DNA from: Octopus vulgaris
Taxonomy: Eukaryota
Direction: 5' to 3'
DNA length: 64,000 nucleotides
Assembly: GCA_951406725.2 (NCBI GenBank)
Contig: OX597819.1
Location: 8,804,001-8,868,000, forward strand
Part shown: positions 1 to 64,000 of the stretch, piece after piece
How the letters are laid out: every line of letters starts with the position of its first letter
Numbering within the stretch: position 1 is the stretch's first letter
Position numbers and translations under genes: made by a program
Notes under the pieces: model-generated
Database searches by the model: none
Seen by the model: only the letters and a program-made list of their open reading frames with translations
What the model was told of the DNA's origin: nothing

Positions 1-876
1 GAATTCAGCAACGCCACCTAGCCAAGCAGCTACTCTGTGCCGATAAACAGCAATAACTCAGAAACCGGTCCACAGATGACGCTTTGTGTTGGATGGAGGT
101 GCTGGACTCGCTGTTCGAAAATATAAGGACAAACATTTTGTGTCATATAGCCAGCTGGAAACGATGTTTCCTGGGGCGAAGCAACAGTAACAATCGTCCT
201 ATCTAGGACAGCCACATTATGTTGGCAAATAAAGCAGTAGTAGTAAAAATGCTAAGACAACAATGATTATACTGTATATTAATATTAAACACAACGTTTT
301 AAAAACGTCTAATATGAAGGAAGATGCCCGCTACATTGCTTTGCAAACAACTTGCACATGCAAGTGCTACCATTCGTGAACTCCACATACCGGAAGCCAG
401 CAAGTGTATGGGATCATCAGGAGAGAATGCGCGCCGTTTCGGGGCCTACCTCTCGACGGCATCAATGCGCACCGGACCCCTCACTGATATGAGGCTCCGC
501 TTACTGGTTACCAAATAAAGCTCAATATTCTTCTAACCATCGTTTATCGTCTCTTTTAAACCAAATCCAGTGAATTAGAGGGAAACCACTATGTGGACAC
601 CCTTATGCTAGAAATAGATCCGCTATGGTCTTACCACTAAGAAATGTTCTCAAGAAAAATTTAGCAAAACAACCAAAATGTAATCGAGCAAGACAAAAGA
701 AAAAGCAAGAAAAATATGGATTATCCGCATACATGTTTCACTATTAACATATTACGTAAGTTTACTTACATAAATGTCCGTAGATCATCGGTGCGACCGT
801 CCAGATGAATATAATTAGCAGGACTGCATACTAGGACGCATGCCGATTTTACATATAATCGTGTGCTCCTACGTTT

Positions 877-1110
877 TCACAAGCAATTCTTGTCAAATTT
901 TTGGATATCGGTCATGGTGGCATTCCCTTTACGATGAGTTAGACCGAACGATAACAATAGTCGTCTCACATTGTGTCCAACAAACCCTCTATATCCGACT
1001 TCGATTCGAAAATGCCCCTCTTTCCAGCCTGCGTCTTTACATTCCTTGTGGAGGTTTACATAACAGTCAATCTTTCGAGCCCGAGCGGCGTCCATCTTAA
1101 CTCGATTACA
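877..1110 (-). mobile_element. Decayed C-terminal restriction-like endonuclease of a HERO/NeSL-type non-LTR retrotransposon
   Basis: ORF 877..1314 contains ARARKIDCYVNLHKECKDAGWKEGHFRIEVGYRGFVG, matching the RK..KY..L...C...GW......EVG.RGF motif. Confidence 0.65.
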
Positions 1111-1782
1111 TTCACAACTTTTTTTTCTTTCATACCGCATTAAAATGTCTGATTTTTTCGTAACTGGGATGGAGTCCCTGGCACCCTGGTAAATTTGCAG
1201 TCTCCTCCCAACAGCCGTTCCACTTGCAACATCAACAGCGAGTGAGACAATTCGTGACAATAGAGAGAATATTAAATTGCACAAGAAGTTATGTTTTTTA
1301 CATGCTTGAACCAAATTTCTTCATAGATCTAATGTGGTGCTTAAATTGAGACGGATTTTTCAAGGATCGGACTCGACTTAAGGCACCGATGATCATGGTG
1401 GTCACTTTTTAAAAAAAGTCAAATGGCTTGTTATATAAGGATTTGCAGAAAATTTAAGGTAAAACTTCTAAAGGAATAAACCAATCCTTTTAATATAAGA
1501 CTGTTAAAGCAGAAAAATATGCAACTTGAAAATATTTTCTCATAATAGAAATGTCTATGTAACCGATTCTTTTCGTACACTAGCGTCCTACCTCTAGAAA
1601 TGAGTGTCTGTGTAGAGCTTTAGATTATGTAGTTACCCACCAGTTTAGGTGATGGTGACGCGATAAAGGAAACACCACACAAACATTTGTTTTTTCTCTC
1701 TCCCCACCTCTCATTCCCCCTCTCTCTCTCCCTCTCTCTCCTCTTCTCTCCCTCTCTCTCATACACACATATATACACATAT

Positions 1783-1999
1783 TCTTTTACTCTTTTACTT
1801 GTTTCAGTCATTTGACTGCGGCCATGCTGGAGCACCGCCTTTAATCGAGCAACTCGACCCCGGGACTTATTCTTTTGTAAGCCCAGTACTTATTCTATCG
1901 GTCTCTTTTGCCGAACCGCTTAGTAACGGGGACATAAACACACCAGCATCGGTTGTCAAGCAATGCTAGGGGACAAACACAGACACACAAACACACACA

Positions 2000-2061
<62 letters not shown>

Positions 2062-2227
2062 TACGACGGGCTTCTTTCAGTTTCCGTCTACCAAATCCAC
2101 TCACAAGGCTTTGGTCGGCCCGAGGCTATAGTAGAAGACACTTGCCCAAGGTGCCACGCAGTGGGACTGAACCCGGAACCATGTGGTTGGTAGACAAGCT
2201 ACTTACCACACAGCCACTCCTGCGCCT
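1783..2227 (-). mobile_element. tRNA-derived SINE, family A (CORE-like centre, internal microsatellite)
   Basis: Head aggcgcaggagtggctgtgtggtaag, B-box ggttcagtccc, CORE-like ccttgggcaagtg, tail gactgaaacaagtaaaagag; many near-identical copies in the window. Confidence 0.9.
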
Positions 2228-2465
2228 ATATTAAACTAGATTTATTGGACACCGTTTGCTCTTGATATTAGTGGAGAAAAACTATATTACTTTCCAAATA
2301 TTTTCATAAAATTGTTTAATGTATGATTAACAAAATGACGTCAGAGCTATTATATACCATAAAAACATTAGAAAATAGACAAAAATATTTTGTTTCGTCT
2401 CGCTTCTGTTAGTCTCGTGATATATTGTCTGTATTTTCTATTCAAACACAACATATTGCGCATCA

Positions 2466-2850
2466 TGGGGAGGCGCAATGGCCCAGTGGTTAGGGCAGCG
2501 GACTCGCGGTCGTAGGATCACGGTTTCGATTCCCAGACCAGGCGTTGTGAGTGTTTATTGACCGAAAACACCTAAAAGCTCCACGAGGCTCCGGCAGGGG
2601 ATGGTGGTGATCCCTGCTGTACTCTTTTACCACAACTTTCTCTCACTCTTACTTCCTGTTTCTGTTGTACCTGTATTTCAAAGGGCCAGCCTTGTCACTC
2701 TCTGTGTCACGCTGAATATCCCCGAGAACTACGTTAAGGGTGCACGTGTCTGTGGAGTGCTCAGCCACTTATACGTTAATTTCATGAGCAGCCTGTTCCG
2801 TTGATTCGGATCAACCGGAACCCTCGTCGTCGTAACCGACGGAGTGCTTC
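2466..2850 (+). mobile_element. tRNA(Arg-like)-derived SINE, family B
   Basis: Head ggaggcgcaatggcccagtggttagggcagcggactcgcggtc...ggtttcgattccc with A/B boxes; tail gtaaccgacggagtgcttcc; copies at 33.0, 35.4 and 44.0 kb. Confidence 0.9.
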
Positions 2851-3029
2851 CTTCCATTACGCATCATCTTTCCAGTGTTATCATGTTATCTCACTTGTAT
2901 ACTTTCGCCAGTTTAGACTCCAGGTATCGCTAACACTTTCTTTTACATTTAATCTTTCTTCCTTCCCGCTTTCTGAACACACTCCAACATAAACACAACT
3001 AATTGTAAAGTATAGCTTAATATCTAATA

Positions 3030-3430
3030 CTAGCAGTATCGCCCGGCGTTGCTCGGATTTATAAGGGAAATAACTATATAAGCATTTTTAGAGAGTTATA
3101 GCCAAAAAATAGCAAAAAAATCTATTGAAAATGAGAAAAAAATTATGGTAAATTTTTTCAAATATCGTTGACTCATCGTAGACATTTTTAGAGAGTTACT
3201 TCCCTTATATAATAGCGAAAAAATGCATTAAAATGGAAAAAAATGATGGTAATTTTTTTTTTAAATCGTAGACTCATCGTAGACGCGCGCTAATACCCAG
3301 AAGGGCTCGATATGGATCACGACTATAAGATACCCGGTTTTGGTTACACTGCACCGCAAAATGTGGGAGTAGTTAGGAATCTAAATCGTAGGAGACAGAC
3401 AGCACACAACCTCACTTTTATATATAAAGA
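3030..3430 (-). mobile_element. Non-autonomous Helitron, copy 1
   Basis: Minus strand starts TC(tttatatataaaa), ends with GC-rich hairpin ccgagcaacgccggg then CTAG; inserted between A and T with no TSD. Confidence 0.85.
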
Positions 3431-4199
3431 TATGTGTGTGCGTCTCATTAAATGTAGTTTTTTTCTTTTATTTTAGGTTTTTCTCAGTTTTTTTCTTAGT
3501 TTCTTTTCCAGTTAGTTGGAAACAATAATGTTCCTAAATTCCTCACCAACGTTTGAATATATTTCAATATATTTGCCGTTTGTGTTGTTTCTTATATACT
3601 GGTTGGATTCATGGATACATTCCTGCCAAAAGGCTTTTGACCGTTAACTCCAAACGTAATTAATTATTGACTTGTTTGTCGCAGTCGCCACGTATTAATT
3701 TTTTGATGCGTGTTTATTTTGATATTGTATTACGATAAGAGTACGGCAGACTGGCCAAATCTTACGACCTTGCCGATTTTACTTATAATCGTGTGCTCCC
3801 ACGTTTTCACAAGTAATTTCTCACGCTTTCTCCATAGAGAAATCGATATCGAATGGATGTGCTTTGGTAGTATCATGCTAGCTTGAACACTTTTGATACA
3901 GCTGTAAAAAGATTTTAAAATCTTGTCAAATTTGCTGCGAAAGACGGTGCAGGAAAGACTGTTCTGCATTGTTAGGAAGAATAAGTCAGACAGTCGTTCT
4001 AAGTTGGCTCTAGTGGGTCCACTTTCTACTATTCTGACAGTGAAATCTCAGTATCCAGAGTCTACAACACCATGTTTCAATTTTAAGTCCGACATAGAAT
4101 TGCTAATGAAATAGGCAGCTATTAGTTATAATAAGCACATGGTTCTGCTATTTATGTTCTTGATTAATTCTGTTATTTATGCTCTAGCTTTGAGTTATA

Positions 4200-4600
4200 T
4201 CTTTATATATAAAAGTAAGGTTGTGTGCTGTCTGTCTCCTACGATTTAGATTCCTAACTACTCCCACATTTTGCGGGGCAGTTTAACCAAAAGCGGGTAT
4301 CTTATAGTCGTGATTCATATCGAGCCCTTCTGGGTATTAGCGCGCGTCTACGATGAGTCGACGATTTTAAAAAAAATTACCATCATTTTTTTCCATTTTA
4401 ATGCATTTTTTTCGCTATTATATAAGGGAAGTAACTCTCTAAAAATGTCTACGATGAGTCAACGATTTAAAAAAAAATTTACCATAATTTTTTTTCCATT
4501 TTTAATGCATTTTTTTGCTATTTTTTGGCTTTAACTCTCTAAAAATACTTATATAGTTATTACCCTTACAAACCCGAGCAACGCCGGGCGATACCTCTAG
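4200..4600 (+). mobile_element. Non-autonomous Helitron, copy 2
   Basis: a|TCtttatatataaaag ... cccgagcaacgccgggcgatacctCTAG|t. Confidence 0.85.
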
Positions 4601-5267
4601 TTTATAATATAATAATTTCTTTTCAAAAACAATATTAATAAATCTCTTTAAGAACTACATTTTTGTTCACTGTAGATATCACATGACATTGAATCCCAAT
4701 TGCACTTACACTAAAACCGGCTCTGCTAGGAAATTTGCTGGTATCTCACTATTTTTTAATCATTTCTCATTACATTTCCTTGCTCCAAGTTCGAATTCGC
4801 TTAACTTTTGACATTTGAGGCTCAGCAAGTCTGTATGGCTTTCCTAATTAATCTGTTTTATGGGAAATTTTATAAAGTATTTAAGTATTCGCCTGTATTA
4901 GTTTTCTATTTAATTTTGTTTAGTAGTATGTGATATAAGGTTTCATAAAAGCCTCTTATAAGTGCATGGTGAGCTTACTGGAGGTTGTTGTACTAGTATG
5001 TCCAATGTAATAGCTAGACTGTTGGAATTTGCAGCTTCCAGTTACACTACAAATTTATAGATTGATCATTTGTAGCTTGTTCTCGAGTTTACATGTTATT
5101 GTGTGCTATTGAGAAGGAAGTTTCTACTCTCGGTAAGGTTTGTTAGTATATTATTAGCTTGTTTTTATAGTTAGATGGGATGCATTTTGTGTTCTGGTTT
5201 ACGAAGGATTTGATTATGCGCTCGAAGTTTTTATACATTTGGTTTATAAAATATGTTTTATGTGTGA

Positions 5268-5570
5268 CTAGCAGTATCGCCCGGCGTTGCTCGGATTTGT
5301 AAGGGAAATAACTATATAAGCATTTTTAGAGAGTTATAGCTAAAAAATGCATTAAAAATGGAAAAAAATGATGGTAAATTTTTTTTTAAATCGTTGACTC
5401 ATCGTAGACATTTTTAGAGAGTTACTTCCCTTATATAATAGCGAAAAAAATGCATTAAAATGGAAAAAAATGATGGTAATTTTTTTTTAAATCGTAGACT
5501 CATCGTAGACGCGCGCTAATACCCAGAAGGGCTCGATATGAATCACGACTATAAGATACCCGGTTTTGGT
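5268..5570 (-). mobile_element. Non-autonomous Helitron, copy 3 (5'-truncated, spacer of the inverted duplication)
   Basis: Starts ctagcagtatcgcccggcgttgctcgg and breaks off at cggttttggt. Confidence 0.8.
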
Positions 5571-6213
5571 ATAAAATGTATAAAAACTTCGAGCGCATAA
5601 TCAAATCCTTCGTAAACCAGAACACAAAATGCATCCCATCTAACTATAAACACAAGCTAATAATATACTAACAAACCTTACCGAGAGTAGAAACTTCCTT
5701 CCCAATAACACACAATAACATGTAAACTCGAGAACAAGCTACAAATGATCAATCTATAAATTTGTAGTGTAACTGGAAGCTGCAAATTCCAACACTCTAG
5801 CTATTACATTGGACATACTAGTACAACAACCTCCAGTAAGCTCACCATGCACTTATAAGAGGCTTTTATGAAACCTTATATCACATACTACTAAACAAAA
5901 TTAAATAGAAAACTAATACAGGCGAATACTTAAATACTTTATAAAATTTCCCATAAAACAGATTAATTAGGAAAGCCATACAGACTTGCTGAGCCTCAAA
6001 TGTCAAAAGTTAAGCGAATTCGAACTTGGAGCAAGGAAATGTAATGAGAAATGATTAAAAAATAGTGAGATACCAGCAAATTTCCTAGCAGAGCCGGTTT
6101 TAGTGTAAGTGCAATTGGGATTCAATGTCATGTGATATCTACAGTGAACAAAAATGTAGTTCTTAAAGAGATTTATTAATATTGTTTTTGAAAAGAAATT
6201 ATTATATTATAAA

Positions 6214-6608
6214 CTAGAGGTATCGCCCGGCGTTGCTCGGGTTTGTAAGGGTAATAACTATATAAGTATTTTTAGAGAGTTAAAGCCAAAAAATAGCAAA
6301 AAAATGCATTAAAAATGGAAAAAAAATTATGGTAAATTTTTTTTTAAATCGTTGACTCATCGTAGACATTTTTAGAGAGTTACTTCCCTTATATAATAGC
6401 GAAAAAATGCATTAAAATGGAAAAAAATGATGGTAATTTTTTTAAAATCGTAGACTCATCGTAGACGCGCGCTAATACCCAGAAGGGCTCGATATGAATC
6501 ACGACTATAAGATACCCGCTTTTGGTTAAACTGCACCGCAAAATGTGGGAGTAGTTAGGAATCTAAATCGTAGGAGACAGAACACAACTTGACTTTTATA
6601 TATAAAGA
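6214..6608 (-). mobile_element. Non-autonomous Helitron, copy 4
   Basis: ctagaggtatcgcccggcg ... ttttatatataaaga|t. Confidence 0.85.
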
Positions 6609-6699
6609 TTTGTATAATTTTATTAAGTTTATTTTAAGTTTTACTGAGTTTATTTTATTTATTTCTCTGGGGTATTGTGTGTGCATTGTGAATGTTTTG

Positions 6700-7080
6700 T
6701 AAGGAGTGATTTTTACCACTGGACCTAAGAGACATTCACATTCTCTATGTAATTACATACACTGGTTTGAATCTTTGGAGTATACCGACTGCTTTTTTAG
6801 ATTTGTGTATTTATGTCTAGAAATGGAGTCTCATATGTATTATTCTAGACGTTAAATTTTTGTACGGAATTATCTAATAAGCTTTTCTTTAGTATCTCAA
6901 TTTCCGCTAATATATCCCGTTTTAGCTACTATACCATCTACACATTCAGGTATCTGGTATATCTATGTGTTTATGTTTTTGGCATTATTCTGTTCTCTAA
7001 AATGGATAAGTACAATGCCGGAAAAATAAGTTTATCCTCTTCTGAGTTTCCCTCAGAATTGTTTTCTCAGGTTCTTCACA
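6700..7080 (-). pseudogene. Highly decayed Penelope-like RT fragment
   Basis: Hand translation of the minus strand gives TPFLDI and VYSKDSNQCM*LHRECEC, resembling the PLE PFLD / Y.K.T....YLH..S.HP region; many stops and frameshifts. Confidence 0.4.
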
Positions 7081-7118
7081 TTGTTCGTATATAATGCATG
7101 TAGTGTTCTGTATAGTGC

Positions 7119-7122
<4 letters not shown>

Positions 7123-7207
<85 letters not shown>

Positions 7208-7215
7208 CGTGCGTG
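7123..7215. repeat. (GT)n microsatellite
   Basis: Direct inspection. Confidence 0.95.
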
Positions 7216-7719
7216 TTCAAAGAAAGAATAACAGAGAATATCAGGTATGAAACAATTGGATACAATGTCTTGTTGAGTTGAGTTGTTTCCTGGATGGTTT
7301 CCCTCTGTTTCAAGTTAGAAAGTTAGTTTCTCTAAGCGAAACCTAGCATTAGACCATTAATCCATATTGGCAATTTGTATATAATTTATTATATGTGCAT
7401 CAAGGAGCAGCGATAAACTGTTAGAACGTTGATTCTGAGATGCAAGTTCGAAACCAGCCGGGCTTTGCTCTCTCTCCTCTTACTCGCTAATTTCCTCAGC
7501 TTTCAATAACCAACAGAAGAATGTTCTCCGTTAACTTATTCTTCGTATCTTTTTGAAGGTTTAGAAAGAAATTTATAATTTGAATCTCTGTTATTGATGT
7601 TGCCGATGACTAGGGCAATTAGTCTATTTTATATGTAATCAAGGCGAGTGGTGTATAATTGTGAAATTTTTATGGAACAATTTACACCCTAAGTTCCGCT
7701 ATATTAAGATGTAGCTGTC

Positions 7720-8128
7720 TTTACTCTTTTTTACTCTTTTACTTGTTTCAGTCATTTGACTGCGGCCATGCTGGAGCACCGCCTTTACTCGAGCAACTCG
7801 ACCCCGGGACTTATTCCTTTGTAAGCCCAGTACTTATTCTATCGGTCTCTTTTGCCGAACCGCTTAGTAACGGGGACATAAACACACCAGCATCAGTTGT
7901 CAAGCAATGCTAGGGGGACAAACACAGACACAAAAAAACACATGCATATATATATACATATATACAACGGGCTTCTTTCAGTTTCCGTCTACCAAATCCA
8001 CTCACAAGGCTTTGGTCGGCCCGAGGCTATAGTAGAAGACACCTGCCCAAGGTGCCACGCAGTGGGATTGAACCCGGAACCATGTGGCTGGTAAACAAGC
8101 TACTTACCACACAACCACTCCTGCGCCT
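7720..8128 (-). mobile_element. SINE family A
   Basis: Near-identical to 1783-2227. Confidence 0.9.
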
Positions 8129-9244
8129 ATTTATACTTCTACGATACATTGACCAGAAATACGACCCATCTGTTCATTGATTGCATACAATAAAATTTCA
8201 AATGTACCTCGGTGGAATCTGAGCTGAGTTACTCGATGAACTAAAAGTTGTTTCTCTGTTATTTTCCCCGTGGTATTCCAAGCAAAATATTGACAAAATC
8301 GTCATCGACCAGCTATCTCACCATTCTATCCAAGGAAAGGAACTTCCACAAGATTTAAGTTCACCCTCTTCTGGTGAAAAAAATAAAATCTATCACTTTT
8401 GCTTTGGAACGTAGCGTTGATACCATTTTTTTTGTTGCTTTTTTTGTTCCTTTTTTACCACTAGTTCCAAGAAAGAAAAAAATAGAAACGCCATTATCTT
8501 CTTTTATCAACTTTTCTCTGTTATTTTTTCTTTGATTATTATATCTTGGGAATGCAAATCAATCTTGCAAAAGAAGTGCTATAGGGGAATACAAAAAAAT
8601 ACAATACAAAACAAAACCGTAAGCACGTTACGAATCTCTGATATGAGGAGCAGTAAGAAATGTGCTGACGTGTGTTTGACATCGGCACGCAACACATCAC
8701 ATGCTTGTCACATCCGGGGGCTCAGAGGGATGGAGCCGTTAACAGTTCAAACAGTAAAAAACACTAGAAATGACCACAACTTTGTGGTTTTTGCACTTAG
8801 GAGTCTTTGGATTTTCGTTTGCTGCAATTCTTGAAGAACAAAGAGGAGATAAAAGTTTATTGAAAACTTAGTCAGAAATGTAACCAAGGCGCGAGATTAT
8901 ATTTTAGGCCGGTGGTACTTATGGATGATATGAATAACTGATCGATATAGCGTTACTGTTGTTGTTGTTGTTGTTGTTATCGGTGGTGGTGGTGGTGGTG
9001 GTGGTGGTGGTGGTACGTCGGGGGCATTCACGCACGAGTGTTCAGTAGATAACGCTTTCGGCTCTCTAGTTGCTGCATTGAATATCACATTTCAAAAGTA
9101 CGTTGCTTTATTATATTTACTTAGGACAGCTAGTTAATCAAACTTCGTCTAAGAACCTTGTCAGGATAGTTAAAGAACAATTGGTTATTTGCATACACAT
9201 ACACATATTCATACATATATATGTATGTATTTATAAAAACACAC

Positions 9245-9431
<187 letters not shown>

Positions 9432-11141
9432 TGTATATCTTGTCTATATTTGTCTTGTCTCTGATAGAAGCTGTATATTAATAATTTGTTTCTGTTGCTT
9501 ACAACTCAACACACAGTGAGCAAATGGCAGCATTAGACAATAAATGATACTATAAATTCAATGTTTTGCTAAGAAATTCTGATTATACAGAAACATAGCT
9601 ACAGTTGCCCTCCGTTCTTGCCGGAGTAGTTAGATTATGATTTTAATCGTTGACTGATAATGCCTTTTCATAGCCACATAATTATTCTCAATTACCTTCT
9701 GTGTGAATGTTATAATTTGTCATTTTGGGATGCCATTTCACAACATAAGCAATATGTAGCATCTACAAAAAAAGAATTGAAACCGTATCATGCATTCGAC
9801 TCTCTGAAACCGTATTTCTAATCTGTGATAAAACCATACAATTTATTTATCACTTTGGCATATATTCACAAATTCATAAGTAAAAATGGGATGTTGTGAC
9901 TTTCATGCCTTTTCTTGTGATTAAGTTATATAAAGAGAGCGAAATTGGCTACGTTCCCTTCAATATTCAACACATTATTAACCAATAAAATGGCAACAGA
10001 ATTTAATAGCAAAAGGAGCCTTTGACAAGATATACAGTGTATGAGCTTTGGGACTTCTTCCATTTGAAACAATTAGACTTAACACTTTGAGTGTGTAGGT
10101 TTTAGCACAGTAGCAAATATTAAATATGCATTGGCGAATCACCTCTTAGAAGTATCATACACAACTCTGTCAAAATGTTACCAAATACACTGAAAATTGA
10201 TTAGCATATTATTTGCACTCTGATATATAATGAATAAATATATCAATTTATAATGAATGTTTCATGTTTCTATGTTCATATGCTAGCACACTTGACATCA
10301 ACGTATGTAAGTATCCATGTACACATGTATGTATACAAATACGTCTTTTATAAATGTATATGTATATGTATTTATGCATGTATTCATGGATCTATATACG
10401 GACGTATGCATCACTGAATTATAAGTACGAAAGTACATGTGTACGCATTTACGTCACTATGTTTGTCTTTGTGTAGGCCGGTGCCTCTCTTTGTCTGTCT
10501 GTGTTTGTCAGTATGTATGATTGTGTGAAATAGTTGTATGAATAAATTTATGTATGAACTTTTCAATATTTATTGTAACAATCTTCAAGACAAGAGACTT
10601 ATACTTAATTGAATAATAAAACCTGCTATGATTAGACTCCAGTACAAGTCAAACTCCTCAAAGATTTTACATATTGTGACAGCTTAAGTCATTGACTGGT
10701 GCAATGATACCAATGAGAGTAAAGTTCTAGAAAGTTATTCACTTGCTCACGAACCGAACGAAGCCAAGTTCAAATTCTGCTATAAACATCAAGTTAAACT
10801 GCCTTTATTCTGAAAATCAGAAAATAAGTAGTATCGATAAGCTAAATAAATAATAACATGACTGATGGCGTAGTTGTTGTTTAGTTGCAATTAAGCTCTG
10901 CTTCAGGAGATCTGTTATCGGAAGCATCCTAGACGAGGCCATTCCTTAAATTTTTTTGCTATGTATCGAGACTGTATTCTCTGATGTGGATCCGTTTTCT
11001 AGACAGTACCGTGTATGATCAGTGACATATTTGCCTGCTATCTATAGCAGATCAAGCGACTATATAGTAGTTTCTCGCTAACTCGTCATTAGCTAATCGT
11101 TCTCTAAGATATGTCTCTTCACCATTTTAGTTTATTTGCAA

Positions 11142-11440
11142 CTAGCAGTATCGCCCGGCGTTGCTCGGGTTTGTAAGGGAAATAACTATATAAGCATTTG
11201 TAGAGAGTTACTTCCCTTATATAAACCGAGCGAAAATGCATTAAAAATGCGGAAAAATTATGGTAATTTTTTTTTAAATCGTAGACTCATCGTAGACGCG
11301 CGCTAATACCCAGAAGGGCTCGATATGAATCACGACTATAAGATACCCGCTTTGGGTTCAACTGCACTGCAAAATATGGGAGTAGTTAGGAATCTAAATC
11401 GTAGGAGACAGACACACAACTTCACTTTTATATATAAAGA
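11142..11440 (-). mobile_element. Non-autonomous Helitron, copy 5 (shorter internal variant)
   Basis: Same CTAG/hairpin and TC termini, A|T target, one fewer internal sub-repeat. Confidence 0.85.
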
Positions 11441-12994
11441 TTTCCGTTCCGTACAGTATTGGACTGACATGCAATACAATACAACAATAAGCAGTTTTCT
11501 GCGAGACGTTTTTCTACAAGGAGTGTCTATTGGCATCTAGTTAGATCTTTCACCATTTTTAGGAAAGGAACAATTTTAAGTGATTTACCACGAAATACTT
11601 TTCACAGCGTAACATAACCGATTCGGAGAGTGGGAAAAAGAATGGGAAAAACTGAGAGAGTTTCTAACATAGAACACGGAGAACCATAACAACTATCTCC
11701 TAGTATCCAATCCAGCTCCCTAATGACTCTGCCAATACGTCATATTTCTTCCGTATACAACATTCACAAAACTTGTGATAGATTTCAAAATTTTGCACGA
11801 ATTAAAAGAGCCAGTGAAAGATATTTGAGTTACCTGAAATTATATCCGTTATGTATTCACTGCAACATAGTTTCAACATCCAGTTGAAGTCAATTAGCTT
11901 CACTTCACAGCTAACGCGGTACAAATGTCAAAATATGGCATAGTTCTTCCCCTAAAAGCATAACTAGTTTTAATGCCTAATCGTGTAACATAATGCTGAC
12001 TCAGTTTTTTGTCGGCGTTCTTAAAATCCAAATAATGATTTCATGAAAGGACACGAAGAATAGTCTGTGTATTTGAAATAAAAGCGAAATCTCCCCTAAA
12101 TCACACTTTACCATCTCCAAAAATTTTTTTTAAAAGGACACGTTAAACAATGTAGCTTCAGATATCTCTAAAATGACGTGATGGTTACAGTCAGAACGCT
12201 TTTGATTAAAGATTTCTTATATCAGAGTTAAACAGGGCTAAACAACGACAACAATATACTAAAATAGTTGTTTATACTGAAATAGTCTTTACGGGAAACA
12301 TTTCATCTCGGAAGTAACAGCTCTATAGAGAGAATCCGTTCCAAAGACATAAAAACCAGCAAGATCCAGGAATTGACTAATTCCTGCTAATTTCCACAGA
12401 AATAGTGATATTGACAGACTATTTCTCAAGGGAGAAAAAAGTATGGACAGCCTTCAAGTGTTACATGACATTACTAAGACAGCCCCTGCTAAACAGCAGC
12501 AAAAATAAAAACATCAGTCAAATAGTCAAAAATAGGGAACAACATCCCAAGGATCGCTCGCTTCTCAGAAACTTGCAGATGACCACTTACATAAATCTGG
12601 AATTGGGGGACTCGTATATCTCATCAAGACGTGGAAGAGAAGCACTCTACATACCACAAAAGGGTCACACTCAGACATGTTACCCGCAAACTAGAGAAGA
12701 ATGACGATACAACTTTTAATATAACCTCTCTCGGACTTGCAATTGCTAAACCAAGTTACGTTTTAAAGGAAATGCTTTTGCTGGATAGGAGACAGGTACG
12801 TTTTTTTAAGCTTTGTACTTATTCTATTGGATTTTTTTGCTGAGCCGCTAGGTTACGGGGAGAGAATCAAATAAACTGTTGTGAAGCGGTAATGGAGGAC
12901 AAAGACAAATATAATGATACATACTCATACACAAACACACACACATATACATACACACACACACACACAAAGACACACACACATATATATATAT

Positions 12995-13400
12995 AGGCGC
13001 AGAAGTGGCTGTGTGGTAAGTAGCTTGTTTACCAACCACATATTTCCGGGTTCAGTCCCACTGCGTGGCATCTTGGGCAAGTGTCTTCTACTATAGTCTC
13101 GGGCCGACCAAAGCCTTGTGAGTGGATTTGGTAGACGGAAACTGAAAGAAGCCCGTCGTATATATGTATATATATATATGTATGTGTGTGTGTTTGTGTG
13201 TCTGTGTTTGTCCCCCTAGCATTGCTTGACAGCCGATGCTGGTGTGTTTATGTCCCCGTCACTTAGCGGTTCGGCAAAAGAGACCGATAGAATAAGTACT
13301 GGGCTTACAAAGAATAAGTCCTGGGGTCGAGTTGCTCGATTAAAGGCGGTGCTCCAGCATGGCCGCAGTCAAAATGACTGAAACAAGTAAAAAGAGAGAA
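12995..13400 (+). mobile_element. SINE family A
   Basis: aggcgcagaagtggctgtgtggtaag ... gactgaaacaagtaaaaagag. Confidence 0.9.
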
Positions 13401-13929
13401 AAGAAAGAAAGAGAATATAACAGGTTTCATTCTGTTTCCGTCTTCTAGCCTACTAAATCCATTCTCAAGGATCTTAATGGACTGCAATAGTAAAAGTCAT
13501 TTACCTAAGGTACGCAAACTTCTTTCTACATAACCACACCTAGGTGCTCGTTTAAATTTTATTTACTCGCAACTTTCGACATCAGGAGAATTAGGGATAT
13601 TTTGCTTTGAGACAACAGTTTGAAGCAGTCCAAATCAGTAAATTCTTACGAAGTCAACATTACAAATTTTTACCATGAAAGTCTATTTAACAAATATTTC
13701 TAATTACGCGAAGGAATGAGAAAGAAAAAAAATTCTTAATAGTTGTATGTAGCCTAGCATTGTCTAACAAAATGGCTGGACCTAGTAAAAGTGCTGAGGA
13801 GTGTATAGGCATTTCACATCACATGTCATTACTGTAGGGAAAACTTAATGAAGTAAATTTTCATTTTATTTACGTATAGATACAGATATACCGCAATAAT
13901 TATTAGTAAAATGTTGTATTAACTTCTGT

Positions 13930-15420
13930 AAGCACAGGTCCAGCTCGGGGTGGCATTGTCATTGATATACTGCATCTCATGGGCTGAGATGGGCGGAGGT
14001 CCTCGTCTTTGCGTGGAGATGTGCGAGATTGAAGAGTCCAGTGGGATTTCGTTGGGCATGGCGGCCATGTACAAAAAGAAACAGGCGGGCACATGTCAGT
14101 TGTGCCTCGAAAGAGTCGAAAGCCACATTGGAACTCAAGGAAGACGCTTTCCGCGAGGATGAGGAGGTGACTGAGTAGGATACGGGCGAAGATATTGCTT
14201 GCAATACTCAGGATTGAGATGCCCCGATAGTTGTTGCAATCCTCTCGGTCTCCCCACTTGTGGATGGTGATGATAGTTGCATCACAGAAGTCGTTCGGAA
14301 GGATTTTGCTTACCCAGTTCTTTAGAATAACGGGCGTCAGATGATTTCCCAGCTCAGGACCTCCGTGCGTTAATAACTCAAACGGGATGTTGTCTGACTC
14401 CTGGTGCTTTTCCCGGATTCATGCGCTCGAATGCCGTGTTGAGCTCATGGGGCAGGGCCATCCAATGGTGGATGGGGAGCTGCGAGGGGGGTTTGTAGTG
14501 TGTAAGTGGTCGTTAAGTAGGCTCTCGTAATGCGACTTCCAGCGATCGAGGTTTCCCTGGGTGTCGGATATCGTAGAGCCAGCTGCGTTCTTCAGGCCAC
14601 CCACTGATGACCTTCTGGGTCGAAGATCTCCTTGGTTGCTGCACAAAAGCGGTGCAAGTCTCCTTGGTCCGCACAGTTTTGCATCTCCTCTGCTTTTCTC
14701 TGCCACCAGATGGTCTGAGCTTCTCTAAATCCCCGCTTCCTTTCTGCTGATGCTTGTTGGTGTTTTTGTTTGTAAGAAGGCGGTGATCCGTCCAGCAGCC
14801 ATCTGCACCAGGCAAGGAGCGGGTGATGCGTACATCTCGTCCATCCTTGGAGTCTGTCAGAACGTAGTCGAGGATGTGCCGGTGTTTAGACCGTGGGTAT
14901 TTCCAAGTCGTCTTTTGTCGGGTAGGGAGACGAAATAGGGAGTTGGTGATGACGACTTTGTGCTCGGCGCAAGGGCCCAGGAAGAGCTGGCTATTGGCAT
15001 TACATTTCCCAATGCCGTTCCACAGGCAATGGCCACTACCGACTCTGCCGTTAAAGTCCCCCAACACGATGAGTTTGTCATGCGCGGGGACTGTCTGGGT
15101 GGTGCGGTTCAGCAGACTGTAGAACGAAGCCTTGACGTCGTCTTAAGATAGGAGGGTAGGGGCGTACACAGAGATCAGCGTAAGGTGTCTGTCCCGAATG
15201 AGCGGGACCCGAACAGTCATCAGGCGCTCGCTGACAGCAGTTGGGACGAGTCTGTATTGATCCTCGAGTTTCGTTTTGATGGCAAGGCCAGCTCCAAGAA
15301 TGCGTAGCTCGTTAGGATTCTTTCTCCTCCAAAAAATGTGTTTGGAGCCAGCTTCTCTGATGCTGCCTTCTCCGGGAAGCCTAGTCTCGCTATTAATCAC
15401 GACAATTGTTTCGACACTCT
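13930..15420 (-). mobile_element. Decayed RTE (BovB-like) LINE: APE endonuclease plus start of RT
   Basis: Motifs SETRLPGEGSIRE, SERLMTVRVPL...TLISVYAPT, LGDFNGRVG, GIGKCNAN, TTWKYPRSKHRHILDYVL, CWTDHRLL spread over frameshifted ORFs 15143..15400 and 14513..15067; downstream NYRGISIL-like sequence. Confidence 0.88.
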
Positions 15421-16145
15421 AGCATCGATTCCTCATGGGTGGGACAGGAGCATCCGGCGGTACAGATGTATCTCGTCGGGTGGTAAATAAATACAACTTC
15501 TATTTTAACTTGTTAAAATAGAATTTCCACAATGTAACGTCCCGTTTTGTAGTAAGAAAATCAACCAGACGGAGGGAATATCTTCATTTATATAGATCAA
15601 AAATAAAATCACAGATGGCAAAGAGAGAAACGAACACGCAATCCAGCGAGAAAAGTATTTAAAATAACTGTTAACAAATATGGATGTATAAACACCCTCG
15701 GGTAAGCCGCATGGCGCGAGTACACTCACTCATACAAGCATCCGCAAAAATGTGAGCATACGCACATGTGAGTTAGTTATTTGCTTAATGTTTATAAGAA
15801 TGGGGAGGTTAAAAGTAAATTTAAGTCATCCATACCTTAAAGTAAATTAAATTATGTTAACAGCTACTCAAAATTTATTCCCACAGCATTGTGTGAAAGT
15901 ACATTTATATGCGTGTAGGCATCTCGTGAGTCGTTCAAAAATTCTATTAATGATCGTAAGTCCACAGAATAGACAGGGATTCCTCAGAGCAGAGACGGCA
16001 TCTGCTGGAAATTGTATTGTATGATTTCGCGTACCTTACTATCGACCAAGTTATGCCGTACCCAATCCTCCTTTAGTCGCCATACAAAATCTGCCGAAGA
16101 TGTTGAATGTCTCTTTTTAATTGCCTTAAAGATGGCAACACGGTT

Positions 16146-16525
16146 ACTCTTTTACTTGTTTCAGTCATTTGACTGTGGCCATGCTGGAGCACCGCCTGTA
16201 GTCGAGCAAATCGACCCTGGGACTTATTCTTTGTAAGCCCAGTACTTATTCTATCGGTCTCTTTTGCCGAACCACTAAGTGACGGGGACGTAAACACACC
16301 AGCATCGGTTGTCAAGAAATGCTAGGGGGACAAACACACACACACAAACACATACACATATATATATATATACATATATACGACAGGCTTCTTTCAGTTT
16401 CCGTCTACCAAATCCACTCACAAGGCATTGGTCGGCCCGGGGCTATAGCAGAAGACACTTGGGAATGAACCCGGAACCATGTGGTTGGTTAGCAAGCTAC
16501 TTACCACACAGCCACACCTGCGCCT
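16146..16525 (-). mobile_element. SINE family A (small internal deletion)
   Basis: Identity to other copies. Confidence 0.9.
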
Positions 16526-16829
16526 ATGGCAACACGGTTACGATAACGATTCTTAAATGATTTAGCTGTCTGCCCTTGTGTTTACGGTACATTTACTGAC
16601 AAGATTTGTACTCATACAGAGGAGGGCATTTTGATTTTTCTCTGCATGAGTATTTTATCGTATTTATTTGTACATAAGGCAGTCCTGACTCCATTTACCG
16701 GCGTTGTTACCGTGTTAGCGGTATCATAAGTATTTCTACTACTACAAATTGGTCGTAATTGTTGTTTATCATTGCGGTTTATATCTCCTTGGTTAGTATT
16801 TAGATGCAAATGTTTGCTAGATCCAGTAG

Positions 16830-17060
16830 GTCGGTTATTGAACCGTTGCCGCATTTTGTTATTGTTTATGCGATGCATACGCTGCTCTAAACTAGCAGAG
16901 TCGGCGTAGGATACCTTCACTGTGTGTCGATTAAAAATAGCATGATACCGATTAGATTTAGGAAAACACTTGTCCAAAGCAGCAACAAATTTTCCAGTGA
17001 GCTTGGTTAAAACATGCGAAACGAAAATCGGGTTGAACCAGAGGACATCCTGATTCCTGT
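16830..17060 (-). mobile_element. Fragment of a second Penelope-like family (RT thumb/linker region)
   Basis: WFNPIF...LTGKFVAALDKCFPKSNRYHAIFNRHTVKVSY matches the PLE motif WFNPP...IG..F...DKHFP......IFNR...KVSY. Confidence 0.7.
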
Positions 17061-17205
17061 ATCAGTTATTAGGATTATTTGATCGAGTCTGTTGTACAGG
17101 AGTGGATCAAGCAGTTGGATTATATATATATTTATAGATATAGATATAGATGTATATATGTGTGTGTGTGCGTTGCGTGTCTGTGTGTGTGCGTGTGCGT
17201 ATGCA

Positions 17206-17276
<71 letters not shown>

Positions 17277-17772
17277 GTGAAAATGAAAAACTGCATGGGA
17301 TGTCCAGCTAGCCGGGTGTCATTTCTCTCGCTTCTCAATATCTTTTTTTTCCTCTTCTATTTATTCTATATTCTTTCAAAATTTCTCTCGGGCGTTACCC
17401 ATTACAATTCGTCTTGGCCTAACAGCCCTAAACGTCTGTCGTCGTCGATCATTTCTGTTCGTCCACTCTGGTGTCGCTTGTTCGTTCGAAGCCCTAACAC
17501 TCCACAAATTTTATATTTTAAAAATTTGTGGATAAGACAGTAGTCTTATGAGATTTTCCTGCTTTGTCTTTAAAAGCACGAAACAGGTAGTAATGAACAG
17601 TCGCCAACTGAAGAGACGTTAGTCGTCTTTTGGTATTTTGTCCCGAACTTATTTTTGGTTGTGCGTTTACGTATTTTTCGCTCGTTGGTGATGTCCTGTA
17701 CTTAATATGTATTTTTTCATTTTTCTTAAATAATTGAACGCCACGCAGCCTTTGTCAACAGCATGTCTTTAC

Positions 17773-17839
<67 letters not shown>

Positions 17840-17840
17840 T

Positions 17841-18078
17841 GTGTGATAAATAAAATATATGCATACATACAAACATATATGTACGTACCGACATCTACAT
17901 GTATATATACATGCATATATAAATATATATACGTACAGGACACCACAAGAAGACGTAAAAATCAACCTTCTTGTGGTGTCCTGTACGTATATATATTTAT
18001 ATATGCATGTATATATACATGTAGATGTCGGTACGTACATATATGTTTGTATGTATGCATATATTTTATTTATCACAC
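17841..18078. repeat. Perfect inverted repeat, 112-nt arms with 14-nt spacer, in a (TA)n-flanked element (~17837-18177)
   Basis: 17841-17952 is the reverse complement of 17967-18078. Confidence 0.95.
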
Positions 18079-18171
18079 TATTGTCTGACAGTGCTTCGCG
18101 TCGGGTTCGTTTGAATTTTCGATTTTTCGAATTCTCACTTCGTTCCGTCTCTTTCCTCCCAGTTTGTTTTA

Positions 18172-18263
<92 letters not shown>

Positions 18264-18274
18264 GTGGGAGGTGC

Positions 18275-18465
18275 TTTTGTGTCTCTGTTTGTTCTGCACC
18301 ACTGCTTGACAGCCGATGTTGGTATGGTTACATTCGGCAAAAGTGACCCATAGAATAGGTACCAGGACTTACATGAAAAAATAAGTACTGGGGTCGATTA
18401 ATTTCACTAAAATCTCTTCAACATGTTGCTGCAGCATGGCCGCAGTCAAATGACTGAAACAAGTA
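18275..18465 (+). mobile_element. SINE family A, diverged 3' half
   Basis: cttgacagccgatgttgg ... gcagtcaaatgactgaaacaagta. Confidence 0.75.
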
Positions 18466-18791
18466 GTATATGGAAGACATAGATATATCACAATAATTAT
18501 TAGTAAAATTTCATTTTAAATTCTGTATTTATTCATATAATTTTTGCGTATTTTTATCTTGAACCATCGGGTGGATTGCATGGCTGCCACAATTCTGAGT
18601 AAGTCAACACCCCGTACAACATCCCGCACAAACTGAAGATTGTTATCCGCTTTGTAAAGTCATTTATTCAAGCAGTTAATACCTATAACTACATGTGTGT
18701 GTGTGTGTGTGTTTGTGTGCGCGCGCGCATTGTGTGCGTGTGTATCAAAGTATTGATAAGCCTAGGTAAACCTGGCACACTTGTTAGTTAA

Positions 18792-18830
<39 letters not shown>

Positions 18831-18965
18831 CTGTGAGAGAGAGAGAGTATGTGTATACACACATACTCATGCACGCACAGAGACACATACACACACAAGC
18901 AATTATTTGTAGGAGTGAGGTTAGGCACTATGTGTCACTAAATCTACGTAGATCGGTTTTCTATC

Positions 18966-19377
18966 TACTCTTTTACTCTTTTACTTGTTTCAGTCATTTG
19001 ACTGCGGCCATGCTGGAGCACCGCCTTTAATCGAGCAACTCGACCCCGGGACTTATTCTTTTGTAAGCCCAGTATTTATTCTATCGGTCTCTTTTGCCGA
19101 ACCGCTAAGTAACGGGGACGTAAACACGCCAGCATCGGTTGTCAAGCAATGCTAGGGGGACAAACACAGACACACAAACATACACGCACACACATATATA
19201 TATACATATATACAACAGGCTTCTTTCAGTTTCCGTCTACCAAATCCACTCACAAGGCATTGGTCGGCCCGGGGCTATAGCAGAAGACACTTGCCCAAGA
19301 TGCCACGCAGTGGGACTGAACCCGGAACCATTTGGTTGGTTAGCAAGCTACTTACCACACAGCCACACCTGCGCCTA
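18966..19377 (-). mobile_element. SINE family A
   Basis: Identity to other copies. Confidence 0.9.
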
Positions 19378-19619
19378 TCTGGATATCTTAACATTGCAAA
19401 TAAGTTTTTAACACATTGCGTTAAATATAAATCCTATCATTTATCTTTCCATCAATCCACCTGTTGCCCCTGAGATCTTTTATCCTGTCCAGTTAGCAAA
19501 TACAGCTTAACTAGAGGATACATATGAGTGTGGTTCAATTTGTTTACGTTTCAGTTGTGTGTATCTACGCATTCACATACACATCCATACATATATATAC
19601 AAATGCATACCTACGTATT

Positions 19620-20130
<511 letters not shown>

Positions 20131-20333
20131 ACGGGAAGCTTTATGAAAATAAACAAAAGACGAAGGCAGGTGGAATACAAACAAACAATTGTATTAGTAT
20201 GGCGCTCAAGAATATAAATAAAACAAGTCTTTTACGTTTCGAGCCTACGCTCTTCAACAGAAAGATACACAGAAAAGAAACACGGAGAGAAACAAGGAAG
20301 AAAAAAAATGCGTGCAGAAGCTAACGAATCAAC

Positions 20334-20335
<2 letters not shown>
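20131..20335 (-). mobile_element. (TA)n-flanked repeat carrying a minimal HHR (PLE pLTR/retrozyme-like); second copy 46017-46440, fragment 42045-42125
   Basis: acgggaagctttatgaaaataaacaaaagacgaaggcagg... recurs at 46017 and partly at 42045. Confidence 0.7.
20228..20265 (-). ncRNA. Minimal type-I hammerhead-like motif (variant core)
   Basis: tcttt CTGTTGA a gagc-gtag-gctc GAAA cg TA aaaga: stem I tcttt/aaaga, 4-bp stem II, palindromic ACGT stem III; A6 is replaced by U. Confidence 0.55.
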
Positions 20336-20382
<47 letters not shown>

Positions 20383-20459
20383 TTGAGTTGTGGGGTATCG
20401 CACGAGTGGGATTATATAAGAAAAAAGGTTTGAAAATGCAATTTAAACGATGTTTATTT

Positions 20460-20500
20460 ACTTAACCGGTTTCACTCTTTGGTAAAAGATTGTCAAAAGT
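20460..20500 (-). ncRNA. Hammerhead-like motif (U3:A8 variant) near the PLE 3' end, left arm
   Basis: actt TTGACAA tcttt-tacc-aaaga gt GAAA ccgg TT aagt; two extra nt before GAAA make it atypical. Confidence 0.5.
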
Positions 20501-20520
20501 TACATTTAAGGAAACATTGA

Positions 20521-20745
20521 ATAATATGGGTTCAAAAAAAGTTTTTTACATAATTGTCACATTGAATATTATGCATTCAAAAAAGTTTTTTACATAATTG
20601 TCACATTGGATATTATGGGTTCAAAAAAAGTTTTTTACATAATTGTCACATTGAATATTATGCATTCAAAAAAGTTTTTTACATAATTGTCACATTGGAT
20701 ATTATGAATTCAAAAATGTTTTTTTATACATAATTGTCACATTAT
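20521..20745. repeat. ~44-nt tandem repeat x5 in the left PLE arm (x4 in the right arm, ~27058-27240)
   Basis: Unit atattatgcattcaaaaaagttttttacataattgtcacattg. Confidence 0.9.
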
Positions 20746-21306
20746 TTGGGAAAATTTGGCAGAAAAGGATAAAACAAATATATTATTGGGAATTGGTTGC
20801 GTTAATTATTGGTTGTCGCAAATTGTCACATTACATGTATATATATACAATCTTTGGTATATATATACAGCGTTTTGACAGCAAAAATTAAAATGGCTTT
20901 TTTGTACATCTCAGAATATTTTAAGTATGTTTTTACTGACCTGTCAGTATTAGCAGAAAGGCTGAACTGAGAGAACAGAAGAAGTAGCCAATGTGGTGTA
21001 TACTTCCCCTTTATGCATGAATGATTTTGGGGTTATCAGGAGGTTAGTATGCGGGTGTGAATAGATGTGTCCGTGCCTGCTGGTCAGACAGCGTCTGTTT
21101 GTCACACACATATATATACACACAAACACACACACACACAACAACACACACACACACACACATAGTATACAAACACACACCACATACAAACAACACACAC
21201 ACACACAGAACACACACACCCACACACAACGCACCCACATATATCACATATACACACAGCACACAAATATAACATGTATCTATATATAACATACACAGAT
21301 ATATAA

Positions 21307-21363
<57 letters not shown>

Positions 21364-22159
21364 CACACGCACACATACATACATAATATAAATATCACAC
21401 AAATACACCTAGCATATATATACACACATACAATACACACATACAGCATGTAAGTAATATATATACACAATATATGCATGCAATATACATACGTAATACA
21501 TACATATAATATATATATATATAGACAATGCATATACATATATACACATATACATATAAATAGTGTTTACATACACATACATAGATGTACCACATATACA
21601 CACAACACACATACATACAATGCATACACATACACATACGCATACATATAATATATATATACACACACACACACACATAACATACATACACACACAATGC
21701 ATACATATATATACACGCAATGCATATACATGTATTCATGCACATATAACACACCTACAATATACATATATACAGTGCACACATACACACAAATATATAC
21801 ACTTAATTGTACACGTACATATACAATACACATACATACAATATACATATACACAATGCGCATGCAAATAATGTACATGTTTATACACACATAAACATGC
21901 AAATAAATATACACACACATACATACACACACACACATATATATACACATATATATATATATACACACATACATACATACATACATGCACATACATATAT
22001 TTTTTCACACACATATATATATATATAAAAAATTCATCACCCCCCACACACACAAATTACAAACCTATAGCGTACACACTCAAATATATCTCTACATGCC
22101 GCACATACACACAAACAAAGTACTAACATATACACACATACCATGCATATACACACACA

Positions 22160-22204
<45 letters not shown>

Positions 22205-22377
22205 CAGATACATATGTAAATACATACACACGTACACAATGCTCACACACACACACACACACACATACACACACACCCGCACACAGTGCACACACACACA
22301 CACATATATACACACGTGCACACACACACACACATACAACGCGCGCACACACACATATACACACACACGCACACAGT

Positions 22378-22417
<40 letters not shown>

Positions 22418-22602
22418 CACTCACACACATACATCACCTACATATATATAATGCATGCGTGTGCATGCCACGTATGTGTGCGGTCAATGCCCGCTAGTGT
22501 GTCCTATGCGTGCCGATGCGCGCATGTGCCCGCCCGCACGATATGCTGTGAGCGTGCGCGCGTCCCTGTGTGCTTGCTCTGGATGTGCTTCCAGGGGGTA
22601 TG

Positions 22603-23260
22603 TTAGAGTATGTTTAGTTGTGGTCTGTATTTTTGAATAAGATTACTTTCCTTATTTATTCGTGTTTGGTCTGTGGTGTTGTCCGAGCATTGGTATAGTG
22701 GGAAGACTAAGAATTTGGGGGACTTATTGTGTGCACAAAGGTCTAAGTGTCCACTTAGTGGTATCTGTCTTGTGGAGGGGTCCCTCAGTTGTTGTCGGTG
22801 AACTGTCATTCTGTCTCTGAGGGTAAGGCTCGTTTGCCCTATGTAGTCTTCGTGGCATCCTTCACACCTTATGACGTAGAGTAAATTTTTTGATGCGCAC
22901 GTGAAGTTATTTTTTATGATGAATGTGTGTCCCGAGTGGAACTTGTACGACGATCCCTCAATGAGGTGGATGCAGGTCTTACAGTTGGGGCGACCACATT
23001 TTTTGATGGTGGGCGGTGGGTTTGTGTTGTGTAATTTTGCGTTGGTGAGGAGGTTTTTTAGGGATTTAGGTTGTCTCTTACTTTTTATTATTTTATGAGC
23101 TGCCAGTATTTTTTTCAGGCGTGGGTCTTGATTTAGTTGTGGAATGTTGTTGTATATAATAGTGTAAGCTTCTGCATTCCTTGGGTTGTGTGTTGAGAGA
23201 TAAGGGAGGCTATTGACTGTACTGTGGATGTGTTTGGGTTTTCGAAGGTCTTGAATATTG
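22603..23260 (-). CDS. PLE Cys-rich linker + GIY-YIG endonuclease (frameshifted continuation of the RT ORF)
   Basis: Hand translation: LPYLSTHNPRN...SKRQPKSLKNLLTNAK...CGRPNCKTC...FTCASKNLLYVIRCEGCHEDYIGQT..TLRDRMTVHRQQ...RINKESNLIQKYRPQLNIL*. Confidence 0.88.
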
Positions 23261-24875
23261 ATTTGGCCCGTTCTATTCCGTTGTCTACTAGTGATACCGG
23301 GTAATGTCTTTCGAGAAGAATTGCCCTTAGTTCCCGGAGTCTTCTATTTCGTGTTGTGTCATTTGAGACAATAGTGCAGATTCTTCTCGCTAGGTTGAAG
23401 GGGATATTTGTCTTTGTGTGTTTTGGGTGATTGGAGGTGAATAGAAGGTATTGTTTGGAGTCAGTGGGTTTGTAATGGATGTCAGTTTCAATGTTGACGC
23501 CTTTTTTAATGATTAGGATGTCAAGAAAAGGGAGTTGGTCCTGACTATATTCCATTGTGAATTGAATGTTGTTATTTACACTGTTGATAAGGTTTTTGAA
23601 GTCTATAAGTTGGTCGAGTGTGTGGGACCATAGGATGAGGCAATCATCTAAGTAGCGTTTCCAGTTCTCCAACAGGTATTTGTGGAAAGACTGGCCGTAC
23701 TTATATTTGGATTTTTCATAGATATGTGATTCCAGGTAGGCCATCACCAGGTTTGCATAGGTAGGTGCAACTTTCGTACCCATTGCAGTCCCTGAGACCT
23801 GTCTGTAAGTGTTGTTGTGGAAATACATGAAGTTGTTTTGCAGAATAAATTTGAGGCCCTCAATTATGAATTCTTTTTTAATTCTTTCCGGGATCTCATT
23901 GGGATATTTATCCAGCCAGAATTTAATGGCTTCCAGTCCAAATTCATGTGGGATTGTGGTGTAAAGATTAATAACATCAAAAGAAACGATTAAGGTGTCT
24001 TTATCGGCATGTTTGGGGAGATGGTTTAATAGGTCCAGGTCATCTCTTACAATACTTGGAATGTGTTTCAGTATTGGCTTTAAGATGATATCTATAAAGT
24101 TGCTAAGTCTGTGTGTTTCACAACTTGGGCCTGCCACTATTGGTCTCAGTTTGAGATCAGTGGGATGTGGTATAGTGATGCAGGTTGAAGTGGACTTTTT
24201 GCAAGCTTCTGTGATAATTTGACTCTTGTGTATTTTTGGAAGCCCATAGAGTGTGCTGGTTTTGCAATTAAATTTAGTAATGTAGTCGCATTCCTTTGCT
24301 GTCAAGTCATTCCGGTGTTGGTAAATGAGTGCCTTCAGATTGGTCATTGTTTTGGATTGCTGGTAGTCGACTACTCTTTCGTAGTATGTGGTATCCTCTA
24401 AAAGGAGAGATACAGAGTTTTTATACTGCTCAGTATTCATAATAACGACCGTACTACCCTTATCAGCTTCCTTTATTGTGACGTCATGAGTGTCTCGTAG
24501 CGTATGGATGATTTCCCATTCTCTTTTACTGGTGTTGGGTTTGAGTTTAGGTTGTGGGAGTTCACCATAAGGGAAGTTGGAGATGTAATCGCAAAATTTG
24601 TCTAAGGTTTTGTTTTTGCCTTTTATGGGATTATAGTTGCTTTTGTTACAGACCATTGATTCGTCGTTATTATTAGTTTTTCTGTCAAAAAATTCCTCTG
24701 TGAGGCGTAATTTTCTGCAAAAGTGCGAGATGTCATCCTGTATTTCCCTCAGGTTAGGGTATTGCGGAGTTGGGGTGAATTTTAGTCCTCTTGAAAGGAT
24801 TTTTATTTGTGGTGTCGACAGGTTTAGGTTAGAAAGATTCACTATTTTTGGTTTTTCGGGGTTGGTATCTACCAT
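23133..24875 (-). CDS. PLE reverse transcriptase
   Basis: 580 aa with IKEADKG, LYGLPKIHK, LRPIV, SFDVINLYT, GTAMGT..APTYANL, RYLDD, LPFLD, YKPTDSKQYL..SNHP; the last ~40 aa are out of frame after a frameshift near 23260. Confidence 0.95.
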   Translation of the reverse strand: MVDTNPEKPKIVNLSNLNLSTPQIKILSRGLKFTPTPQYPNLREIQDDISHFCRKLRLTEEFFDRKTNNNDESMVCNKSNYNPIKGKNKTLDKFCDYISNFPYGELPQPKLKPNTSKREWEIIHTLRDTHDVTIKEADKGSTVVIMNTEQYKNSVSLLLEDTTYYERVVDYQQSKTMTNLKALIYQHRNDLTAKECDYITKFNCKTSTLYGLPKIHKSQIITEACKKSTSTCITIPHPTDLKLRPIVAGPSCETHRLSNFIDIILKPILKHIPSIVRDDLDLLNHLPKHADKDTLIVSFDVINLYTTIPHEFGLEAIKFWLDKYPNEIPERIKKEFIIEGLKFILQNNFMYFHNNTYRQVSGTAMGTKVAPTYANLVMAYLESHIYEKSKYKYGQSFHKYLLENWKRYLDDCLILWSHTLDQLIDFKNLINSVNNNIQFTMEYSQDQLPFLDILIIKKGVNIETDIHYKPTDSKQYLLFTSNHPKHTKTNIPFNLARRICTIVSNDTTRNRRLRELRAILLERHYPVSLVDNGIERAKSIFKTFENPNTSTVQSIASLISQHTTQGMQKLTLLYTTTFHN

Positions 24876-24974
24876 CTGGTGTCGTGGAAACTGATGCCCT
24901 TGCCTAAAAAAGGAATCCTGGGGGTTCTTCTATTTGCGGTATTTTGCTGTATGTGATTCTGTCCCCCGTTGACA

Positions 24975-25408
24975 GAAGACTACATAGGGCAAACGAGCCT
25001 TACCCTCAGAGACAGAATGACAGTTCACCGACAACAACTGAGGGACCCCTCCACAAGACAGATACCACTAAGTGGACACTTAGACCTTTGTGCACACAAT
25101 AAGTCCCCCAAATTCTTAGTCTTCCCACTATACCAATGCTCGGACAACACCACAGACCAAACACGAATAAATAAGGAAAGTAATCTTATTCAAAAATACA
25201 GACCACAACTAAACATACTCTAACATACCCCCTGGAAGCACATCCAGAGCAAGCACACAGGGACGCGCGCACGCTCACAGCATATCGTGCGGGCGGGCAC
25301 ATGCGCGCATCGGCACGCATAGGACACACTAGCGGGCATTGACCGCACACATACGTGGCATGCACACGCATGCATTATATATATGTAGGTGATGTATGTG
25401 TGTGAGTG

Positions 25409-25458
<50 letters not shown>

Positions 25459-25606
25459 GTGCGCGTGTTGTATGTGTGTGTGTGTGTGCACGTGTGTATA
25501 TATGTGTGTGTGTGTGTGCTGTGTGTGCGGGTGTGTGTGTATGTGTGTGTGTGTGTGTGTGTGAGCATTGTGTACGTGTGTATGTATTTACATATGTATC
25601 TGTTTT

Positions 25607-25647
<41 letters not shown>

Positions 25648-26429
25648 TGTGTGTGTATATGCATGGTATGTGTGTATATGTTAGTACTTTGTTTGTGTGT
25701 ATGTGCGGCATGTAGAGATATATTTGAGTGTGTACGCTATAGGTTTGTAATTTGTGTGTGTGGGGGGTGGTGAATTTTTTATATATATATATATATGTGT
25801 GTGAAAAAATATATGTATGTGCATGTATGTATGTATGTATGTGTGTATATATATATATATGTGTATATATATGTGTGTGTGTGTATGTGTGTGTGTATAT
25901 TTATTTGCATGTTTATGTGTGTATAAACATGTACATTATTTGCATGCGCATTGTGTATATGTATATTGTATGTATGTGTATTGTATATGTACGTGTACAA
26001 TTAAGTGTATATATTTGTGTGTATGTGTGCACTGTATATATGTATATTGTAGGTGTGCTATATGTGCATGAATACATGTATATGCATTGCGTGTATATAT
26101 ATGTATGCATTGTGTGTGTATGTATGTTATGTGTGTGTGTGTGTATATATATATTATATGTATGCGTATGTGTATGTGTATGCATTGTATGTATGTGTGT
26201 TGTGTGTATATGTGGTACATCTATGTATGTGTATGTAAACACTATTTATATGTATATGTGTATATATGTATATGCATTGTCTATATATATATATATTATA
26301 TGTATGTATTACGTATGTATATTGCATGCATATATTGTGTATATATATTACTTACATGCTGTATGTGTGTATTGTATGTGTGTATATATATGCTAGGTGT
26401 ATTTGTGTGATATTTATATTATGTATGTA

Positions 26430-26479
<50 letters not shown>

Positions 26480-27337
26480 GTGTGTGTATGTGTGTTATAT
26501 ATCTGTGTATGTTATATATAGATACATGTTATATTTGTGTGCTGTGTGTATATGTGATATATGTGGGTGCGTTGTGTGTGGGTGTGTGTGTTCTGTGTGT
26601 GTGTGTGTTGTTTGTATGTGGTGTGTGTTTGTATACTATGTGTGTGTGTGTGTGTGTTGTTGTGTGTGTGTGTGTTTGTGTGTATATATATGTGTGTGAC
26701 AAACAGACGCTGTCTGACCAGCAGGCACGGACACATCTATTCACACCCGCATACTAACCTCCTGATAACCCCAAAATCATTCATGCATAAAGGGGAAGTA
26801 TACACCACATTGGCTACTTCTTCTGTTCTCTCAGTTCAGCCTTTCTGCTAATACTGACAGGTCAGTAAAAACATACTTAAAATATTCTGAGATGTACAAA
26901 AAAGCCATTTTAATTTTTGCTGTCAAAACGCTGTATATATATACCAAAGATTGTATATATATACATGTAATGTGACAATTTGCGACAACCAATAATTAAC
27001 GCAACCAATTCCCAATAATATATTTGTTTTATCCTTTTCTGCCAAATTTTCCCAAATAATGTGACAATTATGTATAAAAAAACATTTTTGAATTCATAAT
27101 ATCCAATGTGACAATTATGTAAAAAACTTTTTTGAATGCATAATATTCAATGTGACAATTATGTAAAAAACTTTTTTGAATGCATAATATTCAATGTGAC
27201 AATTATGTAAAAAACTTTTTTTGAACCCATATTATTCAATGTTTCCTTAAATGTAACTTTTGACAATCTTTTACCAAAGAGTGAAACCGGTTAAGTAAAT
27301 AAACATCGTTTAAATTGCATTTTCAAACCTTTTTTCT

Positions 27338-27343
<6 letters not shown>
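24975..27343 (+). repeat. Inverted copy of the PLE 3' region (GIY-YIG C-terminus + long 3' UTR/pLTR)
   Basis: gaagactacatagggcaaacgagcc at 24975 is the reverse complement of 22827-22851; the ORF track shows mirrored identical peptides. Confidence 0.95.
27256..27296 (+). ncRNA. Hammerhead-like motif (U3:A8 variant), right PLE arm
   Basis: Mirror of 20460-20500. Confidence 0.5.
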
Positions 27344-27369
<26 letters not shown>

Positions 27370-27962
27370 GTTGTATGAAAGTGTCGTTAGGGTGGTTATA
27401 TAAATATATGTACAGGTATAAATTTGTACGTCTGAATAAGGGCGTGCATTTTTTTGTATGTATGTGTAATATGTATATGTGTGGGCGCGCACACGTATAC
27501 ATGCATACATACATGCATACATGCATAAATGCAGACATACATACATACATACATACATACATACATACATACATACATACATGCATACACTGGTACGAAC
27601 GCGTTATCTTAAAGATAGCGTATTTGACGTTAATATTGGGTGTAGGATCTGATGATCAATTATTCCGTACCTCTTCTTGTATACATGTGACTATTTATGC
27701 GTGTACGCGTATTTTACCAACCTCCATACTTAACTTGCCTTTTCTTTTCAAAGTTTGGTCATATCTCGTAGATTTTACTACTCTACCTTCTACTGTCATA
27801 AAGGTTTATGCGACTCATTCTTACACTAGACATTTCCTTCAATACCACCTCATTCTTTTTTCACTATGATTCCAGTTGTTACAACATCTCTTTCTTTCTC
27901 TCTGCTTTAAATCAAATCTATAGCCTGAAAGTCAATAAGTATGTAATATCGGCGCATACGAA

Positions 27963-28048
<86 letters not shown>

Positions 28049-28073
28049 GGTGTATATAAGTATGTAAGACTAA

Positions 28074-28113
<40 letters not shown>

Positions 28114-29467
28114 AAGCATATATATATATATATATGTATGTATAAGCATATATACATATATGTGTGTGTTTTTGTGTATGTATGTATTTATATGCACATA
28201 CACACATATACACACAGAAACACACACACACACGTATGTATTTATGATAGTGAAAGTGCAAGCACGTTTTAAATACACACAAATCAGTCGGTTATCTTCC
28301 CTTGTATATTAACATTGCAAATAACTTTTCACACATCGTCTCATATATAATTCCATTCATTTTTTCAGCTATGAACACAACTTGCTTTTTCGCCAATTTA
28401 CTTTCGATGCCTTGCACTTACAATATACAACCGGAATGATATCCTGGCGGAAATAAAATTATTCTAAGAGGAGATATAATATGTATGGCAAACAGTAGTT
28501 TTTACTGGTTAGCCTCGGGATTCCTTGAAGGAGTATATCGTCTTGTGACCATTTTGTATATTAGGAGCTACTTTGTATAATATGTCATTTGTTCTTTTTT
28601 AGACCGTACAGTGAATAAGTGAAGGTAGACCGACTTCCCGTATACGTTTGTGCAAAAGGTTAATGTGCGTATATTAGATGGGTATATATTGACCAATATA
28701 ATAAAAAAGCAGTAAATTTTATTCTAGCTATCATGTAGAAACTATGTCCTTGATAAATAAATACATATATGTATATATGTATATATGCATGAGTCAGAAG
28801 AGTCGAGGGAGTAGTATTGACTGCTGTATCTATTAGGTTTATATTGCATGCAGTAAATAGTATTTTAACATATGCAGTGGTATATTATAGTTGTTGCTGA
28901 TGTTGTTTAGGCTCTATTAAGCTGATATTTAGCACACACTTGATAAAAAGCATTCCTTCAGAGACCAACTCGTCTTTAAGTATATCGGGCAATGGATTGC
29001 CCAATGTCTCTTTCCTTTTCAAAGACCGACGAAGATTTCCCTGTTATTTCAAGGAGTTTAATTAACGCATGAAGTTCTTAGTTATCTGCTAAAATGTTTT
29101 CGTGCAAATTGCTTAACGTGGGCGCGCGCGCGCGTGGTGGTGGTGGTGAGGGGGTAGTGGTGGTGGTGGGTGGTGGTGGTGGTGGTGGTGGCGTTGGTGG
29201 TGGTGCAGTACATTAATCAGTTTCTGTGTGTTGATGTTAATGAGTATGATTAAAGGCAAATTTAACTATTCTTATCTGGTTTAGATATCAAGCTATGACA
29301 CAGGCGTTGACTCATTCATCCATCTATTTATACATACGTACGTATACATCCATATACACATTATATATATATATATGTATGTATATATATATATATATAT
29401 ATATGTGTGCATATATATATCTGTGTGTATATATATATATATGTATGTATATATATATATCTGTGTG

Positions 29468-29510
<43 letters not shown>

Positions 29511-29596
29511 ATGTATATATATATATACATATATGCATACATATACAATATATTTATACATATGTATGTACACATATATGTGTAAATATTTATATA

Positions 29597-29650
<54 letters not shown>

Positions 29651-30479
29651 GTGTGTGTTTGTGTATGTGTATATATAAACACAGGTAATCCTATGATATA
29701 TATGCATGTGTATGCGTAGTGTGTGTGTGTGCCCGCGCACGTGTATGTGTAAGCATGGACATGTAAAACACACCAAAGAATCCATTATAATGCATAGAAA
29801 GTTCAGGAAAATCCCACATTCTCCACGCCGTCGAGGAAAATTATGTGACATATGGAGGTTGTATTATCAAACGATTATTTGGTAGTGTCTTCTGATATTA
29901 AACATTTGGTGATGTACATCAGGGAAGAGAGACAGAGAGAAACAGATTGTACAAAACAGGCAGATGAAAACACAGCTATGGTAATGTAGAGATAAGTGTT
30001 GTATGTGTTTGTGTGGTGAGGTTGGAGAGTCAATAGTAGCTGTGACTACTACGAGACTAAAAGATTATAGATTAAAGCAGGGATGATGAAAACCTATCAG
30101 CTATCACAAACGAAATACTTCAATTTGGTCACTCGTTTATATATAGCTTTCTGTTTTAGTTTTAGTAATTATAAATAAGCTCTAAGTGTGTCAGATAAAT
30201 AACAAAATAATCCACCATTTCACGTATATATATTTTTTCATTTATGAGAGAGACTTTTTGTGAAATATTGATAAAAAATGAGGTTGAAATTGACAGTTAC
30301 AAAGTACGTATGATGCTATCGTACAGAAAATGGCAATATTATTTTGGCTATTCATCCAGCCTTAATTAGAGCGGAAATTCTAGTCTGGAGTATAATAATC
30401 CAATTCTATGAAGAAGTAAGAAGCCTCGTAATGATTTGCTGATCATTAATTACCGTACATTATTAATGAGACATGAGTT

Positions 30480-30925
30480 CGCGGAGCTGGCAGAATAGTT
30501 AGCACGCTGAACAACAACGCGTAACGACATCTCTTACTTTCTGAGTTCAAGTTACATGGTGGTCAACTTTGCTTTTTCTTCTGTGATCAACAAAATAAGT
30601 ACCAGTTGAGTACTGGGACCGATGTAATTGTTGACTTCCCCTTTTAATAATTGCACTATAAAGTGATACCGTATCATTTCCCGTAAAATATCTATTTCTT
30701 TACTACCCACAAGGGGCTAAATACAGAGGGGACAAACAAGGACAGACAAAGGGATTAAGTCGACTACATCGACCCCAGTGCGTAGCTGGTACTTAATTTA
30801 TCGACCCCGAAAGGATGAAAGGCAAAGTCGACCTCGGCGGAATTTGAACTCGGAACGTAACGACAGACGAAATACGGCTACGAATTTCGCCCGGCGTGCT
30901 AACGTTTCTACCAGCTCGCCGCCTT
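30480..30925. mobile_element. Two SINE family C copies in opposite orientation (~30480-30640 +, ~30690-30925 -)
   Basis: Head ggcggcgagctggcagaatcgttagcacgccgggcg, B-box gagttcaaattcc, central gcctttcatcctttcggggtcgataaattaagtaccag (resembles the Meta/MESC SINE domain). Confidence 0.85.
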
Positions 30926-31608
30926 CCCGTAAAATATCATTAATTAAAGACTCTAAGCTGCATTCACAGAAGACTTAATTTGTATAAATTCCACATGTTT
31001 GTCACCTTCCTACATGACTAAAAATCTCCTACATCCCCTTAAGTATATGGGCATTTCCGTATTGTTCCGTATTGTTCCTTCAGTTATTCTATTCACAAAA
31101 TATCTCACTCCTAATTAATCTCAACTCCTAATTAATACTTCATCTTCAGAAAGGGCGGCGATCTTGTAGAATCGTTCGCACGTCGATGTAACTGATTTAG
31201 CTCCACCCTCAAAATTGATGCCCTCGTGCCAAAATTTGGAACCGATGTTTCTTTTTCATGCGGTTTTATAATAAAGACGCATCCTCTTGTAAATGTCGAT
31301 TTTACCCAACAAAATACTCTTTCACGCAACATAAGTGGGGCATTGAGTGCCTTCTATACGTCAATGATTATATCTGTTTCCACTTCCAGATTTTTATCGT
31401 TATACACACATATAAAAACACACAGACACGCACGCACAGACAAGCACGCACATATACACACTCTGTATGTACACCCTACTTAAATATTTATTGTCAATTT
31501 ATGTTGTGTGTGTGCTGTCTGTATATGTGATATCTACTCTGTGTATTCTCAGTGTATAGCCATCTATGCATCACTGTCAATGTACTTATTGCTTTTGTGC
31601 GTACACAC

Positions 31609-31649
<41 letters not shown>

Positions 31650-31703
31650 TGTACACACACATATGGAGAGAGAGTGAAAGAGACTGACAGACAGTGAGTG
31701 AGC

Positions 31704-31998
<295 letters not shown>

Positions 31999-33008
31999 GT
32001 CAAATATTCAAATACATGATTATATTAACAGATTTTGTGTGCTTGTATTTTCATATATCTGTAAGTATTACTACGTTTACGTGCATGTCTGTTTCTGTGT
32101 ATGCGTATGTGTATGTGTCTGTCTGTCTGTGTATTTGTGTACATGTATGTATGTATGTATGTATGTACGTATGTATGTATGTATGTATGTATGTATGTAT
32201 GTATGTATGTACGTACGTATGTATGTATGTATGTATGTATGTATGTATGTATGTCGGCACTCGCATATGTATGCATGTAAGTATCTATGTATGTATATAT
32301 ATATGTATGTAGTTGTGTGTATGCTTGTATGCGTGTATTATACATATTTAACTTCTAAATATTGAAATTAGTTTTATATAGGCCAATTGATATCAATTAT
32401 TAAAATAAGGCGTATTTAGTTTGGCTTATTTCTGACTTTAATCTAATAGTTTCATGATGAATTTTCGTTTTATTCAGCACATGATCAGAAAGGTTTCTTT
32501 TTAATTAATTTTCATCTCTTTTTCTTTGTTTCAGATGCAAGGAATTTTTTTCCAGATATTTAATTAAAATATAAAATAAATAGACTGCCAGTTATAATTT
32601 GTGCATTTCTATATGAAGTTGTTTGACATCTAATGTAGTAAATCTGATATCTATATATTTTTTATATGAAAACATTTATCAATTATACTTGTTATTAATT
32701 AAAAGTAATGCAACATTGACTGCTATGTGTTGCGCTCGAAAGTCTTTCATTACTACCAACATTCTTTCAACGTTGTTATTGTTTCTAGCTAACAGAATTG
32801 TTATATGTAGTGATAAAGGAAAAAAGCACTGATACACCCTGGCCAATAATTTTTATAGCTTTTTATCTCCCACTTTCGTCTTTTGCGCTCAGCCCTCATC
32901 GGAGTCAACTTATATTTTATCATCATTTGATAAATGAAATAAGGTTTACATTAGTATGAGGGTTTGTTTCAGTCGGGTTCTCACTGTTCTCTACAAATGT
33001 GTAGGTTT

Positions 33009-33391
33009 GGAAGCACTCCGTCGGTTACGACGACGAGGGTTCCGGTTGATCCGATCAACGGAACAGCCTGCTCGTGAAATTAACGTGTAAGTGGCTGAGC
33101 ACTCCACAGACACGTGCACCCTTAACGTAGTTCTCGGGGATATTCAGCGTGACACAGAGAGTGACAAGGCCGGCCCTTTGAAATACATGTACAACAGAAA
33201 CAGGAAGTAAGAGTGAGAGAAAGTTGTGGCGAAAGAGTACAGCAGGGATCACCACCATCCCCTGCCGGAGCCTCGTGGAGCTTTAGGTGTTTTCGCTCAA
33301 TAAACACTCACAACGCCCGGTCTGGGAATCGAAACCACGATCCTACGACCGCGAGTCCGCTGCCCTAACCACTGGGCCATTGCGCCTCCAC
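33009..33391 (-). mobile_element. SINE family B
   Basis: Reverse complement of 2466-2850; tgtaggttt repeated on both sides as a probable TSD. Confidence 0.9.
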
Positions 33392-33679
33392 GTGTAGGTT
33401 TACATTTTTATTAGCGAAAAAAGTAGCAGTAAATAACAGCACATGTATAAAAACCATGTACATCTTTGTATGGGTTTGTGTAAAAACGTGTATGAATAAG
33501 TATGATTTGGTGTTTAAGCCAAAATGATAAGCGGAGAAGTTCCTTAAGATCGACAAGTTTGACCAGGCAGATATATACGAGTGGGATATGTGTGTACATA
33601 TATGTGTGCGTCTATGTGTTTGTGTGTGTGTAAACATATATATATAAATATATACACACATACACACATATATATATGT

Positions 33680-33936
33680 CTAGTCATTTGACTGCGGCCA
33701 TGCAGGAGCACCGCCTTTAATCGAGCAACCCAACCCCGGGACTTATTCTTTGTAAGCCCAGTACTTATTCTATCGGTCTATTTTGCCGAACCGCAAAGTG
33801 ACGGAGACATAAACACACCAGCATCGGTTGTCAAGCAATGCTAGGGGGACAAACACAGACACACAAGCATATATATATGTATACATATATACGACGGGCT
33901 TCTTTCAGTTTCCGTCTACCAAATCCACTCACAAGG

Positions 33937-33938
<2 letters not shown>
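33680..33938 (-). mobile_element. SINE family A, partial
   Basis: Identity to other copies; cut by (TA)n. Confidence 0.85.
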
Positions 33939-34012
<74 letters not shown>

Positions 34013-34469
34013 CGCACATACATATATAGGTAGGTAGATATATATATACACATATATATTTACATATGCATATATTTGTGTATATGTACATACACGCACA
34101 CACACAATCAATGAATGTTTGCGCGTGTGTGTGTTTGTGCATGCGTGCGTGTGTGTGATCGTGGGTTCGATTCTCAGACCAGCTGAATGTTGGGTTCTTG
34201 GGCAACACACTTCATTTCACGTTGCTCCAATCCACTCAACTGTAAATAGACAGGTAACCTTGCAGCGGATTAACTTTCCAATCGGGGTGGGGTGCATTTT
34301 GCGTCGTTCTAGCTTTCGAACGATGCCATCCTACAAGCTAGGCGAGCAGTACAATATTCTTCCTGATCGGAAGGTTAGTTCGTCACAAGGTCATCTGCTT
34401 ACTGTTGAGTGGACTGGAGCAACGGGAAATGAAGTGAAATGAAGGCCTGAAATTACATCGCTTCCAGTG

Positions 34470-34605
34470 CTTGACTGGTACTTGTTTTATCAACCCTGAA
34501 AGAATCGAAGGTAATGTCGACCTCGGAGGCATTTTGAACTCAGAACGTAAAGATGAACGAAATTCCACTAAGCATTATGTCCAGCGCAGTAACGATTCTG
34601 CCTTA
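34470..34605 (-). mobile_element. SINE family C, diverged
   Basis: gactggtacttgttttatcaaccctgaaagaatcgaagg...tttgaactcagaacg. Confidence 0.7.
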
Positions 34606-34619
34606 GAAAGAAATATTGA

Positions 34620-35180
34620 AAACGGATCTTAACATAAATTGTGGATGTGCAACCAGCACAATGAGATATTTGGCAACTCCGTCTCCGATTGCTCAGTCCT
34701 CGTCAAATTTAAATATATACACAGGCATGCGTATATACACAAGTATGAAGCTTTGGCAATATGTCAACATTTCGATGTGAAACCGAATAAGAAGTGGTAC
34801 AAATATGTAGCTAACGCGGTGCATGACAACGACCAAGATAGAATAATCTACGATATGCCTCCCCGGAATGACAATGAGATGAAGGTGAAATGTCCAAAGT
34901 GGAAAACAAACGCATGCTTGCTGATAAGCATCACACGCCACTCTCAGATAAATATTGCTGGATAAGCAATGAGAAAACTACCAAAATAGAAAGACCTTGA
35001 ATTTGAAACATTCAAGATGTTGGGCATGTGAGTGAAATCAATATCAATAGTAATTGAACCACTGGTTATAATTTTTTTTTTAATAAAAGAAACATACCAG
35101 GTCTACAGCTAATGGCAGGTCTACAGTGCCCAAAAATAGCTCTGCTAGGGCAACACACATCTCGCAGAAGAAACTACCAA
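34620..35180 (+). mobile_element. Decayed R4/Dong-type LINE C-terminus (zinc knuckle + restriction-like endonuclease)
   Basis: C..HNE....VSDCSVL...YIHRH...ICQHF....KKWYKY....V.DND..RIIYD, then KDLEFE..KM...VKSISIVI-like sequence. Confidence 0.75.
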
Positions 35181-35407
35181 TTCAATAGAGTAGTTCACGA
35201 TTTAATAGAAAGGTTCAAATAGAATCATCTTCGCTCACAACACCTATTCTATACAACAAACACCTAGTAATTTAAAACGACACAGCTCGCTCAACAGAAA
35301 CTCTACATGATAAGATAACGCAACTCACGTTACACACCATGAACAACAGAACAATCGTTAATATTTTTTTTTAATGCTTAATATAACAAGAAACTAAACC
35401 GCATAGT

Positions 35408-35792
35408 GGAAGCACTCCGTCGGTTACGGCGATGAGGGTTCCGGTTGATCCGATCAACGGAACAGCCTGCTCGTGAAATTAACGTGTAAGTGGCTGAGCA
35501 CTCCACAGACACGTGTACCCTTAACGTAGTTCTCGGGGATATTCAGCGTGACACAGAGAGTGACAAGGCCGGCCCTTTGAAATACAGGTACAACAGAAAC
35601 AGGAAGTAAGAGTGAGAGAAAGTTGTGGTGAAAGAGTACAGCAGGGATCACCACCATCCCCTGCCGGAGCCTCGTGGAGCTTTTTAGGTGTTTTCGCCCA
35701 ATAAACACTCACAACGCTCGGTCTGGGAATCGAAACCGCGATCCCTACGACCGCGAGTCCGCTGCCCTAACCACTGGGCCATTGCGCCTCCA
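35408..35792 (-). mobile_element. SINE family B
   Basis: Full copy; actaaaccgcata on both sides is a 13-nt TSD. Confidence 0.92.
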
Positions 35793-35984
35793 CACTAAAC
35801 CGCATAACAAACGAGCTGAAGCAGTACTCTGCTGTTGCAGTGTTTATATAATCCTCAACCCCAACAAAAATACGAGCAAAAGCTGCACACGCTGCAGGAA
35901 CACGGAAGTGCATCAAGTGGTGCAGTAAAAACTCATATGAAACTACCGAAGAAATAATAATAATAATGGTTTCCGGTCGCAATT

Positions 35985-36170
35985 TTAAGGGATGGGAGGG
36001 TGTTTAGTCGGTTGTCGATACCATCAACCCACCACCTGACTGGTATTTTACTTTGTCGACCCCTAAAGAATGAAAGGAAAGGTTTACTTCGGTTGAACTG
36101 GAATTCGGAATGTAGAGTCGTAACAAATACCGAAAAGCATTTAGTCCGGTGATCTTATGATTCGGTCAAT
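35985..36170 (-). mobile_element. SINE family C, diverged
   Basis: gactggtattttactttgtcgacccctaaagaatgaaagg... Confidence 0.6.
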
Positions 36171-38117
36171 AATATATGTGAATATATTCATGTGTATATG
36201 TATGTTTTGACACAGGTAAAAGCAATGCCCTTATACACGTTTAGACATGTAATTATATCCTCACACAAGTCAACGAGAGAAACTCGAAATAGCAACCGCA
36301 TTTCCTTCAAATCATTCATCTCTCTAATTTAATGAGCGGCGCATTAAATTCCCTACAAAGACGGAATGGTTACGGCTGGAATGCATTTTATCATATTAAT
36401 GAGCGATCACAGTTCATCAACAACCTCATCGATTCCATCAATTTGTATCGATATACTGTAATCTGCTTCACCGTGACAAATGAAAGCCCTGAAGTGCAAC
36501 ATTTAAATTTCTAAATTTTCAAAAAGGCAAGTCAACAGCAATACAATTACAAGCTAGAACCCTCTTTCTTATCTAAATTGGCTTTCTAATTATCAATCAA
36601 TGAATATTTATTTATTTCAGAGATGTATCATAAATAGTCAAATTATCTTTTACTGTCAGATGCATCTACCAGTGGTCGTTATGCTCTATTTACCTTAGTA
36701 ATGTACCCCTCAAAACTATAATAATCGTAGACTTCGAGCTCAAAAATATAATTCAAAAAAGATTTTTCATAAATTATACAATACAATGCCTTTGCTCTAT
36801 AGCGTCTGTCAACTACCATGACCATGGTAACTGAGCATGGTCGTTGGTAGGATACGAACTAACACCTCTTCGTTCTGTTGCTAGATTATTTATTGATTTC
36901 GCGATTTTCACTCTGCTATAGAAAAATGCACCAAATGAGATTGAGATCCAAAGCCCTGATTTTAACTTTAAATCCATTTATCGTGTTTTGTTTATCTTTT
37001 TTTTTTTCTCTTAAAGCAACTTTGACTTAAAAGTAAAGTGGATTTATATCGCTGGTTGTCGGGATGTAACAGATGGGCTTATCGAATCATATCTTCATAG
37101 AGATGAGATAGATAGATTGGGGGGAAATAGAAACAGGAAAGAAGAGCAAGAGAAGAAAAAGAGAGAAACAAAATGAGAGAGCGCACGAGAGAGAGAACGA
37201 CATATACACAGGGAGAGAGATAGAACGATATATATATACACAAGAGGAGAGAAAGAGAGAAAAAGAGGGGGGTAGAACGATTTATTATAGACACAGATCG
37301 GATCAGCAAGCAAATAGCTGATGGCTTATTAGTTCTAACGATATTATAAGAAAGAAACAAACAATACATTTCTATGTATTTACTCCGCATGTTTCTCGTA
37401 TAATTACCATAATTGTGTTTTGTCAAATATTACAGAACCTTATACAATACTTGAGGCAAGAAGATAACCGTGAGGATGAGGTATTGAATTACCTTCTATG
37501 AGGTCATGTATTCAAATTCTCTTTTATGGTTTGGTTGTGTTATGAATCAGCACGCTTCATTCTACATCGTGTCAGCTCACAAAGCTATAAGGAAGAGGTA
37601 GATGACTATTTGCCCCAAGATCACTATCTCAGTTTCTCTTTTATAATTGAACTTTGACTTTGGTTCGAATGCCAGACTGCAACATACAGTCTATTTTGTA
37701 TTAAACACATCGGGATATCCAGAAGATAGACATATTTCTCGACCATAAAGAATTCGCGCCTCTGTGTTCACAGAAGCTGTTTAAATATTCCAGAAAACTA
37801 GCAAGGCAAGTAAGTACACCATTTTCATAAATTTCTGTACGATGCCAAGTCTGAGTGCGATGCTATCACTAACACCATTGAGTAGAAGTCATCCATCGAG
37901 TCGAGTCAGAAACAAGTTTGCTCCACTTAGGCTAATATGAAAGCCAAAATAAATTAATACAAATAAAAGTTCAATTCACAGAGGAGCCATCTCATTTCTT
38001 CTATTTATCGCGCATATCATTGTCGATAGCCAGATCCTACAAAAAGCGTTTGCTCTGGATAAACTTATTTGAAGAACAATCCTTTTTTGGTAGTTGAATG
38101 AGCAATTATTGTTTAAC

Positions 38118-38550
38118 AGGCGCAAGAGTGGCTGTGTGGTAAGTAGCTTGCTAACCAACCACATGGTTCCAGGTTCAGTCCCACTGCGTGGCATCTTGGG
38201 CAAGTGTCTTCTGCTATAGCCCCTGGCCGACCAATGCCTTGTGAGTGGATTTGGTAGACGGAAACTGAAATATATATGTGTATGTGTGTGTGTGTGTTTG
38301 TATGTGTGTTTGTCCCCTTAGCATTGCTTGACAATGTGTATGTGTGTTTGTCCCCCTAGCATTGCTTGACAACCGATGCTGGTGTGTTTGAGTCCCCGTC
38401 ATTTAGCGGTTCGGCAAAAGAGACCGATAGAATAAGTACTGGGCTTACAAAGAATAAGTCCCGGGGTCGATTTGCTCGACTAAAGGCGATGCTCCAGCAT
38501 GGCCACAGTCAAATGACTGAAACAAGTAAAAGAGTAAAAGAGTAAAAGAG
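38118..38550 (+). mobile_element. SINE family A (internal duplication of gtgtgtttgtcccctagcattgcttgacaa)
   Basis: Identity to other copies. Confidence 0.9.
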
Positions 38551-38754
38551 AGACATTTTCACTGCATTCAAGAGTTGGATTCATTGATGAAATATGATAG
38601 CAGCTATATTTCTAAAATTCATCAATCTAAGATCAAACTTTTCAACACTTAAAAGAATTATTAATATTTTCTGAAATGCCACCACAACTCGAGAAAACTT
38701 ATTTATAAACCGTATGTCGATACAAGACAGGATTATTATGATTATCACCATAAA

Positions 38755-40040
38755 GGCGGCGAGCTGGCAGAATCGTTAGCACGCTGGGCGAAATGCTTAT
38801 CGTTATTTCATCTGATGCTACTTTGTGAGTTCAAATTCCGCCAAGGTCGACTTTACTTTTCATCCTTTCGAGGTCGATAAATTAAGTACCAGTGAAACAC
38901 TGGGTCGATGTAATCGACTAGTCCCCTCCCACAAAATTTCAAGCCTTTGTGCCTTCAGTAGAAAGGATTACTATTCTTCTCTACTCTAGACACAAGGTCC
39001 GAAATTTGAGGGGAGAGAGCCAATCGATTAGATCGACCCCAGTACGCAACAGGTATTTAATTTATCGCCGTTGAAAGGATGAAAGGCAAGGTCGACTTCG
39101 GCGGAATTTGAACTCAGAACGTAAAGAGAGACGAAATTCCGCTAAGCATTTCGGCCGGCGTGCTAACGATTCTGCCAGCTCTCCGCTTTAATAGAAAGGA
39201 TTATTATCATCGTAAAGTCGACGAGCTGGCAGAATCGTTAGCACGCCGGGTAAAATACTTAGCGGTATTTCGTCTGTCGTTACGTTCTGAGTTCAAATCC
39301 CGCCGAGGTCGACTTTGCCTTTCATCCTTTCGGGGTCGATAAATTAAGTACCAGTTAAGCACTGGGGTCGATGTAATCGACTTAATCCGTTTGTGTGTTC
39401 GTGTTTGTCTCTATGTTTAGCCCCTTGTGGGTAATAAAGAAATAGGTATTTCGTCTGCCGCTACATTCTGAGTTCATATTCCGCTGAGGTCGACTTTGCC
39501 TTTTATCTTTCTGGGTCGATAAAATAAGTACCTGTGAAACACTGGGTCGATGTAATCGACTCATCCCCTCCTCCTAAGTTTCTTTCCTTGTCGCAAAATT
39601 TGAAACCGTTATTATTATCACCATAAAGGGGGTGAGCTGGTAGAATTGTTGGACGCCGGACAAAATGCTTGGCGGCATTCCGTCTGTCTTTACATCTTGC
39701 TAAGCTCGACGTTAACTTTCATCCTTTCAGAGTCGATAAATTAAGTACCAGTCGACCATTTCTGCCCATAATAGATAGGATTATTATTATCGTAATCAAG
39801 GCGGAGAGCGGAAGAATAGTTAGCACATCGAAGAACATGCTTGGCGGCATTTCTTCGGGTATTTTTCGCTCTGAGTTCAACTTCCACCGGGGCCAACTCC
39901 CGCTGCAGTCAACTTCCGCCGGGATCAACTTTTATCTTTTTGCTATCGATAAAATTATGTACCAGTGAAGTTCTGGAGTCGATGTAACCGATTATTCTCA
40001 TCCTCCGAAGATTGCTGGCCATGAGCCTAAATTAGAAAGA
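38755..40040. mobile_element. Cluster of ~6 SINE family C copies in mixed orientation, separated by attattat runs
   Basis: Heads at ~38755, 39215, 39628 and 39799 (+), one minus copy ~38975-39190, partial copy ~39445-39610. Confidence 0.85.
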
Positions 40041-40124
40041 GTTCTTACCTTTATCATTTATGTCATTACTATACTTAGGATTATGACTATCCACTTAATT
40101 TGTATTTTTACAATCGTTACTATT

Positions 40125-40515
40125 CTGCGCAAGCATGGCTGTGTGGTAAAACGTTTGTTTCCCAATCACATGGCTCCTGGTTCACTCTCACTACATGGCA
40201 TCTTAGGCAAGTGTCTGTTATTATAGCCTCGAGCCGACCAAAGCCTTGTGAATGGATTTGGTAGACAGTCATATAAATATATATATATATATATGTGTGT
40301 GTGTATCTTTTTGCCTGTGTTTGTACCTCACCACCAGTGGACAACGGATTTACGTCTCCGTAACATAGCGGTGCGGCAAAACAGGGTGATTGAATAAGCA
40401 CAATATTTTTTTTAAAATAAGAACTGGGGTCGATTAGGTCGACAAAATTCTTCGACATGGTATAACTGAAACATGATAAAATTCTTCGACATGGTATAAC
40501 TGAAACATGATAAAA
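40125..40515 (+). mobile_element. SINE family A, old/diverged
   Basis: gcgcaagcatggctgtgtggtaa...gccgaccaaagccttgtgaatggatttggtagac. Confidence 0.75.
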
Positions 40516-41448
40516 GATCATTAATATTGTTGCTGGAAAAAGTGGTTTCCGCCCGTTTATGGTGTAATGGAATAAAAAAAAACCTTAAATGGGGACGTGC
40601 TAAGTATGGAGTGGTATTTATGATGAGGAAGGAAATTTGATTTTAGAATATTGAAGAACAATTTAGGTAGAGGCCTAAAAGGTAAACTGAATGTTGGTTC
40701 AACCCATAGAGCTTCACTACAATTTTTTTTTTTTCGTATATATCCTCGGATATTTTAGGTGAGGAATATTATCCTAGAGAAGACAAGTCTTGAATTCCCC
40801 AAAACCATCAAGCATTAGGGTGATCGCAGCAAACTGGCTGGATTGTTATTATTGTATTATACGTAGATTCCCGGCAACGCGTTGTGTCCTTGAGCAACAC
40901 GCTTTATTTCACGTTGCTCCAATCCATTCAGCTGGCAAAAATGAGTTGTACTTATATTTGAAAGGGCCAGCCTTGACACATTCGGTGTCACACTGACACA
41001 GAATGTCGTTAGAGAAGGATGTACTCGACGGAAGGCTTTCTGAAAGTGGAATTGGAGGCAATCATTATTGCCAACCAGCCAAATGATTCACGTCGACGCC
41101 CAAACACTACCGGCGCATGCAGTCGCCCTCACTGCATACTTCGACGTCGTTGTTATTCTTCTTGTTGCTGCTTTTATCGGTGCTGCTGCAGTTATTGTTG
41201 TTGTTGTCGCTGCGGTCGTTGTTTGTCTTATCAAAAGTGTGTCATTACCATTATTGTTGCTGTTGTTGTCATGCAAGCTTCAAGTGGTATGAACAGATTT
41301 TCCATCTCCCGCGTTGTGTTTCTTGGAAACGACTAAATTACAAACAACCCTACTCCTCTCACTACCTCTCCTCTTCCTTCTACACGTACGCCTTCTTCCT
41401 TGCCAATTTGCTTTCTCTCTCCCTCCCTGTCTTTACCCCTCTGTCTCC

Positions 41449-41507
<59 letters not shown>

Positions 41508-41539
41508 CTTCTCTCTCACTCTTTTAAGACTTTTCTTTG

Positions 41540-41752
41540 CGAGCTGGCAGAAGCTTTAGCACGCCGGGCGAAATGCGTCTGCCTCTACGTTGTGAGTTCA
41601 AATTCCGCCGAGGTCGACTTTGCCTTTCATCCTTTCGGGGTCGATAAATTAAGTACCAGTTACTCACTGGGGTAGATGTAATCGACTTTATCCCTTTGTC
41701 TGTCCTTTTTTTGTCCCCTCTATGTTTAGCCCCTTGTGGGCAATAAAGAAAT
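41540..41752 (+). mobile_element. SINE family C
   Basis: gagctggcagaagc...tttagccccttgtgggcaataaagaaata. Confidence 0.85.
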
Positions 41753-42125
41753 ATCTTTAACTTCATTCTCATGTTTCTTACTCACCGCTCATCCTTCTCC
41801 TCTACCTACTTCACTTCTTCTCTGTTTCTTTCTCCCACAAACTCTCTACATCACTCTTTCCCTTTTCCCTTTCTTCCATTTCTAATATACTTCTCAGTTT
41901 ATAGATTTTAAACAACACTAGCCTTTTCTTCCACCAATTTTCTTTCCCAATTTTTACTCTCGCATAGCTTCTCGTCTTTTAACGTTCACCTTTTTTCTCT
42001 CTCTTTACCTACCTATGCATGTATGTATGTATGCATGTATGTATGGGGAGCTTTATGAAAATAGACAAAAGACAAAGGCAGGTTTACGGAAATAAACAAA
42101 AGACGAAGGCAGGTGGAATACAAAC

Positions 42126-42126
<1 letters not shown>

Positions 42127-42156
<30 letters not shown>

Positions 42157-42585
42157 TGTATGTATGCATGTATGTATGTATGTATGTATGTATGTATGTA
42201 TGTATGCATGTATGTATGTATGTGTATGTATGTATGTGTATGGATGTATGTATGTATGTATGTATGTATGCATGTATGCATGTATGCATGTATGTATGTA
42301 TGTGTATGGATGTATGTATGCATGTATGTATGCATGTATGTATGTATGCATGTATGTATGTATGTATGTATGTATGTATGCATGTATGTATGTATGTGTA
42401 TGTATGTATGTGTATGGATGTATGTATGCATGTATGTATGTATGTATGTATGCATGTATGTATGTAGGTAGGTAGGTGTGTATGCATGTATGTATGTATG
42501 TGTATGGATGTATGTATGAATGTAGGTATTCATGTATGTATGTATGTATGTATGTATGTGTGCGTGTATGTATGTATGTATATAT
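42127..42585. repeat. (TATG)n microsatellite with higher-order variants
   Basis: Direct inspection. Confidence 0.95.
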
Positions 42586-43254
42586 CTATCTATCTCTGTA
42601 CAAAGACATATCACCCATCTATGCATACACACATATTGTTCAAGTGACCTGAGTAAGTGAAAATTTATCTTGGGTTATTTTGTTGAACACACTACTTCAT
42701 TCTCGAGGGACAGTACATAAGGTAAACACTTCCCTTTTCTCTATACTTCACCAATCTGTTTGAGAAGATGTTGCACTGTGGACCAAGGTTTATTAAACCT
42801 CCGTGATAAATAAGCGACATTTTGACATCAATTCACTTTGATAGCCATTTTCCCTACTGTTTTTGATCGATACCTATCTAAACGATCGAATTCCACGATT
42901 ATGATTTGTTGAACTACCATTGGCAATACTGAACACTCACAGAATCAGGATATTGAGTACACATATTTTTCAACGCAAGCGTTATATTTTGGCCCTTAGA
43001 GGATTTGTAAAGCATGTAATGCGGAAAATGTAGCTGGCTACCGTCCTTGCAATCCATACGATATCAGATTGAGCATATACACACAGCGCCTGTCGACTTC
43101 ATCATCAACTCTAAAATAAATTATTGGCTTGTAAACTATTTGTTGTATGACGTCTTACTATTTACTTGAAAATACATGGCTTTTTACTGTCCCTATTATA
43201 TATATTCATCTGTTATCTTTTACTTGTTTCTGTTTAGACTATATTCTCTTTTTC

Positions 43255-43643
43255 TCTCTTTTTACTTGTTTCAGTCATTTGACTGCGGCCATGCTGGAGC
43301 ACCGCCTTTAGTCGAGCAACTCGACCCCGGGACTTATTCTTTGTAAGCCCAGTACTTATTCTATCGGTCTCTTTTTGCCGAACCGCTAAGTGACGGGGAC
43401 GTAAACACACCAGCATCGGTTGTCAAGCAATGCTAGGGGGACAAACACAGACACACAAACACACACACACACATACATATATACGACAGGCTTCTTTCAG
43501 TTTCCGTCTACCAAATCCACTCACAAGGCATTGGTCGGCTCGGGGCTATAGCAGGAGACATTTGCCCAAGATGCCACGCAGTGAGACTGAACCCGGAGCC
43601 ATGTGGTTGGTTAGCAAGCTACTTACCACACAGCCACTCCTGC

Positions 43644-43646
<3 letters not shown>
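43255..43646 (-). mobile_element. SINE family A
   Basis: Identity to other copies. Confidence 0.9.
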
Positions 43647-43714
<68 letters not shown>

Positions 43715-43719
43715 ATATG

Positions 43720-44008
43720 TAGTGATGCCTCGATATCCGAGTTAATTTGCTCTCGGAAACCGCTCGTAAAGCGAAAGCTCGTAAAGCGAAAACTCGTAAA
43801 GCAGAGAAAAAATTTACCCTAGTAGCAATGACATTTTATGCCGTCATTTTACTCAGTCGCTATGTAGACGCGTCGGAACCAACGTTGCCACATGTTGTGA
43901 CGTTGCCACACACAAGCTGGCTGGTCAACCTTTTATATTTATCATAAAATAAAACTCGCAAGCCCAGAGTCTCGTAAAGCTGCACCTCGTAAAGTGAGGT
44001 ATTACTGT
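43720..44008. mobile_element. Pogo/Tigger-like MITE
   Basis: Imperfect TIRs tagtgatgcctc / gaggtattactg and repeated ctcgtaaagc subterminal motifs at both ends. Confidence 0.6.
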
Positions 44009-44019
44009 GTGTGTGTGTG

Positions 44020-44388
44020 TGGAGACGAAACGGCCCAGTGGTTAGGGCAGCGGACTCGTGGTCGTAGGATTGTGGTTTCGATTTCCAGACCGGGCGTTGT
44101 GAGTATTTATTGACCAAAAACACCTAAAGCTCCACGAGGCTCCGACAGGGGGGGGGGGCGACCCTTGCTATACTCTTTCACCACAACTTTCTCTCACTCT
44201 TTCTTTATGTTTCTATGGTACCTGTATTTCAAAGGGCCAGCCTTGTCACGCTAAATCTCTCCGAGAACTACGTTAAGGGTATACATGTCTGTAGAGTGTT
44301 CAGCCGCTTGCACATTAATTTCACGAGCAGGCTGTTCAGTTGATTCGGATCAACCGGAACCCTCGTCGTCGTAACCGATAGAGTTCCA

Positions 44389-44390
<2 letters not shown>
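44020..44390 (+). mobile_element. SINE family B, diverged
   Basis: ggagacgaaacggcccagtggttagggcagcggactcg...gtaaccgatagagttccacg. Confidence 0.85.
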
Positions 44391-44417
<27 letters not shown>

Positions 44418-44419
<2 letters not shown>

Positions 44420-44830
44420 ACTAATATAGGATAAAATTTTTCGAAAAGAATTCTATCAATGGCCAACATATTAAGAAATACCTTTACGGTTAAATTAATA
44501 AACAACTTATAAACAAGGGAAAAAGAAAAAAATTCTAATGCCTAATATGCCGAAAATAGACTTAAATCGTCAATAACCATATAATTCATCACTATAGGCA
44601 CGCGTCTCGAAGTAAGCCGACAGAAATTTCAAAAAGATTCCGTTATTATCGTATCGGCCCCGATTTCAGAGTTAATTCATAAGAATTTTCTCCTCGTCAG
44701 CGATAAATACAGTAAGAAATAAAGGAAATACTTACTTATACCCATGGAAAAAGCAAGCACTCAGTCCTGTGTACACTTAAGTACCCTAAATATATACAAA
44801 ATAGAAATGTTTTGCCCTTGTTTATAAGTT
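44418..44830 (-). mobile_element. (TA)n-flanked HHR-containing element with a short inverted terminal segment; partial second copy 50729-50913
   Basis: 44810-44830 is the near-perfect reverse complement of 44504-44524; contains the HHR at 44646-44706. Confidence 0.7.
44646..44706 (-). ncRNA. Type-I hammerhead ribozyme (canonical core)
   Basis: ttatcg CTGACGA ggag-aa-aattc-ttat-gaatt-aa-ctct GAAA tcgg-gg-ccga TA cgataa; all three stems pair. Confidence 0.85.
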
Positions 44831-44879
44831 ATATATCTATATATGTACACTTTATTAATAAAGCTGCAAGGACATCACA

Positions 44880-44925
44880 AAAACTGTTGCTCAGAGTTTC
44901 ACGTTCCCGTTCGTCGGACAGTTTT
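44880..44925 (-). ncRNA. Hammerhead-like motif, left arm (degenerate)
   Basis: aaaactgt CCGACGA acg-ggaa-cgt GAAA ctc-t-gag CA acagtttt; U4C and U16.1C changes. Confidence 0.55.
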
Positions 44926-44968
44926 GACTGATTTGAACAGCATGTAATGCCGAAAATACAGCTTAACC

Positions 44969-45014
44969 AAAACTGCCCGACGAACGGGAACGTAAAGCTC
45001 TGAGTAACAGTTTT
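44969..45014 (+). ncRNA. Hammerhead-like motif, right arm (degenerate)
   Basis: aaaactgc CCGACGA acg-ggaa-cgt AAAG ctc-t-gag TA acagtttt; GAAA is mutated, TA site intact. Confidence 0.45.
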
Positions 45015-45104
45015 TGTGATGTCTTTGCAGCTTTATTACTAAGGCAATTTAGCCTACCTCCGGCATTTTTCCCACCTTGCTTCACATATATATGCTTATT
45101 CTGG

Positions 45105-45146
<42 letters not shown>

Positions 45147-45380
45147 GCAAAAACAATTAAGATTCAAGTGAATTCCAATGAATTCAAATGAATATGGTAC
45201 TTAACTTAGATGCACCAGAATGCATCTCTCTAGGATGTCTGGAAAACATATATGTGATTTAGCTGATGAATACTGGACATTTGTATTTGCTGCAATATTT
45301 GTAGCTTTAAATAAAATTGTTCTTAATATGACACAATTGTACTAAACTACTAATCCATTCTTGTTGCTTTTTTCTCTTGG

Positions 45381-45471
<91 letters not shown>

Positions 45472-45589
45472 GAAATAAGATGTCACTACTGTTGATATCA
45501 TCATATATACTGTAGCGGTAAGTATTCCCTTCTGTCAAGGAGGAGTCCGGGATACAATCTCCTGCCGAGAAGGCTCGCAATCTTAGGTG

Positions 45590-45980
45590 AATGCGTAGCT
45601 GTGTGGTTTGAAGCTTGCTTCCTAACCACAAGGCACACAATTCGGTCCCTCTGTGCAGCATCTGCACCTTGAACAAGTGTCTTCTGCTATAGCCATGCGC
45701 CGAGTGAATATTTGAGTGAATCTGGTGGATGGAAACTGAAAGATTGCAACGACAACCAGCTGGAGGAGGCTCTTCCTCAGGTGAAAAACGGTAGTAAAAC
45801 GAAATGCTTGTGTCTGTATTTGCGTTTTTCCTCCATCTACTGCTTGACAACTGATGTTGGATTGTTGATGCCCCTGTAAATAGCATAAAACGTAAGTACT
45901 GGGTTTAATTTATTCTTCAAGAGCAGCGCTCCATAATGGCCGCAGTCTAATAGCTAAAACAAGTAAAAGGTAAAAGTAAA
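45590..45980 (+). mobile_element. SINE family A, old/diverged
   Basis: gtagctgtgtggtttgaagcttgc...ccttgaacaagtgtcttctgctatagcc...aagtaaaaggtaaaag. Confidence 0.7.
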
Positions 45981-45982
45981 GC

Positions 45983-46017
<35 letters not shown>

Positions 46018-46113
46018 CGGGAAGCTTTATGAAAATAAACAAAAGACGAAGGCAGGTGGAGTGCAAAAAAACAATTGTATTAGTATGGCGCTCAGGAATA
46101 GAAATAAAACAAG

Positions 46114-46151
46114 TCTTTTACGTTTCGAGCCTACGCTCTTCAACAGAAAGA
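46114..46151 (-). ncRNA. Minimal hammerhead-like motif, second copy of 20228-20265
   Basis: Identical 38-nt motif. Confidence 0.55.
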
Positions 46152-46470
46152 TACACAGAAAAGAAACACGGAGAGAAACAAGGAGAGAAAAAAAATGCGT
46201 GCAGAAGCTAGCGATTCAACATGGCGATCTGATTCCGGCCAGAAGTCAGAGATCAGACGTGAGAGCGAAAGTTGGGGAGATAACAGGGTCAAATGACTTC
46301 GCCCCAACATAAGGGTGTGTGTATGTATGAGAGAGTATGTAGTGCGTATGAAAGGTCTGGACGTGTGTACGTATGTATGATGTGATGTGTAATGTCGTAT
46401 GGTGTAGTGTAGAGAGAGGAGATGATGGGTAGAGAGTGAGACATACATACATACATACATACTTCTATAC

Positions 46471-46501
<31 letters not shown>

Positions 46502-46736
46502 GACACACAAATACGCACATACATATATTTTGAAAGATAAATATAACGATTTACATATCTATTTACATATCTGTCAGTCTGTCAGTCTGCCTTTTCGCCC
46601 GTATGGCGTCTGTCTACAGGTCTATACTTTCCAGCGTCTGTTTTATGTCTGCGGACTCTTTCTTTCTATTTTCCTCACTCTTTCCTTCGAAACATTTTCA
46701 CGCCTCCTCCAAACTTCTTCCTTACACTTCTTTTGC

Positions 46737-46785
<49 letters not shown>

Positions 46786-46831
46786 CAAAGAAGTGTGCCT
46801 CCTCCAAACTTCTTCCTTACACTTCTTTTGC

Positions 46832-46899
<68 letters not shown>

Positions 46900-46901
46900 C
46901 A

Positions 46902-46935
<34 letters not shown>

Positions 46936-47440
46936 TTAATCTCATTTCATCATTTTAACTGGACTGAACGATAAGGCATCTTGCCAAATATCAATCTTAA
47001 TGGGTAACCTTTAGCATTCTTTTCTAAGAGAAGGAATATTTAAATACTAGGGTTTCTCTATATTCCATGGTATGATATGAGGGATTTGCTTCTGATGGAT
47101 GGTTTCCAAATTCCATTTGCACGAACAATATTTGCTCCTTTCACCATCTCTGGTCATCTTCTACTGTGGTGAAGTCAGCATCTATCATTTCAATGTGTGA
47201 AAAAAAAAATGCTTTCTCTCTCTATCTTCCATGATGCACATATTGGTTTCTAAATATTCTTCTTCTTTTACCAGATTATATTTTAAAGTTTACAACACCT
47301 TTTCTTCCATCATAACCACTACTAACACCACCATTTCTGCTATTACAAACAAAACCTCCAATGATGATGCTAATGAGGAGGAAGAGGAGGAGGCGAATGA
47401 GTAATAAGAGAAGGAAGATGAGGAAAAGGAAAAGGAAAAG

Positions 47441-47723
47441 TATCAGGTCATCCCATAGGTTCTGTCCGATTTTACCTTTTTAAAATTTGAATGAAATTTG
47501 ATAGTATTTTGGAATGTTTAAAGGAATTAAAAATTATTTTTATGCATTTGTGTACATTTAGGCGCAGGAGTGGCTGTGTGGTAAGTAGCTTGTTTACCAA
47601 CCACATGGTTCTGGGTTCAGTCCCACTGCGTGGCACCTTGGGCAAGTGTCTTCTACTATAGCCTCGGGCCGATCAATGCCTTGTGAGTGGATTTGGTAGA
47701 CGGAAACTGAAAGAAGCCCATCG

Positions 47724-47760
<37 letters not shown>

Positions 47761-48100
47761 GTGTGTGTGTGTCTATGTTTGTCCCCCTAGCATTGCTTGA
47801 CAACCGATGCTGGTGTGTTTATGTCCCCGTCACTTAGCGGTTCGGCAAAAGAGACCGATAGAATAAGTACTGGGCTTACAAAGAATAAGTCCCGGGATCG
47901 AGTTGCTCAATTAAAGGCGGTGCTCCAGCATAGCCGCAGTCAAATGACTGAAACAAGTAAAAGAGTAAAGAGTATTTCAACTAATTAAATATTATTTTAC
48001 AGAATGATAGAATTAAAATTTCTTTGATTAAAACCCTTTCTAACATGGAAGTATCCAAAGAACATTTGAGGCATATAGAAAAATCTGAAAATTCAGAAAA
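47441..48100 (+). mobile_element. Mariner-like 5' remnant interrupted by a SINE family A copy (47560-47972 +)
   Basis: TIR-like tatcaggtcatcccata; atggaagtatccaaagaacatttgaggcatata encodes MEVSKEHLRHI; the SINE itself is high confidence. Confidence 0.55.
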
Positions 48101-48251
48101 ATTGTAACACATGCGTAGTTCCGGGTTCAGTCCCACTGCTTAGCCCCTTGGGCAAGTGTCTTCTACTATAGCCTCGGGACCAATCAGAGCCTTGTGAGTG
48201 GATTGATGTTGGGAAGCAAGCTTCTTACTACACAGCCACGCCATGTATTAC

Positions 48252-48838
48252 ATGCTAGGCTACTGGTTTTAAATTGATTTAATTAAATCAATATTCAATT
48301 TATCACCCTCATTATTTAAATTTTAAATAATTATGTTCTCTAACCGGCAACATTAACTGCAGTGAATTATCTACTGCGGAACTGTTTCCGGGATTTAGCG
48401 CGCCAGAAAGTAGACATTTGAAAATAACCCCAATGTAATCAGTAGAACTATACAGACATCTAATTTTATGAGGACAACTCGTGTATAGTTCTATAAATTA
48501 TATTGAATTGGAACGATCGTACTGACGAGTCCACGGACGAGAATTACGTAAGTAAATATCGTTAATTGGCGAAATCTGTCTACGATTAATTCTGTATTTT
48601 GTATATTTTCATCTGTCTTACCCGCTTTTGTTCTGGTGTTTGCTGAATTTCTGTAGAGAACATTCTTTTCTTTGTAGTTAGATCGTAGATGATCTTCTTC
48701 TAGCATATTGGATGTCCAGTGAGTGGTCATCGCTTACTATACGCATGTATTTTTCTGGATTTTCAGATTTTTCTATATGCTAGGCTACTGGTTTTAAATT
48801 TTATGTTAATTAAATTAATATTCAATTTATCACCCTCA

Positions 48839-48845
<7 letters not shown>
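48252..48845 (+). mobile_element. HHR-containing element with ~67-nt terminal direct repeats (period ~525 nt), retrozyme/pLTR-like
   Basis: atgctaggctactggttttaaatt...tatcaccctcattattta at 48252-48318 and 48777-48845; followed by (TA)n. Confidence 0.75.
48516..48586 (+). ncRNA. Type-I hammerhead ribozyme with long stem II
   Basis: atcgta CTGACGA g(t)cca...acga-gaa-ttac-gtaa-gtaa-ata-tcgt...tggc GAAA tctg TC tacgat; stem I is 6 bp perfect. Confidence 0.75.
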
Positions 48846-48891
<46 letters not shown>

Positions 48892-48919
48892 AAGATAGAT
48901 ATGTGTGCATGTATGTATG

Positions 48920-48958
<39 letters not shown>

Positions 48959-49136
48959 TAATAAATATTAGGGAATAAATCCAAATTTACATGGAAAAAA
49001 TCAGATTTAGGATTAAATCCAATTTTATAGTAAAATATTATATAATATTAATTCGAGACAAAACCACTATTTTGCAAAACAAACAAGGAAAGACTTAATC
49101 AATACATAAAAATTTTTAATATAAAGAAATAAACCG

Positions 49137-49179
49137 CCACTACAATCGTTTCATGTTTTCAATGACATTCGTCAGGTGG
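49137..49179 (-). ncRNA. Minimal type-I hammerhead ribozyme, left arm
   Basis: ccac CTGACGA atgt-cattgaaa-acat GAAA cgattg TA gtgg. Confidence 0.8.
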
Positions 49180-49221
49180 ATTTTCGATCTCCTAATCTGT
49201 TTTAATTAGGAGATCGAAAAT

Positions 49222-49264
49222 CCACCTGACGAATGTCATTGAAGACATGAAACGATTGTAGTGG
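49222..49264 (+). ncRNA. Minimal type-I hammerhead ribozyme, right arm
   Basis: ccac CTGACGA atgtc-attgaa-gacat GAAA cgattg TA gtgg. Confidence 0.85.
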
Positions 49265-49363
49265 CGGTTTATTTCTTTATATTAAAAATTTTTATGTATT
49301 GATTAAGTCTTTCCTTGTTTGTTTTGCAAAATAGTGGTCCAATTAATATTATATTTAATATAA

Positions 49364-49421
<58 letters not shown>

Positions 49422-49453
49422 CATATATATATACACATATATACATACATATA

Positions 49454-49861
49454 TGCCGTAATCTCTTTTATAGAGACTTAGTAATTTTAATATTTCTATT
49501 ATTGAAAACAAGTGGATGTATTCCACTGAAACTAGGTAAATAGAAACCTTCGAACAGAGACGTCAGTGGCGACACCTGCGGGGTCTGACTGCGCTACATT
49601 GACAAGGGGCAATAACCCCGAAACGCGTCTGTAGCTGTCGGACTAGCAGTGTGAAGCGGCTTACCTCCCTTGTTCGAAGGTTATAATGGATACAGATCGT
49701 GTATCAATAGCTATCTTAAGGCGGTGGCCTCATGGAGCTGACCAGCGGCAGCGATTATTCTTATATCTATAAGAATGCCATATTAATATGGCGATAACAA
49801 TTAATTTCCAGTAAACGCTGCCGTAATCTCTTTTATAGAGACTTAGTAATTTTAATATTTC

Positions 49862-49867
<6 letters not shown>
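49454..49867 (+). mobile_element. Retrozyme-like element: 365-nt monomer plus 49-nt perfect terminal direct repeat, between (TA)n tracts
   Basis: tgccgtaatctcttttatagagacttagtaattttaatatttctattat at 49454-49502 and 49819-49867; central HHR. Confidence 0.8.
49593..49635 (+). ncRNA. Type-I hammerhead ribozyme, U3:A8 core variant
   Basis: gctaca TTGACAA gggg-caataa-cccc GAAA cgcg TC tgtagc; all stems perfect, palindromic ACGCGT stem III, GUC cleavage triplet. Confidence 0.85.
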
Positions 49868-49920
<53 letters not shown>

Positions 49921-49927
<7 letters not shown>

Positions 49928-50245
49928 CAAAATGGGACAAGAACGCAAAACATCCGGACAGCTAGGTGATACAAAAAGGGACAACAAAACATCCAGATAG
50001 ACAATACAAAGAAAACAAGGACGTGTCATTCGAAGTTTTCTTTCCTCAGTCAAGCACTAGATTATCCTGGCAATTTCCGCTGATTGTTCTTAAGATTGCT
50101 CAAATCTGGCCAGCCCCAAGGAAAAACTAAGCTAAGAGCGTTAGATTCCTTGGAAGAAAGCAGCGGATGTATACAAAAACAAGGACGGAAAAAAACGGAC
50201 AATGTTACACAAATATAAAAACAATAAAAAATACAATAAAAATAT
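49921..50245 (-). mobile_element. Unclassified (TA)n-flanked element, probably another PLE 3' end
   Basis: Same context as its neighbours; T-rich minus-strand tail; only a degenerate HHR-like trace. Confidence 0.4.
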
Positions 50246-50279
50246 GTATGTATATATATGTATTAATATGTATTTGTGT

Positions 50280-50505
50280 GTGTGTGCGTGTGTGTGTTTG
50301 TCCGCACTCCCTGCCATCACTTGACAACCGATGCTGATGTGTTTATATCCCTGTTATCTAGTGGTTCGGCAAAAGAGTCCGATAGAATAAGTACCAGGCT
50401 TACAAAGAATAAGTCTCGGGTTTGATTTCTTCGACTAAAACCCTTTAAGGTGGTGATCCAGCATTGTCACAGTCAAATGACTGAAACAAGTAAAAAGTAA
50501 AAGAA
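50280..50505 (+). mobile_element. SINE family A, 3' half
   Basis: cttgacaaccgatgctg...gactgaaacaagtaaaaag. Confidence 0.8.
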
Positions 50506-50516
50506 TGTGTGTGTGT

Positions 50517-50564
<48 letters not shown>

Positions 50565-51379
50565 AATTACAAGGTAAAAGGTTGACAGTGACTTCGAAAT
50601 TTCGGCTCATCTACCTCATTAGGTCGTGTTAAAACTTCTTGGAAGTCATTTTCAGTTTCGTAAGAATACTTGATCGGATCAACTGGAACCCTCGTCATCG
50701 TAACCGATGGAGTTCCACGATATATATATAACTAATATAGGATAAAATTTTTCGAAAAGAATTCTATCAATGGCCAGCATATTAAAAAATACCTTTAAGG
50801 TTAAATTTATAAACAACTTATAAACAAGGGCAAAAGAAAAAAATTCTAATGCCTAATATGCCGAAAATAGACTTAAATCGTCAATAACCATATAATTCAT
50901 CACTATAGGCACGCTCGAGTGAGAGAGAAAGAAAGAAAGAAAGAAAAATATAGGAAGGAAGGAAGGAAGGAAGGAAGGAGTGATGCTGGTTTAATAATAA
51001 TAGCTGAACGATAATACCTCGGTATAACATTCCGCCTACTAATTTATGCAATTTTGTGAGTTAAAACATTCCATTTGAGATTGTTGTTGCAATCAGATGA
51101 CAAATACTATCCCCAGAGATATTTAAATTCTAAAAACTACAATTAAGCAAGTCACGTGCAATAATCAAAAAACAAAAAAACAATGTAGTTATGTATGGAT
51201 ATTGTCTGAAGAGCCAACTGGTGAAAGCAACATGCAGATTTCGATCTTCTTAATTCTCATCTGCAAGGCATATAGAGAGAATATTCTTGTCGTATCAATC
51301 AGTTTCTCGTTGCTCGCGTCTAGATAGTTTCTCGGGACGTCGTTATTTCTAGTAGTTGTCTCTTTTTGCCATATATTCA

Positions 51380-51530
51380 TAGTCACTTAGGGGTTCGGCA
51401 AAAGAGACCGACAGAATAAGTACTGGGCTTACAAAGAATAAGTCCTGGGGTCGATTTGCTCGACTAAAGGCGGTACTCCAGCATGGCCGCAGTCAAATGA
51501 CTGAGACAAGTAAAAGAGTAAAAGAGTAGA
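51380..51530 (+). mobile_element. SINE family A, 3' fragment
   Basis: gtcacttaggggttcggcaaaagagaccga...gtaaaagagtaaaagag. Confidence 0.85.
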
Positions 51531-51534
51531 AGAG

Positions 51535-51606
<72 letters not shown>

Positions 51607-52759
51607 CATGTATATATATATACAAATGTCTACTTCAAATGTCTACATATATTCCTCCTACATCTCCTTTGGCGTTGTGGCTACAAAATGCTGTTTTCTA
51701 CTTCTTTTGTGAAAATGTTTCAATTCACATCTAGACGATTGTTGTCGCAGTTGTATAATAGGTTGTATTTCTAGTACTATTACTATGGTGACTTTTAAAT
51801 TTTTTGTCTGGGGCTTCTGCAGTACTCTTTCAGTTTTCTCCTTTATCTTTGTGTTGTATGACTGGAGTTGGATGTAGAGGTTTTATCGGACTAGACTTAC
51901 ATGGAGGCTGTTATCAATCGGCGTGAATCATCATCAACCTCGTCGAGCAAAGGCCATCTTAAAAGGAATCTAGTCAACAGTGAAAAGAACCAGCCGCTGG
52001 ATTTGGCTAAAAAAGGATGATGAAATCTGATTAGAGAAGTGATATAAAGACCTGCATGGTTCAATCTTTTGAATGGTGTTGAAGGGCTGAAGGAATTAAG
52101 ATCGAATTAACCCAGGCTGAAGAATTAACCCTAGCTGATGGAATTAAAATCGAATCCTAGTCAATCGTTCGGTAGCTGGGGTTTCATATTAGCGAAAGCA
52201 GTGCGCGCTCTGTAAAGCAGTCGAAAGGAAGATCCCGAAACAATATGCAATTTCTATTAATGAGCTCTGAAACCTACAGGCGTCTTTTGTGGTGACCTTT
52301 CACTTGATACTACTCGCACAATCAAGTTGTTTTGAAGTCTCTATGAGTTGTTCTGCTCTGATCCTCTGATTTTGGTATCTATATCAGCTTCAAAGTTCTC
52401 ATTTTTACTTAATGTATCTCTTCTTATAGAAGCTTTGGCACATTTGTCGTGCCAGTTATGCTTAATTTTATGTCAAGGCTCAATTTATGATCAATTATTC
52501 GTAGGATTTCCAATAGTGACTTGTAAATACGTTTAAGAGGAGATGAGTTATTATAGTTTGTCAGTAGCATTTATAGCTATTGTTGGTTCCATCATCGAGT
52601 AATAGATCAAAGCTAAGTAGAATAATAGCGTGAATAAGGAGTCACCCGCAAAAATTCCTCATTGCGTGGGTGTAGAGTTGGTTTTAATTATATTCTGTTC
52701 GCTGTCATCACAATCATCATCATCATAATAATAATAACCATAATAATCATAATAATCCT

Positions 52760-52953
52760 TTCCACTGAAGGCACAAGGCCCGAAATTTGGGAGGAAGGCA
52801 CAAGTCGATAACATCGACCCCAGTTCATGACTGGTACTTAATTTATCAATCCCGAAAGGATGAAAGGCAAAGTCGACCTCGACGGAATTTGACCTCAGAG
52901 GGACGAAATGTCGTTAAGCCCGGTATGCTAATGATTCTGCCAGCTCACCGCCT
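52760..52953 (-). mobile_element. SINE family C within an (AAT/GAT)n tract
   Basis: gactggtacttaatttatc...gattctgccagctcaccgcc. Confidence 0.8.
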
Positions 52954-52954
<1 letters not shown>

Positions 52955-53002
<48 letters not shown>

Positions 53003-53107
53003 AATAATAATAATGATAATGATGATGATGATGATGGTGATGATAAAAATAAAAATAATAATAATAATGATAATGATGATGATGATGATGGTGATGATAA
53101 AAATAAA

Positions 53108-53168
<61 letters not shown>

Positions 53169-53181
53169 GTAATAATAATAA

Positions 53182-53239
<58 letters not shown>

Positions 53240-53240
53240 T
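52955..53240. repeat. (GAT)n/(AAT)n microsatellite
   Basis: Direct inspection. Confidence 0.95.
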
Positions 53241-53331
53241 GAAAAGAACGATTAGCACGGTAGGTTGCAGGAAGTAAGCCCGCTGCGTATGCAGGAGCTC
53301 CAAAAAAACCTGTGATAAAGAGAAAATAATA

Positions 53332-54930
<1,599 letters not shown>

Positions 54931-55486
54931 ACTCCCACCGTTGTTGCAAGACATCGTTGTTGTTGTTGTAGATCGTAGTTGCCCCTTGTTGTTGCCATCG
55001 TCCTCTCTACCTCTGTGGTCGTCATCGTCGTCATAACTGTTACAACAGCAAGGGAAGCCGTCGTCGTCATCGTCGTCATCATCACTGCCATTACCAAACC
55101 ATATTCACCATTAACATTAGGATGGTCATTATACTCATTACCAACAATAAAACAAAACGCAATTATCGTCAACAACAACATGAACACGAACTGCGCCACC
55201 CTGTCATTACCTCTATTACTATATATCTTCCCTCATCTTATTCAACTTTAATATGTTTTTCTATTTCGTTTTGATGTTATATTTTCGTTATTATTTATTT
55301 AATATTCAGATCGTATCTTATCTCTCTCTCGTCATCGGCACCTTAATTCATTTCTGTTTATCATGATTCTCATACACCACCAACATATTATTTTCAGCAG
55401 TGTGTTTAGCAAGAGAGTTTGATCTGAGAGATATGGCAACCAAACCTTTACCAAACCACACTCAACAATTTCCATTTGTGGAATAC

Positions 55487-55692
55487 TTTACTTTACTTTA
55501 CTTGTTTCAGTCAGTTGACGGCGGCCATGCTGGAGCACCGCCTTTAGTCGAGCAACTCGATCCCGGGACTTATTCTTTGTAAGTCCAGTACTTATTCTTT
55601 CGGTCTCTTTTGCCGAACCGCTAAGTGACGGGGACATAAACACACCAGCATCGGTTGTCAAGCAATGCTAGGTGTCAAATACAGACACACAA

Positions 55693-55741
<49 letters not shown>

Positions 55742-55908
55742 TACGACGGGCTTCTTTCAGTTTCCGTCTAGCAAATCCACTCACAAGGCTTTGGTGTCGG
55801 CCCGAGGCTATAGTAGAAGACACTTGCCCAAGGTGCCACGCAGTGGGACTGAACCCGGAACCATGTGGTTTGTAAGCAAGCTACTTACCACACAGCCACA
55901 CCTGCGCC
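55487..55908 (-). mobile_element. SINE family A
   Basis: Identity to other copies. Confidence 0.9.
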
Positions 55909-57072
55909 TAGCCACACCTGATACATTGAATCAAATAGTCAAAGAACGGCGTTGATCGGAAAAAATTAAAGCAATTTTAGTCACTGTCATACTTTTATTC
56001 ACATAATTATTCTTACTTATGCTATCGAATGCTTCCTCGATTAGATGTTAATATTATGGCTGAGTCGGTAGAGCGTAGCAGAGTGTGTTGGGTCCTTGTG
56101 GTTTTCGTCACTATTTGCAGTTATCTTTAAAAAAAACTTGTTAATGTATCATATAGATGTATCAGAATTTGTTATTTATTGCAGAAAAATTTTGCAACGC
56201 GTGTTCAAAGTTTGATCATTTTTCAGAATTTTCAGAAAAGAGCGCTTTCGCTGCCTTTTCTAGGTGAGGGAAGGGCAGCAGCTTCTCAAAACATTGCTAG
56301 AAACAACAGTCAAAACATTAAAATGAATGAAGTTAACATTAAAACATTGCGAGCAAATTAATTACTTAAAAGCTTTCACACATACAAACATTCACATACT
56401 TCCCTTGTGCACACATACATACGCACATATACTCTCACACAGAGTTGAAACGCTGATTGATTTTTCTTTTCAGCGTTGAATGTTCACCATCCCACTTCCA
56501 TTGTACACACACACACACACACACACATACCTCCCTTTTACATACACACACATATACTCACACAGAGTTCAAACGCTTCCACTACCAGTTTGACAGCACC
56601 CCTTCCTTCCTTATTCATCTATCACACCGTCCTTTCGCATTCTTATGTTGTGTCGGAGAAAAACACAAAAGTATTATTATGGTAGAAGATTATCTTTCTA
56701 CTATCTCCTTCTCTTCCTTGTGCGCATGTGCAACATCATTGGTTACTATGGGAAGAGCTTTTCGCCACGGTGATGTGTAAAATACTCGCTTCTGATTGGC
56801 TAAAATACCCAAATTTTGCAAATTTTCAAGGCTAATAACTTTTTAATTAGGAATTTAGAATGGAAATGGATTTCCTTTTCATAATTAGTATACAAAACTT
56901 AATCCATATACCAAATTTGAAAACAATTGGAACAAAATTGTAAACAGTGACGAAAACCACAAAGGTCCAGGGTGTCTTGTGGCACTCATAGCAGCTTTCT
57001 ATGCCCTGAGTGCTTGTAATCTATTCGGAGATAATAAAGAAAGTATTAATACAGAACTACAGTTAATTCTTA

Positions 57073-57113
<41 letters not shown>

Positions 57114-57847
57114 GGAAGAACTAGGCTATATTACTTTATGAGTGTAGTTGTGCGAAACCTCTCACCAGCAACCATATTTCCTGAAATGGAGAAGGGTCGA
57201 ATAAGGGGCTAGCTACTTGTTCTCTTTTAAAAATTAATTCACTCCCGAAACCATCCAAAACCGAAGTGCAGGATAAGCGTGGATCTAAAGTCGAGAATAA
57301 AAATATAAACCTTCGTTTGAGAGGAGCTGTGGTTGAAACTTAAGAACGGCGAAAACAGTTTGTTAGTTTGTTCATTTGTTTGGAGTTTAGGGGGGAGTTC
57401 TTATTCGACATATTAATATGGAAAATGAATCGCCTTCAAATCAACCGATATCAACTTGGTCTTGGTTAGGCTATATTTCGAGGCAAAAGCAAAAAGAATA
57501 TAGAAAAGATTTTTACTGCAACAATTTGATCCCAGAGCTCCGGCTCAAACAGAACTGCCCTAAAAACAATAATCACTTCGCTCGTGGTTGTATTTCGACC
57601 ATCGTTCTTCATTCTCATACACCTCTATTATCATTCACCTGTATTTTCTCTTTTCTTTCTTCTTGATAGACTCAACTTTATTCATTGCTTCCGCTTTGAT
57701 TTTCATTCATATTTATTTCTTCATAGTTTTCTCATCTTATTCAATTAAATTATTGCTGTTTACTTAACATATTTGACATTCTCACTCAAATTTGTTCTCT
57801 TTACTCTCCTTCATCATTCATTCGTACCTGTTAATTTCATTATTTTC

Positions 57848-57905
57848 ATATACGCATTTATACTCACGTTTACGTATACGTAAACGTGAGTATAAATGCG
57901 TATAT
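57848..57905. repeat. Perfect 58-bp spacerless palindrome
   Basis: atatacgcatttatactcacgtttacgta|tacgtaaacgtgagtataaatgcgtatat. Confidence 0.95.
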
Positions 57906-57925
57906 AGGAATACACACACACACAT

Positions 57926-57965
<40 letters not shown>

Positions 57966-58010
57966 TGTACGTACGAATACATATATGTATACATATATAT
58001 ATATATATGC

Positions 58011-58063
<53 letters not shown>

Positions 58064-58070
58064 TGTATAT

Positions 58071-58695
58071 ATTGTGTCATCCCATAAAAAATGCGGGCTT
58101 TTCAATTTCATGAACCAAAACGTCGGAGGGAGACAGGATAATCTACCTGCATCAACTTGCTAAAAAAGCAGGTAGTGATTTTACTCTTTACTTATTCATT
58201 GTGCAACTTTCGAAAAGTGTGGATCGATTTTAACAGTTATTTTTTCTTAGCTATAATGCGTTCAATAAAAGCAACAACGCCACTGAAAGTGCGAGGAATA
58301 TAAATACAGTTTATTGGGATCGGACAATAAGTGTAAGCTAGTGTGAACGGTGGTTCAAGAAATTCCAAACCGGAAACTACAGCCTAGAAGACAAGTCTTG
58401 TCCTGGAAGATCTTGCAAACCCCAGTGGAACAAAATCCCATCATAACTGTTGAGGAACTAGCAGAGAAGCTTGGATTTGGTCATTCAATCATTCATTGAA
58501 ACCTGCTTGGCATCGGAAAAGTCAGATTAGGTCAATGGGTTCCTCATAAACTTTCCGAGTTTAATCGCTTGCAGAGAGTGAATGTGTGCTCTTTGCTGTC
58601 ACGTCTCAGGGATGAAATCTTTTTGGATCGAATAGTTACTGGTGACGAGAAATGAGTTCTCTATAAAAATGTCAAGCGCCGGAGACAATGGGATG
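58071..58695 (+). mobile_element. Decayed mariner transposon (left TIR + N-terminal half of transposase)
   Basis: TIR-like attgtgtcatcccataaaaaatgcgg; hand translation gives ERWFKKFQTGNYSLED, TVEELAEKLG, GQWVPHKLSE, FLDRIVTGDEK*VLYKNVKRRRQW. Confidence 0.88.
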
Positions 58696-58738
<43 letters not shown>

Positions 58739-59315
58739 AGCGAGAGAGCGAGAGAATAAGTAAGAAAGTATATAAATGAAATATATAATCAGATAGGAGG
58801 GATGTTGACAGAGAATGCGTGCGCGCGTATGAATGCTCACGCATATATGTGCTATATTTAATAGAAATTGAAAATTCACTAAACTGTGTGTTTCAGCTTT
58901 TGGTTTAAGAGTTTTCGCAGTCTTCAGGAAAGTACCTCGCCAAGCTAGTCCCTGACTTTAATTACTTTTGTTCAAGGTGAAAAAAAAATGGTACGGATTG
59001 AATGTTGCAAAGGGAGAGATAGATTAGAGAATAAAGAAGTTAAAGAAAAACTGAAAGGAGTAAAACAGAATTTAATGGAAAAATGACTAAATATAATTTA
59101 ACGAATGAAGGACTAAGTAGCTGAATGAAGAATCAAAATGAATTTAGATAGGAAAGAGTATTGAATGAATGAAGAAACTGATTGATGCATCAATGAACGA
59201 TTGAACGAGTTAAGTTAATTGTTTAATTAAGTATATAATGAAAGAAGCTTGAAGATGAATGAATAAATACATGTATTAATTAACAAATAAACTAATGAAT
59301 GGACAAATTATTTGA

Positions 59316-59620
59316 TTAATTTATTTCTAAAGGTTCAATCTGCTTACGTTTTCTGTTACTGATTCTTCTAGTCTCAGTCTCTTTCGGTACTGGCACATCG
59401 AACATGTCGTAAAACACTTCCATTGGAATTTCCTTTCTTTCTTCTGTATGTCTGATTCTTAATTGATTTAGGTGTTGTTTATGTTCCCATCGTTGGCTTT
59501 TTATTAAATACATCAGGGTTCTAATTCTTTTAGTCACTACACCATCCTGCTAATTCTCTTTACCGTTCTTGTATGCTTTGAAATGGACTTTGTACCCAAC
59601 ATCAAAATGTTTAGTTGAAT
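59316..59620 (-). mobile_element. Gypsy-type pol C-terminal (post-integrase) remnant
   Basis: FDVGYKVHFKAYKNGKEN*QDGVVTKRIRTLMYLIK...KQHLNQLRIR matches F..G..V......W..G.V......Y.......RH.NQLR.R. Confidence 0.6.
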
Positions 59621-60112
59621 GTTTTGTATTTTCTCCATACGTTTTTGCCTTTGCATTCAAGCAAGAAATACCTTGAGGTATGAATATACAACAGAACTGC
59701 ATGCTCACTGTAAATTTGGTATCTTACTAAGAATGATAAAAAGGAACCGGAAAAATTACTGGGTTTGCCGCAACTGGGTAAAACGTCAGACAACAGCAAT
59801 GGTGAATACGATCAAAGAGGAATAATACAAAAAAAGTTGTATATTCAAATGTGTCCATGAATGTATATATCTGTCTTCATAAATGTATATGCGTGTGTGC
59901 ATTCAGGTTTACGTCGCCCTTATGCATTCGCACATATGTACACACATACACCCGTACGCGCGTGCGTGCACAAACACACATATGTTGCAACCGCGTAGTT
60001 TCTGATTCAGTCTCAGTGCTCAGTATCTTGGCCAAGTGTCTTCTATAATCCCGGGTCGATCAATGTCTTGTAAGTGAATTTGGTATTCCAAAACTGTGGG
60101 TGCTTGGTCAAA

Positions 60113-60307
60113 CATACATACAAACATACATACACACATACATACATACATACATACATACATACATACATACATACATACATACATACATACATACATA
60201 CATACATACATACATACATACATACATACATACATACATACAAACATACATACATATATACATACATACATACAAGCATATGTGTACGAATATATGTGTA
60301 TATATTA

Positions 60308-60397
<90 letters not shown>

Positions 60398-60410
60398 ATA
60401 TATATATATG
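60113..60410. repeat. (CATA)n + (TA)n microsatellite
   Basis: Direct inspection. Confidence 0.95.
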
Positions 60411-61291
60411 CATATACAAACATACACTTATATGTACACCTAAGTATGTGCATATGAGTGTGTGCGTGTGTGTGTGTATGTGTGTATATATTTGTGTTTG
60501 CGTGTGTATGCGAATATCTTCATAATTCTTTCTTTTTTTGTAAAGGCCATAGATATAAACGACCTTCGACCCGTGCATTGCACTCTTGCAAGTATTGACA
60601 TGACATATTGCGATATCATAACCGTCGCCAACCTCCACTTAAAACATTAAAGGTTTTTCCTGTGGCTGCTTGTGACAAACCTACCCGAAATAGAAGACTC
60701 ATTTATCCATCTTTCCTCAGAACACCCGCACGCACACACACCAATCACGCAAACACATACACATACACACACACACTCGAACGCACACATGCACACAAAG
60801 GCACACACATGCACACAAACAAAATCACACACACTCAGATACGGACAGCCAACGTCACTTCATCTATATTTTTACCATGGGAAGAAGCAATACTGTACAA
60901 GCCGCTGACTCATCCGTCAGCTTTATACCCGTCTAAATCATGCAGACTTATATACACTGCTATATTGCGCTCACAAATACATATACATCTGTATCTATCT
61001 ATCAATCTGTTTATCTATCATCTATCCCCCCCCCCCTTTATTTTTTTATTTTTTTATTTTATTTTATTTTATTTTTTTTATATTTTATCCCCCCCCCCTT
61101 TTTTTGTCCTCTTTCTTTCCATTTACGATCCCTTTTGATCGAAAACCAAACCCCCTTCTTTTACCCCCAAAAGAAAAGCTCTACCTTTTAATTTTGTCCT
61201 GTCTGTGTGCAGCCCTGTGTGGCTAATAAAGAAACATATCTATCATCTATCTAGCTAGCTAGCTCGCTCTCTTGCTATCTATATCTATCTA

Positions 61292-61353
<62 letters not shown>

Positions 61354-61679
61354 AGTGTATATTTGTGAATATAAAATACAATATATACACTATATATATA
61401 TATTTATATTTAATACCTGAAAGTACTCATCTGTCTTCTCTGTTTCAGTCAGATCTTTAATTCAATGCAAACCTGTTCACTAAGGACAGACAACATAATG
61501 GTCTGCGTCAACCCGACATCCCTTGCAGTGTGCAGACGACAGCTGCATATGTATATCGATTATTACATACGCCATATATGCTCACGCATATAATACTCTT
61601 AGACACTTATAAATGTATGTGTGTATACATATATATATTTATGTGTTATATGTATCATCTGTGCATCTACATATTGATG

Positions 61680-62071
<392 letters not shown>

Positions 62072-62181
62072 GTTCTGTCGTCGGATAAAATTCATTTTAA
62101 GATTTGCAGACATGTTAGGCACATGACTAAGAACTGTTGTATTACACATAAACACACACACACTTATGTGCTTATATATAT

Positions 62182-62315
62182 ATACAAATTAAGAAAATGG
62201 AGAAACACATCTTAATCAATGATCAACTACCAGATAATACCCAATCACATAATTTATTAAACCCTGGTAGTTGATCATTGATTAAGATGTGTTTCTCCAT
62301 ATTCTTATTTTGTAT
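62182..62315. repeat. Inverted repeat, 52-nt arms with 30-nt spacer, next to (TA)n
   Basis: atggagaaacacatcttaatcaatgatcaactaccag mirrors ctggtagttgatcattgattaagatgtgtttctccat. Confidence 0.92.
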
Positions 62316-62484
62316 TATTAATTTGTGGTAAAACATTTTACTTTTGCCCATATAATACAGTAAATGAATTAATTGCATCGCAGTTCTTAACATTTATGCA
62401 TTAAATTTGTTGGGTGCTTCACTAGCAGTATATTGGATATATGTTATCTCATGGAGGGTTGCACTTACAACCCCTATCTCAATT

Positions 62485-62530
<46 letters not shown>

Positions 62531-62849
62531 TAAGATATATATGTGAGCGTGTGTGTGTGTGCATATGTATGTGTATATGTATATTATGTGTGTGCATATG
62601 TTAAGAAAAACATCAAAAATTGCACGAAGCGTGACAGGGGAAAAAAACTACGCTTCGTAGGCGAAATGTGGAGTGATATCACAGTTCGGCGAAAAATCTG
62701 TTGAGCAAAAGTTTTCGTGGCAAAAAACGCAACCAATCTGTTCGGTACGGACTGGGTTGAGTTGTCTAACTTATAGGACCTCCCCATAAGTCTTTTCTGT
62801 AAAAAAAATAAGTGGCTCTCCCACCAGTGAAAAAAATTCAGCAGCTGAA

Positions 62850-64000
62850 TTGAAGGAAAAATTTAAAAGCTTGTTTCCTGAAGAGCTGTCGTATAAATTA
62901 GGTTTCGGTTCTAAAACTGAGGCCTGTTTTCAAATAAAGGAAAACGTCGTACCTGTATTCAAACCTAATAGAAAGGTATCATTTGCTGTGATAAAGCAGG
63001 GTTAGAATTAGACAGACTGGAGAAAATAGAAATTATTCAAAAAGTAGATTATTGGAAATGGGTAGCACCAACTATGTGTATTAAAAAAAAATCAAGGTGT
63101 GTACCGATTTTTTTACTGATTTGAACGACTGTTTAAATATGTGCCACTATCCACTGCCTACTCCAGAGGATATTTTTTCAAAATTAAATGGTGGGAAAAT
63201 ATTTTCGAAACCGGATCTGTCTGATGCGTATCTGCAAATTAAAGTAGACGAGGAATGCTCGAAGCTTCTAACAGTGAATACGCACAGAGGACTTTACAAA
63301 TATCATAGATTGCCATTTGGTCTGAAGGTCGCACCTGCAGTATTTCAACATATTATGGATGCGATGTTAGCGGACTGTCAATTTACAATTCCGTACCTCG
63401 ATGGTGTATTAATTAAAAGTGAATCTTGTGATCAGCACATCGAGCCTGTGAAGTGCGTTTTCAAAAAATAAGAAATTACGGTTTCACACTGAGTGAGGAG
63501 AAATGTAAATTCATTTTGCCTAAAATTAAATATTTGAGATAAATTACAGATAGAAATGGAAGACGACCTGACCTTTCGAGAGCAGACACAATTAAAAATA
63601 TGCCTCCCCCAACTGACATAGCGACATTACAATCTGCTCTTGACTTAGCGAACTATTATCAATATTATATACCAAACATTTATGAATTGAGAGCTCCATT
63701 AATAATTTGCTAAAGAAAGACGCCAAATGGAATTAGTCATTTCGATCCTGCAGAGGAGATTGTTGCAGCTTCTGATGCTTCTGGCGCTTCTGAATACGTC
63801 GTGGGAGCAGTTTTGCTACACAAATATGAAGGTGGTGGTTCATTCCACACGTGCTCTGATTGCAGCGGAGAAAAGCTAGTCAAATGCAGAAAGAAGCTCC
63901 AGCGATTATTTTTGACGTGAAGAAATTTCCCACGTTTTCGGCTTCAGACGGACCACCGGCCAGTACTATCAATTTTCGAATCGAAGAAAGGAATTCCTAC
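62850..64000 (+). mobile_element. Decayed Ty3/Gypsy (Mag-like) pol: RT and RNase H, running off the window end
   Basis: YPLPTPEDIFSKLNGGKIFSK.DLSDAYLQI...TVNTHRGLYKYHRLPFGL..APAVFQ..YLDG, then ASDAS..VGAVLLH and QTDHRPVLSIF..KKGIP; stops and frameshifts. Confidence 0.92.

Follow-up and report, generated by a model that had tools for sequence, protein, structure and literature searches.

Why so many hammerhead motifs should stand together in one short piece of an Octopus vulgaris contig is the question raised by positions 44418..50245 of a 64,000-nt window (the whole stretch of DNA that was analysed). Eight type-I hammerhead-shaped motifs are present in this region, and they are members of six high-copy repeat families. 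A first-pass annotation, made from the sequence alone, had described them as a dense hotspot of unrelated mini-elements that insert serially into (TA)n tracts. Six separate insertions with Penelope-like element (PLE) anatomy are found here, and they are probably together because all of them enter (TA)n microsatellites by means of Neptune-type PLE enzymes.

Hammerhead motifs in the region

The eight motifs lie where the first-pass annotation had placed them and belong to six families, as it had counted, but they represent only six insertions, because in two cases a pair of motifs, 44880 with 44969 and 49137 with 49222, sits on the inverted arms of a single insertion. Within the 5.8 kb the insertions form two clusters, separated by some 1.8 kb of other DNA (Table 1). 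The motifs were searched with a type-I descriptor that requires the core CUGANGA or its U3-A8 version, stems I and II, and a stem III that is either palindromic or a hairpin. Four strict-core matches were obtained in the region, compared with a mean of 0.0 (maximum 0) in 100 local dinucleotide shuffles, and with one mismatch permitted a fifth is gained, against a shuffle mean of 0.02. The window copies at 44880, 44969 and 48516 carry private damage and fail the descriptor, and other copies of their families fit it; in the last of these, the GAAA is found at 48571-48574. The motifs are confirmed as type-I hammerhead-shaped sequences and are candidates for self-cleavage after UH.

Table 1. Positions of the repeat insertions, hammerhead motifs and TA tracts in the window
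Feature	Position	Strand	Details
(TA)n tract	44391..44419		at 3' end of family A
Family A	44420..44836	-	5'-truncated copy of 473-nt non-coding tandem unit; short inverted stub (about 44806-44836)
Family A motif	44646..44706	-	type I, zero core mismatch; canonical core, CUGANGA in 26/28 copies; stem III palindromic
Family B	44852..45095	+	single insertion; inverted arm 44852-44926, sense arm from about 44950
Family B motif, inverted arm	44880-44920	-	privately damaged; family core with C at position 4
Family B motif, sense arm	44969-45009	+	as above
Family C	46016..46440	-	5'-truncated 3' end of autonomous Neptune-type PLE; 3' end on (TA)n tract
Family C motif	46114..46151	-	minimal, one core mismatch; core CUGUNGA, position 6 being U; additional A ahead of stem II; stem III of 2 nt
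Family E	48249..48848	+	one 525-nt non-coding unit, ~75 nt repeated at 3' end
Family E motif	48515..48587	+	type I; ~43-nt stem II; stem III palindrome damaged in window copy
TA-rich tract	48844..48954		E to G
Family G	48955..49365	-	~260-nt linear element; sense arm 49204 to 48955; inverted arm without last ~80 nt
Family G motif, sense arm	49137-49179	-	zero core mismatch; canonical core
Family G motif, inverted arm	49222-49264	+	zero core mismatch; canonical core
TA-rich tract	49367..49454		G to H
Family H	49455..49864	+	364-365-nt non-coding tandem unit, 45 nt repeated
Family H motif	49593..49635	+	type I, zero core mismatch; U3-A8 core swap; predicted cleavage after 49629
(TA)n tract	49865..49921		H to I
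Family I	49920..50245	-	TA-abutting high-copy repeat; 3302 candidate places in genome

The motif count thus exceeds that of shuffled sequence, a comparison proposed with the first-pass annotation. The Rfam models return no hammerhead in the region (0 of 54 matches at E<=10), nor is there one among the 150 of 210 matches listed for the whole window. Strict-core elements have a background density of about 1 per 100 kb, and shuffled 600-kb samples contain 0-3 strict descriptor matches. Three independent strict-core elements are present in the 5.8 kb and none in the remaining 58 kb of the window. A clustering test with the descriptor alone gave no clear enrichment: flanks totalling 377 kb hold 5 strict matches, and 600 kb of random sequence hold 6. 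Enrichment does appear in the homology-based test described below.

The (TA)n target and stacking of families

The six families (A, B, C, E, G and H) are unrelated in sequence, in line with the lack of common primary sequence described earlier, and each has 1087-4305 first-look candidate places in the genome. For the TA and stacking counts, 176 of 207 loci were kept after de-duplication. (TA)n ends are found at 152 of these 176 loci, spread over all six families, compared with 10.8% of 5000 random point pairs, which bears out the proposed targeting of TA microsatellites. Serial insertion at shared tracts is likewise supported: the flanks contain 56 insertions of other families vs 8.8 expected from a spaced 600-kb sample, an enrichment factor that is rough because this small sample holds 13 family insertions, none of them from A, B or E. 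With window sizes that differ, another family lies within 150 nt of 19 of 352 element ends and within 100 nt of 22 of 1234 TA-tract sides. Such juxtaposition of different families extends across the genome and occurs at many other loci.

Between 48.25 and 50.25 kb, four elements had been reported to be separated only by (TA)n. TA tracts do separate E from G, G from H and H from I; the left end of the window E copy, however, adjoins a SINE-like repeat and not a TA tract, and the fourth element, I, has no descriptor-positive hammerhead in the part examined, even with one mismatch permitted (20 of 20 copies examined).

Retrozyme-like and short families

Families A, E and H consist of non-coding tandem units of 473, 525 and 364 nt, each unit bearing a single type-I motif, and their copies continue head-to-tail from one unit to the next without an intervening frame. 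Their RNAs are predicted to pair with themselves far more strongly than shuffles (z of -7.4 for H, -6.0 for E and -4.2 for A); the folding of G, C, I and the pLTR of the intact element described below (N1) is not far better than that of shuffles. Judged by this self-pairing and by unit size, for which the class range is 150-500 nt, A, E and H can be classed as putatively non-LTR-retrozyme-like. Copies of H are 95-99% identical, so the family is young; its tandems reach 4.7 units and its inverted arms end near unit position 350. At one H locus (L357), nine variant columns are common to six units, the inverted arm included, and the other four of five multi-unit H loci are uninformative because only 1-4 variants are held in common.

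No tandem unit was found in G, B or C. Family G is linear, with a fixed 5' limit about 41 nt upstream of the core (3'-anchored sample, n=29), and the whole motif with its upstream sequence is kept in 27 of 29 copies. A query with the 3' end recovered 29 G copies, of which 23 have inverted arms; 22 of these 23 arms end at reference positions 166-171, and the junctions vary, one junction being common to four copies. Family B forms short inverted pairs in a query-biased sample, and C is linked to RT/EN. A fixed palindromic master for G and B was considered and ruled out, since the outer ends are fixed and the junctions vary among copies.

Insertion ends do not match the predicted cleavage sites. 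The 5' ends show no pile-up there: in H, 2 of 28 independent insertions start within 10 nt of the site, and in G 1 of 29 starts just past it. The 3' ends lie 103-267 nt beyond the predicted sites. The features expected of PLE derivatives, namely partial tandems, an inverted 5' arm, a 3' tail and a microsatellite target, are found in the hammerhead families, and the PLE-type link drawn in the first-pass annotation is consistent with this tandem, tail and inverted-arm anatomy.

Family C and the intact Neptune-type element

Among the hammerheads of the region, only that of C is tied directly to an RT frame. The reading of all elements as non-autonomous is not supported, since C is a truncated autonomous Neptune-type PLE. 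RT/EN matches lie upstream of C in sense orientation at 8 of 24 loci, and at 9 of 11 extended loci that were picked partly for such matches; these frames are broken and the linker reads CSRPRCRTC. An intact Neptune-type PLE is present in the genome at locus L246, where a 765-aa frame contains RT, a CxxxxCxxC linker and GIY-YIG and is accompanied by pLTRs and TA ends. A protein search with this helper frame gave 561 RT/GIY-YIG relatives. Among copies of this intact element, a (TA)n end is present in 16 of 17 examined, a 40-nt tail in 4 and, in 2, an inverted arm that goes no further than the inner end. Its pLTR has a U3-A8 hammerhead core with a stem I of only 3-4 bp. The order RT, CX2-5CxxC linker, GIY-YIG is found in both N1 and C, and both are assigned to Neptune by motif; this linker occurs in both the Neptune and Nematis clades (PMC8557442).

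Comparison of A, B, E, G and H with 50 PLE loci, which sample part of the genome's PLE families, revealed no likeness to any particular autonomous PLE, and the matches obtained are neighbouring insertions. No RT match was found in sense within 1.5 kb upstream in the A, B and E loci searched, and the RT matches near H and G that were inspected or placed belong to separate or interrupted elements.

Core variants and stem covariation

The core is canonical in A, E and G, and H has U3-A8. In C, U6 is present in 44 of 45 copies, from sub-lineages about 75% alike, and N7 takes all four bases. An alternative register for this core, UUGAAGA, was ruled out because stem I then fails. In B, C4 is found in 26 of 36 copies, and T occurs there as often as CpG decay is seen at position 7. 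Because of these variant cores, B and C are regarded as hammerhead-like and not as certain type-I members. In several families stem II is long (26-60 nt) and the 10.1-11.1 pair is A-U or G-U.

Sister subfamilies that are 72-90% identical show compensatory stem changes: H compared with L040 and L163 in stems I, II and III, A with L247 in stems II and III, and G with L258 in stem II; B and L220 differ by a paired insertion in stem I. The covariation anticipated earlier is therefore present in H, A, G and B, but none was observed in the C stems examined.

Proposed mechanism

The families, their (TA)n ends, the partial tandems, the one-arm 3' tail, the inverted 5' arms, the RT/EN frame upstream of C and an intact PLE with the same end anatomy are observed. 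In the proposed mechanism, the GIY-YIG endonuclease would nick (TA)n, and RT would prime at two fixed AU-rich RNA sites, the tail end and the inner end, one per target strand. Both cDNAs would extend toward the 5' part of the RNA, and their joining at a point that differs from copy to copy would produce the inverted pairs. Each insertion would leave flanking TA tracts as targets for later insertions. A, E and H were likely copied from circular or multimeric RNA, as non-LTR retrozymes; G and B would come from short linear RNAs, whereas C is itself an autonomous element in truncated form. Any cleavage by the hammerheads would take place in dimers, through the palindromic stem III, and would not determine the ends of inserted copies. 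In a study on Xenopus, only one of nine predicted retrozyme dimers was cleaved in vitro (10.64898/2026.07.22.740005), so activity cannot be assumed.

Alternative explanations

Chance matches in AT-rich repeats, which the few strict matches in shuffled 600-kb samples and the Rfam result might favour, are hardly credible given the local shuffles, the family-wide cores and the compensatory changes. A special, selected or functional hotspot is very unlikely. The local density of strict-core elements speaks for it, but Poisson models predict about 15-180 clusters this dense per 2.8-Gb genome, different families adjoin at many other loci, and three of the window motifs are privately damaged; the region is not special in this sense, contrary to the earlier view, and the stack itself requires no special explanation. 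It is also improbable that all six families are simply pLTR fragments left by 5' truncation of autonomous PLEs and lead no non-autonomous life of their own. This holds for C, and most single minimal hammerheads are ascribed to truncated PLEs in the text of PMC4209133, but it is contradicted for A, E, G and H: A, E and H continue into their own unit, G halts at its fixed 5' limit, and the RT searches near A, B, E, G and H gave the results described above.

A more serious possibility, although still doubtful, is that these families retain the motifs because their fold acts as a signal to the PLE protein, and can dispense with cleavage. The U6 of C beside a freely varying N7, the C4 of B, the G copies that keep motif and upstream sequence, the distant 3' ends and the spread of I without a detectable motif would fit this, as would the reduced in vitro activity reported for A6C and U4C in PMC3088659. 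On the other side, the remaining core, the C3-G8/U3-A8 covariation and the palindromic stem III are kept, as dimer catalysis requires; low-activity cores can suffice in vivo (same source), and re-ligation of cleaved RNA could leave no trace at insertion ends. Tentatively, the retention of U in place of the 'invariant' A6 over about 25% divergence in the autonomous C lineage, and the spread of B with C4, may point either to natural active variants or to PLE hammerheads retained because their fold, and not their cutting, serves the retrotransposon protein. The conserved U6 core offers a ready test of whether cleavage matters. Because one genome holds an intact helper together with families that have canonical cores (A, E, G), U3-A8 cores (H, N1) or no detectable motif (I), the role of PLE hammerheads can be tested directly.

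Relation to known systems

The kind of element had been thought probably new, but it is already published (PMC4209133, PMC7229834, PMC8557442, 10.64898/2026.07.22.740005). The short palindromic stem III, the U3-A8 swap and the extra base before stem II are shared with the PLE minimal type-I hammerheads described in the text of Cervera & de la Pena 2014 (PMC4209133), as are the many families per genome, the opposite-strand pairs and the mostly single dispersed copies; the long stem II and the A-U or G-U pairs of several octopus families differ. The supplement of that paper includes molluscan minimal hammerheads (Lottia, Crassostrea), with no octopus entry in the supplement text; U6 and C4 cores do not occur in the passages searched, and its figures may differ. 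More widely, no U6 or C4 cores and no cephalopod catalogue were found in the literature, where Lunse et al. 2017 or the supplement of PMC7229834 may list such variants or octopus motifs. The new details are the U6 kept in lineage C with position 7 variable, the C4 in B, and insertion ends off the predicted cleavage sites.

A, E and H resemble the non-LTR retrozymes of animals (Cervera & de la Pena 2020, PMC7229834; Li, Clavereau & Pollet 2026, 10.64898/2026.07.22.740005) in that their units, 364-525 nt long, are non-coding, follow one another head-to-tail, pair strongly with themselves and carry a single type-I motif, and in that PLEs co-occur. Unlike those retrozymes, A, E and H are mostly 1-2 units long, dispersed and TA-targeted, with a PLE tail and inverted arm; the octopus motifs are minimal and lack the canonical loop-loop form, circular RNA is putative, and G, B and C show no tandem organisation. 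What PLE hammerheads do, and which enzyme mobilises animal retrozymes, are described as open questions in published work. The young, retrozyme-like H has the full PLE integration signature and a (TA)n target in common with the intact multi-copy Neptune-type element, which, at the level of integration, supports mobilisation by PLEs in an invertebrate and stands alongside the phylogenetic argument of 10.64898/2026.07.22.740005.

With the Neptune-clade PLEs of Craig et al. 2021 (PMC8557442), the octopus elements share the CX2-5CxxC linker, the C-terminal GIY-YIG, the pLTRs, the 5' truncation, the inverted 5' copy, the 3' tail and the microsatellite bias. The tails of the small octopus families, about 55-100 nt, are longer than the 30-40 bp described there.

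Hammerhead-bearing families

The insertions at 44418-50245 belong to real, high-copy families that carry hammerheads of the type found in Penelope-like elements (PLEs), and these families are of known kinds. The motifs were searched with a type-I descriptor (core CUGANGA or U3-A8, stems I and II, and a palindromic or hairpin stem III). It gave four matches without core mismatch (strict), whereas 100 shuffles that kept local dinucleotide composition gave none; allowing one mismatch raised the count to five, against a shuffle mean of 0.02. The remaining three of the eight motifs reported in the first-pass annotation are copies with private damage, and other members of their families fit the descriptor; the motif at 48516 has its GAAA at 48571 and a stem II of ~43 nt. 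Six insertions account for the eight motifs, two of them being inverted pairs. The motifs at 49137 and 49222 are the arms of one inverted repeat (134 nt, 99%), and those at 44880 and 44969 are likewise the inverted arms of one insertion. The Rfam models gave no hammerhead among their 54 matches in the region.

Positions of the motifs, elements and repeats discussed (window coordinates unless stated)
Feature	Position	Strand	Remark
Strict motif	44646	-	descriptor
Strict motif	49137	-	descriptor
Strict motif	49222	+	descriptor
Strict motif	49593	+	descriptor
Family I	49920-50245	-	adjoins TA
Fragments of A and C	50731-50914 and 42045-42123
C copy	20131-20331		next to the window PLE, TA tract between
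Neptune-type PLE	20376-27338		near-complete
Its RT/EN	24929-22603	-	one frameshift
Its inverted arm	from ~24960
Its hammerhead-like core	near 20455-20500		degenerate, U3-A8
LINE-type endonuclease/RT frame fragments	13903-15142	-	by translation only
TA-flanked palindromes	17917-18002, 57839-57914		possible inverted-pair insertions of other families
SINE-like repeat	47560-47975, 43500-43645, 50310-50500		~80-90 matches per position (600-kb sample)
Intact young autonomous Neptune-type PLE, two ORFs	L246 432-5670 (G000:C16:20834932-20840170)

Elements of these kinds are known from the literature. Minimal PLE hammerheads have been described with a palindromic stem III, U3-A8, an extra base and opposite-strand pairs, and they occur in thousands per genome, with low dimer activity and examples in Lottia and Crassostrea (PMC4209133). 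Non-LTR retrozymes have been defined; a single coral holds 16 motif families, and circles are reported from a mussel (PMC7229834). PMC8557442 describes the linker of PLEs, their bias to (TA)n, and the tail and inverted arm of their insertions, and regards the ribozyme role as unclear. Vertebrate retrozymes are given as derived from the PLE terminal repeats (pLTRs), with cleavage in 1/9 dimers (10.64898/2026.07.22.740005); related literature includes PMC7761336 and PMC6765202. The papers searched gave neither a cephalopod catalogue nor a report of the U6 core described below; either may be listed in repeat databases, in supplementary files or in Lunse et al. 2017.

Architecture of the families

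First-look candidate places in the 2.8-Gb genome were 2221 (H), 4107 (E), 1087 (G), 4305 (A), 1417 (B), 2016 (C) and 3302 (I), with 40 scored per family; they should not be read as copy numbers. Three families consist of non-coding units arranged head to tail, 364 nt long in H, 525 nt in E and 473 nt in A, and they fold far more strongly than shuffles (z -7.4, -6.0 and -4.2, respectively). G is a linear element of ~260 nt; with a 3'-end query, none of 29 copies extends more than ~41 nt upstream of the core, the whole motif is retained in 27, and an inverted arm is present in 23. B, sampled with a palindrome query only, appears to resemble G. The view that all are mini-elements does not hold for C, because 8/24 loci have sense-oriented matches to reverse transcriptase (RT) and endonuclease upstream of it, and the frame has the linker CSRPRCRTC. 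Such matches were present at 9/11 extended loci, which were partly picked for them. The fourth element in the right-hand cluster belongs to family I, of which 0/20 copies matched the descriptor.

Family I carries a CUGAGGA...CGAAU look-alike without stem I, which is no valid hammerhead; it often neighbours H or G (window copy and loci L327-L345) and reaches further upstream in other copies. H contigs were also found in a run labelled as a second species, with 30/30 bins covered. Both the 44420 copy of A and the A fragment are preceded, across a TA tract, by the 3' end of one and the same other repeat. Further hammerhead families, with a stem II of 40-61 nt and canonical cores, are seen at L134, L053, L055, L163, L224, L254, L258 and L059.

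Stem covariation and core states

Compensatory changes between sister subfamilies were observed in H, A, G and B; the sisters were chosen by BLAST and displayed only if descriptor-positive, which biases towards paired stems. Between H and L040 (89%), one pair each in stems I and II changed, plus the stem III palindrome, and similar both-sided changes were seen with L163 (75%). Both-sided changes are also present in stems II and III of A versus L247 (79%) and in stem II of G versus L258 (90%), and B differs from L220 by a paired insertion in stem I.

The core of G is canonical (60-62/62 per position) and H has U3-A8 in 54-55/55. In B, C4 is present in 26/36, with T there at the same rate as for the CpG at position 7. 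The core of C has a conserved U6, present in 44/45, and A never. Position 7 of C is variable (T 28, C 6, A 6, G 5), and its classes are sub-lineages ~75% alike, with perhaps four or five independent changes. Low hammerhead activity has been described for A6C and U4C (PMC3088659).

TA targeting and stacking

Targeting of (TA)n was borne out: (TA)4 lies within 30 nt of an end in 152/176 de-duplicated loci versus 10.8% of random point pairs. An H copy at L297/L298 interrupts the frame of a different PLE, whose matches resume beyond H; this site is no TA tract.

The reading as serial insertion was also supported: the flanks hold 56 other-family insertions, whereas a sample of 60 10-kb stretches at even spacing predicts 8.8. 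Of the 56, 19 are within 150 nt, mostly across a TA tract. A close other-family neighbour was seen at 19/352 element ends versus 22/1234 TA-tract sides, with unequal windows and a small background (13). By descriptor alone, flank enrichment was not found (5 in 377 kb versus 6 in 600 kb). The stack is no special hotspot, but the tail of an ordinary process. Strict motifs have a background density of ~1 per 100 kb (6-7 versus 0-3 in shuffles), extrapolating to roughly 27,000 in the genome, and 15-180 places per genome are expected to have three strict elements within 5.8 kb. There are 22 context clusters in the retrieved DNA, a sample biased towards the families searched for.

Proposed insertion mechanism and predicted cleavage sites

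Each family has two fixed outer ends: one is the tail end, and the other is an AU-rich inner end. The inverted arms of G stop at reference positions 166-171 in 22/23 cases and those of H near 350, inner junctions are copy-specific, tandems are partial and multiple, and flanks are TA. In the proposed mechanism, nicks on both strands of (TA)n would lead to reverse transcription primed at the tail end and inner end of the RNA, and the two cDNAs would be joined in head-to-head orientation. Circular or multimeric RNA was likely the template of H, A and E. In one H array of 4.7 units, nine variants are common to all six units, inverted arm included; the same analysis was uninformative in four other H arrays.

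Insertion ends do not match the cleavage sites predicted from the motifs: 3' ends fall 103-267 nt downstream of these, and no pile-up of 5' ends at these sites was found in H and G copies. In the tandem families this mismatch is no proof of inactivity, because RNA that is cleaved and then ligated would show no sign of it. The non-tandem G appears to be copied from RNA that is mostly uncut.

Candidate helper and other retroelements

A GIY-YIG search gave 148 matches, many within 781-codon open frames. The element at locus L246 is intact: it contains a 346-aa ORF1 and a 765-aa RT-linker-GIY-YIG frame, its pLTRs are 454 nt long, and its ends are TA; many copies of this type are ~98% identical with the 781-codon frame open. 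A (TA)n end is present in 16/17 copies; four have a tail of 40 nt, and in two an inverted arm extends only to the inner end. Within the pLTR there is a U3-A8 core whose stem I is weak. This is likely the type of PLE that would help these families; no sequence shared between L246 and any family was found, and it therefore represents a type of helper, not a proven one.

The protein of the Neptune-type PLE in the window is 52-59% identical to that of L246, and this element also has a CA-rich UTR and a 44-bp tandem repeat. The very abundant SINE-like repeat may be an octopus SINE.
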